Origin: Mytilus trossulus
Taxonomy: Eukaryota
NCBI RefSeq assembly: GCF_036588685.1
Contig: NC_086379.1
Coordinates: forward strand, 77,686,001-77,750,000
Direction: 5' to 3'
DNA: 64,000 nt
In this document: positions 1-64,000 of the stretch, piece by piece
Layout: every line of letters begins with the position of its first letter
How positions within the stretch are numbered: position 1 is the first letter of the stretch
Translations under genes and position numbers: made by a program
Notes under the pieces: generated by a model
What the model saw: only the letters and a program-made list of their open reading frames with translations
Told to the model about the DNA's origin: nothing
The model's database searches: none

Positions 1-160
1 ATCCTAAATATGCATGAAATGCTTCCCACAGTACATTTATCAAGCAACACTCAATCAATCCTATTTAATAAATCCAGCTGTCTTTGTTTTTACTCTGTCA
101 AACAGGACTTGGTGTTTCTGACAATATTTCACAATATGCGACAACTATTATCAATTATTA

Positions 161-11499
<11,339 letters not shown>

Positions 11500-11562
11500 G
11501 TTTAAAAGATGTACAAGTCTTGATTGCTAGTTTGTTATATGCCATGGCTAGACTTTATCAGC

Positions 11563-11571
11563 TTTTATATA
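11563..11571 (-). promoter_or_regulatory. Candidate TATA box of the ABCC gene
   Basis: The minus strand reads CCTATATAAAAGC about 65 nt upstream of the inferred ATG at 11499. Confidence 0.45.
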
Positions 11572-11818
11572 GGCTGAGGAGTATAACAATAGAAATTCAA
11601 AATAAACCATAAATTCCCCTTTTCCAACCGACTGACCATGTGGGAGATACTTAAATGTATACGCGGCTATTTACATTGATCTGTTTACATTGGTGACCCG
11701 TTCATACCATTTAATATTATCGATTATTGTTAAAGTATAATATGGATTCTCCATATATTAATAGACTATGCTTACATTTTGAACTTTACAATAATCTTAT
11801 TGTTGAGTTATGTCTGTG

Positions 11819-11826
11819 TGACGTCA
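11819..11826. promoter_or_regulatory. Palindromic CRE (TGACGTCA) upstream of the ABCC gene
   Basis: Exact CREB/ATF consensus about 320 nt upstream of the ATG; function untested. Confidence 0.3.
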
Positions 11827-13209
11827 GTAACATGTAATGAAATCAGAGAGAATACCCGTTAAGTTTAGATTTGGTTCAATGAAGACTGATTTCGTTAATA
11901 TATTAAATCTACATGGTCATCAAAGGTATTTGCTTATTTGTGTCGTTTTATTCATTGTATTCAAACGTTATTCTAGTATGATTCAACGACATAACTAAAC
12001 TAATTCTTTTGGATTAATGTTCGTACTAGCCGGTAGGTTTAAAAAAAAAAAGAGGGGGAGGGGACTATTTACTTCGATGTTACATAAATAAAAAAAAAAG
12101 AGAGAAAAACAATAAAATTGTGAGGTCAAAATTAGAGACTGGTTAATGTCGGAGAACTGTCCATATCATACTACTCTATTTCGCCACGGATCACAAGTTA
12201 TGAATGAATTCATAGATAACTTGAACACCAAATACATATTTCGTTAAATCTTAAAAGTTTCGATGGAGTTTTCATAATTTTTTTTAAAGATACTTGATTT
12301 TGGGCCTTTTCTTAAAAAAAAATTCGATTTCTTGACCAATTTATCAAAATTTTATAAAAAAAAGAAAAGTCGTTCACACTCTTCACAAATATTTGCAACC
12401 ACTCTTTGGAAAATTTTAGATGCAAGAAAAAAAATAATGCTCTAATATTACAGGCCGTCATTCTACCCGTAGGATTAAGATCTATTGTTTATTTTTATTC
12501 TCTCCATGACTAATAAATTACGTGTTTTACTTCAACGCCTGGCAAATATTGATAATAAGAATAATTATATCGTGTCGAGAGTGAAGCAGACACAGGACTT
12601 CGATGCATCTGATCTTTTCTCGACAAAAAAGTAGATCTTTGCTTTATTTCAATTGTTTAAATAAACACTGGACTCATCAAGATAAAGTATATAATCTTAT
12701 GTATATTTTACTTACACATACATGCCTTAACAAGGCAAATTATCTTTCTGAATATATAATAGTTCATTGGTTCTATGAACCCCAGAAAATGTATCATGCT
12801 GTTACGTTGTGAATAAAATATCAAACAAGTTATCAGTAAAAGTATATATATTCAAATGAGTGTGAAAACAGAAAGAGTGATATTTGGTTGGTCGTTTTGC
12901 AAGATTTTCTTTTCTTCAATCTACCAGATTCCCTACAAAATTTACACCAATATCAACAAGTCATTGTTACTCAACCTTGTTTGGCTTAATTGAAATAAGT
13001 TATAATAAGTTAACCTTTAACTTGATTCAAATTCCCAATTCATGTAAACATGTTAGAAAATAACCGTTTGAGGACACAAAATAGCAATAATTTTATATAT
13101 ACATACTAATTAAAAGTACTGGTTTTAAAAAAGAAAAAGGTCGGTTTTACATATGGCTTTTAGTTTAAGGATTTGAGGTTAACAAAAGTATTTCTCCGAC
13201 TTTTTAAGA

Positions 13210-13820
13210 CGTCTTTACACTAAATCCATTGGATGTTGGATGTGTACTAATTTATAATTTAGTCTTAGACATCTGATTTGTTTTGTTATATAAGTTGATA
13301 TTGGCTTTGAACTTGCTTTCAGTAAATGCGAATACTCTCAGATCTGTACTAAGTGTCTTTTTGTTGATGTTATAGAAGTATCCGGTCGCGTCAACTCTGT
13401 GTAGTACTTATATGTGTATTTATCTGATGAGACAAGCTTTTTCAACTGATTTTTATAGTTTGGTAATCGTATGTTGTACTGTTACATCCAAGGAAAGGCA
13501 AGAGTTGTGAACGCACTGACTTGTTCAACCCCGCCATATTCTAAAATGAAGTGTCTGTCTTAAGTCAGGAGCCTGTAATTCAGTAGTTGTCATTTGTTTC
13601 AGTGCAAGATGTTTGTTTTTCGTTCATTTTTGTATATTGATTAGACCGTTAGTTTTTTCGTTTGAATTGTTTTACATTGTCGGTTAGGGGCCATTTATAG
13701 CTGACTATGCGGTATGGGCTTTACTCATTGTTGAAGGCAGTACGGTGACAAGTAGTTGTTAATTTCTGTGTCTTTTGGTCTTTTGAGGAGACTTGTCTCA
13801 TTGGCAATCATACCACATAT
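13210..13820 (+). mobile_element. Dispersed SINE-like repeat (family 1), long copy
   Basis: Colinear with 49240-49790; ends ttgtctcattggcaatcataccacat like the other copies. Confidence 0.7.
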
Positions 13821-14817
13821 GTAGCAAATATATAACATTTTTTTTTGTCGGAAAATTGGCAAGTAAGGTTATAAAAAAGGAAAGTTACACTTGATAAAGT
13901 TGAGTCCGAAGTGGTTTTCCAGCATTTTCTTCATCAGAAACGCCCATACTACAAAAATTTAGCGACAAAGATGAATGACTACCAAAACACGTGGAGAGCT
14001 ATATGATTAAATAAATTTTGTTATTTTTGTTATACATGTTTATTAGCCGATTGTCAGCTTTCCAATCTGGACCACTTTTAGTTCATACATATGAGCGAGA
14101 CATGACTTAAAGGACTCCCAGTACGTAAGTTACATGACATTGCTTGTGTGCAATTAGAACAGCTGACTGGGTGCTGGCTGCAAACGTAAGACAAGATAAA
14201 AAAAATAATCTTTTGAATTCGAAAATAGAAAAGTACTATAAAGCTAACAAATGAGACTTCTGGTTTTCATACTATATCAGTATTCATAGATTTGAATAAA
14301 GGCAACAGTAGTATACTGCTGTTGATTTTTTCTCATATAGATGCATCTTATTTGCTGTCATATTTTAGTTCATTCTTACATTTCTTTCTAAACTTTCATT
14401 GGTGTGGAGAATAGCTGCTTATATGGAAGGTTCTTGAAGAAGTGATATTAAGGGTAAATTCACATCACTCTAATCAATAGTTTAACAGACGCCTTTGTTG
14501 TAACAAAAAAAAATGCGTCATAGATGACCTTCGATTTGTTCGAATGGCATTGTCCACACATTGTTCTAAATATGTTATGTCAAACTTTTACACCTAGTCA
14601 TGTTGTATGGTTTAAGATTTTCATTAACCGATTGTTTAATATTTATCAAAAGGATAAGATAAGAATAACTTACCAATTGCGATTAAATGATGTTTTATCA
14701 TCGAATGTGACGTATGAACTTATTTTAACAGAATTATCATTGTTAAAATTGGTCCTGATTTAGAAACTGTTTATCATTCAGGGGAACAATAACATTTTTC
14801 TGGTATCTTTGTACAAA

Positions 14818-14960
14818 ACAATTTGGAATTTTTGGTCCTAAATGCTCTTTAACTTTGTACTTATTTAGTTTTTTTACCTTTTTTTATTCGAGTGTCACTG
14901 ATGAGTGTTTTGTAGACGAAACGCGCACCTGGCGCAAATATAAAATTTCAATCCTGGTAT
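14818..14960 (+). mobile_element. Retrozyme 3' fragment with mutated hammerhead
   Basis: CTGATGA 14898-14904 ... GAAA 14918-14921; stem II mismatch and GCA in place of GTA at the cleavage triplet; flanks match 46553-46948. Confidence 0.8.
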
Positions 14961-15079
14961 TTGCATCTCCCTTGCATTGAGATTTGAGGGTAAAAAACAA
15001 ACCGAATGCTTTTTGTGCAGACCAATTCAGCATTGTTGTTCATCAATAAGTTGACATGATGATACATATAAATTAATGT

Positions 15080-15284
15080 GAAGCAGGATTTGTTGACCCT
15101 TCCGGAGCACCTGAGATCACCCAAATTTTTGGTGGGGTTCGTGTTGCTTAAGTCTTTGATTTGCTATGTTGTGTCTTCTGTGCTATTATTTGTATGTTTG
15201 TCTTTTTGTTTTTGACCATGGCGTTGTCAGTTTGTTTTCTATCTATGAGTTAGACTCTCCCTCTGGTATCTTTCGTCCCTCTTT
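15080..15284 (+). mobile_element. 3' tail of a Penelope-like retroelement (family 2)
   Basis: gacccttccggagcacctgagatcacc...ctggtatctttcgtccctctttt; same tail as the RT-bearing copy at 41716-42117. Confidence 0.7.
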
Positions 15285-17204
15285 TAATGCCCAATATCGT
15301 ATAAGCTTACTAAAACAGGCGGAACATATCATGGGGACACTCAAAACCGACTAAGAAAATCGACATTTCCTTGGTAAGAAACAAAAAAAGACGAATAGAT
15401 CAAAACACAACATAGAAAAGTTAACTGTATTGGTATTTGATAGATCAAAATACAAATTATTTCAACGTTATTGTCAGTTAATATGACAGCAACATCTGAG
15501 CCAAATAAACCTGTGACAAAAGTATTTGTTGAACGATACGCGATATATTTGCAGTGGTATGGTTCATTTTACGAATTGTACGCACAACAAGCTTTTGATA
15601 TAGCCTAGTCGACAAGAATCTTATTTCCGAAACAAAACCTACTTTGCATTTTGATTATTATTTCTACGCCTACTCAAACAACTAGTTTTAATGATATTCA
15701 TTTCTTATATCAATTATTTACATTTGCAAACTATAAAAACAAAATGGAATGCATAAATCGACAGTTTGCATAGTCTATATATAGACTGTTTGTTTTACGA
15801 CTATTAACTAATTCCCGTATTTTGCTGCAAGACATCTCTGAAGAGGGTATCATTTATCTTTAATATCTACCACAAGTATATTTTAAAGACTAGTTCATGT
15901 ATTTGGCGTTCCTAATGAAGGCAAATACAGAAAAGCGCTTCAGATGCACTAGATTTATAAATAGTTGTTTTCATTATTCAACTTTTAGGTGCTGGCCTTT
16001 TTCTCATTTTGAAACAAATACGGCTGTGTAAAAATCATTGGTTTAAGACCAGTGCACTGAATCTTCGATGAAGATCAAGTGATGTTTAGATGCTGCTGAC
16101 CTTTTTTTATTTTGTCTTTTTGGGTACCTTGATAACAGTTCCACAGTTTCATTATTTGTGCTTTTAGAATGAATATTATACATTCAGTAATATATTCATG
16201 ATTCGTAATCACCATTTTTAGGCAATAACTCACATCATAGACTTTCATATCACTTCATATATTCCATTAATTCTAGTCATTGTGAATGTAAGTTTATGAT
16301 AAAGAGAAAAAAATTAAGTTATTTGCATTCACACCATGCACCATTCAATATTATAAAAAAAAGTAAAATCACCAAAATACCTTACTCCGAGGAAAATTCC
16401 AAATGGAGAGTCCCTAGTTAAATGGCAAAATCAAAAGCTCAAACACATCAAACGAATGTATAACATCTGTCATATTCCTGACATAGTACAGGCATTTTCT
16501 TATTGAGAAAATGGTTATAAAACACGCTTTCTGCTTCAAATATCCAATTAGAAAGACAGTATGATTTTACCCTGAAAAGCAATACCACAGACATGAATAC
16601 TTACTTATTACCAAATACAATTTCTGTTTCAATTGTAAAGTTTAAAAACAATTTATCTACCGAAAAATTTAAATTCACAATTATTCAGTATTTAATACAA
16701 ACTCATAAATGTTTTCAAATTAATCAACAGTTTTCGTGAAAAAGATAAGAATTCAACCTGCAGGCAGATAGAGTCTTTTTTTTTTTATTGTCAGCCGCTT
16801 AAGAAGTTTAAATGACTATAAATATGAACACACTGCATCATCTATGCATCAGAACCATGTATAGTTGACACCTAACATAAACAGAAATATGAAAAAGTAA
16901 ATGATCCGTACGGTTAAGTGCTACTTTTATTTATCAACAGTGGTATTTGCCTTTAAACTGTTCTCCAGTGCCAATATCTCAGTTGTTTTCCATTCGTTTG
17001 ATTTGTTTGAGCTTTTGATTTTGCTATATGAAAGGATCTTTCTATTTGAAATTTTCCTTTGAATTTGTTATTGTTGTTTTTTTACGTTTTAAAGGGGTTT
17101 TTTTTGGCCGAAGGTGCCAAGGAAATGGCGATTTTAAAGTTTTTCCTGTAGCGTATTGTTAAGCTTGTTTGTTGTATATTTGACCATTTTATAAAGTTTT
17201 TATT

Positions 17205-17354
17205 ATACAGAAAATTCGCCAGCACCAACAGAACAATCTGTCGACTTTATATGAAAAGAGAAAGGAAATTGAAAATGAAATAAAGAATATTAGAATAAAG
17301 ATCAACAATCATCTAGATAAACTACAAGAAGATTTCATGAAACAACTCTTGTGA
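17205..17354 (+). pseudogene. Orphan coiled-coil fragment of a B-box/TRIM-like gene
   Basis: Reads IQKIRQHQQNNLSTLYEKRKEIENEIKNIRIKINNHLDKLQEDFMKQLL*, resembling the post-B-box coiled coil of bivalve TRIM-like proteins; no flanking B-box or other exons found. Confidence 0.6.
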
Positions 17355-17847
17355 TCGAACATAATCTGTGTTTGAGATAAGAATGCCTAAGATGGATTGT
17401 GCTCTTGGTGATATAAATAAAGTCTTTTGTCAATTCGCGAAACTTTCCTTTATTTCATCTCGCTTCACAGTACTCTTAAAGTATTTTGAAATTTGAAAAA
17501 GATATAATGTTTTTTTAATCATTTGAAACTTTTTAAAATGCCATACAGAATGATTTTGTGATGGAACTTAATCTTCACTTGAAAGTAGTTTCACGGTTTC
17601 ACATCTCAATATGTTAATGCAGTTTTATATAGAGTTATCTCGCTTTCGTCAAACTGTTAATCGTGAAGTTTTATGTTTTGCTTATTTCGCGAAAACGGTT
17701 GGTACATGAAAAGTCTACTTGGAATATTAAGTGGAAACTCGACCCAAAGGTCACAAATTAAGCATGGATAAATACCATGCAAATGATACTGATATGGATT
17801 GATACATGGATGAGGGTTCAACTTATATACGAGTTAAAAGTAAAATT

Positions 17848-18182
17848 AAACAAATGAAACTGCGAGCTACTGCTCACTGATGATACCCCCGCCGCAAGTG
17901 GATAATATAAATAGTGTAACAATATGCAAGTGTTCGGTAAACAGGAAGTTGTCGAGTGATGAATCTGAAAACGCATCACACGGTATAGCTGACTTATATA
18001 AATCCTGAAACCAAATTTCAGAAATCCTTGTATTGTAGTTCCTGAGAAAAATGTGACGATAAATATTCATGGGACGGACGGACTGACTGAAAGACTGACG
18101 GACTGGCGGACTGACGGAATGACGGACGGACAGACAGAGGTAAAACAGTATACCCCCTTTTTTAAAGCGGGGGTATAAAAAC
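17848..18182 (+). mobile_element. Non-autonomous Helentron/pearl-like element
   Basis: Internal GACG/GACT microsatellite (18073-18135) followed by a 3' hairpin tataccccc...gggggtata and an A-run. Confidence 0.7.
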
Positions 18183-19440
18183 AAATCCAATAAAAAAGTT
18201 CCTAACTAAAATGTCTAAATGGTCAAATAAAAAAACTCAAACAAATGGATAACAACTTTCATATTCTTAACTTGGTGATTTCAACGACTTAATTCCTCTT
18301 GCATTATTTATGTAATGCTTTGAATTGTTAACGTAAAAGTAGTTGTTTCATTATCATTTTGGCGTTAATTTAGGATGAGTTTCTGTTTGATGTGTCGTCA
18401 TGCTTTGTAGAAGAACCCTTATGTGCCAACAGTTTTTTAAAAACAGTAATTTTCATAATTACTTTACCAATGATATGTCATTTCAACGCAGAAGTGCTGG
18501 ATAATAGAAAATGATTTAAGATTTGATGTTCAATATCTTATTAGTTTACCTTTTGTACAAAAGCATGTTTATACGAGTCAAATTTTCTGTTAAATTTGAC
18601 TAGTTTAAAGAACGAAAGATCAGAGAAGGTTTTTCTATACATTCATATAGGTTAAAATAAGTATATAAAGTCAGACTTTAATTTGTGTGGTCGTTTTGAT
18701 AGATTTTATTTTAAATCTGCCAGATTCCCCTACATATTTTATACCAATGTAGACTAGTCATGGTTATTGAACCTTATTCGGTTCGAATAGTTAATTTAAT
18801 ACTATATATTTAAATTGCTTAAGATTGTCCAGGCATTTAAATATGTTAGAAAGAGAACCATTTGTAGAAAAGTAAATCATCTATTTCAGTTGTTTTCATA
18901 TAGGATATTAAGTAGCACTGTATTTAAAAATTTTAAAATGAAAGAAAACAGCAGTATAGAGTTACAGTTGTATTGCATGGTTTATTAAGAAAGAAATGAT
19001 GCAAATATTAAATGATATTGTCAGAGTGTGGATATATTTTAATGGAGTTTAATGCATGTTTTTATAACTGATTATTAAATCTGCAGATTTACTTTGAAAC
19101 AACTATCCATGATCAACGAACAACGATAAAACAATAAATGTCACCGTTCGGCATTAAACAATGAGCGGAAACCATACCGTGTAATAAGCTTAAAGCAATC
19201 TCCAATAATGATAATAAATTGATCTTAAGACATGTTCAAGATTTATGGAGGAGATTGTTTATATAAACTTTTCCAAAGCTATAGTTAAAAAACAACTTTA
19301 AGTTTTTTATCATTGCTATGAACGAACAACAGTGTTTCTTTAACTTTAACTGAAATCATATCACTAATATCTTCGTTATATTTGTTTGACTTTGTAACTG
19401 CTATTTCGATGAGTATATTGTATACGAATCTCGTCTAACG

Positions 19441-20003
19441 TACATATACTTTTCCTGTTATCTATGATTTGTACACATACTTTTCCCGTTATCTATCATA
19501 AATAATACATATACTGTTCCTGTTATCTATGATGAGTACATATACTTTTCCTGTTATCTATGATTTGTACACATACTTTTCCTGTTATCTATGATTTGTA
19601 CACATACTTTTCCTGTTATCTATGATGAGTACACATCCTTTTCCTGTTGTTTATGATGAGTACATGTACTTTCACTGCTATCTATGATGAGTACACATCC
19701 TTTTCCTGTTGTTTATGATGAGTACATGTACTTTCACTGCTATCTATGATGAGTACACATCCTTTTCCTGTTGTTTATGATGAGTACACATCCTTTTCCT
19801 GTTGTTTATGATGAGTACACATACTTTTCCTGTTATCTATGATGAGTACACATCCTTTTCCTGTTGTTTATGATGAGTACACATCCTTTTCCTGTTGTTT
19901 ATGATGAGTACACATACTTTTCCTGTTATCTATGATGAGTACACATCCTTTTCCTGTTGTTTATGATGAGTACATGTACTTTCACTGCTATCTATGATGA
20001 GTT
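19441..20003 (+). repeat. 31-bp minisatellite, about 18 copies, derived from the retrozyme 3' end
   Basis: Unit acatacttttcctgttatctatgatgagtac; preceded by a degenerate hammerhead (19408-19443) and ending in tatctatgatgagtt as the retrozyme does. Confidence 0.9.
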
Positions 20004-20474
20004 AATTTATTGAAAACCTTTGTTTTTGATTGACTGAAACGAACTTGCACCACAGTTGACGACGACATATCTGTTTGATTTGTCGTAGCCACTGTCTCGT
20101 GTTTGACTCACATCACTACGATGCATAATCTCAATTTTATTTTGTTATGGGATAACACTTAAAAAAAACTAGTAAGACATAAGCTGCATACCCTTCAAGA
20201 GCAATAATAAAGAAAAGAAATCTTAAATGTTTTTTTGGTCGGAATCTACCAAATACTTCAAAAGAGTTCCTTTTGTTTTAATTGATTGTTATTCTACCTA
20301 AATTTTTAGTTAACTCCTATTTTTCAAAAGATTCACATTTTTTCTTGCTTATTTATTTTTCATTGTCTTTGTTGGTTCTATCGGTGATGGGGTTGTCTAT
20401 TCTTTGTCATCATTTAATGTTATATCATTTCAAACTTTACCATTAGAAATGTATAACTATTTATGATACATGTA

Positions 20475-20805
20475 AAAGAGGAACAGTCAAACTCATAGAT
20501 CTAAAAAAAGAAAAGAAAAAAGAAGCTTAAAACGGCATGGCAATCAATGAAAAAGACAAACAGACAAATAATGTTACACAAAGACAACACATAGAAAACT
20601 AAATACTAAGCAACACGAACCCCATTAACTGGGGTAATCTCTGAGGTAAGCTGCGGAAGTGTAAGCAGATCCTGCTCCACATGTGCGAAACGTCGTGTTG
20701 CTCAAGTTATTACAAACCCGGTAAATAGTCTAATTCAGTAGGTCACATTCATAAAAAGGGAAGGAGATTGTAGTTACGGCGTAATGAACCTATCCGATAT
20801 GATCT
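20475..20805 (-). mobile_element. 3' tail of a Penelope-like retroelement (family 2)
   Basis: Colinear with 41716-42045. Confidence 0.75.
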
Positions 20806-21502
20806 GTGTAATGTAGGTTTAGAATTGTGATCATTTGTACACACGACCAATATTCTATTATGTGGTAATATCTTCGTATTGAAGTACTGTTGTAACGTTT
20901 CCAAATTAAAAAAAAAAGTGATTAAGTTTACTGTGTATAAATAAGATAATATCTACAGGTTAGATTAAATACATAAACATCAATCACTACACTATTCTTT
21001 GATGTCTTATATCACCAACTTAGCAATCAGCACTTCTATGTTGGCATGAATTATCATTGGTTTTGACGTGTTAATATATAAACTGTTTACATAACTTTGA
21101 AATAATTATCTGAAATACTAAGGGTTTACTTCCCCATGCATAGATTATTTTAGTTAATTTGGAGACATCTTTCGGATTTTTATGTCCTCTATATATAATA
21201 TGTTACATGTATCCAAGCAAGATGAACTCAAACAGTTGTGGTACTATACTTATCTGTTCTTGATGAATTGTAGCAAGATATGATAGAAATTTAAGAAATG
21301 AAATCCTTTTGACAGATCCGTCACAAAACTTAATGTTTATGTGGATTATGTTTCGAAACATGCATCTTATATTTGAGAAAACTTATTTGGTGGTTCGATT
21401 GTCATTCCTATGCCTACTCATATGTTACTTCCAACAACTTCTGTCACATTCATTTTGTAATCTTGAGAATAAAATTGGATATAAGTTCAGTCGTTCCAAG
21501 GT

Positions 21503-21901
21503 CTAAGAGATAAACTGTTTGTCACGGCTTTGTTCCTCCATAATAAACCAGTTCCGGAATTTTGCTGGTAGCTGTCCTTGGGGAGGGTGTCGTTTATCCT
21601 TTGCACAAGCATTTTTAATAGACTCCGCTGTAAATATCTCAGCTTTTCTGGCACTCATAAGGAAACGAATATAGCTAGATACTGTTGGTTGGTTAAGGCT
21701 TAGTGCACTGAATTGTTTTGGTCTTGCCGTTGGAGGTCTTTTTGTTCCTTGCAGTTCCTGATCCTTGTTTGACCTTGCTTTTGGCGTATTTAACCGTTCC
21801 ACTATTTTGTTGACTTCATATTTAGACTTTGTTTGAAAAGCAGGTGCTTTTTGAATGAATGTTTTATATTCAGGTACATATTCGTAATTCCTTTTCGACA
21901 T
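21503..21901 (-). CDS. Uncharacterised basic protein, paralogue 1 (132 aa, single exon)
   Basis: ATG-to-stop ORF sharing YEYVPEY..I.KAPAF, VERLxTP, LNQPTVSSYIR, I.NAC, HPP and F/YRNW blocks with the ORFs at 23673 and 28995. Confidence 0.85.
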   Translation of the reverse strand: MSKRNYEYVPEYKTFIQKAPAFQTKSKYEVNKIVERLNTPKARSNKDQELQGTKRPPTARPKQFSALSLNQPTVSSYIRFLMSARKAEIFTAESIKNACAKDKRHPPQGQLPAKFRNWFIMEEQSRDKQFIS

Positions 21902-23672
21902 TTTACAGCATCAATTCAAGTCATGAATTTTTTATAATACAGCTGGTATTTCATATGTTGTTTTTTTTATACTTTCAGTATTTTTATAGGTACTTATATA
22001 GAATAAAACATAAATTCCATTTTAAAAAATGCTGAAGAAGTCATAAAATGATTGACATTCACACCATGTGGCAATCGGTGTTACAAAACACAAATTTTAC
22101 TTTACAAAATCCCATTAGAAACACGGCATGAAAACCAATCGAAACAAAATATACTTTCATCCTGATAATCTTAAAAAACAATTCACAAGCATTATCACTA
22201 CAGAACGTAAATACTTCATTTCTAAAATTGTCACTTTCTCCAGAAAATATAATGTTACATACCAAAAGAGTAAATTTGCCTTTATATGCTTGTTTCTTTT
22301 TAACACAAACTCGTAAAAGTTTCAAATTAAACTTTTCAATAATAAAAAGTCTTTTAAATTTTGTCAACCGATTGAGTAGTTTTATTAAAATAACATGCTG
22401 TATTATATATGTATCATATTTATAATATATATTTTATATTTACATAAACATGTTAATATAAAAAGTTTTGCATCATGTTATCATATAATTTTTTAGAAAA
22501 AAAAAATGAACGTAAAACTGTATAATGTATTTTGTGTATAATTTGCTGTATTTGGCAAGACTTTTTGGAATTTTGGTCCTCGATGCTCTTCAGCTCCGTT
22601 CTTTATTTTACCTTTTTTACTTTTTTGGATTCGAATGCACTGGTGGGTCTTTAAATTGAGGACTTGAATTTTGAATGGAAAATCTCCACAAAAATTACCA
22701 GATAAAACTGAATTCTAAATTGAATTTAGATGTATCTGGATCTAAGCGATTCAGATTTGTACTTAAGCAACAGCACTGAGATATTAATCATTCCAACTCA
22801 TCCCATTCCATGTATATCGATTTATTCTTGACTACCAATTTAACGTTTGCTGAAAATTTACATTTATTAAATTGTATCCGATTAACATAACTTTCAAGAT
22901 AATATAACAATTTAGTAAAATTCATTTTATCTTTGTTTCGCCATCTTATATTCTTCTCAAAAAAAATTGTGATATATGAAAAAAAAAACTCATATATTGA
23001 TGACAACCATTGCTTAATCACAAGATTCCGTGATTAAGATTAAAGCCACACGTGACAAAGAAAACATTATACACCAAATGATTAGCTGTATTATCGACGA
23101 ATACACAACAGTCACATATCCTTTAATTCATGTTTAAAGAGTAGAACAATATTAATTCTGTACTGTATCAATAATTCAATATTTGTTTCTGAATACTTGT
23201 ATTGTGTTTATTTTAAATGTCACATTTTTCTTTACTTAATTGATTTTCTTATACATTTTTACTGATATAATGTTTCATATTTTGATAACTGTTTTAGGCA
23301 AGATTGATACAACAAAGGTGTCAATGTTGGTCCCTTTTGGGAGATATTTTGCTACAACAGGGTCATACATAACATTAAGGACATTAATTAAAAATACAAA
23401 GCAAACTTAATTATTTCGTGTAAATTGAACATTTTAATTATATGTTGAAATAAATCATTTTGAACTGATAAAATATAAACGGGCTATGAATCTATACAAG
23501 AAGTTAATTGTGTAATCTATGTTGACAAATGGTTTGGAACGATCATAAATTGAAAAAAAACCGTTAAAACAATGAAAGTATTGTATATCCCACATTTTGT
23601 TGTTTCATAAAAATTAATAAAAAAAAGATTTAATTTAAGAAATAATGCAGAAAAGGGTAGTCTAATGTCAAA

Positions 23673-24137
23673 ATGAGAAACCAAAGGATAATTTACAGAG
23701 GCCCGGGATTTGCACCTCTATCCAAAAGTGTTAACATCGTCAACTATGAGTACTTTCCAGAATATATTACTTACATTCCTAAAGCACCTGCATTTAGAGC
23801 AGCTTCTGGTGACAAGATTAATGAGATGGTGGAAAGATTAAGCACTCCATCATCATCAGCTAGCAGAAGAAGCAGCAGCAATAGGGAACCATCCATAGAT
23901 AAAAAGGGCATCGTTCAATCATCACCGGTAGACTGCAGATTAAATATTCTTAGACTGAACCAACCAACTGTATCAAGCTATATAAGATTTCAGATGAGAA
24001 GCAGAAAGGATCGATTGATCAATGTTGAGGATATAAGGAATTCTTGTGATAAATATAACAGGCATCCTCCACCAGGATATGTACAAGCGAGGTATAGGAA
24101 CTGGTTGACTGTAGAGGGACATACACTCTGGAATTAA
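23673..24137 (+). CDS. Uncharacterised basic protein, paralogue 2 (154 aa, single exon)
   Basis: Same conserved blocks (YEYFPEYITYIPKAPAF, VERLSTP, RLNQPTVSSYIR, IRNSC, HPP, YRNW); AATAAA about 170 nt downstream. Confidence 0.87.
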   Translation: MRNQRIIYRGPGFAPLSKSVNIVNYEYFPEYITYIPKAPAFRAASGDKINEMVERLSTPSSSASRRSSSNREPSIDKKGIVQSSPVDCRLNILRLNQPTVSSYIRFQMRSRKDRLINVEDIRNSCDKYNRHPPPGYVQARYRNWLTVEGHTLWN

Positions 24138-26774
24138 GAACTAATGAACCGCATATACAAAATGCATAATGTAAAATTTCTAATTTTGTTTTGTTTTGTA
24201 AGGCATAGTTTAATGTTTATTCTAAGTGGAGACACTTTTCAAGACGGTATTAACAAGTTTGACATTCAAGTGCTTCGTGTTGCTACAATTGAATAGAAGT
24301 AAGTTATTAAATAAATAAAGAGAAGATAATTCACTACATATCGGACTGATTTACTGATAGTTTTATTTGTATTGAAGCCAATATATCCCTAATATACCCC
24401 TAAAGATTACATATCAAAACCAAATGATAATATTAAGAATGCAAAATTCAGTTGGTAAGATATGTCTTGACGCGGGCATCTTGTTAATGATAATTTATGT
24501 AAAATGACAGCGATATGTACGGCACTAAACAACAAAATTCTCTATTGTTCTATATCATTTCGCCGGATAAGCCGAATATGGCTGTTGATAAAAGGATACG
24601 ATATCGTTCAACATAAAACTTGATTGTCTTATTTCGATTGTCTGCTATATTTCGTATAAAGAGTATCAAAATTGTACTTTTTTTTATAAGTTCCATAAAA
24701 GAGCTATTGAAAGTTTAATTTGTATAGTGTTTACTATTATTTCTATTATCATATATAATTCAACAAGCACAAATTGTATGCAAATTTACCAAAATCTAAG
24801 ACATAGTCCATTTACCGTTCCGTGACATTAATCATAAGGAACATATTGCTTCTACATCTTAAAGACGAACACTGTTCACGTTGCACTCCGTTAAGTTAAC
24901 ATGTTGTATAAATATATTTCTCAATATATAAACCATGATCTAGGAAGAATTGTTATGGCTGTACGATTTTTAAATACGCAGAAGGACAGTTTATTCAGCA
25001 CTATTTCTTTTTGGATAAAATGAAAATAACACGTTATTGAGTGCATGCGTCCGCAACGCTATATGGATTTCCTTTCATCAGAAACGCTCAAAACTGTATA
25101 TAATTCCGGAGCACCTAATATCACGGATTCATGTTGCTTAGTCTTTAGTTTTCTATGTTGTGTTGTTTGTACCACAATTTGTTCTTTTTTTCTTTTTTAG
25201 CCATTACGTTTTCGGTTTATTTTCGATCTATGAGTTTGAATGCCCCCTTAGTATCTTTTGTCCTCTTTTGAAAGCCAAGGATGTATAAGAACCGATTCAT
25301 TCGAAGAGCTATATAACTACAACGGAATGTAAAATACCCAAATATATCTAAGGTGAACATTGTTTTAGGTAGTTGAAATTTTATTTTCTTTAAAAATTTC
25401 AAGTTAAATTTATTAACAGAAAATATTTGAAAGGTTTATTATAATTACATGAACGGTAAATTTTATTACACCAGATGCACGTTTCTTCAGTTATGCTTGA
25501 GACCAACATTTAGAAAATCCAAAGCTTATTTAAATGACGAAGAACTATATACCAACAAAGGACGAAAATGGACAAAGCCGGGCAAGAAATTAGAGCTTTG
25601 CATGAGAGAGATACATTCATTTATCAACATAATTTCAAATATTTTGTAATGCATATTTTAATTTGACAAATTTCATTCAAAATTTCATGTTAGTATCGAA
25701 GAACTGACAACTGAGCTGTTGATACCCTCGGTTACTTATGGTCCACAGTAGAGGTATCGACCAAGTGTTGCAAAAAAATGAAAACAATGTAAACTTTTCT
25801 AAAAGCAAGACAAAATGCTTTGTCTTCACCTGCATGCATATGAAATTCCTTTGTTAATGAGTGTAACATAATTCAATCGATTCTCCATATAAATTGATGC
25901 AAATTGTCTGTGTACAATGAGTGTTTTAAATATAATTTCAAATTAATATCAAACAGGAAGTGTTTGCACAGTGTATGTTAAACTTTTTAAATTTGTCAAC
26001 TAGGATGTAGCTGCACGATAGATCTTACAACTAATTATACGCTACAACTCAATATTATCAAGATGCAGACCAAACATAAAAAGCATTCCAATTAAAAACC
26101 AGGAAATTCTTATCGAACTTATTATTAATTGCACTAAATGATAGAATAAGACAGCAAGATCAGAAAAAAATGCACTTACTGAAATCTGCATTCTAAGTAC
26201 AAAACTGTTTATTGTCAACCTAGATGAAAGAAGACCGCTTCTTTTATAGAGATAAATTACGATCAGCATCTTTTGCATTATCAGTACAGAAGTGTATGCA
26301 ATTTGGTATTGTCAATTACTTACAAATTCACATTCATAATTCTCTTTTCCATGCAAGAAATCAATATATGTGTATTCAGTCTAATAATATACAATGATAT
26401 TAATTAATAACACCATCGATTAAATGCAATCTAAAACGATGTCTGTGTACTTTGGTACTTTTAGTTTTCTTCAGCTCTTTGACGTTTGAATTTTTTTTGG
26501 GATTCAAATAATTTAGTCTCGTGCATCACTGAGAAGCCATTAATAGTCAAAATGCGCATCTGGTGCAGTAAGATTGATACCGCTTATGTGATTAGACCGC
26601 AATTTGTATTTTGTCTCACTAATATGTTTTTCATACCTTTACCATGGTAACTTGCTTATGATTTACTATTTGATTTTTTTTTAGACTACTAGTACTCCGA
26701 ATATTTTTCCAGAACTTTGGACTACTTATTTCTTGAAAGAGGAATGAGCTAACGTAAAATAAATTTTCAAATTT

Positions 26775-27087
26775 TGTTTTTTGTAGAGTTGAAAAAAATA
26801 ATTCTAGCGCGACATTATTCTGTAGCGTGGCTATTTTATTTATTGTGTCTGTTTTGTTCACGCATCGTTGTAAATATAACGGGATTTGATGAGACTTCCG
26901 TACAAGTGATAGGTTTAGCGCTATAAAACCAGATCCAATCCACCATTTTCTATATTTGAAAATGTCTGTACCAAGTCAAGAATATGACAGTTGTTGTCCA
27001 TTCGTTTGATGGGTTTTGTCATTTGATTTTGCCATGTGATTACGGACTTTCCTCGGAGTTTAGTATTTTTGTGATTTTACTTTTTTG
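26775..27087 (+). mobile_element. Dispersed repeat (family 3)
   Basis: Reverse complement of 39118-39390; further pieces at 16360-16515 and 16975-17090. Confidence 0.7.
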
Positions 27088-27717
27088 TTAAATTAGCGAA
27101 AGTGTTTTGGTTCTATTTAGTTATTTGAAAGCGAATACATCATAAAAGTTAAATTGTAGCTTGAACATAATTTACTTTGCCTTACAGAAACCAAAGGAAT
27201 ATGGATTAGATTCTGAGAACAATCCCTATAAATCAGAGCGATAATAAAAATAATAAAAACATTTCTCGAACTCATCGCACAGGCACCTTATATATGAATG
27301 TGTTAATGATGAGTGTCATTATCACTTTGTTTGTGATAATAATATTATTTCAAAACTCAGAAAGAAATACATTTCTAAATATTAAAATATTGCAAACACT
27401 TCTGTACTGAAAATGCAAAACTTGATGTTTGTTATTTATCAATAAGCGGTCTTCTCTAATCTAGTTAGATACATAAATAGTTTAGAACTCTTTATAGTGC
27501 AAATTTCATAAAGTATTTTTTTCTGATTTTTCTTTATGTTATTCTGTCATTTAGTGTTGTCAATAAGAACGTTGTCCTACTGTTACATATTTTTGTGTCT
27601 ATTTGTATAAAAAGAATTGAAAAGAACTGATTTTAATTAAGACAAAGGTTTTGTAGTTGCTCATACTACATAATAGTTTGATTAAAACGAAATTTTGATT
27701 GCCTTTACAACATTGTT

Positions 27718-27811
27718 TTATTCGAGCGTCACTACTGAGTCTTTTGTAGACGAAACGCTCGTCTGGCGCAAATATACAATTTTGATCCTGGTATCTATGA
27801 TGAGTTTATTT
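27718..27811 (+). mobile_element. Retrozyme 3' fragment with mutated hammerhead
   Basis: CTACTGA-GTCT/AGAC-GAAA-CGC...GCG-CA followed by the cctggtatctatgatgagtttattt terminus. Confidence 0.8.
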
Positions 27812-28994
27812 GCTGAATACGAAAACTTGTCATATGCGAATGTGAAGCATGACGTGTGACCAGTCAACTTTCCAAACGTCAAATGTATAAACAAAAACCT
27901 GGTGCATTTACTTTTTTTAATACAAGAATATAGAAACGTGATTTATAATATTCAAAGTAATACAAAGTGCAAACTCAAGTGACATTTTCACACATGCATG
28001 CAGGTGTATGCATATAAAAATTGAACATGAATATAGGACTGATCTTTTATATAAAACCCAGTACTTTCCATCTTTGGTTTTGTGTGTAGTGTTTTGTGAG
28101 CTGCTGTCTGTTTGCTTCTTTTGAATGCCCCTTGGTATCTTTCATTTGCAAAGCAATACATGTACTAATCGTCGAACGCTATCGTTTCGAACAAAATTCA
28201 ATTCTTCATTTAATATGTCTAATGCATTGCTGCATATACGGCTATATATTCAATACTCATAATATTTCTTCTTCAATTTGATAATTCATTGCATACATTT
28301 TTCAATTCATTTTTCTTCTTCAGTTCTTGGTAGAGTACAGTAAGCAAACACCAACATCATTGTCACCCGGCAAAAATTACAAAATGATATAAGATATAAG
28401 ATACTACCTTAATTTCTTGTCTTTTTTGGTGCGGTGACCTATACTTATATCTTTTTAAATTAACGATACAAGATTTTTTGCATATATGAAATATTCTGTC
28501 ATATGTTGGTCAGAATCCCAAACTGCCTTTATACCTCTGTAAGTTTAGACATATGACGGTGGAACACACCAGGCTGGGATTTTTAATTTTCGGCTGGTTA
28601 TTTTAAGTGCATTCTTTAAACGACCGTATATAGTTGAGATATATTAATTATCTTTTTAACTATATTCAATCAGTTTCATTTTACTAAATGCTTACCAAAT
28701 TATCTATACAAAGTCTGTGGTTTAAAAACAAGTTAATACTAGTATCTGTTTTAAAAGTCAACTACTGACAAACTTTAAAAGTTCACATTTCACATTCACT
28801 ATTCCATGCAAGATATTAATATACGTTTCCAGTGTCAACACATTCTGTTTTATATCTTCTTTTAATATATTTGTAATATTACCTAAGAACACAGTTGATT
28901 AAATGCAATCTAAAACGATGTCAGATCTGCTAAGCGATTGAGAAATGTAATTTATAACACATAATAGACAGATACATCAAGTAAGGCCTAACTA

Positions 28995-29603
28995 TCATAT
29001 ATCATAATCTAACGAGTCTAAACTACTTTTGTTGGTATTTGTTGATAGAAAGCTAGATCTCATACTTTTCGAACCATTTACATTCAACCAATTCTTATAC
29101 GCCATTGGAAAATACCTTTGAGATGGTGGTAAATTAAGTCTGTCACAAGCATTTGTAATTTCTGTTACCTTCAATTTTCGTTGATTAGCACTCCTCATTC
29201 GTAGCCTGATTTTACTTGCTACTGTTGGCTGACTTAATCTGTCAACGCTACAATTTTGAGATTCATATGACGACGGCTCTGGGTGTAGAGATTTTATCTC
29301 CGATTCAGTTTCCAATTTAGGAGTTCGCATCCGAGGTGTGTATAATCGTTTAGATATTTCTGTCGCTTCACTTCCCGACACAGTTCTGAATGCGGGTGCT
29401 TTTGGGATGTATGCCTTGTATTCCGGAACATATTCGTAGGTGATTAAACTAGTTTTAACATCCACAAAAACAGGCTTTCTGCCACATTTTCGATGATTTT
29501 CTACTTTCCGTTTCATTGTCCTGTTCTCTAATGAAATGTTTGTGCTGTAAATATTCCTAATGTTGTGTTTCTGAACAGATTGATACCCTGTACTGAAAGC
29601 CAT
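28995..29603 (-). CDS. Uncharacterised basic protein, paralogue 3 (up to 202 aa from the first ATG; start uncertain)
   Basis: YEYVPEYKAYIPKAPAF, KRLYTP, DRLSQPTVASKIR, ITNAC, YKNW. The ORF track starts at GTG 29627; the first ATG is at 29603 and an alternative at 29516. Confidence 0.85.
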   Translation of the reverse strand: MAFSTGYQSVQKHNIRNIYSTNISLENRTMKRKVENHRKCGRKPVFVDVKTSLITYEYVPEYKAYIPKAPAFRTVSGSEATEISKRLYTPRMRTPKLETESEIKSLHPEPSSYESQNCSVDRLSQPTVASKIRLRMRSANQRKLKVTEITNACDRLNLPPSQRYFPMAYKNWLNVNGSKSMRSSFLSTNTNKSSLDSLDYDI

Positions 29604-30048
29604 TGCTATCCAACGTAAAAATGTCACAAGTTACAATAAAATAAACATGTGATCTTGTGCAAACATGGATAATTGTGTATCTATTGACTTGATTTTTAAA
29701 ATATTCACTTGTGCGTATAAACTTCCTTATTAAGTGAGTTGGTAAAGGTGAGTAAATGAGAAGATTGCATCACTATCTTCAATTATCAATCACTAAGGAA
29801 AATGTCAAATGGGTTAAGGGTCCTACAATACATGTGTCTATGGTAAAAACAAACAAAAGATAAAGTTTGATAAATAGAAATACAAACATACTTATTAAAG
29901 GTACTATACCATTCTTTATACCAATAAAGGAAAGTTTAAATATTTTTATCAATCGTCCTTCAAGAAAGCAAACTTGTCAGGCTATTTAAGTTAAATGCAA
30001 AATTAGAGAGAAATAACATTCAACAAATCATAGGTGGTTGAGTATCAC

Positions 30049-30517
30049 GATTTGTATTGTCGTAAGTAATTGACATTTGTCTGGTGAACCAGTGTTTGTG
30101 CAGATTGTGAAACCGTTTATGTATAACAAGTATAAGAGATTTGTATTGTCATATGTAGTTGACATTTGTCTGGTGAACCAGTTTTTTTGCAGATTGTGAA
30201 ACCGTTTATGTATTACAAGTATAAGAGATTTGTGTTGTCGTAAGTAATTGACATTTGTCTGGTGAACCAGTGTGTGTGCAGATTGTGAAACCGTTTATGT
30301 ATTACAAATATAAGAGATTTGTATTGTCATATGTAGTTGACATTTGTCTGGTGAACCAGTGTTTGTGCAGGTTGTGAAACCGTTTATGTATTACAAGTAT
30401 AAGAGATTTGTATTGTCATAGGTAATTGACATTTGTCTGGTGAACCAGTGTTTGTGCAGATTATGAACCAGTGTTTGCGCTAATTATGAAACCGTTTATG
30501 TATTACAAGTATAAGAG
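30049..30517 (+). repeat. 89-bp tandem repeat, about 5 copies
   Basis: gatttgtattgtc...acaagtataaga recurs at 30049, 30138, 30227, 30316 and 30405. Confidence 0.92.
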
Positions 30518-31695
30518 CTTTAGCATGTAATAGATAATGTTAAATGAAAATTTAATAGCTGAACACATAGACGAAAGATGTTAAAGAAACCGAGGGACAA
30601 TTGAAATTCAAAGTAGAAGAAAACAGAAAATGTTCAGGAACAAAAGCATTGTTAGAGAACAAGTAAACGAACCAGAAAATATTTCTTTTGGTGTACCACT
30701 CTGCAGATGGCATAAATGATATGTGTTACCAAGTTGAAAAAAGGGCTATTTTCAATTTCTTATAAATGACTTAGTTTATTAAAACAAACTTGGACTTTTC
30801 ATAAGGGTTTATATTTTCCAAATTTGTTGGATGATAGTACAAATATTACCACATTCCGACTCTGGAGAAACTTAATATGTGTAGAGGTATATATAGGTAT
30901 TCTTGTGGGATAAAACTTATGGTAGGTTTACCCATTAAAAAATACGATAAGTCATGTGTAGTATAATTTATTTATAAAAAAACCAAATACAAAACCATTA
31001 ACAAATAACATGGTAAAAGTTAAAATCAATCTTTTAAATCTGAAAATATAAAGATTTATAATGCATTTAAATCTCACTATGAAAAATAAGAATATACATT
31101 AAAAATACCTATGTTGTCGATAATTTATTTTCATATCTATCGTCATCTACTGTCAATTTAAAAGGAATTTATAAGATGAAAACTTCATAACAATTCATGT
31201 TAACTCGTTTTGATAACTAAAGGGTAAATTGTGGTTAGTATTTGCAGATGAAATAGCAACCAGAAAACAAACAAGAAAGACGTATATAAGACAATATGAA
31301 CTTTAAAGTTTATGTCGTTGCTGTGTAAACTCTTGTTTGTTATGAGTCATTGAGCTCAAATTTTAGATTTTTGGTGTTGAATGCTCTTAAACTTCATATT
31401 GGATTTAGGCCTACTCTCTAACATGTTTGGTTCGAGTCTTAGGTAGACAAAACGCGAGTATGGCGAACTGAATTATATGCCTGGTATCTTTGATGAATCT
31501 ATAAGACAGATGTATAAACTGATTAAAGAGTATAGGAGGATAGGATTTAATATTTCTATGTAAACTTAAAAGAGCATTCTTTGATATGTATATTGGTATA
31601 TGTGTTTTGATATTTAGCATACCTTTATTTTCCTTTTCACACACACACACACGAACACGCATATATAATAACATTTGGCTAATGCGTTACACTTA

Positions 31696-34600
31696 CTATT
31701 TATTTGTAGGTCGACCGTCATCGTCACAAGTAACAGAGTCTGCCCAGTCACAAGTTATTTTCTTTGGATTAAATCTTAATTCACTTGGACATCTATAATG
31801 GAATGTTCGTCCCATATGACATACAAAATATTTATTACAGTTATTTGGGTCTTGAAAATATCCAAATGGTTTTCGTCTACACGAGAATGAGTCTGAAAAA
31901 AACAAAAGTAAATTGAATTGAAATATTTTTTAAATAAAGCAATTGAAAATGGAGCATTAATATTATGTTTTTAAACATATATCCAGAGTTTCCTCATAGT
32001 TTGACAACTGTCGTTCCTGATTTCTCTGGGCCAGCAGTAGAACGGTAGCTTAAATTGGTGTGTTTGATTCTCCGGAATGCCAAATTACGCGGCCATGTCC
32101 TGTCGAAATGGGGGCGTACGTGTAGCGTAAGTGCCAAGCTTTCTGCACATTACATTACCCTTTCAACAACTCTCTAAGGTTCTGAATATACATGAAATAC
32201 ACTCATATACAGTTCATCCGAGTCCATATAGAATCCATAAAAAGAATAATAGTTTAACTATCAAGTGCTCCCTGGTCTAATTCTTCGTTATTTGTCGGGC
32301 TTCCCCTACGTTCCATTTACAGCAAATATTGATTTTAATGGAACTGGAATCATTTTTTAATGATACACTTTGTTCATAAAATGGTATAATTTTATTAAGG
32401 TACTAAAAGTATGGTTGACTCAGGCAAATCATTTAGAATGAAATTCAAAACAGTGTGGCTGTGGCCATTGATTGACACATTAAATTTATCCATTGACTAG
32501 GACAATTTAAGTGAACGTTTGTATGTAACGACCACTGCTCACAATGCACTTTTAAAAGACACTTAAACTATGGGGTCACCAAAGGTTCTCAACACCTAAA
32601 TAAAGTAATTCGAAAAATTAATCAGAAATAACACGATTTTTTGATTTATATCAATTATATAAATCAAAACATAAAGATTATTCCTGATTAATTTTTCGAA
32701 TTATTTTATAATTGAAGGCGTTTAGAAACCTTTGGTGACCACACAGTGTAAATGTCTATAGTAGGTACGTCGTGAACAGTGATCGTTACATACAAACGTT
32801 CACGTAAATTGTCCCAGTCAATAAATGAATTTAATCTGTCAATCAATGGCCACAGCCACACTGTTTTGAATGTCATTCTAATTTAAGTTCAAAATTTAAA
32901 TTGTGAAATACGATGTAGGCAGCAACGTTAGAGAATTGTATAATGAAACTAATAAGTATAACTTAAATATTAGTCAAAGGCGGCATAACTCAATATATTT
33001 ATATTTATAAGGTGACAAACCTGATTTCTTATAGAAATTAATATTGAAATTTAAAAAATACCTAAATACGACCGGGATATATTTATTTCATACATATGCT
33101 TTCTGATATATATACACTTTTGATGTTTTTATGATTGAATTCATTAAATTGCATGGACAATAAATTTAACAATTGTTGATTATACAATGATAGTATTTGT
33201 GTGTGTGTTATGTTACTGAAAGTTAAAAAAAAAATCAATGTAGAAATGCAAAGTGATACCATTGAAACACAAATTACATTTTGACACATTCAACAATTCC
33301 ATCCAATTTTTAAAAGGATTAAAAGACAATTTTACAACAGAAATGATGAACTGTCTTTTTGGATTTTTAGATTCACCTTCACCAGTACTAATAATTAATA
33401 ATTGGAACCCAAGGATGTATAAAAACAAACTTGAACAGTAGAAAAGTAATAAAGAGCATAAAGATAATAGTCAGATAGCTCTAAAGTGACACAAAAGATA
33501 CTTGAATTATTCTTTGATATCATCATAATTACAAAAATACTAGATTTTAAAGATACTACAAAGCGGTGTTTTTTTAATGCGAGTACAACCCCTTTCAATC
33601 ATAATGGATCTGTTGGTCTTCTTTATCAAAAATTTATTACGTGGTTACAATTACACTTTTACTTACATTTTCCGTAAACCATCGCGGTTGGTGCCCAGAT
33701 TGCAGGTGGTGCTATCTTATTGGGTTCGGTTTCGTAGTGTAAATCTGCTGTCCACAACTTTGTAGTAGCTTCCGGTATTGGAGAAAATGTAGTCGGAGTT
33801 TTCATCGTCGTCGTCGTCGTTGCTGTAGTCGTTGTTACTGTTGTTGGGGTTATATGACGAGGTGTTGTTGTCTTCGGATCTATTTTTCTGGTCGTACTTG
33901 ATGTGAGATTTAATACTTTAGTTCTTTCTATATTTTTTAATGTTGATGATAATGCATGTGTCAGAGGAAATGGTACTACTGATGATGAGCATGTTTTACT
34001 GAAGTCATCCAGGGATAGAGACCAGACCATGCTACCACCATATCCTTCTCTAGCTATCCATTCTGCCTACAATTAATACAGTTATACTGTTGAATAGTAA
34101 TTTGGTTGGAGATGATTCACATTTCGTATGAGTCAAACTGGGATTTTATTCATTCAAAGCATTAGAAATTGTGTAAACAGAACAAAATCTATCTTGGTTT
34201 TTGCTAGTATGTATAAGGCTCCGTGTTGAAGGCCGTACTTTAAATTATATTGGTTTACTTTTAAAAAATTATGACTTGGATGGAGAGTTGTTTCATTGGC
34301 ACTCATGACGAGGTAACAGTAGTCAATTGGAAGAAGTTTGCAATAAATATAGTAAAAAAAAACAGAATATATGTCTTCAGTGATCTGGTAACGGTTTCAT
34401 TAGCTGCAAATAGCGAATAAATGTAAAACAAACTATCAAACACTCGATATTTTGGCGTCTGCTCGATGTTACAGCTGGTGATGTCCTAGACCTTGAAAAG
34501 TTTAAAATAACATAGGTTTCTTGTTTAAAAAATGTCTGTTCATTTACTATATTTGGCTTTATAAGAGGGTTGATCTCTGGTACGCCACTTTTAAGCACCT

Positions 34601-37600
34601 GGATATTGAATTTACCTTAGTTCTCACGCTGTCCTCGTCGTCATAGCCGATCCACAGATCTCCTTTCACATAGTAAGGCACCATTTGTTCTTCATCTCTG
34701 TATACCTTACCTTGGCCGTCTTTTTGCAACTGACATATCTAGTTTGATATAAACAATATAAATTAAGGTTGTATAAATTTCTCTTTGTGTATTAGACAAA
34801 AACAATATAGCATAAAAAAATACTTGCATCAACAGTTAACAAAATTGAAACAAGACTATTTGGCCTTGAATGTTTGCCCCTAATATTTTATTAACTGTGC
34901 ATTTGCATTCAGATATCGGAGATAAAATTTATTGGTTCATAGTGTATTAATTTACGTTTTTTGATTGAGTTAAGCCTGCCAATTGATATTTTATCGTGTG
35001 TTGTCTATGTTGTGATGTTATGCTTTGGTTTCCGGAAAAAGGGAGAAGGTTTGGTACCATTAAAACGTTTAATCCCGCTGCAAATGTTTGCACCTGTCCT
35101 AAGTCAGGAATCTGATGCACAGTACATGTTTCGTTAGTCTCTAGAGAAACTTGAGAAGTTGTTTTGAATTTTCATGTTCGAGTGAACCATTAAACAAGTG
35201 GATTCAATGCATTGTCATAAATGAACCTAGAGTTTTTATAATTTTTGTGCGTCTGTAACACTTTTCTGAATATACCTTCAATGTGAACGTTTAAACCCAA
35301 ACATTCTAAAGCAAGGGAGGTAATAATAAATGAATGTGCGAGTTATACGACAGGAAGTGACCACATGGACCAATCAGTTAGTTGTTCACATGTTGTTTAA
35401 ATATGCTTAGCGTTTATACATTACAAAATGTTCATTTGCTTAATCTAAAGACTTTCTCTTAAATCACTTACATATTTATGTTTTTTGTTCTTATTAGAGA
35501 AACATTTATTAAACATTATTTTTTAATAATTTTTCCATTACTAGAGAAACCTTTTTTCATACAGTTGTCACACATAAATTTTTATTCATGAAGATTCAAC
35601 AAAGACGTTATAGTAATATACCTCGTAATATGAATAAAATCCTATTTCCTGAGTAAATGATCCTTTTGGACCAGGTCCGGTGACAGGTGCACCGATACCA
35701 AAATCATTGACTGGATCTGCCAGAACAAATGACCGACCATACGTTGCTATTCCAATGTTGAGTTTATGTTTAGGTGTGCCCTTAGAAACCCAGTACTTTG
35801 CTGCTTTCTCCTGAAAAAATATAGTCTTTACAATAAAAGAAATCTTATGGTTTTTCACAGAAAAATAATTCTTACCGTATTTCAAAGTAAAGTTGTAATT
35901 GCTATAAAAATGTGTATACAAATAACTATTGTTAAAAAAATAAATAAAATGTTTAGTCAAAGCGGACAACATTGAACTTAAATACATTGTACCTTTATTT
36001 TAACTGGAAAATCTTAGACTTCTAGTTTATATAAATGTATATAATTTCTGTGTTCCTATTTTAGTGTCATTTTAGTTTTTTGATTGAACGACGTCCAGTC
36101 CTGCATATTTAGTGTTTGAAAAGACGTATGACATGACACCGGTTGACATGACACTATATAATATTATAGTAATACTATAATATTATATAGTGTCATGTCA
36201 ACCGGTGTCATGTCATACGTTTTTTCAGTTCATACATGTGATTTTTCAAAACTCTTTCAAACTAATCTAACATTTTCTAAATTTAGGTTTATTCAGTACA
36301 CCAATGTTTTAAGTAATTGTCACGATGTTCTTAAAATTGACATTTGTAAATATGTATGGAGCTTGTAAAATATCTCACCCATGTTAATTTATTTTGTTTG
36401 TAAATGTATAAAACTAGAAAAACTATCTAAGACAATTAACCCTCATGTTTTTCTTTAAACTTTAATTCCATTTGACAAATTAAATAAATACCATAGAAAG
36501 TAATCAGTTTCATTTGTACAACGGGGTTTAATCATATGTGTTTGAAGCTATCGTTATAAAACAAAATATTTTACAATAGATATTGCTGCTGCAAAGCTAG
36601 CATTTTTCTATGATTATTCAGTCGTAAAACCATGCCTATATAATGCAGTCACACCACTGACAATTGGGCAATTCTTGTTTGGTTTTGTGTGGAATCAGTG
36701 TAATTATGTTCTTTTACTCTTTCTAAAACGCGTATATGATTCCAAGCCAGTTTTTAATGCCTTGTTTCTGTCTCTTGTCTTAATTTTATAGTGCTTTTAT
36801 TGTATTCTATTTTAAAATTGGTTGCCTCCTTATGAGTTTTTCATCGACATTTTTGGTTTCCGTGTAATATGGTTTATTAACTCCACAATTTCCTCAGTCA
36901 TAATAACTTTCCATCATTACCGAACTGAACAAAGAAATAACACGACGGGTGCCGTATACGGTACAGGAAATGATTATGCTTACCCTTCAGGGGCACCTGA
37001 TTTCACTCCCGTTTTTAGTGGAGTGCGTGTTGTTACTTATTTATTATTTTTAACTGTTGATGTAAATGTCCCTTGATTTTGTGAGTCTTAGTTTACTCCT
37101 TGGTGTTGATTGTTATTGTCTCCTCTGATAACATATCATATCACGATATTCACTTGGCAAGGATTACAATAATAACATATCATATCACGATATTCACTTG
37201 GCAAGGATTACAATAATAACATATCATATCACGATATTCACTTAGCAAGGATAACAATAATAACAATATCATATCACGATATTCACTTGGCAAGGATTAC
37301 AATAATAACAATATCATATCACGATATTCACTTGGCAAGGATTACAATAATAACAATATCATATCACGATATTCACTTGGCAAGGATTACAATAATAACA
37401 ATATCATATCACGATATTCACTTGGCAAGGATTACAATAAAAACATATCATATCACGATATTCACTAGGAAGGATTATATTACGATAATGTTCCCTGTGA
37501 ACATGAGGGGTTGGACCTTATCTTTTGGCTTACGAAGAAGCATAACACGAGTCTGCTGTTTTGATGTTTTACAATATGATTAAGCAAAGACTTACGGTGT

Positions 37601-40600
37601 TCATGTTAGCAGAACCAGTATCCTTGCTGCTACCAAACAATGGACTATTATGACCTGTTTTCCTTTCCCATCCGCCATGAAAATCGTATGACATTAAGTT
37701 TAGAAAGTCCAAATATCTGCAATAATGAACATTTAAAATTAGGCATGTTTTATGATTATGTAAATTCGTGTTTGCATAATTAAACAAATGATATCATTTG
37801 ATAATTTCCCGTTCCTAGAAAACTGATCAAAAGCTAAGTTGGTTTGACAATTTCATTTTAATAAATATTGGTATAATATATGTTTTGTTGACACAGAAAA
37901 AAAGTAAAAAGGTAATGTTGTAAAAGGGTACAATTATCAATTTAAAACTATTGATAAAGCCCAGACTAAACTGGTTTTAACTGATTCTGCTTTTGTCGTA
38001 GACTGGTGTTTGATTATAAACGGGTGCATTTCTATGTCATCGTTTTGTCGGCCATGGTTTTGCTTTGCTTAAGCATTTAGGTTCAACCGTTAACTCACTA
38101 AAATTTTGAATCATCATCTACGTGGATATGTCGGAAATGTTTAGAGAAGAAGTATATACAATTACAAACCTAATAAATCAAGTACAATAAAAAAAAAAGT
38201 CACGGCAGTATGCCAAGGAGGAGTATTTGTAATTTTTAAAATTATCTTTACTATTGTTGTAAAGTCTTTCAACCACTCTTTCGGTTGTGTGTGATTTGTT
38301 TGAAATGTTTACTAATATATTTAACGCTCTGTAAAATGCGCTTTGTGTGCAGTATTTATTTACGATTCAAATATATACCCTTACTTAGATATTTACGATT
38401 CAAATATATACCCTTACTAAGATAATGTTGGTATAACTGAAACCTTTACACCTTTCCACTTCCGCTGAGACTAGTAGTTGTTGAGACTGTACGCGGTGCA
38501 TACAATGTGTTTTTTAATATGATTTTACTCACTTAGATAGTGTTGGTGTATCGTAAACCGAATATTAAACATTTCTACCAATAGGAGCAGCAGCTTATGA
38601 CTATGAGTTGTGTACCGTGTTTTTTTTTTATGATTTAGGTATGTATTATACTTGCTTAGATAGTGTTGGTATATCGTATCCCGAATCTACCACCTTTCTA
38701 CCAGTAGGTACCGCCGCTGAGACTAGTAGTCTACGACGTAAAGATTTCTGTGCCTCCATATCAAAAGCCTCTTTAATTTCCTACATCAAAAATAGAACAA
38801 GCATTGAAAAGCTGTAATTGTTGTAAAATGGATCTTGATGATACTAATATTATTTTCGGGGAATGACCATTTTATTTTTTTTGGAAGAGAGAATGAGTAA
38901 ATAACTTTGCACAAGGGTGAATTAAAATGAATATTCAGCAACACAAAATGAATGAATCAAATATGTGCAAAAGTGAAAAGATGCATAGCAACAGATGACA
39001 ACAATTGATCAATCCAGGGGAAACTATCCTACCTTCACCCCCTCCTTAAACCAAAAGCTTGGTCCCTTATTATAATGAGACGAAAAATAAAAAAAAATAA
39101 TAATAAATATGCATTTTAAAAGTAAAATAACAAAAATACTGAACTTAGAGGAAACTCAATTCGGAAAGTCCATAAGCACATGGCAAAATCAAATAACAAA
39201 ACGCATAAAAAACGAATGGACAAGAACTGTCATATTCCGGACTTGGTACAGGCATTTACAAATGTAGAAAATGGTGGATTAAACCTGGTTCTATAGCGCT
39301 AACCCTCTCACTTTAATGACAGTCTTATCAAATTCCGTTATATTTACATTGATGCGTTAAATAAACAGACACAATAAATAAAATATTCAAAATATGGGTA
39401 CATCAGTCATCATCGTATAACAATTTTAAAAGGAACAATTTAACAGAACAGAAAAGCATCTACTATCTACGAACACATTGATTGATTTGAGTGTCTGACG
39501 TCACAAATTGCTTTATACGTCACATAAATTTGTCGTTCAATGTGCATACAAACAATTTTAAAATTTACATAGGCAATGTTAGCATACAGGTGTAAAAAAA
39601 AAAGTATGTAAGAATAAATTTGAGAAATAGACCGAGATTTAAACTAGTATAGTTAATTCCACTACACGATTGAATGATTATGACGTTTTTGGTTCAACGT
39701 ATATAGTAATTCATAATAGAAATATATCATTATGACATATAATAGAACAATATCATACTGACGGGATCTTTTAAAGTACAGAGTCACGTTATAAGAACAA
39801 AAGAAATACAAAAAGTCGCATATAGAAAACAAACCACCAAAAAATGAAAGCCAATACAAACACATAGACGAGATGTATAAGTACCGAGCCACGTCAAACG
39901 GATATCACATAAAACCATTCAACAGTAAAAGTAATATTAATAATAGAACAAAGACAAATGAAAGAACAATGAAACACGTTGTTAAGATGATAAACAATAT
40001 CAGTACGCAGAATCTATACACCAAGACCATCGTGTTTGATACGGAATAGTTATCAACAAGGTCTTAGTACCTTCCGATGTTAAACGATGTTAAATAAAGG
40101 CAAAAGTAGTATACCGCTGTTCAAAACTCATAAATCCATGGACAAACAAGAATGTGTCCTCAGTACACGAATGCCCCACTCGCACTATCATTTTCCATGT
40201 TCAGTGGACGGTAAAATTGTGGTAAAAACTCTAATTTGGCATTAAAATTAGAAAGATCATATCATAGGGAACATGTGTACTAAGTTTGAAGTCGATTGGA
40301 CTACAACTTCATCAAAAACTACCTTGACCAAAAACTTTAACCTGAAGCGGGACAGACGGACGGACGAACGGACGCACAGACCAGAAAACATAATGCCCCT
40401 CTACTATCGTAGGTGGGGCATAAAAACAAAATTGGGGTAACAAACTACAACCGAGGGAAACGCTAAAACTAAATTCAAAGTTGAAGGTTGTAATGAGAAC
40501 AGCACAAATTTAGTGGAATGAAAATAACTTGAATTACCTTAAGAAGGAGGGCAAAGTTAGGTTTATCCTCCATTTTCCCTTGTCTGAGAGTTGGATATTC

Positions 40601-43600
40601 CCAGTCGATATCTAATCCATCAAAGTTGTGTTTACGTAAAAATTCCATCGTAGACATTATGAACGTCATCCGGTTTTCTGGCGTCGCCACCATATCAGAA
40701 AAAGCTTTACTGCCTGCATTCCATCCACCTATAGCTAACATTGTCTTAACTCCTCGTGTTTTATTCTTTTTACCATTGAATTCTTTATACCTGAAAACTC
40801 AAATAAATAACAGTCAATTAAATTATATAATGTGTATCAATGATTTAAATTATATTTTAATCATATATTTTTGTTTTGATATGTATTAGAACAAACGGTT
40901 TTGGTCACAATTAAATCTTCATAAAATATATATTACGCATAGAAATGAATGGATATGCCATCTTTTAATTGCCATCTTTATTAAAAGATATAATTTTCGC
41001 TGATGACTGCATAAAATAATACATTTTGTTTGGTATTGTATGGTTGGCCATCTTTGTTCGCATAACAATGTGAAACAAAACACAAATTGAATGTTTACAA
41101 TTATTTGGCTTTTTAACTATTTTGATGTGAGCGTCACTGGTGAGTCTTCGGTCTGGCGTATCAAAAATATAAGATAATTATATGTGTTTGTAATGTCAAA
41201 AATAACTTACAACTTTTCATCATTGTACTCTGTAAACACAAGTTTCTTGCCTTCCAATCTAGCAAATGCATAAACAATATGTGTACAGAGATCTGGGTTG
41301 ATATTGTCAGGTGTAAACTTGGCGCCATTGTTACGATACTGGGCCCAGTTAGTGAAGTAGCATATTCGTCGAAAAGTCTTTATTTCTGAAAAAAGAAAAA
41401 CTTACTCAAAGTCTACTTCCAATCAAACATAAACACGAGATATTTTAGTTGTTTTACTGTTAGAAGACATTTCTTCCAGAAAAGCTACTGCTGATCTTAA
41501 CATACAACTTAGATCTTTGGAAACAAAAATAGTTCTCAAAATGCATTTTTTTCTTTTGTCAATTGATGATAAACTCTAAGGGGATGAATTTAAGCTGCTT
41601 TTGAAATATTTACCGAACGTAGAAATAGGAAAATACATGCTGATGGTGTCTATGCATAGATCACAAAAATTGCTTGAATCTTAGATATACTACTAGGTTG
41701 ACTCTTTTTGTAAAAGAAAAGAGGAACGAAAGATACCAAAGGACAGTCAAACTCGTAAATCCAAAACAAACTGACAACGCCATGGCTAAAAATGAAAAAG
41801 ACAAACAGAAAAACAATAGTACACATGACACAACATAGAAAACTAAAGAATAAACAACACGAACCCAACCAATAACTAGGGGTGATCTCAGGTGCTCCGG
41901 AAGGGTAAGCAGATCCTGCTCCACATGCGGCACCCGTCATGTTGCTTATTTGATTACAAATCCGGTAAATAGTATAATTCGGTAGGTCAAATTCATGAAA
42001 GGGAAGGGGATTGTAGTTACGACGTAAGGAAAATATCCGATATCATTTGTGAAAGGGTTATTCCATAACGGTCAACCAACTCGTGATGGCGTTCGTAAAA
42101 TTTACGAAGGGATGATTGTAAATGTTCTTACCCTGTGTTGTCAGCTATGTAATCAGTGTTTCGGTACTGAGATGTTTTATTGAATATTTTTCTTAAATTT
42201 TGGAAAGACAAAATGTATTAAGAAAATAGATTCACGAGTCACTCAGAAAAATTTGTCCTTACTGAAATGTGTTTGGCTATTAGTGTTTTGTCCCTATTGG
42301 TCATCCCGTGTTTCGAAACTTTTACATCTTTGGATTCTATTATTAGGCCGCAGGTGTTTCTGATAAAGTTAATCCAGAAAAGCGCTTCTGAGTTTTCTCG
42401 TTTGAATTGTTTTACATTGTCTTATCGGGGTCTTTTATGGCTGACTATACGGTATGGGCTTTGTTCGTTGTTGAAGGCCGTACGGTGACATATAGTTGTT
42501 AATGTCTGTGTCATTTTGGTCTTTTGTGGATAGTTGTCTCATTGGCAATCATACCACATCTTTTTTTATAAGATTACTAAGGACCAATTTTATATTTTTT
42601 ATTACCACATTGTTCATCTGTCCCATCTAAACAGTCTTGATCACCATCACAGACAAAGGCATTGTTCACACAGACTCCATTACTACACTGAAAATTATCA
42701 TCCGGGCATCTTCTCGTGTTATCGTCTGTTCTTGCTAAAATATATCAAAATTAATCATGCTTTTTGTATATCTTTAACTGATTCACTGTCTTTATCGACC
42801 AAAATTTAGCCTCCAAGTCTTTTCCAAAAATATGTCACGAAACTCGTTAATTTTAGAACCAAACTATGCACTTGGAAAATCCCAATGCAAAGGTATCGCG
42901 CTTCTACTGCTGCCAAATGTCACTATTTGCGGGAGCTTTCACCCATGGAAGCTCCCAAATGGAAACTATGTGAGCGATTTGTGTCCACCATTTTAAACAA
43001 AACAGTTAATTTAACAATGCTATAGGCTTTTAAAAGTATGTAGAAGCAAATAAAAACAACATTAAAATACATTTGTAAGCCCACTTGAAGGTTTTTTAGG
43101 ACTACAAAAGAGTCCTCCTGTACGTATACATGGCGATTTGAAAAGTTTTCATGTAAGCTACTGCTATGCATCTGCCTACGAATAAAAAAATCCCTGCACG
43201 ACCGTCTAAAGCAAAGGCCAACACATCTCACTGTAATTTCACACGAAGCAAAAAACAATGCAAGTTCAAACGGCGTTTAAAATCCATCAAATAGGATGGG
43301 GTATAAGTGAAAACTGGATGGGGTATAAGTGAAAACTCGACAACAGTCAATTCGTCCTAACAAGAATCTAAGTTTAATCTAGAATTTGATATAAAAGTGA
43401 TATATGACTTACGACAGGATTGTTCATCTGAACTATCAGAGCAGTCTGGATCATTGTCACACACCCATTGTTTCGGTATACATGTACCAGTCTTACATCT
43501 GAATTGTGTTTCTAAGCAGTCTTTAAGTTAAGAAAAAACGTTCATTAATATATAATCACTGTCTGTAAATCAAACGATGCTCTCGCCCACTATCAAATCA

Positions 43601-44326
43601 GAATTATGACAGAAGTTTTTCCCGTAAAATAAGAAGTAAAAAAAAAATCAGTGTAATTCCTTTTTGTATGCAGTATCATTATTACGAGTCATCATAATCA
43701 GTCTTATATATGTGTAATTGAATATATGCCTATTAAATGAGTCATCTTAAATTGTTTTTGTTTAAACTGCTTGTTTTAATATTGGCGAATATACTTTTGG
43801 GACCAAAGATTGACGTTTATTTTAAAGCATAAATTTTACATGATTACTTAGTATAAAGGATAAATTAACGCCATTAATATTCATTAGTGAAATATAAAAC
43901 TCTATACATACCTTGTTGTGCATTTAAATATCCTATTTGAATTATAACAATGAATAAAACGTTAAGTCCCAGTTCCTGAAAATGAAATTAAGGCATTGCG
44001 TACATTCATGTTTGTGAGTAGGAAAACTGTTTGATAAGTTAAACTTATAGTACAGCAGAAAGTGACATGCATGAAATTATTATGATTGTTTTTATTATCA
44101 AATACTTATAAAAATCGACTGTTACTTTCCGATATCGTTTTGAAAATAAATACAGCCATCACTATAACGTTATTAGTACACGTGTTATAAATACGAGCTT
44201 GCAAACAAATATTCTCAAACTGATACAAATAATATATTATAACTTGCGTACCAAAAGATTTTGAATAAAAATATCTAATGTTTTATCATAATTTATAATT
44301 AATTAATTAAATTTGGTTCTTACCAT
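31696..44326 (-). CDS. GH18 chitinase: signal peptide, 2x LDL-receptor class A, GH18, Thr-rich linker, CBM14 (about 628 aa, 12 coding exons)
   Basis: Exons 44326-44324 (ATG), 43975-43912, 43520-43413, 42734-42606, 41385-41211, 40790-40538, 38780-38656, 37716-37596, 35810-35622, 34738-34616, 34066-33667, 31892-31696 total 1887 nt in phase. Motifs: [26 protein letters not shown] (catalytic DxDxE intact), [20 protein letters not shown], and a C-terminal six-Cys peritrophin-A domain. Confidence 0.92.
32433..32881. mobile_element. Fold-back MITE with about 200-bp imperfect inverted arms, in the last chitinase intron
   Basis: ttagaatgaaattcaaaacagtgtggctgtggccattgattgaca... pairs with ...tgtcaatcaatggccacagccacactgttttgaatgtcattctaa; the centre is also self-complementary. 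Confidence 0.85.
36124..36220. repeat. Perfect 48-bp inverted repeat with a 1-nt spacer
   Basis: 36124-36171 is the exact reverse complement of 36173-36220. Confidence 0.92.
37128..37478 (+). repeat. 44/45-bp minisatellite, about 8 copies
   Basis: Unit acatatcatatcacgatattcacttggcaaggattacaataata. Confidence 0.92.
39118..40465 (-). mobile_element. Long composite dispersed repeat (family 3) in a chitinase intron
   Basis: 39118-39390 matches 26775-27087 reversed; 40095-40465 matches 45200-45290 and is interrupted by a Helentron-like insert. Confidence 0.6.
40146..40425 (+). mobile_element. Non-autonomous Helentron/pearl-like element
   Basis: Starts aacaagaatgtgtcc, contains a GACG microsatellite (40352-40380) and a 3' hairpin atgcccc...ggggcat, and is inserted in an A-run. 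Confidence 0.75.
41716..42117 (-). mobile_element. 5'-truncated Penelope-like retroelement: RT C-terminus plus 3' tail (family 2)
   Basis: The minus strand encodes [32 protein letters not shown], then the tail ending ggtatctttcgttcctctttt. Clade assignment is from recalled similarity to mollusc PLE-type RT C-termini. Confidence 0.7.
42606..42734 (-). CDS. Chitinase exon encoding LDLa repeat 2
   Basis: 129-nt phase 1-1 exon (TTTTAG...GTAATA): [42 protein letters not shown]. Confidence 0.88.
43413..43520 (-). CDS. Chitinase exon encoding LDLa repeat 1
   Basis: 108-nt phase 1-1 exon (AG...GTAAGT): [36 protein letters not shown]. Confidence 0.88.
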
Positions 44327-45739
44327 GTCATTAAAGTTAACTCAATTTTAAGTAAAATTTCATTCAGTCTGAAATTTGTATTTTTCCAACAATATGGACA
44401 ACAATATATAAAATGTTACCAATTAGTGTTATTTCTTAAGTAGAAAAACATGTCGGTAATTTGGAATCACAAAAAACGATCCCATTTTGTTAAATGGTTT
44501 GTACATATGCCAATTTACAGAAAAACGGTGGCTAGGTATAAATAATACAAATAGACTACACAACGTTACACAGTATACTACATCGTATTTCCTTGTCGCA
44601 CACCATTTCAATTCAATACACTTTGATAAACAACCGCTAATAGGCTATAAAAATGTCAAAAGTACATGTAAAATAGATTTATAATAATTACCTATAATTA
44701 CCAAAAAACATGTGTTTGCATATTTTTGTTCAGAAATTTTACTCAATCATTGTATTACTATGTGTGCCAATTGCATAAATAAGATGTTTATATTAATCCG
44801 TCAACATAAAAAAAACACCATACAGATACAATAAAATGTTTACAAAATAACCATTCACAGGTTAAAATATGTATCAATATTTATTGCAATACCTGCTTTT
44901 AATTCCATTGGAGGACACAAGATTGGAATAATCCGGGGAAAAAAAGAAAATGAAAAGGAATAATTTCCAATAATACATGTATATTAAGGAAGTACTTCAG
45001 AACTAAATACGTCAAATTTGATGAATTGCTAATTGTATATAAAATAACGTTTATAGGATGTTATATCTAATTTTATTTGAAAGTTACGTAAACGGCAAAA
45101 ACAATATATTTGAATTAATAATAAGTACTAGTAATTTTGCTGAGGTGTTAACAATGAAGAAATTTAAGGAAGTGCAAAAAAGTAAATTAATTTATAAGGT
45201 AATGGCAACAGTAGTATACTGCTGTTCATTCATAAATCGATTGAGAAAAAAAACCAAATCCAGGTTACAAACTAAAACTGAGAGAATCACCTCAAATATA
45301 AGAGGAGAACAACGACACAACAGAAACGCAACACTAAATGGCAACGCACACAGAAAAGAACTATTATATTACAATGACCATTTTGCTAAACCATGATTTG
45401 AATACAGACTAAAAAAATGACCCGGTACGAACTGGCAACTTTACTAAATGTCTCCAACTTCATAACCAACATTCAAGATGCTTTTTTAACCTTAGACACG
45501 CCGTGAAAAATATGATGATAACATATTTTGAAATGTAATTAGAAGTATGAACATCAAGAAGGAAATATCTTGACATTACAATTTACTTGTATAGATAAAT
45601 CTATACCAATTAAGAACGCAAACTCCAGTACATTTGTATAACTATGTGTTTCCATTCAAAACACTTTATCTAACTTTTTCAAGAATAGTGAGATATTCTT
45701 TTTCTTGTTAAATTATACGGAGAAGCAGTAGATAACAAA

Positions 45740-45995
45740 GGAATTCATAAGTCATAAATAAACAGACAAAACCAAGATTAAATAAAGACAAATAGACAAA
45801 CAAACAAACAACATTACATAAAACTGGGGTGGTGTTAGGTAAACCGGAAGGGTGAGTAGGGTCTGTGAGCCGGAAGGGTTAGCATGGTCTTAGGTGAGCC
45901 GGAAGGGTTAGCATGGTCTTAGGTGAGCCGGGAGGGTTAGGAGGGTCCACATGTGGCATCCGTCGTGTTGCTCATGCAAGTACAAACACAGTGAT
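45740..45995 (-). mobile_element. Degenerate family 2 tail containing a 29-bp tandem expansion
   Basis: ccgg(a/g)aggg recurs at 45844, 45870, 45899 and 45928 inside sequence matching 41790-41970. Confidence 0.65.
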
Positions 45996-46551
45996 AATTA
46001 GATATAAGAAAATGTGGTATACAACAATTTTGTTAATAGATGTTTAAATTTCTACACTGGCACAAATTAATCTCCGGCGATATTTTTATAGATTAAAATT
46101 AAACGCGCGACAATGCTTATATTTCTATAAAAAAAAATCAGTGGTATACATACTGATCACATAACCTTTTCTACTATTGACTTCGAAAAGGGTTGTGGCT
46201 TGTTTTATAAACAGATGGAAAATCCTTTTTCATGATAGAGATATAAATTTCAATTTATGGACGTAGCTTCTGCTTTTAGGAGATTTGTTTTTAATCGGCC
46301 GTTGTTGTCTTTTTAGATTTTTCTATCTCTATATATCGTCTTATTGTCCGCTTGCTTAAAATGTTGACTAGCTTCAGCCTGGTGACTTCAATACTTGGTT
46401 TTGACATGTAATTGATCATTCAATATATAAAACTCCTACCACATTCATCGAAGATTGATTTTACATCAGTTTTAACGTTGTAATCATTACATTAACCTTT
46501 ACACAATACTGTTGATCTTCTGATAGATTATTCTGTTCACATATTCATTTG

Positions 46552-46948
46552 CTAAATTTAGTCCTGGTATCTATGATGAGTTTATTTACAACCACTGGGT
46601 CGATGCCACTGCCGGTGGAGATTTATTTCCCCGAGGGTATCACAAGCCCAGTAGTCAGCACAAAAAGTGCTGACATGAATTGTCATTGATATGGTTATAT
46701 TTATAAATTTACTGTTTACAAATTTTTGATTTTTTTGAAATATTAAGGCTTTTCTACCTCAGGCATAGATTACCTTAGCTGTATTTGGCAACACTTTTAG
46801 GAATTTTGGTCTAATGCTCTTCAACTTCGTACTTTTTTTGGCCTTTTTAACTTTTTTGGATTCGAGTGTCACTGATGAGTCTTTTGTAGACGAAACGCGT
46901 CTGGCGTATATACTAAATTTAGTCCTGGTATCTATGATGAGTTTATTG
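46552..46948 (+). mobile_element. Full-length non-LTR retrozyme monomer (361-bp period) with terminal direct repeat
   Basis: ctaaatttagtcctggtatctatgatgagtttatt occurs at both ends (gtcctgg at 46561 and 46922); the hammerhead lies just before the second copy. Confidence 0.85.
46858..46925 (+). ncRNA. Type I hammerhead ribozyme with intact core
   Basis: CUGAUGA 46872-78; stem II GUCU/AGAC with loop UUUGU; GAAA 46892-95; stem III CGC/GCG; GUA triplet with cleavage predicted after 46908; stem I AGUGU/AUACU plus distal GGAUU/AGUCC. Confidence 0.85.
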
Positions 46949-47588
46949 TAAACAGTTATTTCAAAACCATAACATTGAGAGAATGTATTTTGGGTCATTT
47001 GTTTATGTCTGTTCTAAAAAATTAATAACTGCAGACGGAGGGGATAGGATAAGAATTGTTTAACCCCTGAAATTGCAAATGTAGTAATCCTGTTCAAGAC
47101 TTTCGTGCTAATTTTGTTGATCATTGAACAGGTTATTACAATCTGGACTCTTCAGTAGAGAAAGATTACTTTCAATGTTAAAATGAAATTTTATTAAAAC
47201 CATATCGAAATTTACGTATTTGACTTAAAAATTCCAATTGCATGCATAGTTTTTGGTAAAAAAATAAGAGCAACCACTTAAAAAATAAATCCTTGTAAAA
47301 TACATTTTGTTGCACAATATAAAAGAGGTTTTACGCTGTCCGTGCTCATATCTAAATATCAACTACAAGATCTCAACTTGAGGCTTTTTTTGCCACCACC
47401 TTTACTAGTAATCTAACGTTAGAATCAATCCAAGATGTGCGAAATGTTTAAAATTGAATTCGAAAAAAAATCCTTTATATAATATGTTCTCTTTAGTGAA
47501 GACCCATCTAGGTTAATGATTATTGCCATTTATCAAAGACACACAATTTATAATGCCATGGCGTTGTCAGTTTATTTTCGATTTATAA

Positions 47589-48554
47589 TAAAATTGAGAA
47601 TGGAAATGGGGAATGTGTCAAAGAGACAACAACCCGACCAAATAAAAAACAAACAACAGCAGAAGGTCACCAACAGGTCTTCAATGTAGCGAGAAATTCC
47701 CGCACCCGGAGGCGTCCTTCAGCTGGTCCCTAAACAAATATATACTAGTTCAGTGATAATGAACGCCATACTAATTTCCAAATTGTACACAAGAAACTAA
47801 AATTAAAATAATACAAGACTAACAAAGGCCAGAGGCTCCTGACTTGGGACAGGCGCAAAAATGCGGCGGGGTTAAACATGATGTTTGTGAGATCTCATCC
47901 CTCCCCCTATACCTCTAGCCAATGTAGAAAAGTAAACGCATAACAATACGCACATTAAAATTCAGTTCAAGAGAAGTCCGAGTCTGATGTCAGAAGATGT
48001 AACCAAAGAAAATAAACAAAATGACAATAATACATAAATAACAACAGACTACTAGCAGTTAACTGACATGCAAGCGCCAGACTTCAATCAAACTGACTGA
48101 AAGATTATGATTTCATCATATGAACATCAGGCACAATCCTTCCCGTTAGGGGTTTAGTATCATACCATTATAACATATATGAGAAGAACATAACCCGTGT
48201 CATGCCAACAACTGTTTTTAGAATAAATGTGTTTAGTTCCGACGCAAAGACCTTATCAGTGACTCAATATTAACGCCAAAATATGCAATCTTTAATGACT
48301 TGACAACAGTATCGTAATTATATCTCTTCTTAATAAGTCTATTCAAAGGTTTTGTAAGTTTCTGAGGTGAATACTGACACCTTTGTGCTTTATACAGAAT
48401 ATTTCCATAAAAAATTGGATGTGAAATACCTGAACGTATAAGAAGTCTGCATGTTGAGCTATATTTACGAATGATGTCTTTATACCGATGATAAAATTTA
48501 GTAAATGTTTTGACTAGTTTGTGATATCGAAAACCCTGGTGTAATAATTTATCA
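47589..48554 (-). mobile_element. About 970-bp element (family 4) inserted into a family 2 tail
   Basis: Flanked by ttataa at 47583-88 and 48555-60; the host tail resumes on each side; short copies of its end at about 51080-51145, 54520-54680 and 55318-55445. Confidence 0.75.
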
Positions 48555-49239
48555 TTATAAGTTTGAATGTCCCTCTGGTATCTTTCGTCCCTCTTTTATA
48601 AAAATCTAGAGTACTAAAGAAACGAGTTTGCCGAATTTTCTGCAAACCACGTGGAGATATAGATTTAGATCGTATCGGTTTTTCTAAAATAATTTCTCTT
48701 ACATGCATCACATTTCATCACTTAATCCCTCGATTCACTCTACTTCTCGAGCTGGATAGGAAGCAGTATAAATGCTTCTATTATCCGCCACAAAATGATC
48801 AGATTAAATAACCAGAACCTTACAAGAAAAACACACAAAAAAGAGCAAATTTTGGTCTGAACAACTGATTTAACTGTCAATTTTAAATTGCTACAAGAAA
48901 ACGCAGTTTTTTGTAAAGTTCTGCTTGAAACTTTGGCTTGTCGCATTATAACTGAAAATCGAAGAAAAAAATATGCATTTGTCGCTTTTATGTAAAGTTT
49001 CTAATACATCTAATTCTATCTTCGACACAAACGCCAAAAAGAAAACAGAATTTAGCAAATCTACAAGTAATTTTTTGCAAGTCTTTTCAAAGTGACAATT
49101 CCATGCCTATATTTTTAGTAAAAGCGAAATCAGACATATACCACCTTAACCATATTCTATCGTCTAATAAAAACATCATCGTTGAGATTCGTTTATTTGA
49201 TGAAATAAGTGAAAAGTCGATATAATCAACGAGACAACA

Positions 49240-49790
49240 GCCATAGTTGTTATTGGTTTTGAACTGGGTGTCAATAACTGCGAGTACTTTCAGAGCTTTA
49301 CTAAGTGTATTTTTTGTTGCTAGAAATAAGGAATGCCACGTCCGGTCTGTGCTTTTGTTTATGTGTTTCGGCTTTGTTCCAATTTAATGAGTCAAATCTT
49401 TCTCAACTGATTTGTAAAGTGTGTTTTTATGCTGTGCTGTTGCACCACTGTTCCAGATCAGGGTGGATCTAAAGCTCACAATCATACTTCATCCCGTCAC
49501 ATTATATATGTGTCTGTAACAAGTCAGAACCCAGTAGCTCAGTGGTTGTCGTTGGTTCATGTCTATCATATCTGTTTTCGATAATTGTTCTGTTATAAAT
49601 TAGGCGCTGTTTAGTTTTCTCAATTGATGTTTCATATTTTTTATGTCGGGCCTATTTGTAGTCGACTATACAGTATGTGTTTTTCTCGTTGTTTAAACCG
49701 TGAGGTTGTCTATAAATGCTTACTTTTACATTATTTGAACTTTGGTGGATAGTTGTTTCATTGGTAATCGTACCACATCGCCTTTTTTAT
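49240..49790 (+). mobile_element. Dispersed SINE-like repeat (family 1), diverged copy
   Basis: Colinear with 13290-13820. Confidence 0.65.
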
Positions 49791-50375
49791 ATATACATGT
49801 TTATAAATGTATTCGACAAAAATAGAATTTCATATATATGTTACAGTAACAGTCATCCATGTATATCATTTTTTTTTAAATATCGACATTTTTACCTTGT
49901 AGTTTAGATAATTTAGTATTCACTTTTCATTGCATACGTCATGTTGTAAATCAGTTTTGTCAAGGTGTGAAGGAATTTGACGGGGAAAAAAACGAAAAAA
50001 TCAAACAAAATAAAATGTTTAAGGAGGTAAATTATGAAGAAAAAACAAATTACCGACGATGACAAAATTTTCCTAAATTGGGACAAGCAAGCTCAAAATA
50101 GAATAAAAAAATGTTTTGCTGACCACTTGAAAGATAAGCGCACACGACGGAGATCAATTTATATTCAAATTCAAAAGCTTTATTTTAAGTTGGCATGTCA
50201 TATAACAATAACATAAGCTCTTTGATCTGTTGACCGTTTATATTTCATGCACATTTAGGCAAGGTTGAACTAATCTAAATACTATATGGTATGTTCATGC
50301 ATGAGCATTACGCTTAACGCAATATTAAAGCAGCAACATAAAAACTAAAGCGCAACAATGGATTTAAAGCCATAA

Positions 50376-50534
50376 ACTACAAGGTATGGCTTGAAATCCT
50401 TCAGATATTCTGCAGCCAAACTATGGAATGAGTTGCCATACCACATTAGAACTGAAACATCTTTTATCCAATTTAAGAGTCTAATAAACTCATGGAATGC
50501 TGACACATTTTTCTCTTACAATGCATGTGCTTAG
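50376..50534 (+). mobile_element. LINE (L2/Crack/CR1-group) ORF2 C-terminal remnant
   Basis: TTRYGLKSFRYSAAKLWNELPYHIRTETSFIQFKSLINSWNADTFFSYNACA*, showing the typical SF...KLWNxLP...FK tail. Confidence 0.75.
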
Positions 50535-52978
50535 AAGAACTTTTATGCTTAATGTTACAGCTTTGAAACATAATAGTGCTGTTTCTTACACTTCCACACC
50601 TTTTGTGTGTATTTGCTTAGCTTATAAATAAGGTAATTAAAGCAAAATGGATTAGACACAAATGAGACAACTCACGACCAGATACCTAACGACGTAGAAG
50701 TAAACACCAAGAAAACTGTTCACCGTATGGGTTTCAACAATGAGCAAAACCAATATCGCAAAGTTAGCTTTAAAAGGCTCTGGAACTGAATATGGAAAAC
50801 AATTCAAACAAGAAATATAATGGCCTGATTCACGAACAAAACAATGAACAAAATACGAAAGATACGACAACCACCGAATTACATTCCGACTTGGGACGTG
50901 CATTCAGAATGTGACTGTGTAAAACTTGTTTTCTGGCGCCACCCCCCTCCAGACAGTAGTTTTACAGAACTATATAAGAGCAAACTATAATAATCAATTG
51001 AAAAGGGTTTAAGCAGAAAACATTTATCACAGTTCATAGCACGGTATTTATACAACTCCATAACAAAAAATATACTGCTGTTGTTTTTTCTATGGTCGGG
51101 TTGTTTTCTCTTTGACACATTTCCCATTTCCATTCTCAATTTTACTAAGTACATATCTGTATATGAATGTACTCGTAGTTACTGACAGGTTGAGGGCTAA
51201 ATTGTCAGATAATGTATAAATTTGACATTTAGAAACCCTTATTGTGTGATAGGAACAAAAATGAACGATAGAATTTAAGATAGAAAGCGAGAAGATAGTG
51301 TTATTATGTGCTTTTAGAGAATACAAAGACAAATTTAGTTAAAGGTCTTTTTTTCTTGCTTAAAAATGACATACGTGAATTCCCAATATGTTCCTTTTTG
51401 TCAGTACATGCTTCCTCTGTATGGTGGGATGAAGGGATGAAAAACAAACATAATGTATGAATTGAAAACTGTCACTTATTATTAAAATGACGCTGCAGCA
51501 ACAAAATGAAGAAAAAAACCATGTATAATTAAATCAATGAAATATATGTAAGTTACTAGCCATTTTAAGTTTCTTTCTTTAAAAAGAAACGAACATTATA
51601 TTGGTTAATTTAAAAAAAAAACAAGAAATAGACACAATCCGTAGTTTTACATTTTAATACAACTTTTGTATTACGTTTTTGGCTTTCGGACTATGTTGAC
51701 CTACAACACTGTAATAAATGACTACGAAACTTTTGCCAGTAACGTTTATTTTCTTTCCTTTTACAAATACCGATTGTATTATTATTTTATGTATAGATAT
51801 CTAATATGCTATCATGCCCAATAATTTCGTCATTTGAACCATATTCCACATATTACACTGAACAGTTATTGAGCGTTGTAAATCGATCTTCCGTTCTGCA
51901 AATCAGGCTTAACTAAAATTACTTTGAAGTAAGCAGCAAATTTAAAACTTAAACATTTGATTTATAACAAAGGGTTAGCCATAAATGCAATACACAATTA
52001 TGAAAATATAAAACAAAGGGAACTCAGGACATGCAAAAGTTGTTAAACAAAAACATAAAAATAGCCACATGAAAAAAGTGAAGACAAATAAACTACACCT
52101 TAATTGTGTATTTTCTAACGTTTTAACATCAATTTCATCATAGATAAAAACAAAAATGAAAGGATTTTTATAAAAGTTATTTGGTGGACAATATACATAA
52201 TTTTGCTTGAACTCAAAATCTTTAACGTTCTTCTATTTTCAAGATTTTTGTTCAAGATTTATAAATATAACAATAAAAAATAGAACAAATTCCCTAAAAA
52301 ATTGCGAATAGGGCTTGGGTTGTGCAAGATCAAAGTCATTAGTGATTGCTTAACAGAGTTCACATATGGTGGTTTCTCAATGTTTTGATTAGGTTCCGTG
52401 TGCTTTACCTGAAATCTTCTGTTTGAAGGAAGCACTGACTGGGCTTGGGTTTGAAGGAAGCACTGACTGGGCTTGGGTTTGACAAAACATATGATTGCAA
52501 TTATCTTAATAAAAGAAATCAATAAACAGATTGGTACGATATTATCCTAAATGTCGGCAATATCAAAGAAAATATGTATTACAAAGTTCACTCAAAAATC
52601 TTTATAAACTAAATTTCCAAAACAGATTTTTATATTTCATTTTGCTTTCTTGTCGTAAAGAATACTTTTTAAAACTTAAGTAAGTATATTTTATGTTATT
52701 AATAATTATACTGCATTTATAGACAGTATATTGTAATGAATTCTTTTAAAGGAAGATTTCGCAATTATTTTAACAATATATTTCCTGAAAATATAGAGTA
52801 TTTTAAAAACAAATGTCAGATTCAGTATACATATAACTGAGTTAAAACATTTACAAAAACTTTAAATATAGGCGACAATTGTCTTATATCTCGTTTTGAG
52901 AAATAGCCGTCAAGTGAAAGCTGTCAGTGTAATTGAAGTTATATTTTCTGTTTTTAATTTATTTACTTATTTTCAGAC

Positions 52979-55193
52979 ATGGGTAGTGGAACAATGACAG
53001 CCAAATCAAAGCGTCAAAGAACTAAATATACCAAGGAACAGGTATGAGATTGATATTTTTGATATCATTTATATTGTGTTACATTGTCCTCTGTCGAAAT
53101 CTCTCAAAATTCTGCAAAGGGAGATTTTCTTTTTGATTCTTTGTGGTTATTGAATGTAAAAGCATTTTTAGGTCTTAATCTAAAAATAACAAAATATACC
53201 TTTACGGAAATCAAACTTTTTCACATAAGATTATTTACTTGTAATTTTAGGCAGTTACCTTTGTTTTGACGTTAAAATAAATAAAATAATCAAAACGACC
53301 GCTTTCTGAATGCATTTAAAATTCTAGATGGAAAACAGGTTGTTCTTTATATTCATATTTGGCAACTTGTTATAGATTTTTTTTCATTTAAAGATTAAAA
53401 CATGAATCTTATTGTTTTCATTATTATAAATGTTGCAAATGAATAAAACCTATATTCTTTATGTTGCTAGCTTGAAGCTTTGGAGAGAGTGTTTATCTCT
53501 AACCAGTACCCAGATTCTCTCACTACAGACGAATTAGCTGATCAGTTAGAAATCTCAAATGAAAAGGTGTCTGTAAGTATGCTTATTCATTTTCATAAAA
53601 AAAATCAGATGATTTCCGGGTCTGAAATATAAAATCGATTTTGCAATTCTAAAAACTAGGTACGGGGAAAATATTTAGAACTTTTCACCTGGTAAAATCG
53701 ATTTATTGTATACATTGACATTGTATTTTCGCGCCGGAATATGTATCGACAGTGGCCTATAACTTCTTACTTCCCCTTTATTCTAAATTTGACTGATGGT
53801 TAGATGTGTCATTAGCAATCATACCACTTCTCCCACTTTTTGATATGTAATATTTGTCGCTGAACTTTAAGTAAACAAAATTTTAATCAATATATTTAAT
53901 TTCCATGTTATATGATGTGTACATAATTTTAAAAAAATGGAATTACCTGAAAGATTCATCAATCTTGTTATTTTGTCACCGATGGCTTAAAAAATACGTG
54001 TTTAAAAAGTTTAATCTCCAAATGACAGCGATATTCTATATTGATTAAAAAGCATCTCATGTTGAATTCGAGTCTGATAAAATTGATATTGTCACTATAG
54101 CAACACAACCAGAAAGACAATCGGTTTAATACAGAGGTCATTTCTTTTTCAGATCTGGTTTCAAAACAGAAGATCTAAGTTTAAAAGACAATACAAGGAT
54201 TCACAAGTTACATGGATGAGAAATCAGATGTATGACCAAGAAAACAGACCGCCAGTTTTAACCATCCCAAGTGAACCGAGACGACCAATGAAGCCAACAT
54301 CTGATATTTTAGGAAGACCACATGTGTTAACAGTCTCGACAGCAAATCACCAACACACCGTTGATAATAAGAAACCAGTTTCAAAGTAAGTTTATCTCTT
54401 AGTAAAATCCCAACAAACGCAGTCATCTGCTGGAAATGTAAAAAATACATGATAAATCTTCAGGTTATACAGCTTAGGCAATAATTGACTTCACTGCGAT
54501 TAAAGCATCAATTTTCATTGAACTAGTACACATTTTGTTTAGGGGCCAGTGGAAACCTGTCTCCAGTGTGGGATTTTTCTCGCTTAGATGACGACCTATT
54601 GGTAGACTTCGGCTGTTTTCTGTCCTTTTGTCGGATTGTTTTGTCTTTGATACATTCTTAATTTCCATTCTCAAATTATACCGTACGTAAAACCAACGAA
54701 AATTGCTTTTTAGATAAGATAACAAAATCACAAGGGTTCGTGTCTTTAATCATTCAACCTACTCATAATATAGAAACAGTAATACATGAATTGAACGGTA
54801 TAATCTTGTTTTAATGTATGTATTATTTAAACTGCTTGCCTTTTTTCTACATTGCACATTTTATTTTTTAGCTTACACTACAAGCCAAATGCTGACGTAC
54901 TGTCCACACCTTTACCATGGGAGCATAACTTTGGATACACAACTCCATCACCACCGTTTGACTATTCGTCTTGTGCAAATGACATTTTGAAAGACTGTAG
55001 TGTGAACCCAGCATCAACAAGACCTGACTATCCAATCGATATACAGTACCGCGGTCATGTGACTCCCCCTGGTTTCTGGTCACCATACGTGACAAGTTCT
55101 ATTCAACCAGCACCTGTTCGATCATGCATGTTTTCTAACTATCCATTTTTTCCGCAAACGCAAGTGACCAATCAGCAGTTGACTTTATTATAA
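52979..55193 (+). CDS. Divergent PRD-class (paired-like, Q50) homeobox protein, 239 aa, 4 coding exons
   Basis: Exons 52979-53041, 53471-53572, 54153-54385, 54872-55193 (720 nt, phases 0/0/2). Homeodomain SKRQRTKYTKEQ|LEALERVFISNQYPDSLTTDELADQLEISNEKVS|IWFQNRRSKFKRQY; intron between codons 46 and 47; Pro/Ser/Tyr-rich C-terminus. Confidence 0.92.
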
Positions 55194-57711
55194 ACTGTGT
55201 TATTATTGTACTATTGTAGTACCAGTTATCTAATTTGTACATATCCTATTATATCATATATAAAGTGCTGTATTCATTAGAATGTATTTCTTTATTCATT
55301 TCTTAATCTTGTATTAGATAAAATTGAGAAAGGACATGGTGAACGTGTCAAAGCGACAACCACCCGACCATAGAGCAGACAACAGCCGAAGGCTACCAAT
55401 GGGTCTTCAATGTAGCGAGAATTCCCACATACGTAGGTGTCCTAGAAACTGTAACATATAACATGTGTATCCATCTAAACTTTAAAAAAAAATCTGCTTA
55501 TATGTTTTAAAAATCGGCAATTGTTTCATAATACAAATGTGATCAAGTGTATCCGAATGTTCCTGAACGATGACCGATGATTATTCTTTTTTTTATTACA
55601 ATTTTTTGTTTTTTTCGTTTATTTTTTTTGTACATTATTTAAGTCGTTAGTTTTCTCGTTTGAATTGTTTTACATTTTTGATTTCGGAGTCTTTACAGCT
55701 GACTATGCGGTATGGGCTTAGCTCATTGTTGATTTCTGTGGTATTTGGTCTCTTGTGAAGGCAATCATACCGCAACTTTTTGTTTTCATGATAGACAGCA
55801 ACCAACGGCAACCAATGAATAACAGGAACCAGATACGCGGGATAGGTATATACAAAAAACGTGGGGGTTAAAAAATTTGTGGGCGCTTTACTCTTCCCAT
55901 AACTTTTGTATACGGTTTGTCTTTTGATCGATGACAGTTTTTTAGCCAGAGCGTTAACAGTCGATTTATGAGTTTCTTGTGGAAAATTCGGCTTTTGAGT
56001 TATGATAGGCATATGGAAAATGTGGCGAGGTTTATATGCCTTATTTCAAGCTTTAATCACCGATTTAAGAAGACTTCCTGGCTATGAAAACAATACATGA
56101 ACGTTGCAAAGACTTAATGTGCTCAATATGCAAAAGACACGAAATGATTTCTGTGCGCACGCGCATGGGTGGCTATAAAGTTGAAACAAGCTTGTTGTTC
56201 ATGTGTTTCAGAGAACAGTTTGAGAATAATCATGCCATGTTTTATTACTGAACTGTGTGGTCGTTTTATAGAACGGACATGATTTGATGCGGACGGACGG
56301 ACAATCTGAATAGTATAGGTCTTCCGCCCATATATATATATACATAGAATACTATGTAAAAATAAGAAGATTTGGTATGATTGCCAAAAAGACAACTCGC
56401 CGCTAGAGACCAAATGTCATAGAAATGACCAACTATATGTCATTCTACGACCTTCAACAAAGTTCAAACCCTTTACCGCATGTAGCACTTTGAATTTGGG
56501 CCCTAAATGAAAAATGTGAAGCATAGATACTGAATCTAGTTTTACACTCTGTGTTTCGATGCAATTGTTGCCAGAGATCGAAATATGGAGTTATACATAT
56601 TATATGGTTACTGTATCACACGAGTAGCAGGCTTGTAAACCACTCAGTATACCTGCAGAACCGAAGCTCTCGCGTCCTAATGATTATTTTGGACAATTTA
56701 GTACGCACATATCAGAAAACATAATAAAGATTTACGGTTCCACAGCTTATAATAAACATGGTGTTTAGGTTTTGAAAAAATAGTAAGGAAGTCAGCTGAT
56801 GCTTTATTAGGTTGTCAAAGAAACTATGCAGAGATATCTTAAATTCACAAGCTGTTTGCTACAATTCTGTTTTTATTTTAGATTTCAGTTTAAAATATAT
56901 ACACACAAGAACACACCTTTTTTGGTATAAAATGTCACATACTTTCATACGTTTTATTGTTTCTATGAGCAGTATGACTCAAATAAATCTTAACTTAACT
57001 ACAAAGTTGCAAATGACCTTTTTTAATGGTATATATATATTTTTAAGGAAACGTGCAAGTTTATTATTTCTAAAACACATTTTAAGACAGACACAAATAT
57101 AAAACTTCATTATCTAATTGCCAAAATACTTGTGTGAAAAAACTAAAAGTTAAACTTATCAAAACTTCAAAGAAATTACGAAAATTATTATCTTCCGCAT
57201 GATTAAGGTAAAAAAAAAGAATCATTGCATTTTGAAAATAGTATAAACATAGTAACGTCGGTGCTTAACTGGTAGGCGAGTAACATGGGAGCCAAGTTTA
57301 CATTTTTAATGCACCTACCATACGGCTAAATTATAAATCAATGGAAAGCTAACATGGCTAAGAATGTATGGTCGACTTAATGAATAGAAACTTGATCTAT
57401 TATTTGGTTTTTTAATGGATCAGCATTGTTTGAAATTTCTTATGTAATAAACGTGTAATGTATAATGTGCAACGAAATTAAACCCACTGTAAACTGTTTA
57501 TAACCTTTATTTGGCAGCTTTACAGTAGTTTTTTTATAGATAGATATATATCATAACTAGATTAACAAGGAAGAATTACTATGCATACGATCTATTTATA
57601 GTGCTTTGTCAATGATAAATATATGAGATAAGAATTGTAAGTACACAGATTATCATTTCAACTATTTTAACAAATGTAAATAGCGGTTTTCAAATGTGTT
57701 TCATTTAGTTG

Positions 57712-57823
57712 GTGTCCTATATTGTTGTCGGAAATATAAGAGGGTGAATGGAAGAGTCTAATCAAAATAGAATTATTTTCTCTCGCCAGACCCTCTTATA
57801 TTTCCGACAACAAAATAGGACAC
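57712..57823. repeat. Hairpin with about 33-bp inverted arms
   Basis: gtgtcctatattgttgtcggaaatataagagggt ... accctcttatatttccgacaacaaaataggacac (one mismatch). Confidence 0.85.
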
Positions 57824-58511
57824 AACAAAATAACAAAAAGAAAGTTGAATTTCAAATTTTCACATGGAATAACCGGACTCTTTGTTTTCAGAATATTTAG
57901 ATCTTCCCCTTATGAACTTTCCATAACATATTGTAAGTTGTCATAACAAATTCCATATGTATATTGAATAATTCGCGAATAAACTTTTTTTTTTTATTCC
58001 TGGTTTCAGTGTAACGTACGATGTATAGGACATTATATTTTATGAGTTCAGGCGTTCAGGTGTATGTCAATGTAAACTGTTACTGGTGAGTGTCCATAAG
58101 CTCGGTTTTATAATTGAAACTGGTGAGTGACCATTGGTTTTGTTTTATAAACTGTAATGTCGACAGTCCTAGCTTGAAAGATGATAATGAAGTTTTATAG
58201 AAAGAGACCTAGTATTCCTTGTCATAACTGAATTTATATTTATAAGCCTACTTACAGAACAATATTTAGAGCTTGTGACCGAACTATAAGATCTGGTTAA
58301 CATTCATGCAATTGATAAACATATCACATTTAAATCTTGGTGAAATTTTAACTTTGGATAACCAAAAATTGCTTCTGAAATGCGGAAACGAGAAACTGAC
58401 TTTAAAGAAATATGATAAATATCAAGAAGACTTGTCCTTTTTTGTAGATTTCGATAGTCAGTTTCAAACGGGAAACTAATTAAATGAATTTCGACAAACG
58501 AGACGACTTTC

Positions 58512-59950
58512 TGTTCCCTAGTTTTCCTTTTTAGACTGTGGTGTTCCCTTCGTCCCGCCTTACTGTTCCCTAGTTTTCCTTTTTATACTGTGGTGTTCCC
58601 TTCGTCCCGCCTTACTGTTCCCTAGTTTTCCTTTTTAGACTGTGGTGTTCCCTTCGTCCCGCCTTACTGTTCCCTAGTTTTCCTTTTTAGACGGTGGTGT
58701 TCTTTCGTCCCGCCTTACTGTTCCCTAGTTTTCCTTTTTAGACTGTGGTGTTCCCTTCGTCCCGCCTTACTGTTCCCTAGTTTTCCTTCTTAGACGGTGG
58801 TGTTCTTTCGTCCCGCCTTACTGTTCCCTAGTTTTCCTTTTTAGACTGTGGTGTTCCCTTCGTCCCGCCTTACTGTTCCCTAGTTTTCCTTCTTAGACGG
58901 TGGTGTTCTTTCGTCCCGCCTTACTGTTCCCTAGTTTTCCTTTTTAGACTGTGGTGTTCCCTTCGTCCCGCCTTACTGTTCCCTAGTTTTCCTTTTTAGA
59001 CGGTGGTGTTCTTTCGTCCCGCCTTACTGTTCCCTAGTTTTCCTTTTTAGACGGTGGTGTTCTTTCGTCCCGCCTTACTGTTCCCTAGTTTTCCTTTTTA
59101 GACTGTGGTGTTCCCTTTGTCCCGCCTTACTGTTCCCTAGTTTTCCTTTTTAGACGGTGGTGTTCTTTCGTCCCGCCTTACTGTTCCCTAGTTTTCCTTT
59201 TTAGACTGTGGTGTTCCCTTCGTCCCGCCTTACTGTTCCCTAGTTTTCCTTTTTAGACGGTGGTGTTCTTTCGTCCCGCCTTACTGTTCCCTAGTTTTCC
59301 TTTTTAGACTGTGGTGTTCCCTTTGTCCCGCCTTACTGTTCCCTAGTTTTCCTTTTTAGACGGTGGTGTTCTTTCGTCCCGCCTTACTGTTCCCTAGTTT
59401 TCCTTTTTAGACGGTGGTGTTCTTTCGTCCCGCCTTACTGTTCCCTAGTTTTCCTTTTTAGACGGTGGTGTTCTTTCGTCCCGCCTTACTGTTCCCTAGT
59501 TTTCCTTTTTAGACGGTGGTGTTCTTTCGTCCCGCCTTACTGTTCCCTAGTTTTCCTTTTTAGACGGTGGTGTTCCCTTCGTCCCGCCTTACTGTTCCCT
59601 AGTTTTCCTTTTTAGACGGTGGTGTTCTTTCGTCCCGCCTTACTGTTCCCTAGTTTTCCTTTTTAGACGGTGGTGTTCTTTCGTCCCGCCTTACTGTTCC
59701 CTAGTTTTCCTTTTTAGACTGTGGTGTTCCCTTCGTCCCGCCTTACTGTTCCCTAGTTTTCCTTTTTAGACGGTGGTGTTCTTTCGTCCCGCCTTACTGT
59801 TCCCTAGTTTTCCTTTTTAGACGGTGGTGTTCTTTCGTCCCGCCTTACTGTTCCCTAGTTTTCCTTTTTAGACGGTGGTGTTCTTTCGTCCCGCCTTACT
59901 GTTCCCTAGTTTTCCTTTTTAGACGGTGGTGTTCTTTCGTCCCGCCTTAC
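58512..59950 (+). repeat. 51/52-bp minisatellite, about 28 copies, inside a decayed Penelope-like RT fragment
   Basis: Unit tgttccctagttttcctttttagac(t/g)gtggtgttc(c)(c/t)ttcgtcccgccttac; left flank encodes DKRDDF and the unit encodes FPFLDGGVPFVPPY. Confidence 0.93.
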
Positions 59951-60519
59951 CGTTCGCACTATGGTCGTATCTGTAACAGATTTCGTTCGTTTCCACAAGT
60001 TTTTATTTTTCTTCGATTTCGATCAGTGAACTTGACTTGCAAATGGTGTAAGCAACTAAAAACAGGACAAATCTTTACAACATTCTTTTGTAGATGCAAA
60101 GATTTTGTTTGGATGTTTGACTGCACCTGTTGTTTGGTTTGGTTTGTTTTTATTTATTTGGAAAATTCGATAGCAGATCCTTTTTATTATAAAAAATTCT
60201 TTCACAAATATAGATTCGCATACGCCACCTTGAAAACGAATAAGCACTGTTAAAGTCAATGTTCTGTTGGAATTGTGACTGTTAAAGTCGAGTTTGTGAG
60301 TCCATCGAACCCCCCTTTGGAAATTCCTGGCTACGGGCCTGATTCGAGACGGTTAAGAGCTTGTTTTATATGTTGTAGACAGTAGACACATGTCTTTTGC
60401 CTTCCAAATTTCTTTGTAACGTTGGTTACTATGTCTCATTGACCAATAAAAACAAACGTTTGCTTTTTTATTATATGCAATTTTCATTATTTTAGTGGCA
60501 CATCTAGAAATTTTCCATA

Positions 60520-62677
60520 ATGACACAAAATGAAGATAACGACAATAGCCATGAAAGCAATATTGGATATTATACCAAAGAGCAACAAGTACTGGTGGAC
60601 AGGTAAAGTGAATTGTTTAATTTAATGCAGCGAGATGTAGGTTTCACAGAAATTGGTCCGTGTATATTTGCGTTCAATCGGTTTTCGTTTTGAAATGTGT
60701 TAATGTGAAAGTGTTTTCGTTTTTCATTTTTGATTTTTCGAAAACCAAAACGGAAAACGGAAGTGTTGATAGCCACGAAAACAATGCAACAACAAGTACT
60801 CGTGGACAGGTAAAGTGAATTGTTTTTGATGATATTATTTGTAGGTTTCACTGACAGAGATTGGTCCGTGTATATTTAGCTAAACTAGAAGTGAAAAACA
60901 AAAACAAATACTTAAACATAGTAAAACACTTTCTTTTTTCCTTAATTTGATATCTGAATTCAAGTGATATTGGTAACCTCACTAAAGATATACATAGGCA
61001 TAGTATTTACACGTCTTCAACATATGAATGAAACCAACATCATGTGTGATCGACGTTTCTCTGCCATCTCCGACTTTGATAAGTTTTGAATGGAAATAAA
61101 CTCATAATAGATACCAGGTTTAAATTTTGTAATTACGCCAGACGCGCGTTTTCGTCTACAAAAGACTCATCAGTGACGCTCGAATCCAAAAAAAAATAAA
61201 AAAGACCGAATCGAAAAAAGTTGTATTAAAAGGTCAAATCAAGAGCATTGAGGACCAGAATTCCTCAAAGTATGCCAAATACATCTAAGCCAGTAATCTA
61301 TTCCTGAGGTAGAAAAGCCTTAGTAATATCAAAAATTCAAAAGTTTTGTAAACAATTAATTTAGAAATAAGACCATATCAATGATAATGTATGTCAGCGC
61401 ATAACTACTGGACTGGTGATACACTCGGGGAATTAAAACTACACCAGCAGTGGCACCAAACCAGACTCAGTGGTTGTAAATGAACTCATCATAGATACCA
61501 GGATTAAATTTTGTAATTACGCCATATGCGCTTTTCATCTACAAAAGACTCACCAGTGACGCTTAATTCCAAAAAAGTTAAAAAGGCCGAATCCAAAAAA
61601 GTTAAAAGAACAGACAGAAGTTTTTTTATACCATGAAAATAAGTTTTGTTAGTAATTTGCTCTGTTATCATCTACCACAAGAGATACTCTCAATTAATCA
61701 GTATGTTATCTCAAAAATTATCAGTTTTTCTTTCAATTTGAGTGTGAATAAATGTTGAATCTCAATTTGACATAATACATAAAATTGGAAATAGTTTTTT
61801 TGAATCGTTTTAATAGGACATTAGCCTATCAAGAATGTATGTATTACGACATCCTTGAAGTTCCGAGACGGTCACCTATAGAAGTTATATCAAAGTCGTA
61901 CAGGAGGCTGTCTTTACAACTACATCCTGATAAAAACAAAGCACCAAGAGCAGAGGAAGCATGCAAAGGTACCAGATGTCTAAGTCAGATGATCTATTTA
62001 ATGTATATGTACCAGCTTTTCTATAAAAGCATGCAAAACAAAACTTTGTCCGACTTGCTTGCTATGTTTGCTTGGATGTTGGCAATAGGTAGGCGTAATT
62101 TCAGTCTGTTTGATATATGCTGGGATTTGATTGGAAAATAAAAATTGACATACAATGTGAAACCTACCTTGAAATGAAGTTTATATTTATTGTCCAATCA
62201 AAGTCCAGTATATAGTAAACAGACTACTTACCTGCTGTTTCCAAACATTCAAACAAACATAGCAAACAATGCGACTCTGCTGCTTAATGTTATGTTGAAT
62301 ATATTTTCCAGTATTTAAAACTACCATGTACTAATTTGAGGCGAAAAAAACAGAAAAATGCTGTCTCTTCTATTAAGTACGTTGAAATTGTGTGTCATGG
62401 ATTGATAAACGTCTCCTTTATTTGCCATCCGAAATATATTTTATAAGATGCATTCGTTAAGGAAAGTAATATCAGAATCTGAAGCAGAGCATTCTTCTAT
62501 TCGAATATAGTATAAGCATTTTATACATCATAAGCATGTAATGATTATTTATTTAAGTGATAAACAACGCTTATGACAAACTGAGTGACACAGAGGGTAA
62601 ACATCTATATGACACAGTAGAGCTACCCAAAATTGAAGAACTCTTGAGACAAAGGAACAGGTCTCATAGTTATCCAG
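60520..62677 (+). CDS. Short DNAJB12/14-like J-domain protein; 3' end uncertain, possibly a pseudogene
   Basis: Exons 60520-60602, 61817-61968 and 62558-62677 in phase (2/1): MTQNED...GYYTKEQQVLVDR|TLAYQECMYYDILEV...RRLSLQLHPDKNKAPRAEEACK|VINNAYDKLSDTEGKHLYD; HPD motif intact. Confidence 0.75.
61098..61610 (-). mobile_element. Retrozyme, about 1.3 monomers (384-bp period), two hammerhead motifs, antisense in the DnaJ intron
   Basis: Reverse complement of the 46.5-kb element; cores at 61134-61173 (CUGAUGA...GAAAA, one extra A) and 61518-61556 (CUGGUGA, mutated). Confidence 0.85.
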
Positions 62678-63317
62678 GTAAAATTATCTCGTAATCAAAA
62701 TTGTAAGTAAGGGAGAATGGGGCTAGTGGACAAGTTAAGCGTATGAACACACGTTCCAGCTTTCTTGGACATAGATAATATTTTCCACCTGCGTTCTAAT
62801 AAGTTCAGTGTAGACCTTTCTTCATATTTGTAGACATTTTTTTTCATTTCCTATCACGCGCTTGTTAAAGATCATTTTTACTTTTATCCATTTTTTTTAG
62901 CAATTCCTTAGAAGTTAATCGTAAGCCCGGCTATGTTATCCACAAACACTGCAATAGGGTTTTGTACATTCATATTGCTATATTGGCTCGCTACCGCTCA
63001 GAAAAAGGACAGGCGTTTTTTTTTTTACAGTAACACCTACCTATACGACAGGGATCGGTGTAAACAGGTCAGAGTCCTTCTATTAATAATGCTGGACTCC
63101 GAATGTAGCGATAAGAGATAACAACAGGTACTTGTAAAAAATAAATGATAAATCAACATTTGTTTTGGTACTGGATATTTAACACTTTTGGACTCGAACG
63201 AATCTGGATAGGGCTTTTCAAAAGAAAACAATAATCCGCTACGCGCGTTATTCAGTGTGCACCAAATTTTTTATGTTATTTCTTCATAGACAGAAAAAAT
63301 ATTACAGTCATTCCTTA

Positions 63318-64000
63318 ATGCCCGCGTCACACTGTCCCGATTTTTACGCTGATGACAACACGATTATGAAAATTTTCAAAATCGGGACTTATCGCATCCA
63401 GATCGGGCTATTCGTAGTGCCATCTTTAACACCGTAGAACCATCGTCCACTTTTTCTAGCCTTCGGGGACAACTTCGTAAAGGGTTCTAATTTTTTTAAC
63501 ATGTTAAAAAATCCCCGAAGGTGCGTCCGATGTTGAGGGTTCGTATTGAGTTCGTATCACCATCCTCAGCACCGTAATGTCACCGGGAATGTATCTTTGA
63601 ACATCGTATTGCATTCGTGTTTCCATCTTTTCCATCGGACAGTTTTTACATTACGATGTCTACACGAATGAATGACGAAGCTATCCGAAGGTCTAACGAT
63701 GGCAACACGACTTCGTGAAGACCTCGTTATCCCGTCGTGTTTCCGTCGAATAAAAGTACGAAGGCGACAGATGGAACTACGACGGCAATAAATCAAGCTG
63801 AATGTAAGTTAATTTTCGCGCTAAAACACATTTAAAGTGCCATGCGCGATATGCTCTGGTCAGTCTAATACGACAGTTAAGAAAGACGTTCACAAAACAT
63901 GGAGCTCATATCATATAATTCTATGAGAACAAGAAAGGCTACAGCGTTGTTTCTATTAATTCAAATGGAACAAGAAGAGCAGCTATTAAAGGCTCAGGAT
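63318..64000 (+). mobile_element. Probable left end of a PIF/Harbinger-like DNA transposon
   Basis: Abrupt rise in GC/CpG after tta; terminus tgcccgcgtcacactg resembles Harbinger-type TIRs; an ORF opens at 63899 (MELISYNSMRTRKATALFLLIQMEQEE...) and runs off the window. Confidence 0.45.

Follow-up and report, generated by a model that had tools for sequence, protein, structure and literature searches.

We analyzed a 64,000-nucleotide window of the Mytilus trossulus genome (contig NC_086379.1, positions 77,686,001 to 77,750,000 of the forward strand) and located the following features, given in positions of the window:

15704..16263, minus strand: decayed copy of gene 1 (pseudogene; nhmmer E 8e-10 and 2.8e-05)
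21901-21503, minus strand: gene 1 (P0001), single-exon open reading frame (ORF) of 132 aa, without the family N block and with Ser, not Arg, in repeat 2
21782..21886, minus strand: gene 1 aromatic/Pro block and helix repeat 1 (Arg36), from the three-way and family alignments
21548..21700, minus strand: gene 1 degenerate repeat 2 and C block (Cys, Pro pair, Trp), from the alignment
21902..23672, no strand: AT-rich spacer of 1771 bases between the divergent genes 1 and 2
23673-24137, plus strand: gene 2 (P0002), single-exon ORF of 154 aa, without the family N block
23745..23849, plus strand: gene 2 aromatic/Pro block and helix repeat 1 (Arg55), from the alignment
23952..24104, plus strand: gene 2 repeat 2 (Arg94; upstream helix diverged) and C block, from the alignment
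29603-28995, minus strand: gene 3 (P0003), single-exon ORF of 202 aa
29541..29603, minus strand: gene 3 family N block (residues 1-21), from the family pattern
29334..29438, minus strand: gene 3 aromatic/Pro block and helix repeat 1 (Arg86; predicted helix 77-88), from the alignment and model
29088..29273, minus strand: gene 3 repeat 2 (Arg122; predicted helices 113-124 and 128-141) and C block, from the alignment and model

The coordinates and strands (-, +, -) of the three ORFs were confirmed. The original prediction had described them as paralogues with common blocks, and this agreed with mutual tblastn E-values of 4e-19 to 3e-31 and with blocks that were invariant in the three-way alignment. 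The coding region of each gene is a single unbroken frame; the untranslated regions may contain introns. Base-shuffled windows (n = 20) contained no ATG-initiated ORF of at least 130 aa in 17 cases and one such ORF in 3. The encoded proteins are basic, as had been proposed (pI 9.9–10.1, with K+R twice D+E), and their highest 19-residue hydropathy mean was 0.58, indicating that they also lack a transmembrane segment, as predicted. Genes 1 and 2 were correctly placed head to head, with ATGs 1771 bases apart, and a shared promoter in the spacer is possible. Poly(A)-type hexamers were found 169 and 177 bases past the stop codon of gene 2. Gene 3 encodes the most complete paralogue, with N block, repeat 1, linker, repeat 2, C block and a Ser-rich tail. 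The cluster appears to sit between two minus-strand genes, one for an ABCC-type transporter (exons from 161 to approximately 11200) and one for a GH18 chitinase with CBM14 (approximately 31700-40800).

The decayed fourth copy at 15704-16263, which the original prediction did not include, lies 5.6 kb from gene 1 on the same strand. It covers the entire coding region of gene 1 but is interrupted by stop codons and by indels that break the frame, and a short internal segment is duplicated; it matches gene 1 at 334 of 452 aligned bases, with many indels. Its local score was 132, whereas none of 474 control windows exceeded 62. A decayed sister so close to gene 1 would fit the view that the three ORFs are silent relics as well. 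We regard this as highly improbable, as the orthologues keep their frames and lengths, the blocks are conserved over the linkers and pN falls well short of pS.

Among named proteins, the nearest come from Mytilus edulis, M. coruscus and M. galloprovincialis, all annotated as 'uncharacterized'. The gene 1 orthologues P0017 and P0019 are also 132 aa long (84–86% identity), and the 154-aa gene 2 orthologues share 89% (M. edulis) and 84% (M. coruscus) identity; RefSeq holds gene 3 orthologues from M. galloprovincialis and M. edulis under the same 'uncharacterized' label. Gene 2 and its M. edulis orthologue kept 51 of 53 residues in the blocks versus 22 of 32 in the linkers (20–22 of 32 across the gene 2 orthologues), and the contrast was slight for gene 1. 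Genes 1–3 themselves share 38–46% pairwise protein identity. Across all aligned codons, the paralogue pairs showed pS of 0.68–0.80 and pN of 0.34–0.42; pN within the conserved blocks was 0.24–0.34, a value biased by the choice of blocks. In a quick tree of 114 rows (SH-aLRT support only, midpoint root), each gene grouped with its own orthologues (support 100, 98 and 97), and all three fell in one 33-row clade (support 96) with four M. coruscus proteins. Judged by this tree and these alignments, genes 1–3 are old paralogues, each with Mytilus-level orthologues, and the earlier view of old duplicates under purifying selection holds. The four M. coruscus clade members come from contigs of identical size (10,017,236 bases). 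Equal-sized contigs also carry paralogue sets of another source (201,443; 55,762; 4,142) and two scallop members (335,914). These sizes are indirect evidence that paralogue clustering is conserved; two scans of metagenomes for a locus found none.

On the basis of profile searches, genes 1–3 belong to an unnamed family of approximately 100 divergent proteins, whose named members are all from bivalves or gastropods. The searches yielded 49 proteins, then 92 representatives at 50% clustering and then 23. One of the 92 representatives, P0116 (2919 aa), was removed as a chance match. Among 20 distant clusters that we checked, the 7 with names were all bivalves or gastropods and 13 had no name, so the family may extend more widely among spiralians. 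The family alignment (n = 97; the union of profiles A3, A4 and A5 minus near-duplicates and fragments) contained four blocks, namely an N block, an aromatic/Pro block running into repeat 1, repeat 2 and a C block. The N block was present in 66 of the 97 proteins and, among the window genes, only in gene 3. The aromatic/Pro block has five positions conserved above 90%; repeat 2 is followed by Thr and a second Arg, and the Cys/Pro/Trp C block occurs in only part of the family. Pfam returned no domain for genes 1–3 (one match at E 0.17) and, among the best 25 of 29 families at E ≤0.1, no fitting family for 86 members, the strongest match being E 0.0029 in a single member. That is, the absence of a named domain, as first reported, was borne out. 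Literature searches of main texts by the locus ids of six members and by family terms gave no description. Among sequencing runs, no RNA run was listed as carrying the genes; 7 runs had shares of 0.06–0.08.

The core of the family is an element that occurs twice. Repeats 1 and 2 aligned at the family level with an HHalign probability of 97.6%, and repeat 2 was the top window outside repeat 1 in 85 of 96 proteins; by this comparison, the two repeats are homologous at the family level. The original prediction had recognized a short RLxxPTxSS-type motif. This element is present, but the unit is longer, at approximately 20 residues. A Glu-containing helix with an N-cap opens it, hydrophobic residues flank the Arg at -6, -3, -2 and +1, and Pro-Thr follows. 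The Arg is found in 97/97 proteins in repeat 1 and in 84% of 96 in repeat 2. The RLxxP element was said to occur twice per protein, which is the case in genes 2 and 3 but not in gene 1, where Ser68 stands at the second Arg position. Gene 1 has a degenerate repeat 2 and gene 2 a partly degenerate one, with scores of -23.7 and -9.5, respectively, under the repeat-1 matrix. The two Arg positions are 32–39 residues apart in genes 1–3, 30–76 (median 47) in the family and, by eye, approximately 630 in the Plakobranchus protein P0120, indicating that the linker is free.

AlphaFold2 placed isolated helices at both repeats (pLDDT approximately 85–92) with no compact fold, and the pTM of the two models was 0.34 and 0.27. 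The median hydrophobic moment was 0.54 in repeat 1, 0.41 in repeat 2 and 0.30 elsewhere. Each repeat is thus predicted to be a short amphipathic helix in a chain without a compact fold. Foldseek searches with the two low-pTM models gave no match at E 0.001. VIA fold searches with these models reached Z 3.3–3.4 at best and named no ArcMAP or MOP23 chain, and every TM in the Atlas structure rows was below 0.35. A complex prediction for gene 3 residues 54–140 with a stand-in animal-type alpha-tubulin alone, run without alignments, gave a score of 0.01 and a mark of 0.34. LxxPTPh is the EB-binding motif; we rejected it as a candidate, since position six is never Pro in any repeat of genes 1–3.

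We searched 177,635 PDB sequences with profiles A2 (8 sequences), A3 (86), A4 (37) and A5 (54); A4 and A5 are disjoint, with no sequence in common. MOP23C and MOP23A took ranks 1–2 of 5 with A3 (E 1.3 and 2.2). With A4, MOP23A, MOP23C and ArcMAP2 took ranks 1–3 of 7 (E 0.068–0.86). With A5, MOP23B and ArcMAP2 stood at ranks 4–5 of 5 (E 0.72 and 2.2), below two designed helical repeats (E 0.063 and 0.3) and 2m0n. The A2 profile and the single queries P0089 and P0003 found no ArcMAP chain. In the alignments, the N-cap, Glu, Val, Arg and Leu were in register. The entries 9e5c and 9y6s are doublet structures of Trypanosoma brucei and Leishmania tarentolae. The ArcMAP and MOP23 chains are probably interrelated, so their recurrence counts as one event, and MOP23 and ArcMAP may well be orthologous. 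An Atlas language-model feature search with two queries also returned Euglenozoa clusters of 183 and 194 aa at 0.87–0.89, below the 0.9 bar; from their size and taxon, these are presumably ArcMAP clusters. The class matched is the one that had been guessed beforehand, before any database search. The guess of a microtubule-associated, axonemal protein thus gained support that is weak but specific from these recurrent matches, none of which is significant (best E 0.068).

These E-values also bear on a different partner. The helix may be a convergent amphipathic docking element for a non-tubulin partner, such as actin, a kinase or phosphatase, or a motor subunit, with a compositional likeness to ArcMAPs. 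All PDB E-values exceed 0.06 and the designed helical repeats score equally well or better, indicating that a generic amphipathic helix can suffice for such values. In addition, the best-conserved block of the family, the Pro/Ala/Phe stretch before repeat 1, lies outside the ArcMAP matches, an observation that speaks against the microtubule-surface reading. However, among natural proteins, it is ArcMAP/MOP23 that recur with two disjoint profiles and with the Atlas features, the register matches and the spacing is similar. We therefore consider a docking helix of this kind unlikely, although it is the alternative to be taken most seriously.

ArcMAPs comprise four paralogues with at least four helices, one on each successive protofilament; the helices often bind alpha-tubulin D431 via a conserved Arg, and knockouts of two ArcMAPs slowed swimming (accessible text of PMC7617938). 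Trypanosomatid ArcMAP1-4 and MOP23A-C (PDB 9e78, 9y6s, 9e2g and 9e5c) are, like the mollusc proteins, small (166–193 aa) and multi-paralogue. They share the short helices with the N-cap, Glu, Val, Arg and Leu pattern, the conserved helix Arg (absent from the second repeat of gene 1) and a similar Arg spacing of about 40, which is 40–42 by eye in MOP23A. In contrast, MOP23A has four repeats and the mollusc family two; the other predicted helices do not follow the repeat pattern. The mollusc linkers range from 30 to approximately 630 residues, and the N, aromatic/Pro and Cys/Trp blocks lie outside the matches. The lateral arc over protofilaments B04-B08 and the 8-nm spacing are features of ArcMAP/MOP23. 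As there are two repeats rather than four and the homology is not significant, these sequence criteria do not place the family among the ArcMAPs.

SPMAP2 and SPMAP2L, with THEG repeats, are basic repeat proteins of mammalian sperm doublets. THEG repeats gave no match in the 86 members among the best 25 of 29 Pfam families at E ≤0.1. SPMAP2, unrelated to the ArcMAPs, and SPMAP2L hold the ArcMAP niche on sperm doublets (accessible text of PMC7617938). The mollusc family probably works like an outer microtubule-associated protein (MAP) of the ArcMAP/SPMAP2 type while belonging to neither. The spiralian ciliary-band genes trochin and lophotrochin (accessible text of PMC7441323), which are linked to cilia, are likewise lineage-restricted, with little or no outside similarity. 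Lophotrochin carries DUF4476, which no family member matches among the best 25 of 29 Pfam families, and trochin occurs in several phyla, whereas the named family members are all molluscs. The family motif had no match in the text of that paper's supplement, where the alignment is only a picture.

We give an even chance to the reading that genes 1–3 encode extended, non-globular proteins of the microtubule surface, with the doublets of cilia or sperm as the likeliest site. Each repeat helix would sit against the exterior of a single protofilament, and its Arg would pair with an acidic residue close to the C-terminus of alpha-tubulin (D431 in the case of ArcMAPs); by analogy, the Arg of the mollusc motif would be the counterpart of the D431-contacting Arg. 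The free linker would reach to the neighboring protofilament, and the N and C blocks would determine position or partners. Gene 3 product would then bridge two sites, gene 1 product, without the second Arg, would hold via repeat 1 and the C block, and the paralogues may differ in their sites, their axoneme regions or the ciliated cells that use them.

All microtubules have the outer alpha-tubulin surface in common; the same helix could bind cytoplasmic arrays in neurons, the spindle or the spermatid manchette, like small lattice binders of the MAP7/tau type. The end of the repeat may resemble a MAP7 stretch. Consistent with this, no RFX-like half site, a ciliary promoter signature, was found within 1 kb upstream of the ATGs of genes 1 and 2 or near that of gene 3, positions being counted from the ATG; this also weighs against a ciliary site. 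We nevertheless regard cytoplasmic arrays as distinctly improbable: the only structural matches are axonemal, and axonemes typically show small basic MAPs that have expanded into lineage-restricted paralogues (accessible texts of PMC7617938 and PMC13406575). The high pI of approximately 10 and the excess of K+R would also suit small binders of nucleic acid or chromatin, for example in the germ line. Conservation falls on hydrophobic, Pro and acidic positions, not on bulk charge, and no nucleic-acid-binding family was matched among the best 25 of 29 Pfam families; such a role is very unlikely.

A bolder extension of the doublet-surface reading is that the family is the animal counterpart of the ArcMAPs, an ancient Arg-helix module of the outer doublet surface that was kept in molluscs and expanded into paralogues giving a combinatorial surface code to gill, larval and sperm cilia, with the mytilid cluster still gaining and losing copies. 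We hold this to be speculative and rather unlikely. If the link to ArcMAPs is homology, a module described in trypanosomatids would span the eukaryote tree; if it is convergence, the family would add a third independent solution to those of ArcMAP and SPMAP2.

This is a real, unnamed mollusc family with a microtubule-binding hypothesis that is open to test, and a repeat with one invariant Arg allows a direct test via point mutation. Axonemal proteins of the outer surface are poorly defined by motifs (accessible text of PMC13406575), and a literature search for a mollusc doublet structure found none apparent. The family provides a candidate list for unassigned densities in the cilia and sperm of molluscs, and mussel feeding and spawning rely on cilia and flagella.

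Because an exon resembling the first domain of an ABCC/MRP-type ABC transporter gene lies near 10572-10762, the paralogue cluster seems to lie upstream of this gene and not within one of its introns. The following genes and repeats were annotated in the window.

161-11200, minus strand, ABCC/MRP-type ABC transporter exons with ABC_tran and ABC_membrane domains
19440-20002, tandem array of a 31-base unit
30049-30467, tandem array of an 89-base unit
31699-40798, minus strand, exons encoding a GH18 chitinase that carries a CBM14 domain plus a Thr-rich linker
37128-37477, tandem array of a 45-base unit
54087-55190, plus strand, exons resembling, by eye, the end of a homeodomain gene
58507-59955, tandem array of a 51-base unit
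61776-62138, plus strand, exon of a DnaJ domain

A Pfam match was absent at E 0.001 for the one piece of the homeodomain-like exons that was tested. The 89-base array starts approximately 450 bases upstream of gene 3 of the cluster. Two near-identical short segments, 26417-26445 and 28896-28924, were paired by nhmmer within the window (E 0.36), one located just downstream of gene 3 and the other 2.5 kb off; the pair may represent a remnant of a further copy or a small repeat.

A eukaryote-type alpha-tubulin is encoded on short contigs of several bacterial GTDB assemblies (L003, L008, L014, L015 and others), which is probably contamination.

Additional family paralogues (P0007, P0012 and P0025) were identified in M. 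edulis and M. coruscus, being 268-277 aa long with an internal short repeat or 205 aa long without the Pro block; an intact counterpart of these proteins was not found in the 64,000-nt window. Three copies of gene 2 (P0004, P0139 and P0140), within 90% identity, share one M. edulis scaffold length (1,721,866) and are either recent tandem copies or assembly duplicates. In the 1295-aa family protein of Plakobranchus (P0120), the two repeats are approximately 630 residues apart.

What the first reader, a model, noticed from the sequence alone, without database searches (positions are those of the whole stretch)
42606..43520. Chitinase with two N-terminal LDL-receptor class A modules on hidden symmetric exons
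Seen: between the signal-peptide exon (ends phase 1) and the first GH18 exon (starts phase 1) lie two phase 1-1 exons too short for the ORF track. Each encodes a six-Cys LDLa repeat with the acidic CD...DC.D..DE motif. The product is SP-LDLa-LDLa-GH18(active DxDxE)-Thr linker-CBM14. Known: LDLa repeats bind Ca2+ and protein ligands and occur with CBM14 in arthropod chitin deacetylases; standard animal GH18 chitinases lack them as far as I know. Inference: exon shuffling produced a chitinase that may be tethered in a Ca2+-dependent way to matrix proteins (shell matrix or gut matrix). Either exon could be skipped in frame, allowing 0, 1 or 2 LDLa isoforms.
Basis: partly seen in the sequence, partly recalled or inferred. 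Interest (0 to 1): 0.82.

Follow-up and report, generated by a model that had tools for sequence, protein, structure and literature searches.

The report
Mussel chitinase with two LDLa modules
The two short hidden exons are real and are spliced into an expressed mussel chitinase gene, but this LDLa-chitinase design already sits, so far unremarked, in the gene predictions of oysters, scallops and an ark clam, so it is an old bivalve gene family rather than a one-off invention.

Summary
The exons at 43520-43413 and 42734-42606 (minus strand) each pass Pfam Ldl_recept_a (E 1.8e-14 and 4.9e-11). One spliced 1,199-nt transcript contig from public run X1 joins them exactly as predicted: 43912>43520, 43413>42734 and 42606>41385.

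Its last three bases are the ATG. The full model has 12 exons and 628 aa: signal peptide, LDLa, LDLa, GH18 with an intact FDGLDIDWE motif, a Thr-rich linker, and CBM14.

- The design is not unique. Pfam finds LDLa+GH18+CBM14 in predicted proteins of Ostrea, Saccostrea, Crassostrea virginica, Ylistrum and Tegillarca, and LDLa+GH18 in Mizuhopecten.
- The oyster and scallop catalytic domains form one clade (support 99/99).
- These proteins are the best matches to the window's GH18 exons.
- The probable Crassostrea gigas orthologue, Cgchit4, has been published as a larval shell-field chitinase. Its text never mentions LDLa.
- Among about 21 GH18 genes in this mytilid genome, none of the 20 other GH18 loci checked has an LDLa exon within 10 kb upstream.
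- No exon-skipping isoform was seen.
- Ca2+-dependent tethering remains an inference.

Verdict: a new member of an existing but undescribed bivalve chitinase group, of moderate interest.

The parts
44324..44536 (-). Exon 1: 5' UTR ending in the start codon ATG (44326-44324). The 5' limit is only the end of the contig.
   Evidence: The X1 contig piece at 44323-44536 is joined to exon 2. The sequence reads ...tgacATG|gtaaga. The one-base ambiguity (G at 44323 versus G at 43975) explains the tool's coordinates.
43912..43975 (-). Exon 2: signal-peptide exon ([21 protein letters not shown]). It starts in phase 0 and ends in phase 1.
   Evidence: joint 43520/43912. The hydrophobic core is read directly from the sequence. 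No signal-peptide predictor was available.
43413..43520 (-). Exon 3: LDLa module 1, 108 nt, phase 1-1.
   Evidence: Pfam PF00057 E 1.8e-14. Matches PDB LDLa modules. Joints 43520/43912 and 42734/43413.
42606..42734 (-). Exon 4: an 8-residue spacer plus LDLa module 2, 129 nt, phase 1-1.
   Evidence: Pfam PF00057 E 4.9e-11. Joints 42734/43413 and 41385/42606.
41211..41385 (-). Exon 5: GH18 profile positions 1-47.
   Evidence: Pfam PF00704 E 5.9e-9. Joints on both sides.
40538..40790 (-). Exon 6: GH18 profile positions 51-131, with the catalytic motif FDGLDIDWE.
   Evidence: Pfam E 8.5e-25. Sequence. Joint 40790/41211.
38656..38780 (-). Exon 7: GH18 positions 132-169. It is followed by a GC-AG intron (AA|GCAAGT).
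   Evidence: Only the GC donor keeps the frame and gives the conserved ...LSK|YLDF... junction.
37596..37716 (-). Exon 8: GH18 positions 172-204 ([17 protein letters not shown]).
   Evidence: Pfam E 3.4e-10. Splice sites.
35622..35810 (-). Exon 9: GH18 positions 207-256.
   Evidence: Pfam E 5.9e-8..
34616..34738 (-). Exon 10: GH18 positions 258-297.
   Evidence: Pfam E 3.3e-5..
33667..34066 (-). Exon 11: the end of GH18 and the Thr-rich linker.
   Evidence: tblastn matches to the bivalve orthologues. Translation. No Pfam hit on its own.
31696..31892 (-). Exon 12: CBM14 (peritrophin-A) module and the stop codon (31698-31696).
   Evidence: Pfam PF01607 E 5.3e-14..

Best explanation
Shown: this is an expressed 12-exon gene on the minus strand (about 44536 to 31696) of a mytilid mussel genome. 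It encodes a 628-aa secreted GH18 chitinase with two N-terminal LDL-receptor class A modules, a mucin-like Thr-rich linker and a C-terminal CBM14 chitin-binding module. Each LDLa module lies on its own phase 1-1 exon, and both are included in the one transcript contig seen. It is the mussel member of a conserved pteriomorph-bivalve LDLa-GH18-CBM14 chitinase group. Oysters have one LDLa; scallops and the ark clam have two. Inferred: GH18 cuts chitin and CBM14 holds the enzyme on chitin. The LDLa modules have complete Ca2+-cage residues and are conserved as well as the catalytic domain. They most likely act as Ca2+-dependent protein-binding handles that place or retain the enzyme at a chitin-protein matrix. 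The shell-forming margin is the most probable site, because the probable oyster orthologue Cgchit4 is transcribed at the larval shell-field margin and periostracum edge. The binding partner and the Ca2+ dependence have not been tested.
For: LDLa identity. Splicing of both exons into the chitinase mRNA. No second copy of either exon in the assembly, so the contig is not a retrocopy. All nine listed differences between the transcript contig and the window in exons 3-6 are synonymous third-position changes, one in each LDLa exon. GH18 profile covered collinearly over seven exons with an intact FDGLDIDWE, and CBM14 present. Same architecture by Pfam in Ylistrum, Ostrea and Tegillarca. Same families in the precomputed Pfam lists for Saccostrea and C. 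virginica, and PF00057+PF00704 for Mizuhopecten. LDLa motif found in all of them. These proteins are the top scorers against the window's GH18 exons even with LDLa left out. Their catalytic domains form one clade with 99/99 support and a single change of the LDLa label. LDLa conservation roughly equals that of the whole protein: 86-97% between the two scallops, and 32 of 37 residues identical (about 86%, my count) between the Ostrea and C. virginica modules, against 85-89% overall. Shell-field expression of Cgchit4, whose nearest relatives in its own tree are exactly P0320 and P0151: PMC6705186.
Against: Transcript support is a single assembled contig from one run whose RNA label is a guess. 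Three other runs laid showed only repeats. The tissue of expression in the mussel is unknown. That Cgchit4 carries an LDLa is inferred from its length (706 aa), its Glyco_18 span (81-426) and its listed relatives. I could not fetch its sequence. No partner, Ca2+ dependence or enzyme activity was tested. The window protein itself was not placed in the tree, because the joined model was deliberately not built. The breadth of the architecture outside Pteriomorphia is unknown.
Confidence: 0.8

Rival explanations
1. The LDLa modules are a trafficking handle. They would bind a receptor or chaperone of the secretory or endocytic route to direct apical secretion, uptake or transcytosis of the enzyme, rather than tethering it in the matrix.
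For: LDLa modules are classic ligand and receptor-interaction units, and the nearest solved structures are LDLR, LRP2 and VLDLR. Arthropod chitin deacetylases also combine CBM14 and LDLa on a secreted chitin-modifying enzyme (for the literature; the details are my own background knowledge). The N-terminal position next to the signal peptide is compatible with this.
Against: Nothing here points to trafficking specifically. The module number varies between lineages, one in oysters and two elsewhere, which fits an avidity or tether role at least as well.
Confidence: 0.2
2. The LDLa modules bind a soluble ligand such as a lipoprotein or a microbial surface. The enzyme would then serve digestion or immunity rather than shell formation.
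For: Remipede venom has LDLa modules fused to peptidase S1, and the authors propose lipoprotein targeting (PMC5577568). A survey reports that molluscan GH18 genes are mostly expressed in the hepatopancreas (PMC7560691). One listed run is an invertebrate gut metatranscriptome.
Against: That gut run (X21) showed no transcript contig for this gene. The probable oyster orthologue is transcribed at the shell-field margin.
Confidence: 0.1
3. One reading: exons 3 and 4 are cassette exons, and regulated skipping gives isoforms with 0, 1 or 2 LDLa modules.
For: Both exons are phase 1-1 with lengths of 108 and 129 nt, so any skip stays in frame and creates no stop at the new junction codon.
Against: The only transcript contig contains both exons, and no skip joint was listed. 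All 13 oyster isoform or allele models keep the module, and their differences lie elsewhere. Contigs can hide rare variants, so this is not excluded.
Confidence: 0.1
4. The LDLa exons belong to a different, overlapping or neighbouring transcript, or are chance open frames in an intron.
For: None beyond their shortness.
Against: The exons are spliced on both sides to chitinase exons in one contig. Pfam scores are far above the cut-off. The same modules stand at the same place in orthologues.
Confidence: 0.01

Closest known systems
Predicted bivalve LDLa-GH18-CBM14 chitinases: Ostrea edulis XP_048764579.2, Saccostrea echinata XP_061191469.1, Crassostrea virginica XP_022315646.1, Ylistrum balloti (P0037), Mizuhopecten yessoensis OWF49953.1, Tegillarca granosa KAJ8318008.1
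   Same: The domain order is the same. They are the best matches to the window's GH18 exons, at 51-57% identity, and are collinear exon by exon. The junction from LDLa straight into the ...RRICY(F/Y)TNW start of GH18 is the same.
   Different: They carry only automatic names such as chitotriosidase-1-like or acidic mammalian chitinase-like. Oysters have one LDLa. In scallops and the ark clam, the module most like the window's distal LDLa-1 is the one next to GH18. The window's proximal LDLa-2 has no clear counterpart.
Cgchit4 of Crassostrea gigas (XP_011432127.1; Zhang et al. 2019, PMC6705186)
   Same: It is 706 aa with Glyco_18 at residues 81-426, the same layout as the oyster LDLa-chitinases (GH18 at 80-424 in P0038). 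Its listed nearest relatives are P0320 and P0151. It has the FDGLDxDW active site.
   Different: The paper reports only the Glyco_18 domain and never mentions LDLa. Orthology and the presence of LDLa are inferred here, not checked on its sequence. It gives functional context that the mussel gene lacks: whole-mount in situ signal at the shell-field margin and periostracum edge, and induction at pH 7.4.
Arthropod group I chitin deacetylases (CDA1/serpentine, CDA2/vermiform): CBM14-LDLa-CE4
   Same: They are secreted enzymes that modify extracellular chitin and combine a CBM14 chitin-binding module with an LDLa module (papers listed).
   Different: The catalytic domain is a CE4 deacetylase, not GH18. 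The module order differs (CBM14 N-terminal, then LDLa), and there is one LDLa. This is a different phylum and an independent domain combination, so it is an analogue and not a relative.
Vertebrate and insect GH18-CBM14 chitinases (acidic mammalian chitinase, chitotriosidase, insect Cht groups)
   Same: They share the GH18 catalytic domain with the DxxDxDxE motif, a Ser/Thr-rich linker and a C-terminal CBM14. They are about 45-50% identical to the window's exons.
   Different: They have no LDLa modules.
Remipede venom LDLa-peptidase S1 proteins (PMC5577568)
   Same: One or more N-terminal LDLa modules are fused to a secreted hydrolase.
   Different: The catalytic domain is a protease. The proposed target is lipoprotein. 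They are unrelated in sequence outside the LDLa modules.

Membership tests
LDL-receptor class A module (Pfam PF00057) | Profile match above the curated cut-off over the whole ~37-residue module | tested here: met
   Scores are 54.1 and 43.1 bits against a cut-off of 24.1. Profile positions 3-37 and 2-35 of 37 are matched. In-genome search gives 52.6 and 42.2 bits.
LDL-receptor class A module (Pfam PF00057) | Six cysteines in the canonical spacing | tested here: met
   Module 1 is [35 protein letters not shown] and module 2 is [34 protein letters not shown].
LDL-receptor class A module (Pfam PF00057) | Acidic Ca2+-cage residues: aromatic-x-C-D-x-D/G-x-D-C-x-D-x-S/T-D-E | tested here: met
   Module 1 reads [15 protein letters not shown] and module 2 reads [15 protein letters not shown]. 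Module 1 aligns residue by residue to LRP2 and LDLR modules. Which residues ligate Ca2+ is taken from established LDLR structures. Ca2+ binding itself was not tested.
Glycoside hydrolase family 18 chitinase (Pfam PF00704) | Collinear coverage of the TIM-barrel profile | tested here: met
   The exons match profile positions 1-47, 51-131, 132-169, 172-204, 207-256 and 258-297 in order.
Glycoside hydrolase family 18 chitinase (Pfam PF00704) | Catalytic DxxDxDxE motif with the proton-donor Glu, which separates enzymes from chitinase-like lectins | tested here: met
   [11 protein letters not shown] lies in exon 6. The downstream MSYDFHG motif lies in exon 8.
Glycoside hydrolase family 18 chitinase (Pfam PF00704) | Chitin hydrolysis | not testable with these tools
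   This needs a recombinant enzyme assay.
CBM14 / peritrophin-A chitin-binding module (Pfam PF01607) | Profile match above the cut-off, with six cysteines | tested here: met
   Score is 52.5 bits against a cut-off of 22.1, over profile positions 1-53 of 53. Six Cys are present in [52 protein letters not shown].
Pteriomorph bivalve LDLa-GH18-CBM14 chitinase group (Cgchit4-like) | Same domain order, with LDLa directly upstream of GH18 | tested here: met
   Window. Relatives.
Pteriomorph bivalve LDLa-GH18-CBM14 chitinase group (Cgchit4-like) | The catalytic domain falls inside the group's clade | tested here: inconclusive
   Oyster and scallop members form a 99/99 clade. With the LDLa exons left out, the window's seven GH18 exons score highest against group members (486-515 bits; the next non-member scores 462). 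The window was not placed in the tree because the joined protein was not built. Tegillarca P0047 was left out because its model lacks the motif.
Arthropod group I chitin deacetylase (CBM14-LDLa-CE4) | CE4 polysaccharide deacetylase catalytic domain | tested here: not met
   The only catalytic domain found is GH18. This family is an analogue only.

The most novel reading that the evidence does not exclude
The LDLa modules make chitin remodelling at the shell-forming front sensitive to Ca2+ and pH. With Ca2+ bound, they would clamp the chitinase onto Lys-rich matrix or periostracal proteins. At low Ca2+ or low pH they would let go, as LDL-receptor modules release ligand in acidic endosomes. Enzyme placement would then respond directly to the chemistry of the calcifying fluid. 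That would give a mechanistic link between ocean acidification, chitin scaffold turnover and larval shell failure. It would also be a case of convergence with arthropod CBM14-LDLa chitin deacetylases.
Probability: 0.15. Interest if true: 0.65.

Novelty: new member of a known kind. Interest (0 to 1): 0.36.

Why it matters
The work gives a transcript-verified gene model for a mussel chitinase whose two short LDLa exons are easy to miss. It shows that the LDLa-GH18-CBM14 design is an old, conserved feature of mussels, oysters, scallops and ark clams, not an annotation accident. It also points out that a published shell-formation chitinase, Cgchit4, very probably carries an LDLa module that the paper never mentions.

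Bivalves and arthropods have each put LDLa and CBM14 on a secreted chitin-modifying enzyme. This suggests a general but unexplained role for LDLa in handling chitin matrices. That role can be tested with simple deletion and Ca2+/EDTA binding experiments.

Tried and rejected
**Searches that found nothing or too little**
1. Literature search for the LDLa+GH18 combination. No paper in the held library describes it. Every co-occurrence of the two terms concerned separate proteins: the Perna and Cepaea shell proteomes, the Nematostella table, and remipede venom. One search failed on a term-length error and was re-sent.
2. Word-index search with the N-terminal part of the scallop protein. It gave only 55 candidates and found only the two scallop proteins, so it could not measure breadth.
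3. ESM Atlas. All hits scored below 0.8 and nothing could be used.
4. Earlier notes of this scan. Nothing bore on this gene.

5. The look-up of encoding contigs, to compare exon structure in the oyster, scallop and ark-clam genes.
6. Expression evidence from runs X5, X7 and X21. They showed only high-copy repeats in the introns and upstream region, with no transcript of this gene.

**Ideas tested and rejected**
7. A recent donor for the LDLa exons. The nearest other LDLa exons in the genome are only 57-58% and 49-53% identical, which is generic family similarity. Rejected.
8. LDLa exons upstream of other GH18 genes in this genome. None lies within 10 kb of 20 other loci (best E 1.2), while the same scan recovers both window exons at E 2e-15 and 9e-13.
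9. A canonical GT donor for the intron after exon 7. It breaks the frame; the GC donor AA|GCAAGT restores it.

10. The joined 628-aa protein was never assembled, searched or folded. The length comes from adding up exon coordinates.
11. No structure or complex prediction was run, because no specific binding claim could be tested that way.
Full report
**1. The observation**

On the minus strand, the stretch 43520-43413 is bounded by ...ttaaag| and |gtaagt. The stretch 42734-42606 is bounded by ...ttttag| and |gtaat. Read in phase 1, they translate to [35 protein letters not shown] and to RTDDNTRR followed by [34 protein letters not shown].

Both pass Pfam Ldl_recept_a well above the curated cut-off: 54.1 and 43.1 bits against 24.1, with E 1.8e-14 and 4.9e-11. 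The first also aligns module for module with solved LRP2, LDLR and VLDLR repeats. Each module has six cysteines, the aromatic residue before the fourth Cys (W in one, F in the other), and the full acidic block D-x-D-x-D-C-x-D-x-(S/T)-D-E. That block forms the Ca2+ cage in LDLR modules. The assignment of ligand residues is established structural knowledge, not something tested here.

**2. Are they exons of the chitinase?**

Yes. Run X1 holds one 1,199-nt contig at depth 34.9. Its pieces lie on these intervals:
- 40528-40787
- 41208-41385
- 42606-42734
- 43413-43520
- 43912 to about 43974
- 44323-44536

Every skipped interval reads CT..AC on the + strand, which is GT..AG on the gene strand. No 43912>41385 skip was listed.

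X1 is labelled RNA only by guess. However, a contig that lacks five introns at exact splice sites must come from processed RNA or from a retrocopy. The assembly holds no second copy of either LDLa exon: the next best matches are 58% and 53% identical. So the contig is mRNA.

The three other runs (X5, X7, X21) showed only high-copy repeats at 41644-42638 and 45027-45424. They say nothing about this gene.

All nine differences listed between the contig and the window in exons 3-6 are synonymous third-position changes, one in each LDLa exon. By chance, nine of nine at third positions has probability about 5e-5. Five further differences were not displayed by the tool.

**3. The gene model**

Its last three bases are the ATG (…tgacATG|gtaaga). 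The signal-peptide exon 43975-43912 has no in-frame ATG of its own.

I fixed the downstream exon boundaries from stop-free frames, splice dinucleotides and collinear tblastn matches to relatives. The exons are:
- 41385-41211
- 40790-40538, carrying [11 protein letters not shown]
- 38780-38656
- 37716-37596
- 35810-35622
- 34738-34616
- 34066-33667, the end of GH18 plus the Thr-rich linker
- 31892-31699, followed by the stop codon

The intron after 38656 needs a GC donor (AA|GCAAGT). The nearby GT would shift the frame.

Pfam places the exons at GH18 profile positions 1-47, 51-131, 132-169, 172-204, 207-256 and 258-297, in that order. It places the last exon on CBM14 at E 5.3e-14.

Every search was done exon by exon, by reference.

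**4. Relatives**

I searched the 84-aa catalytic exon against 1.84 billion cluster representatives. Among the single-domain hits with the highest identity were P0037 (64%), P0047 (64%) and P0038 (61%). In each of these the match lies 50-190 residues further from the N-terminus than in ordinary chitinases.

Pfam shows LDLa x2 + GH18 + CBM14 in P0037 and P0047, and LDLa x1 + GH18 + CBM14 in P0038. Source names identify them as follows:
- P0037: Ylistrum balloti
- P0047: Tegillarca granosa
- P0038: Ostrea edulis, with three further isoforms
- P0151: Mizuhopecten yessoensis OWF49953.1, added

A third search added Saccostrea echinata, Crassostrea virginica XP_022315646.1 and an unnamed Logan protein.

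Of the 357 proteins fetched in all searches, about 330 carry GH18. Only this bivalve group has an LDLa motif next to GH18.

With the LDLa exons left out, the window's seven GH18 exons score highest against exactly these proteins: 486-515 bits at 51-56% identity, against 462 bits for the next non-member. A maximum-likelihood tree of the catalytic region has 39 single-domain proteins, with the LDLa columns dropped. It puts the oyster and scallop LDLa-chitinases in one clade with support 99/99, and the LDLa label changes only once. P0047 was left out of the tree because its gene model lacks the catalytic motif. The window was left out because the joined sequence was not built.

**5. The genome**

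The assembly is 1.30 Gb, and the window is C7:77,686,001-77,750,000. Its two-domain chitinase at C7:68.30-68.33 Mb is about 90% identical to a Mytilus galloprovincialis protein and about 83% identical to a M. coruscus protein. I therefore infer that the genome belongs to a mytilid mussel.

With this, the architecture is seen in four pteriomorph orders: Mytilida, Ostreida, Pectinida and Arcida. These lineages are very old, which is background knowledge. So the fusion is ancient, not a recent shuffling event.

The genome has about 21 GH18 genes, most of them on C7. A scan of the 10 kb upstream of 20 others found no LDLa exon (best E 1.2). The same scan recovers both window exons at E 2e-15 and 9e-13.

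**6. The literature**

No paper in the held library describes an LDLa-GH18 protein. The molluscan GH survey PMC7560691 lists CBMs on GH18 genes but not LDLa.

An accession search led to PMC6705186 (Zhang et al. 2019). That paper cloned Cgchit4 from Crassostrea gigas:
- It is 706 aa, with Glyco_18 at residues 81-426.
- Its chitinase tree uses XP_022315646.1 and OWF49953.1, which are precisely P0320 and P0151.
- Its layout equals that of the oyster LDLa-chitinases, where GH18 spans 80-424 and LDLa spans 38-74.

Cgchit4 is therefore very probably an orthologue with one LDLa module. The paper's text never mentions LDLa. It reports whole-mount in situ signal at the margin of the shell field and at the periostracum edge of larvae. 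It also reports higher mRNA at pH 7.4. I could not fetch the Cgchit4 sequence, so this link is an inference.

**7. How it most likely works**

Shown: the gene encodes a secreted, catalytically intact GH18 with a CBM14, and both LDLa modules are in the transcript.

Inferred: the LDLa modules are functional Ca2+-binding, protein-binding units. Four observations support this:
- All cage residues are present.
- The modules are about as conserved as the enzyme. The scallop modules are 86% and 97% identical, and the Ostrea and C. virginica modules share 32 of 37 residues (about 86%, my count), against 85-89% for the whole proteins.
- They have been kept in four orders.
- Every one of the 13 oyster isoform or allele models retains the module.

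The best-supported role is to place or hold the chitinase on a protein partner in a chitin-protein matrix, probably at the shell-forming margin. My confidence in that specific mechanism is about 0.35. My confidence in the identity of the gene and its family is about 0.95.

The rival explanations are a trafficking handle, binding of lipoprotein or microbes in digestion or immunity, and regulated exon skipping. Skipping would stay in frame, but nothing observed supports it.

**8. An unexplained detail**

The window's distal module LDLa-1 (…[13 protein letters not shown]…) is 56-62% identical to the GH18-proximal module of scallops and the ark clam. It is only 43-51% identical to their distal module. 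The window's proximal LDLa-2 has no clear counterpart, at 41-52% identity to all of them.

This could mean that second modules were gained independently in different lineages, which would be easy with phase 1-1 exons. It could also be noise in 35-residue comparisons.

**9. Verdict**

The gene is a new member, here verified by a transcript, of a conserved bivalve chitinase group. That group exists in public predictions and has probably been studied once, but its LDLa modules have gone unremarked. It is of moderate interest. The main value lies in the convergence with arthropod CBM14-LDLa chitin deacetylases and in a cheap, clear experimental test of what LDLa does on chitin-modifying enzymes.

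Noticed in passing
window 38655-38654 (minus strand), the intron after exon 7: This is a GC-AG intron. The donor reads AA|GCAAGT. The nearby GT (after 38652) would shift the frame and run into a stop, whereas the GC donor gives the conserved ...LSK|YLDF... junction.
   Followed up: partly
window 44326-44324 and 44330-44363: The start codon is the last three bases of exon 1, so the coding part of exon 1 is the ATG alone. The 5' exon also holds a short upstream ORF (atgaaattttacttaaaattgagttaa) and an out-of-frame ATG five bases before the real one.
   Followed up: no
window 41644-42638 (intron between LDLa-2 and GH18 exon 1) and 45027-45424: These are very high-copy repeats. Thousands of short contigs from all four runs, drawn from three coded organisms, pile up here at 90-99% identity with many internal joints. 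They look like abundant transposable elements and are not part of the gene.
   Followed up: no
window 43414-43518 and 42607-42708 versus P0037, P0151, P0047, P0038: The module order looks swapped. The window's distal LDLa-1 is most like the GH18-proximal LDLa of scallops and the ark clam (56-62%), while the window's proximal LDLa-2 has no clear orthologue. This may reflect independent gain of a second module, or noise.
   Followed up: partly
G000 contig C7: 27.80-27.86, 60.30-60.35, 61.04, 68.30-68.33, 77.72, 79.61 and 83.01-83.21 Mb: Most of the roughly 21 GH18 genes of this genome lie on one chromosome-scale contig, in several tandem clusters. At least six copies lie at 83.0-83.2 Mb.
   Followed up: partly
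P0047 (Tegillarca granosa KAJ8318008.1): This predicted protein has two LDLa modules 80 residues apart. Its GH18 match starts only at profile position 62, and the DxxDxDWE motif is absent. It is probably a faulty gene model rather than a real loss.
   Followed up: no
P0001: A 5,937-aa predicted protein with six stretches matching the GH18 exon was the top hit by summed score. Its source is unknown.
   Followed up: no

Follow-up and report, generated by a model that had tools for sequence, protein, structure and literature searches.

A dispersed 1.1-unit retrozyme copy in Mytilus trossulus and the common 3′ end of its family

The interval 46552–46947 on the plus strand holds a real, non-chance element, which is almost certainly a copy of the retrozyme class. 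It lies in a 64,000-nucleotide stretch of contig NC_086379.1 of Mytilus trossulus, hereafter the window, whose numbering is used throughout. The explanation we consider the best, and reasonably probable as a whole, is a dispersed copy of 1.1 units, likely of the published mussel retrozyme, whose RNA would be cut after a GUC triplet and whose insertion was likely the work of a borrowed reverse transcriptase that copied a circular RNA. The copy itself is likely a real but ordinary, damaged member of an already known kind and a dead-end insertion.

Architecture of the element and its family

The copy consists of a 361-bp unit and a 35-bp terminal repeat, and was delimited by the repeat spacing, by its relatives and by read and contig depth confined to the interval. 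The two copies of the repeat, 46552–46586 (+) and 46913–46947 (+), match exactly over 35 bp at a spacing of 361, in agreement with a preliminary description of a non-coding 361-bp unit bounded by a direct repeat of about 35 bp. By comparison, the longest exact repeat in 100 shuffles of the 3.5-kb neighborhood was at most 15 nt; the longest exact repeat of the real neighborhood, at 38 nt, is a 29-bp tandem at 45830–45947 that is separate from the retrozyme copy. Relative to the position of the GUC cut, the 5′ repeat begins 11 nt downstream, and the 3′ repeat, or tail, ends 44–46 nt downstream, at the common 3′ end of the family. A reading of the 35-bp repeat as a target duplication was rejected, as the repeat is family sequence.

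The region has a GC content of 0.33, and only two short stop-to-stop frames (60 and 84 amino acids) overlap the unit; none of the frames examined in the unit is an ORF large enough for a telomerase-like reverse transcriptase plus a GIY-YIG endonuclease. The size of 361 bp, the low GC, the lack of coding capacity and the type I hammerhead core all fit the metazoan non-LTR retrozyme unit (170–400 nt, GC below 50%), and the class originally assigned, a metazoan non-LTR retrozyme with a type I hammerhead and of a kind already known, is borne out by this non-coding, low-GC, multicopy unit of ~360 bp. Folding of the unit is only modestly better than that of shuffles (z −2.11; 2/100). In addition, the unit contains an 8-bp hairpin at 46654–46674 (+), with a 5-nt loop AAAAA in the reference copy and TTTTT in most crossing reads (at 46662, for instance, in 45 of the 46 X24 reads). 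The one loop is the exact reverse complement of the other, and the difference is likely a micro-inversion between the 8-bp inverted arms.

The window contains 11 other copies or fragments of the family, which together with the copy at 46552–46947 account for ~3.6% of its bases. Moreover, five marine-metagenome contigs (L001–L005) carry the exact hammerhead core, and in one of them, L002, the sequence is arranged in tandem and belongs to a second subfamily; the copy statistics given below rest on the window and these five loci. Over the whole unit, the copy is 79% identical to the window sequence at 61511–61095 (−) and 81% identical to L002. About 70,000 contig records in each of two contig sets match 46250–47250, and pattern scans of viral contigs and prokaryote genomes gave 0 matches.

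Two further family members in the window have a composite structure. The sequence at 61095–61591 (−) is a 1.3-unit tandem with two ribozymes, of which the downstream one passes the type I descriptor with an extra A and the upstream one is altered in its core; the 5′ end of this tandem is marked by a short duplication. At 19408–20007 (+), the tail of a decayed retrozyme copy has expanded into a 31-bp satellite with 18 copies; the satellite (19440–20002) starts right after a ribozyme remnant and ends at the common 3′ end of the family. Internal skips are many in the DNA contigs covering the family.

The family is transcribed, as observed at the level of the family and not of this locus. Two RNA runs gave 3974 and 2512 reads on the element, with all depth within 46522–46963. 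No RNA read lies on the flanks of 46552–46947 in the 6 and 18 in 100 of these runs that were read, and the animals may lack the insertion. First mates in X21 are more often minus than plus (762 versus 175 at 46624–46657), and those in X24 are symmetric. The X21 excess would represent ribozyme-sense RNA if the library was of the dUTP type, its strandedness not being on record, and the reads concerned carry mostly letters of the second subfamily. No RNA-only circle junction was seen in the reads: the back joints also occur in DNA contigs and are indistinguishable from those of tandem copies. Circle tests made without locus-specific primers would mislead.

The element is located between two genes, one on the minus strand, with exons of LDL-receptor-like and chitinase type traced up to 43.5 kb, and a homeobox gene on the plus strand, traced from 53.4 kb onwards. 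The former (33659–43520, −) has multiple exons, those of LDL-receptor class A-like type lying upstream of those for a GH18 chitinase, and the homeobox exons of the latter (53471–54389, +) are split within the homeodomain. Other dispersed repeats lie near the element at 45830–45947, 41650–42042 and 47590–48230, one of them with the local 29-bp tandem, and arrays of 89, 45 and 51 bp are present at 30049, 37128 and 58507, respectively. Three mutually similar single-frame ORFs of 135–211 amino acids (YEYVPEYK..IPKAPAFR) are found at 21503–21910, 23661–24137 and 28995–29630, and the last of them, the one scanned, has no match in Pfam.

At 48233–48595 (−), 1.3 kb from the element, lies a fragment from the C-terminal end of a reverse-transcriptase ORF that shares 93% identity with P0001. 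Its longer relatives carry a DKA motif and end without a C-terminal endonuclease; PMC8557442 gives the DKA motif for Naiad Penelope-like elements. The closeness of this fragment is no evidence for a role as mobilizer. A likeness of 48245–48263 to the ribozyme core was dismissed, the segment lying in the last codons of a retroelement ORF and being no hammerhead by the descriptor.

Ends of the copies and the route of insertion

The 3′ ends of the family were compared among the other copies with a usable 3′ end, leaving out L002 and L004, which reach the end of their records; three of the five locus-derived copies in this count (L001a, L003a and L005) had been found by the ribozyme-core pattern. 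The 3′ ends fall at the equivalents of 46946–46953 in four of the 11 window copies and in seven of the 16 copies overall, with binomial probabilities of 7e-5 and 3e-8, respectively, for an 8-nt interval in a 361-nt unit. The window copies ending there are those at 61095, 27810, 31502 and 20007, the last after satellite expansion, and those from the loci are L001 and two copies in L003; the other nine of the 16 end elsewhere. The common 3′ end thus defined is ~45 nt (44–46) past the cut, and the clustered ends run at most 6 nt into the next turn. Reads as well as contigs have loose ends behind 46947, in 350, 335 and 197 records, with consensus agreements of 0.42, 0.41 and 0.39, respectively, and thus with mixed sequence. 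No second cluster of ends near 46912 is present among the 16 copies, and a second copy with a 35-nt overhang was not found.

By contrast with the fixed 3′ end, the 5′ ends of the other copies are scattered and do not pile up at the cut. In this respect the preliminary description, in which the 5′ boundary was placed within ~4 nt of the cut and taken to mark it, fails: the 5′ boundary of this copy is 11 nt after the GUC cut, and the end that is fixed in the family is the 3′ one. Target-primed reverse transcription usually leaves copies of this polarity, fixed at the 3′ end and variable at the 5′ end. Judged from the positions of these ends, the copies quite likely arose by reverse transcription from a fixed internal start. 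Moreover, two short copies, at 27688–27810 and 31361–31502, cross the cut site, which together with a fixed end past the cut points to a template with an intact junction, either a circle or an uncut multimer, and not to a doubly cut monomer. Between these two templates, we lean slightly towards the circle.

In the route that we favor, an AT-rich site would be nicked by a reverse transcriptase-endonuclease whose probable source is a Penelope-like element. Reverse transcription would start at a fixed internal position ~45 nt past the ribozyme junction, proceed through the junction of the circular RNA and once round, and stop 35 nt into the second turn, which would leave a 1.1-unit copy. We put forward the more specific form of this proposal tentatively: a Penelope-like reverse transcriptase may cut an ATT-containing target and start ~45 nt past the circle junction, which would account for the constant 3′ end, the 5′-truncated and more-than-unit copies, the 35-bp tail and a 3-bp duplication.

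At the insertion site, a possible 3-bp target duplication, TTG, is present at 46549–46551 on the left and at 46946–46948 on the right, where TT also fits the element end as microhomology. In X15, a 1387-nt contig (depth 73.2) aligns to the right flank, beginning at 46946 and leaving 147 nt unaligned, and a second piece, equal to it in depth, aligns to the left flank from ~46471 to 46548. Over ~240 nt, the flank of the contig shows 17 letter differences and 15 gaps. If the right and left pieces belong to one contig, they would represent an empty allele together with a TTG duplication beside ATT. The empty allele is an apparent one, deduced from the two pieces; the joint across the site is not among the 15 joints listed, out of a set with 421 more. 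A blind search for a long duplication at the insertion yielded nothing beyond a 7-nt match at a distance of 47 nt. Separately, 46946–46973 is 79% complementary over 28 nt to 46694–46721; this inverted likeness is probably chance in AT-rich DNA and possibly a target preference.

The strongest competing explanation, which we regard as unlikely, retains the same family and the same fixed internal start but takes a linear multimer, uncut or cut once, as the template. The 5′ end would then be close to the upstream cut, with 11 nt lost, and cutting by the downstream ribozyme would have failed, perhaps through a prior loss of 2 nt. Such a template would be in keeping with the Anolis Penelope-like element, which according to the text of PMC11167929 uses mainly uncut RNA in vitro and whose ribozyme mutants insert normally. 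No more than 11 nt separate the 5′ end of the present copy from the position of the cut, and tandem copies do exist (61591–61095 in the window, and L002). However, the scatter of the 5′ ends away from the cut speaks against it, as does the composition of mussel RNA, which consists mostly of circles, with linear forms from under 5% to 25%, as described in the text of PMC7229834.

It is improbable that the copy is a remnant at the DNA level, namely an array reduced by deletion or recombination, or a product of gene conversion, in which case the 35-bp repeat would be uninformative on reverse transcription. The family does rearrange at the DNA level, as the internal skips in contigs and the 31-bp satellite demonstrate; nevertheless, such a history fits poorly with a fixed 3′ end and variable 5′ ends, with the apparent empty allele and with repeat copies that are identical over 35 nt.

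Hammerhead core, cleavage register and damage

The hammerhead core is found at 46872–46895 (+), and the core nucleotides are present where the preliminary description had located them: CUGAUGA at 46872–46878, a 4-bp stem II formed by 46879–46882 and 46888–46891 with a 5-nt loop, and GAAA at 46892–46895. The 5′ arm of helix I (46866–46871, +) pairs with its 3′ arm (46902–46907, +), and the GUC triplet at 46899–46901 (+) is followed by the predicted cut after C46901, at which the reads show no piled ends. Helix III is represented by a 6-nt palindrome at 46895–46900 (+), consisting of one A-U pair and a CGCG loop. The type I descriptor matches the window at 46872 and 61173 (−), compared to 0 of 100 shuffled windows, and finds one site in L002. 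A search with the Rfam model Hammerhead_1 had been named as a check; no Rfam model matches at the gathering score, and the only hit is a sub-threshold match to Hammerhead_3 at 46863–46901 (22 bits, E 0.23, cut-off 48.5).

The preliminary description placed the cut after a GUA triplet, at A46908, with a CGC/GCG stem III and an extended, bulged stem I. With a contiguous 5-bp helix I, the descriptor accepts GUC 46899–46901 only, and not GUA 46908. In the reference copy, helix I of the GUC register has six of six contiguous pairs and helix II four of four, whereas the GUA helix I, when unbulged, pairs at one of seven positions. The helices were further compared across 10 aligned copies, many of them decayed, after three heavily decayed copies had been left out. 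Helix I is paired in 57 of 60 cells (95.0%) in the GUC register versus 34 of 60 (56.7%) in the bulged GUA register, the 3′ arm of which varies freely between copies; helix II is paired in 97.5% of cells. The triplets themselves do not decide, with GUC in seven and GUA in six of the 10 copies. The GUC arrangement also agrees with the canonical metazoan type I layout given in the text of PMC4209133, in which helix I has 6 bp, helix II 4 bp and helix III 1–2 bp with a small palindromic loop. Resting on these comparisons, the cleavage triplet of the family is very probably GUC 46899–46901, with the cut predicted after C46901.

Five changes occur in the GUC helix I, all one-sided and all keeping the pair, and no two-sided change was found in either register among the 10 copies, many of them decayed, so that no covariation is seen; against a shuffle control, the GUC structure was not superior (138/500; n = 10).

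Energy calculations on the reference copy rank the two registers in the opposite order. The GUA fold, at −6.8 kcal/mol, is lower than the GUC fold at −4.0 or +1.7 kcal/mol, and is the lowest-energy hammerhead-like fold of this copy. Its pair probabilities are 0.69–0.99, except for the core-closing pair A46871–U46909 next to the cut, which has a probability of 0.01 and is followed by a bulge. In the GUC register, the pair probability of helix I is 0.0 in the reference copy, and closing helix III costs +1.7 kcal/mol; in monomer folds, helix I reaches a probability of at least 0.5 in only two of nine other copies. In dimer folds, the GUC helix I forms between two molecules in five of 10 copies, and only one of 10 (L002b) has the full double hammerhead as its best fold, with a modeled energy of −31.5 kcal/mol for L002b versus −16.1 kcal/mol for the reference copy. 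Unconstrained folding yields no hammerhead, and RNAalifold recovers neither register, showing instead a competing hairpin. The hairpin with the CGC/GCG stem III can form across the family (78.9% of cells), and in our reading it competes with the ribozyme as a misfold in which the 3′ arm of helix I is masked. Together with the bulged stem I, the CGC/GCG stem III is a structure that can form and is lower in energy in the reference copy, but the two fail at the core-closing pair and in pairing across the family. Altogether, an intact ribozyme cutting after GUA 46908, with the 5′ end of the element marking the cut, is very improbable.

Nor is the ribozyme intact, as had been supposed. Helix III, at 46895–46900, is 2 nt shorter than in all nine other aligned copies, although the palindrome is kept. 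A CG insertion behind 46895 is carried by 365 of 1557 reads in X21 and 246 of 1073 in X24, for which the count crossing without CG is not stated, and the longer form of helix III is also present in 385 and 287 loose ends behind 46899 (X21 and X24, respectively). A helix III able to close in the monomer, like that of the rest of the family, was not found in the reference copy. In addition, position 46867 is T in the reference, compared to C in 1286 of 1422 X21 reads and 832 of 995 X24 reads; a U-G pair thereby replaces the C-G pair of the family, which weakens helix I. The ribozyme of this copy is damaged in both helix III and helix I, and it is predicted, with fair probability, to be a weak, poor cutter.

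The locus holds one ribozyme only, since the beginning of the 5′ repeat is already 11 nt beyond the cut. A transcript could consequently be cut once at most, and no unit-length RNA or circle would come from this locus alone. The corrected cleavage site matters for bench tests, as mapping a cut after A46908 would mislead.

Comparison with known systems and implications

In Mytilus galloprovincialis, ~5000 type I hammerheads in two families with 350–390-bp repeats, and circRNAs MN642551–MN642576, were described by Cervera and de la Peña (2020; text of PMC7229834); tandem mussel units self-cleave at ~0.1 per min and accumulate as circles. The present family resembles this retrozyme, as there described, in its 361-bp size, low GC, non-coding nature, type I hammerhead, two subfamilies, high copy number and abundant RNA. 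It differs in that the copy studied here is dispersed, with 1.1 units, one ribozyme, no tandem array and a helix III that is 2 nt short. In the literature searched, outside subscription journals and Repbase, neither a constant 3′ end nor a tail was found described in animal retrozymes; the text of PMC7229834 mentions none, and its figures may already show the ends and the cleavage site.

The family is likely the published Mytilus retrozyme, matched by unit size and by the two subfamilies; the hammerhead sequence also appears to agree with that of the mussel element.

The axolotl and newt hammerhead HHR_Amex1 has a helix III of one pair with a palindromic tetraloop, and 6% of it is cut in 1 h as a monomer and much more as a dimer (text of PMC7229834). 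The reference copy likewise has a single-pair helix III with a palindromic tetraloop. However, this layout is family-wide in Amex1, where loop 1–loop 2 contacts are described, whereas here it is a deletion relative to nine of nine copies and there is no partner ribozyme at the locus.

Penelope-like elements, according to PMC11167929 and PMC8557442, start reverse transcription inside the RNA downstream of a hammerhead, cut at ATT and have 30–40-bp tails, the length of which is set by two neighboring start sites of reverse transcription. The retrozyme family shares with them partial tandems, 5′ truncation, a hammerhead upstream of the internal start of reverse transcription and an AT-rich target with ATT; the 35-bp overhang of the copy at 46552–46947, a single case, fits their 30–40-bp terminal extension. 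By contrast, the unit has no ORF and no reverse transcriptase or GIY-YIG domain, and its hammerhead layout is canonical, not the minimal layout of Penelope-like elements with a 7–8-bp helix II (text of PMC4209133). Since it has no ORF, the element at 46552–46947 is not a Penelope-like element, and no sequence link between the unit and an autonomous element was found.

Penelope-like elements were proposed, without a test, as the mobilizer of mussel retrozymes in the text of PMC7229834, and there and in that of PMC7761336 two questions were left open, namely which retroelement moves the retrozymes of animals and whether it copies them from circles. On its own, the copy is of little importance, being one of probably thousands in a class already cloned and, as those texts describe, shown to cleave and to form circles. 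The shared 3′ end matters more than this copy, as it is a property of the family. If the proposed route is true, it would provide direct genomic evidence for a mobilization route that those two papers only proposed, and the RNA stretch for recognition by the enzyme would be the equivalent of 46902–46990 on the circle. Confirmation of the fixed internal start across the genome would open both questions to assays that combine purified Penelope-like protein with an RNA of defined sequence.
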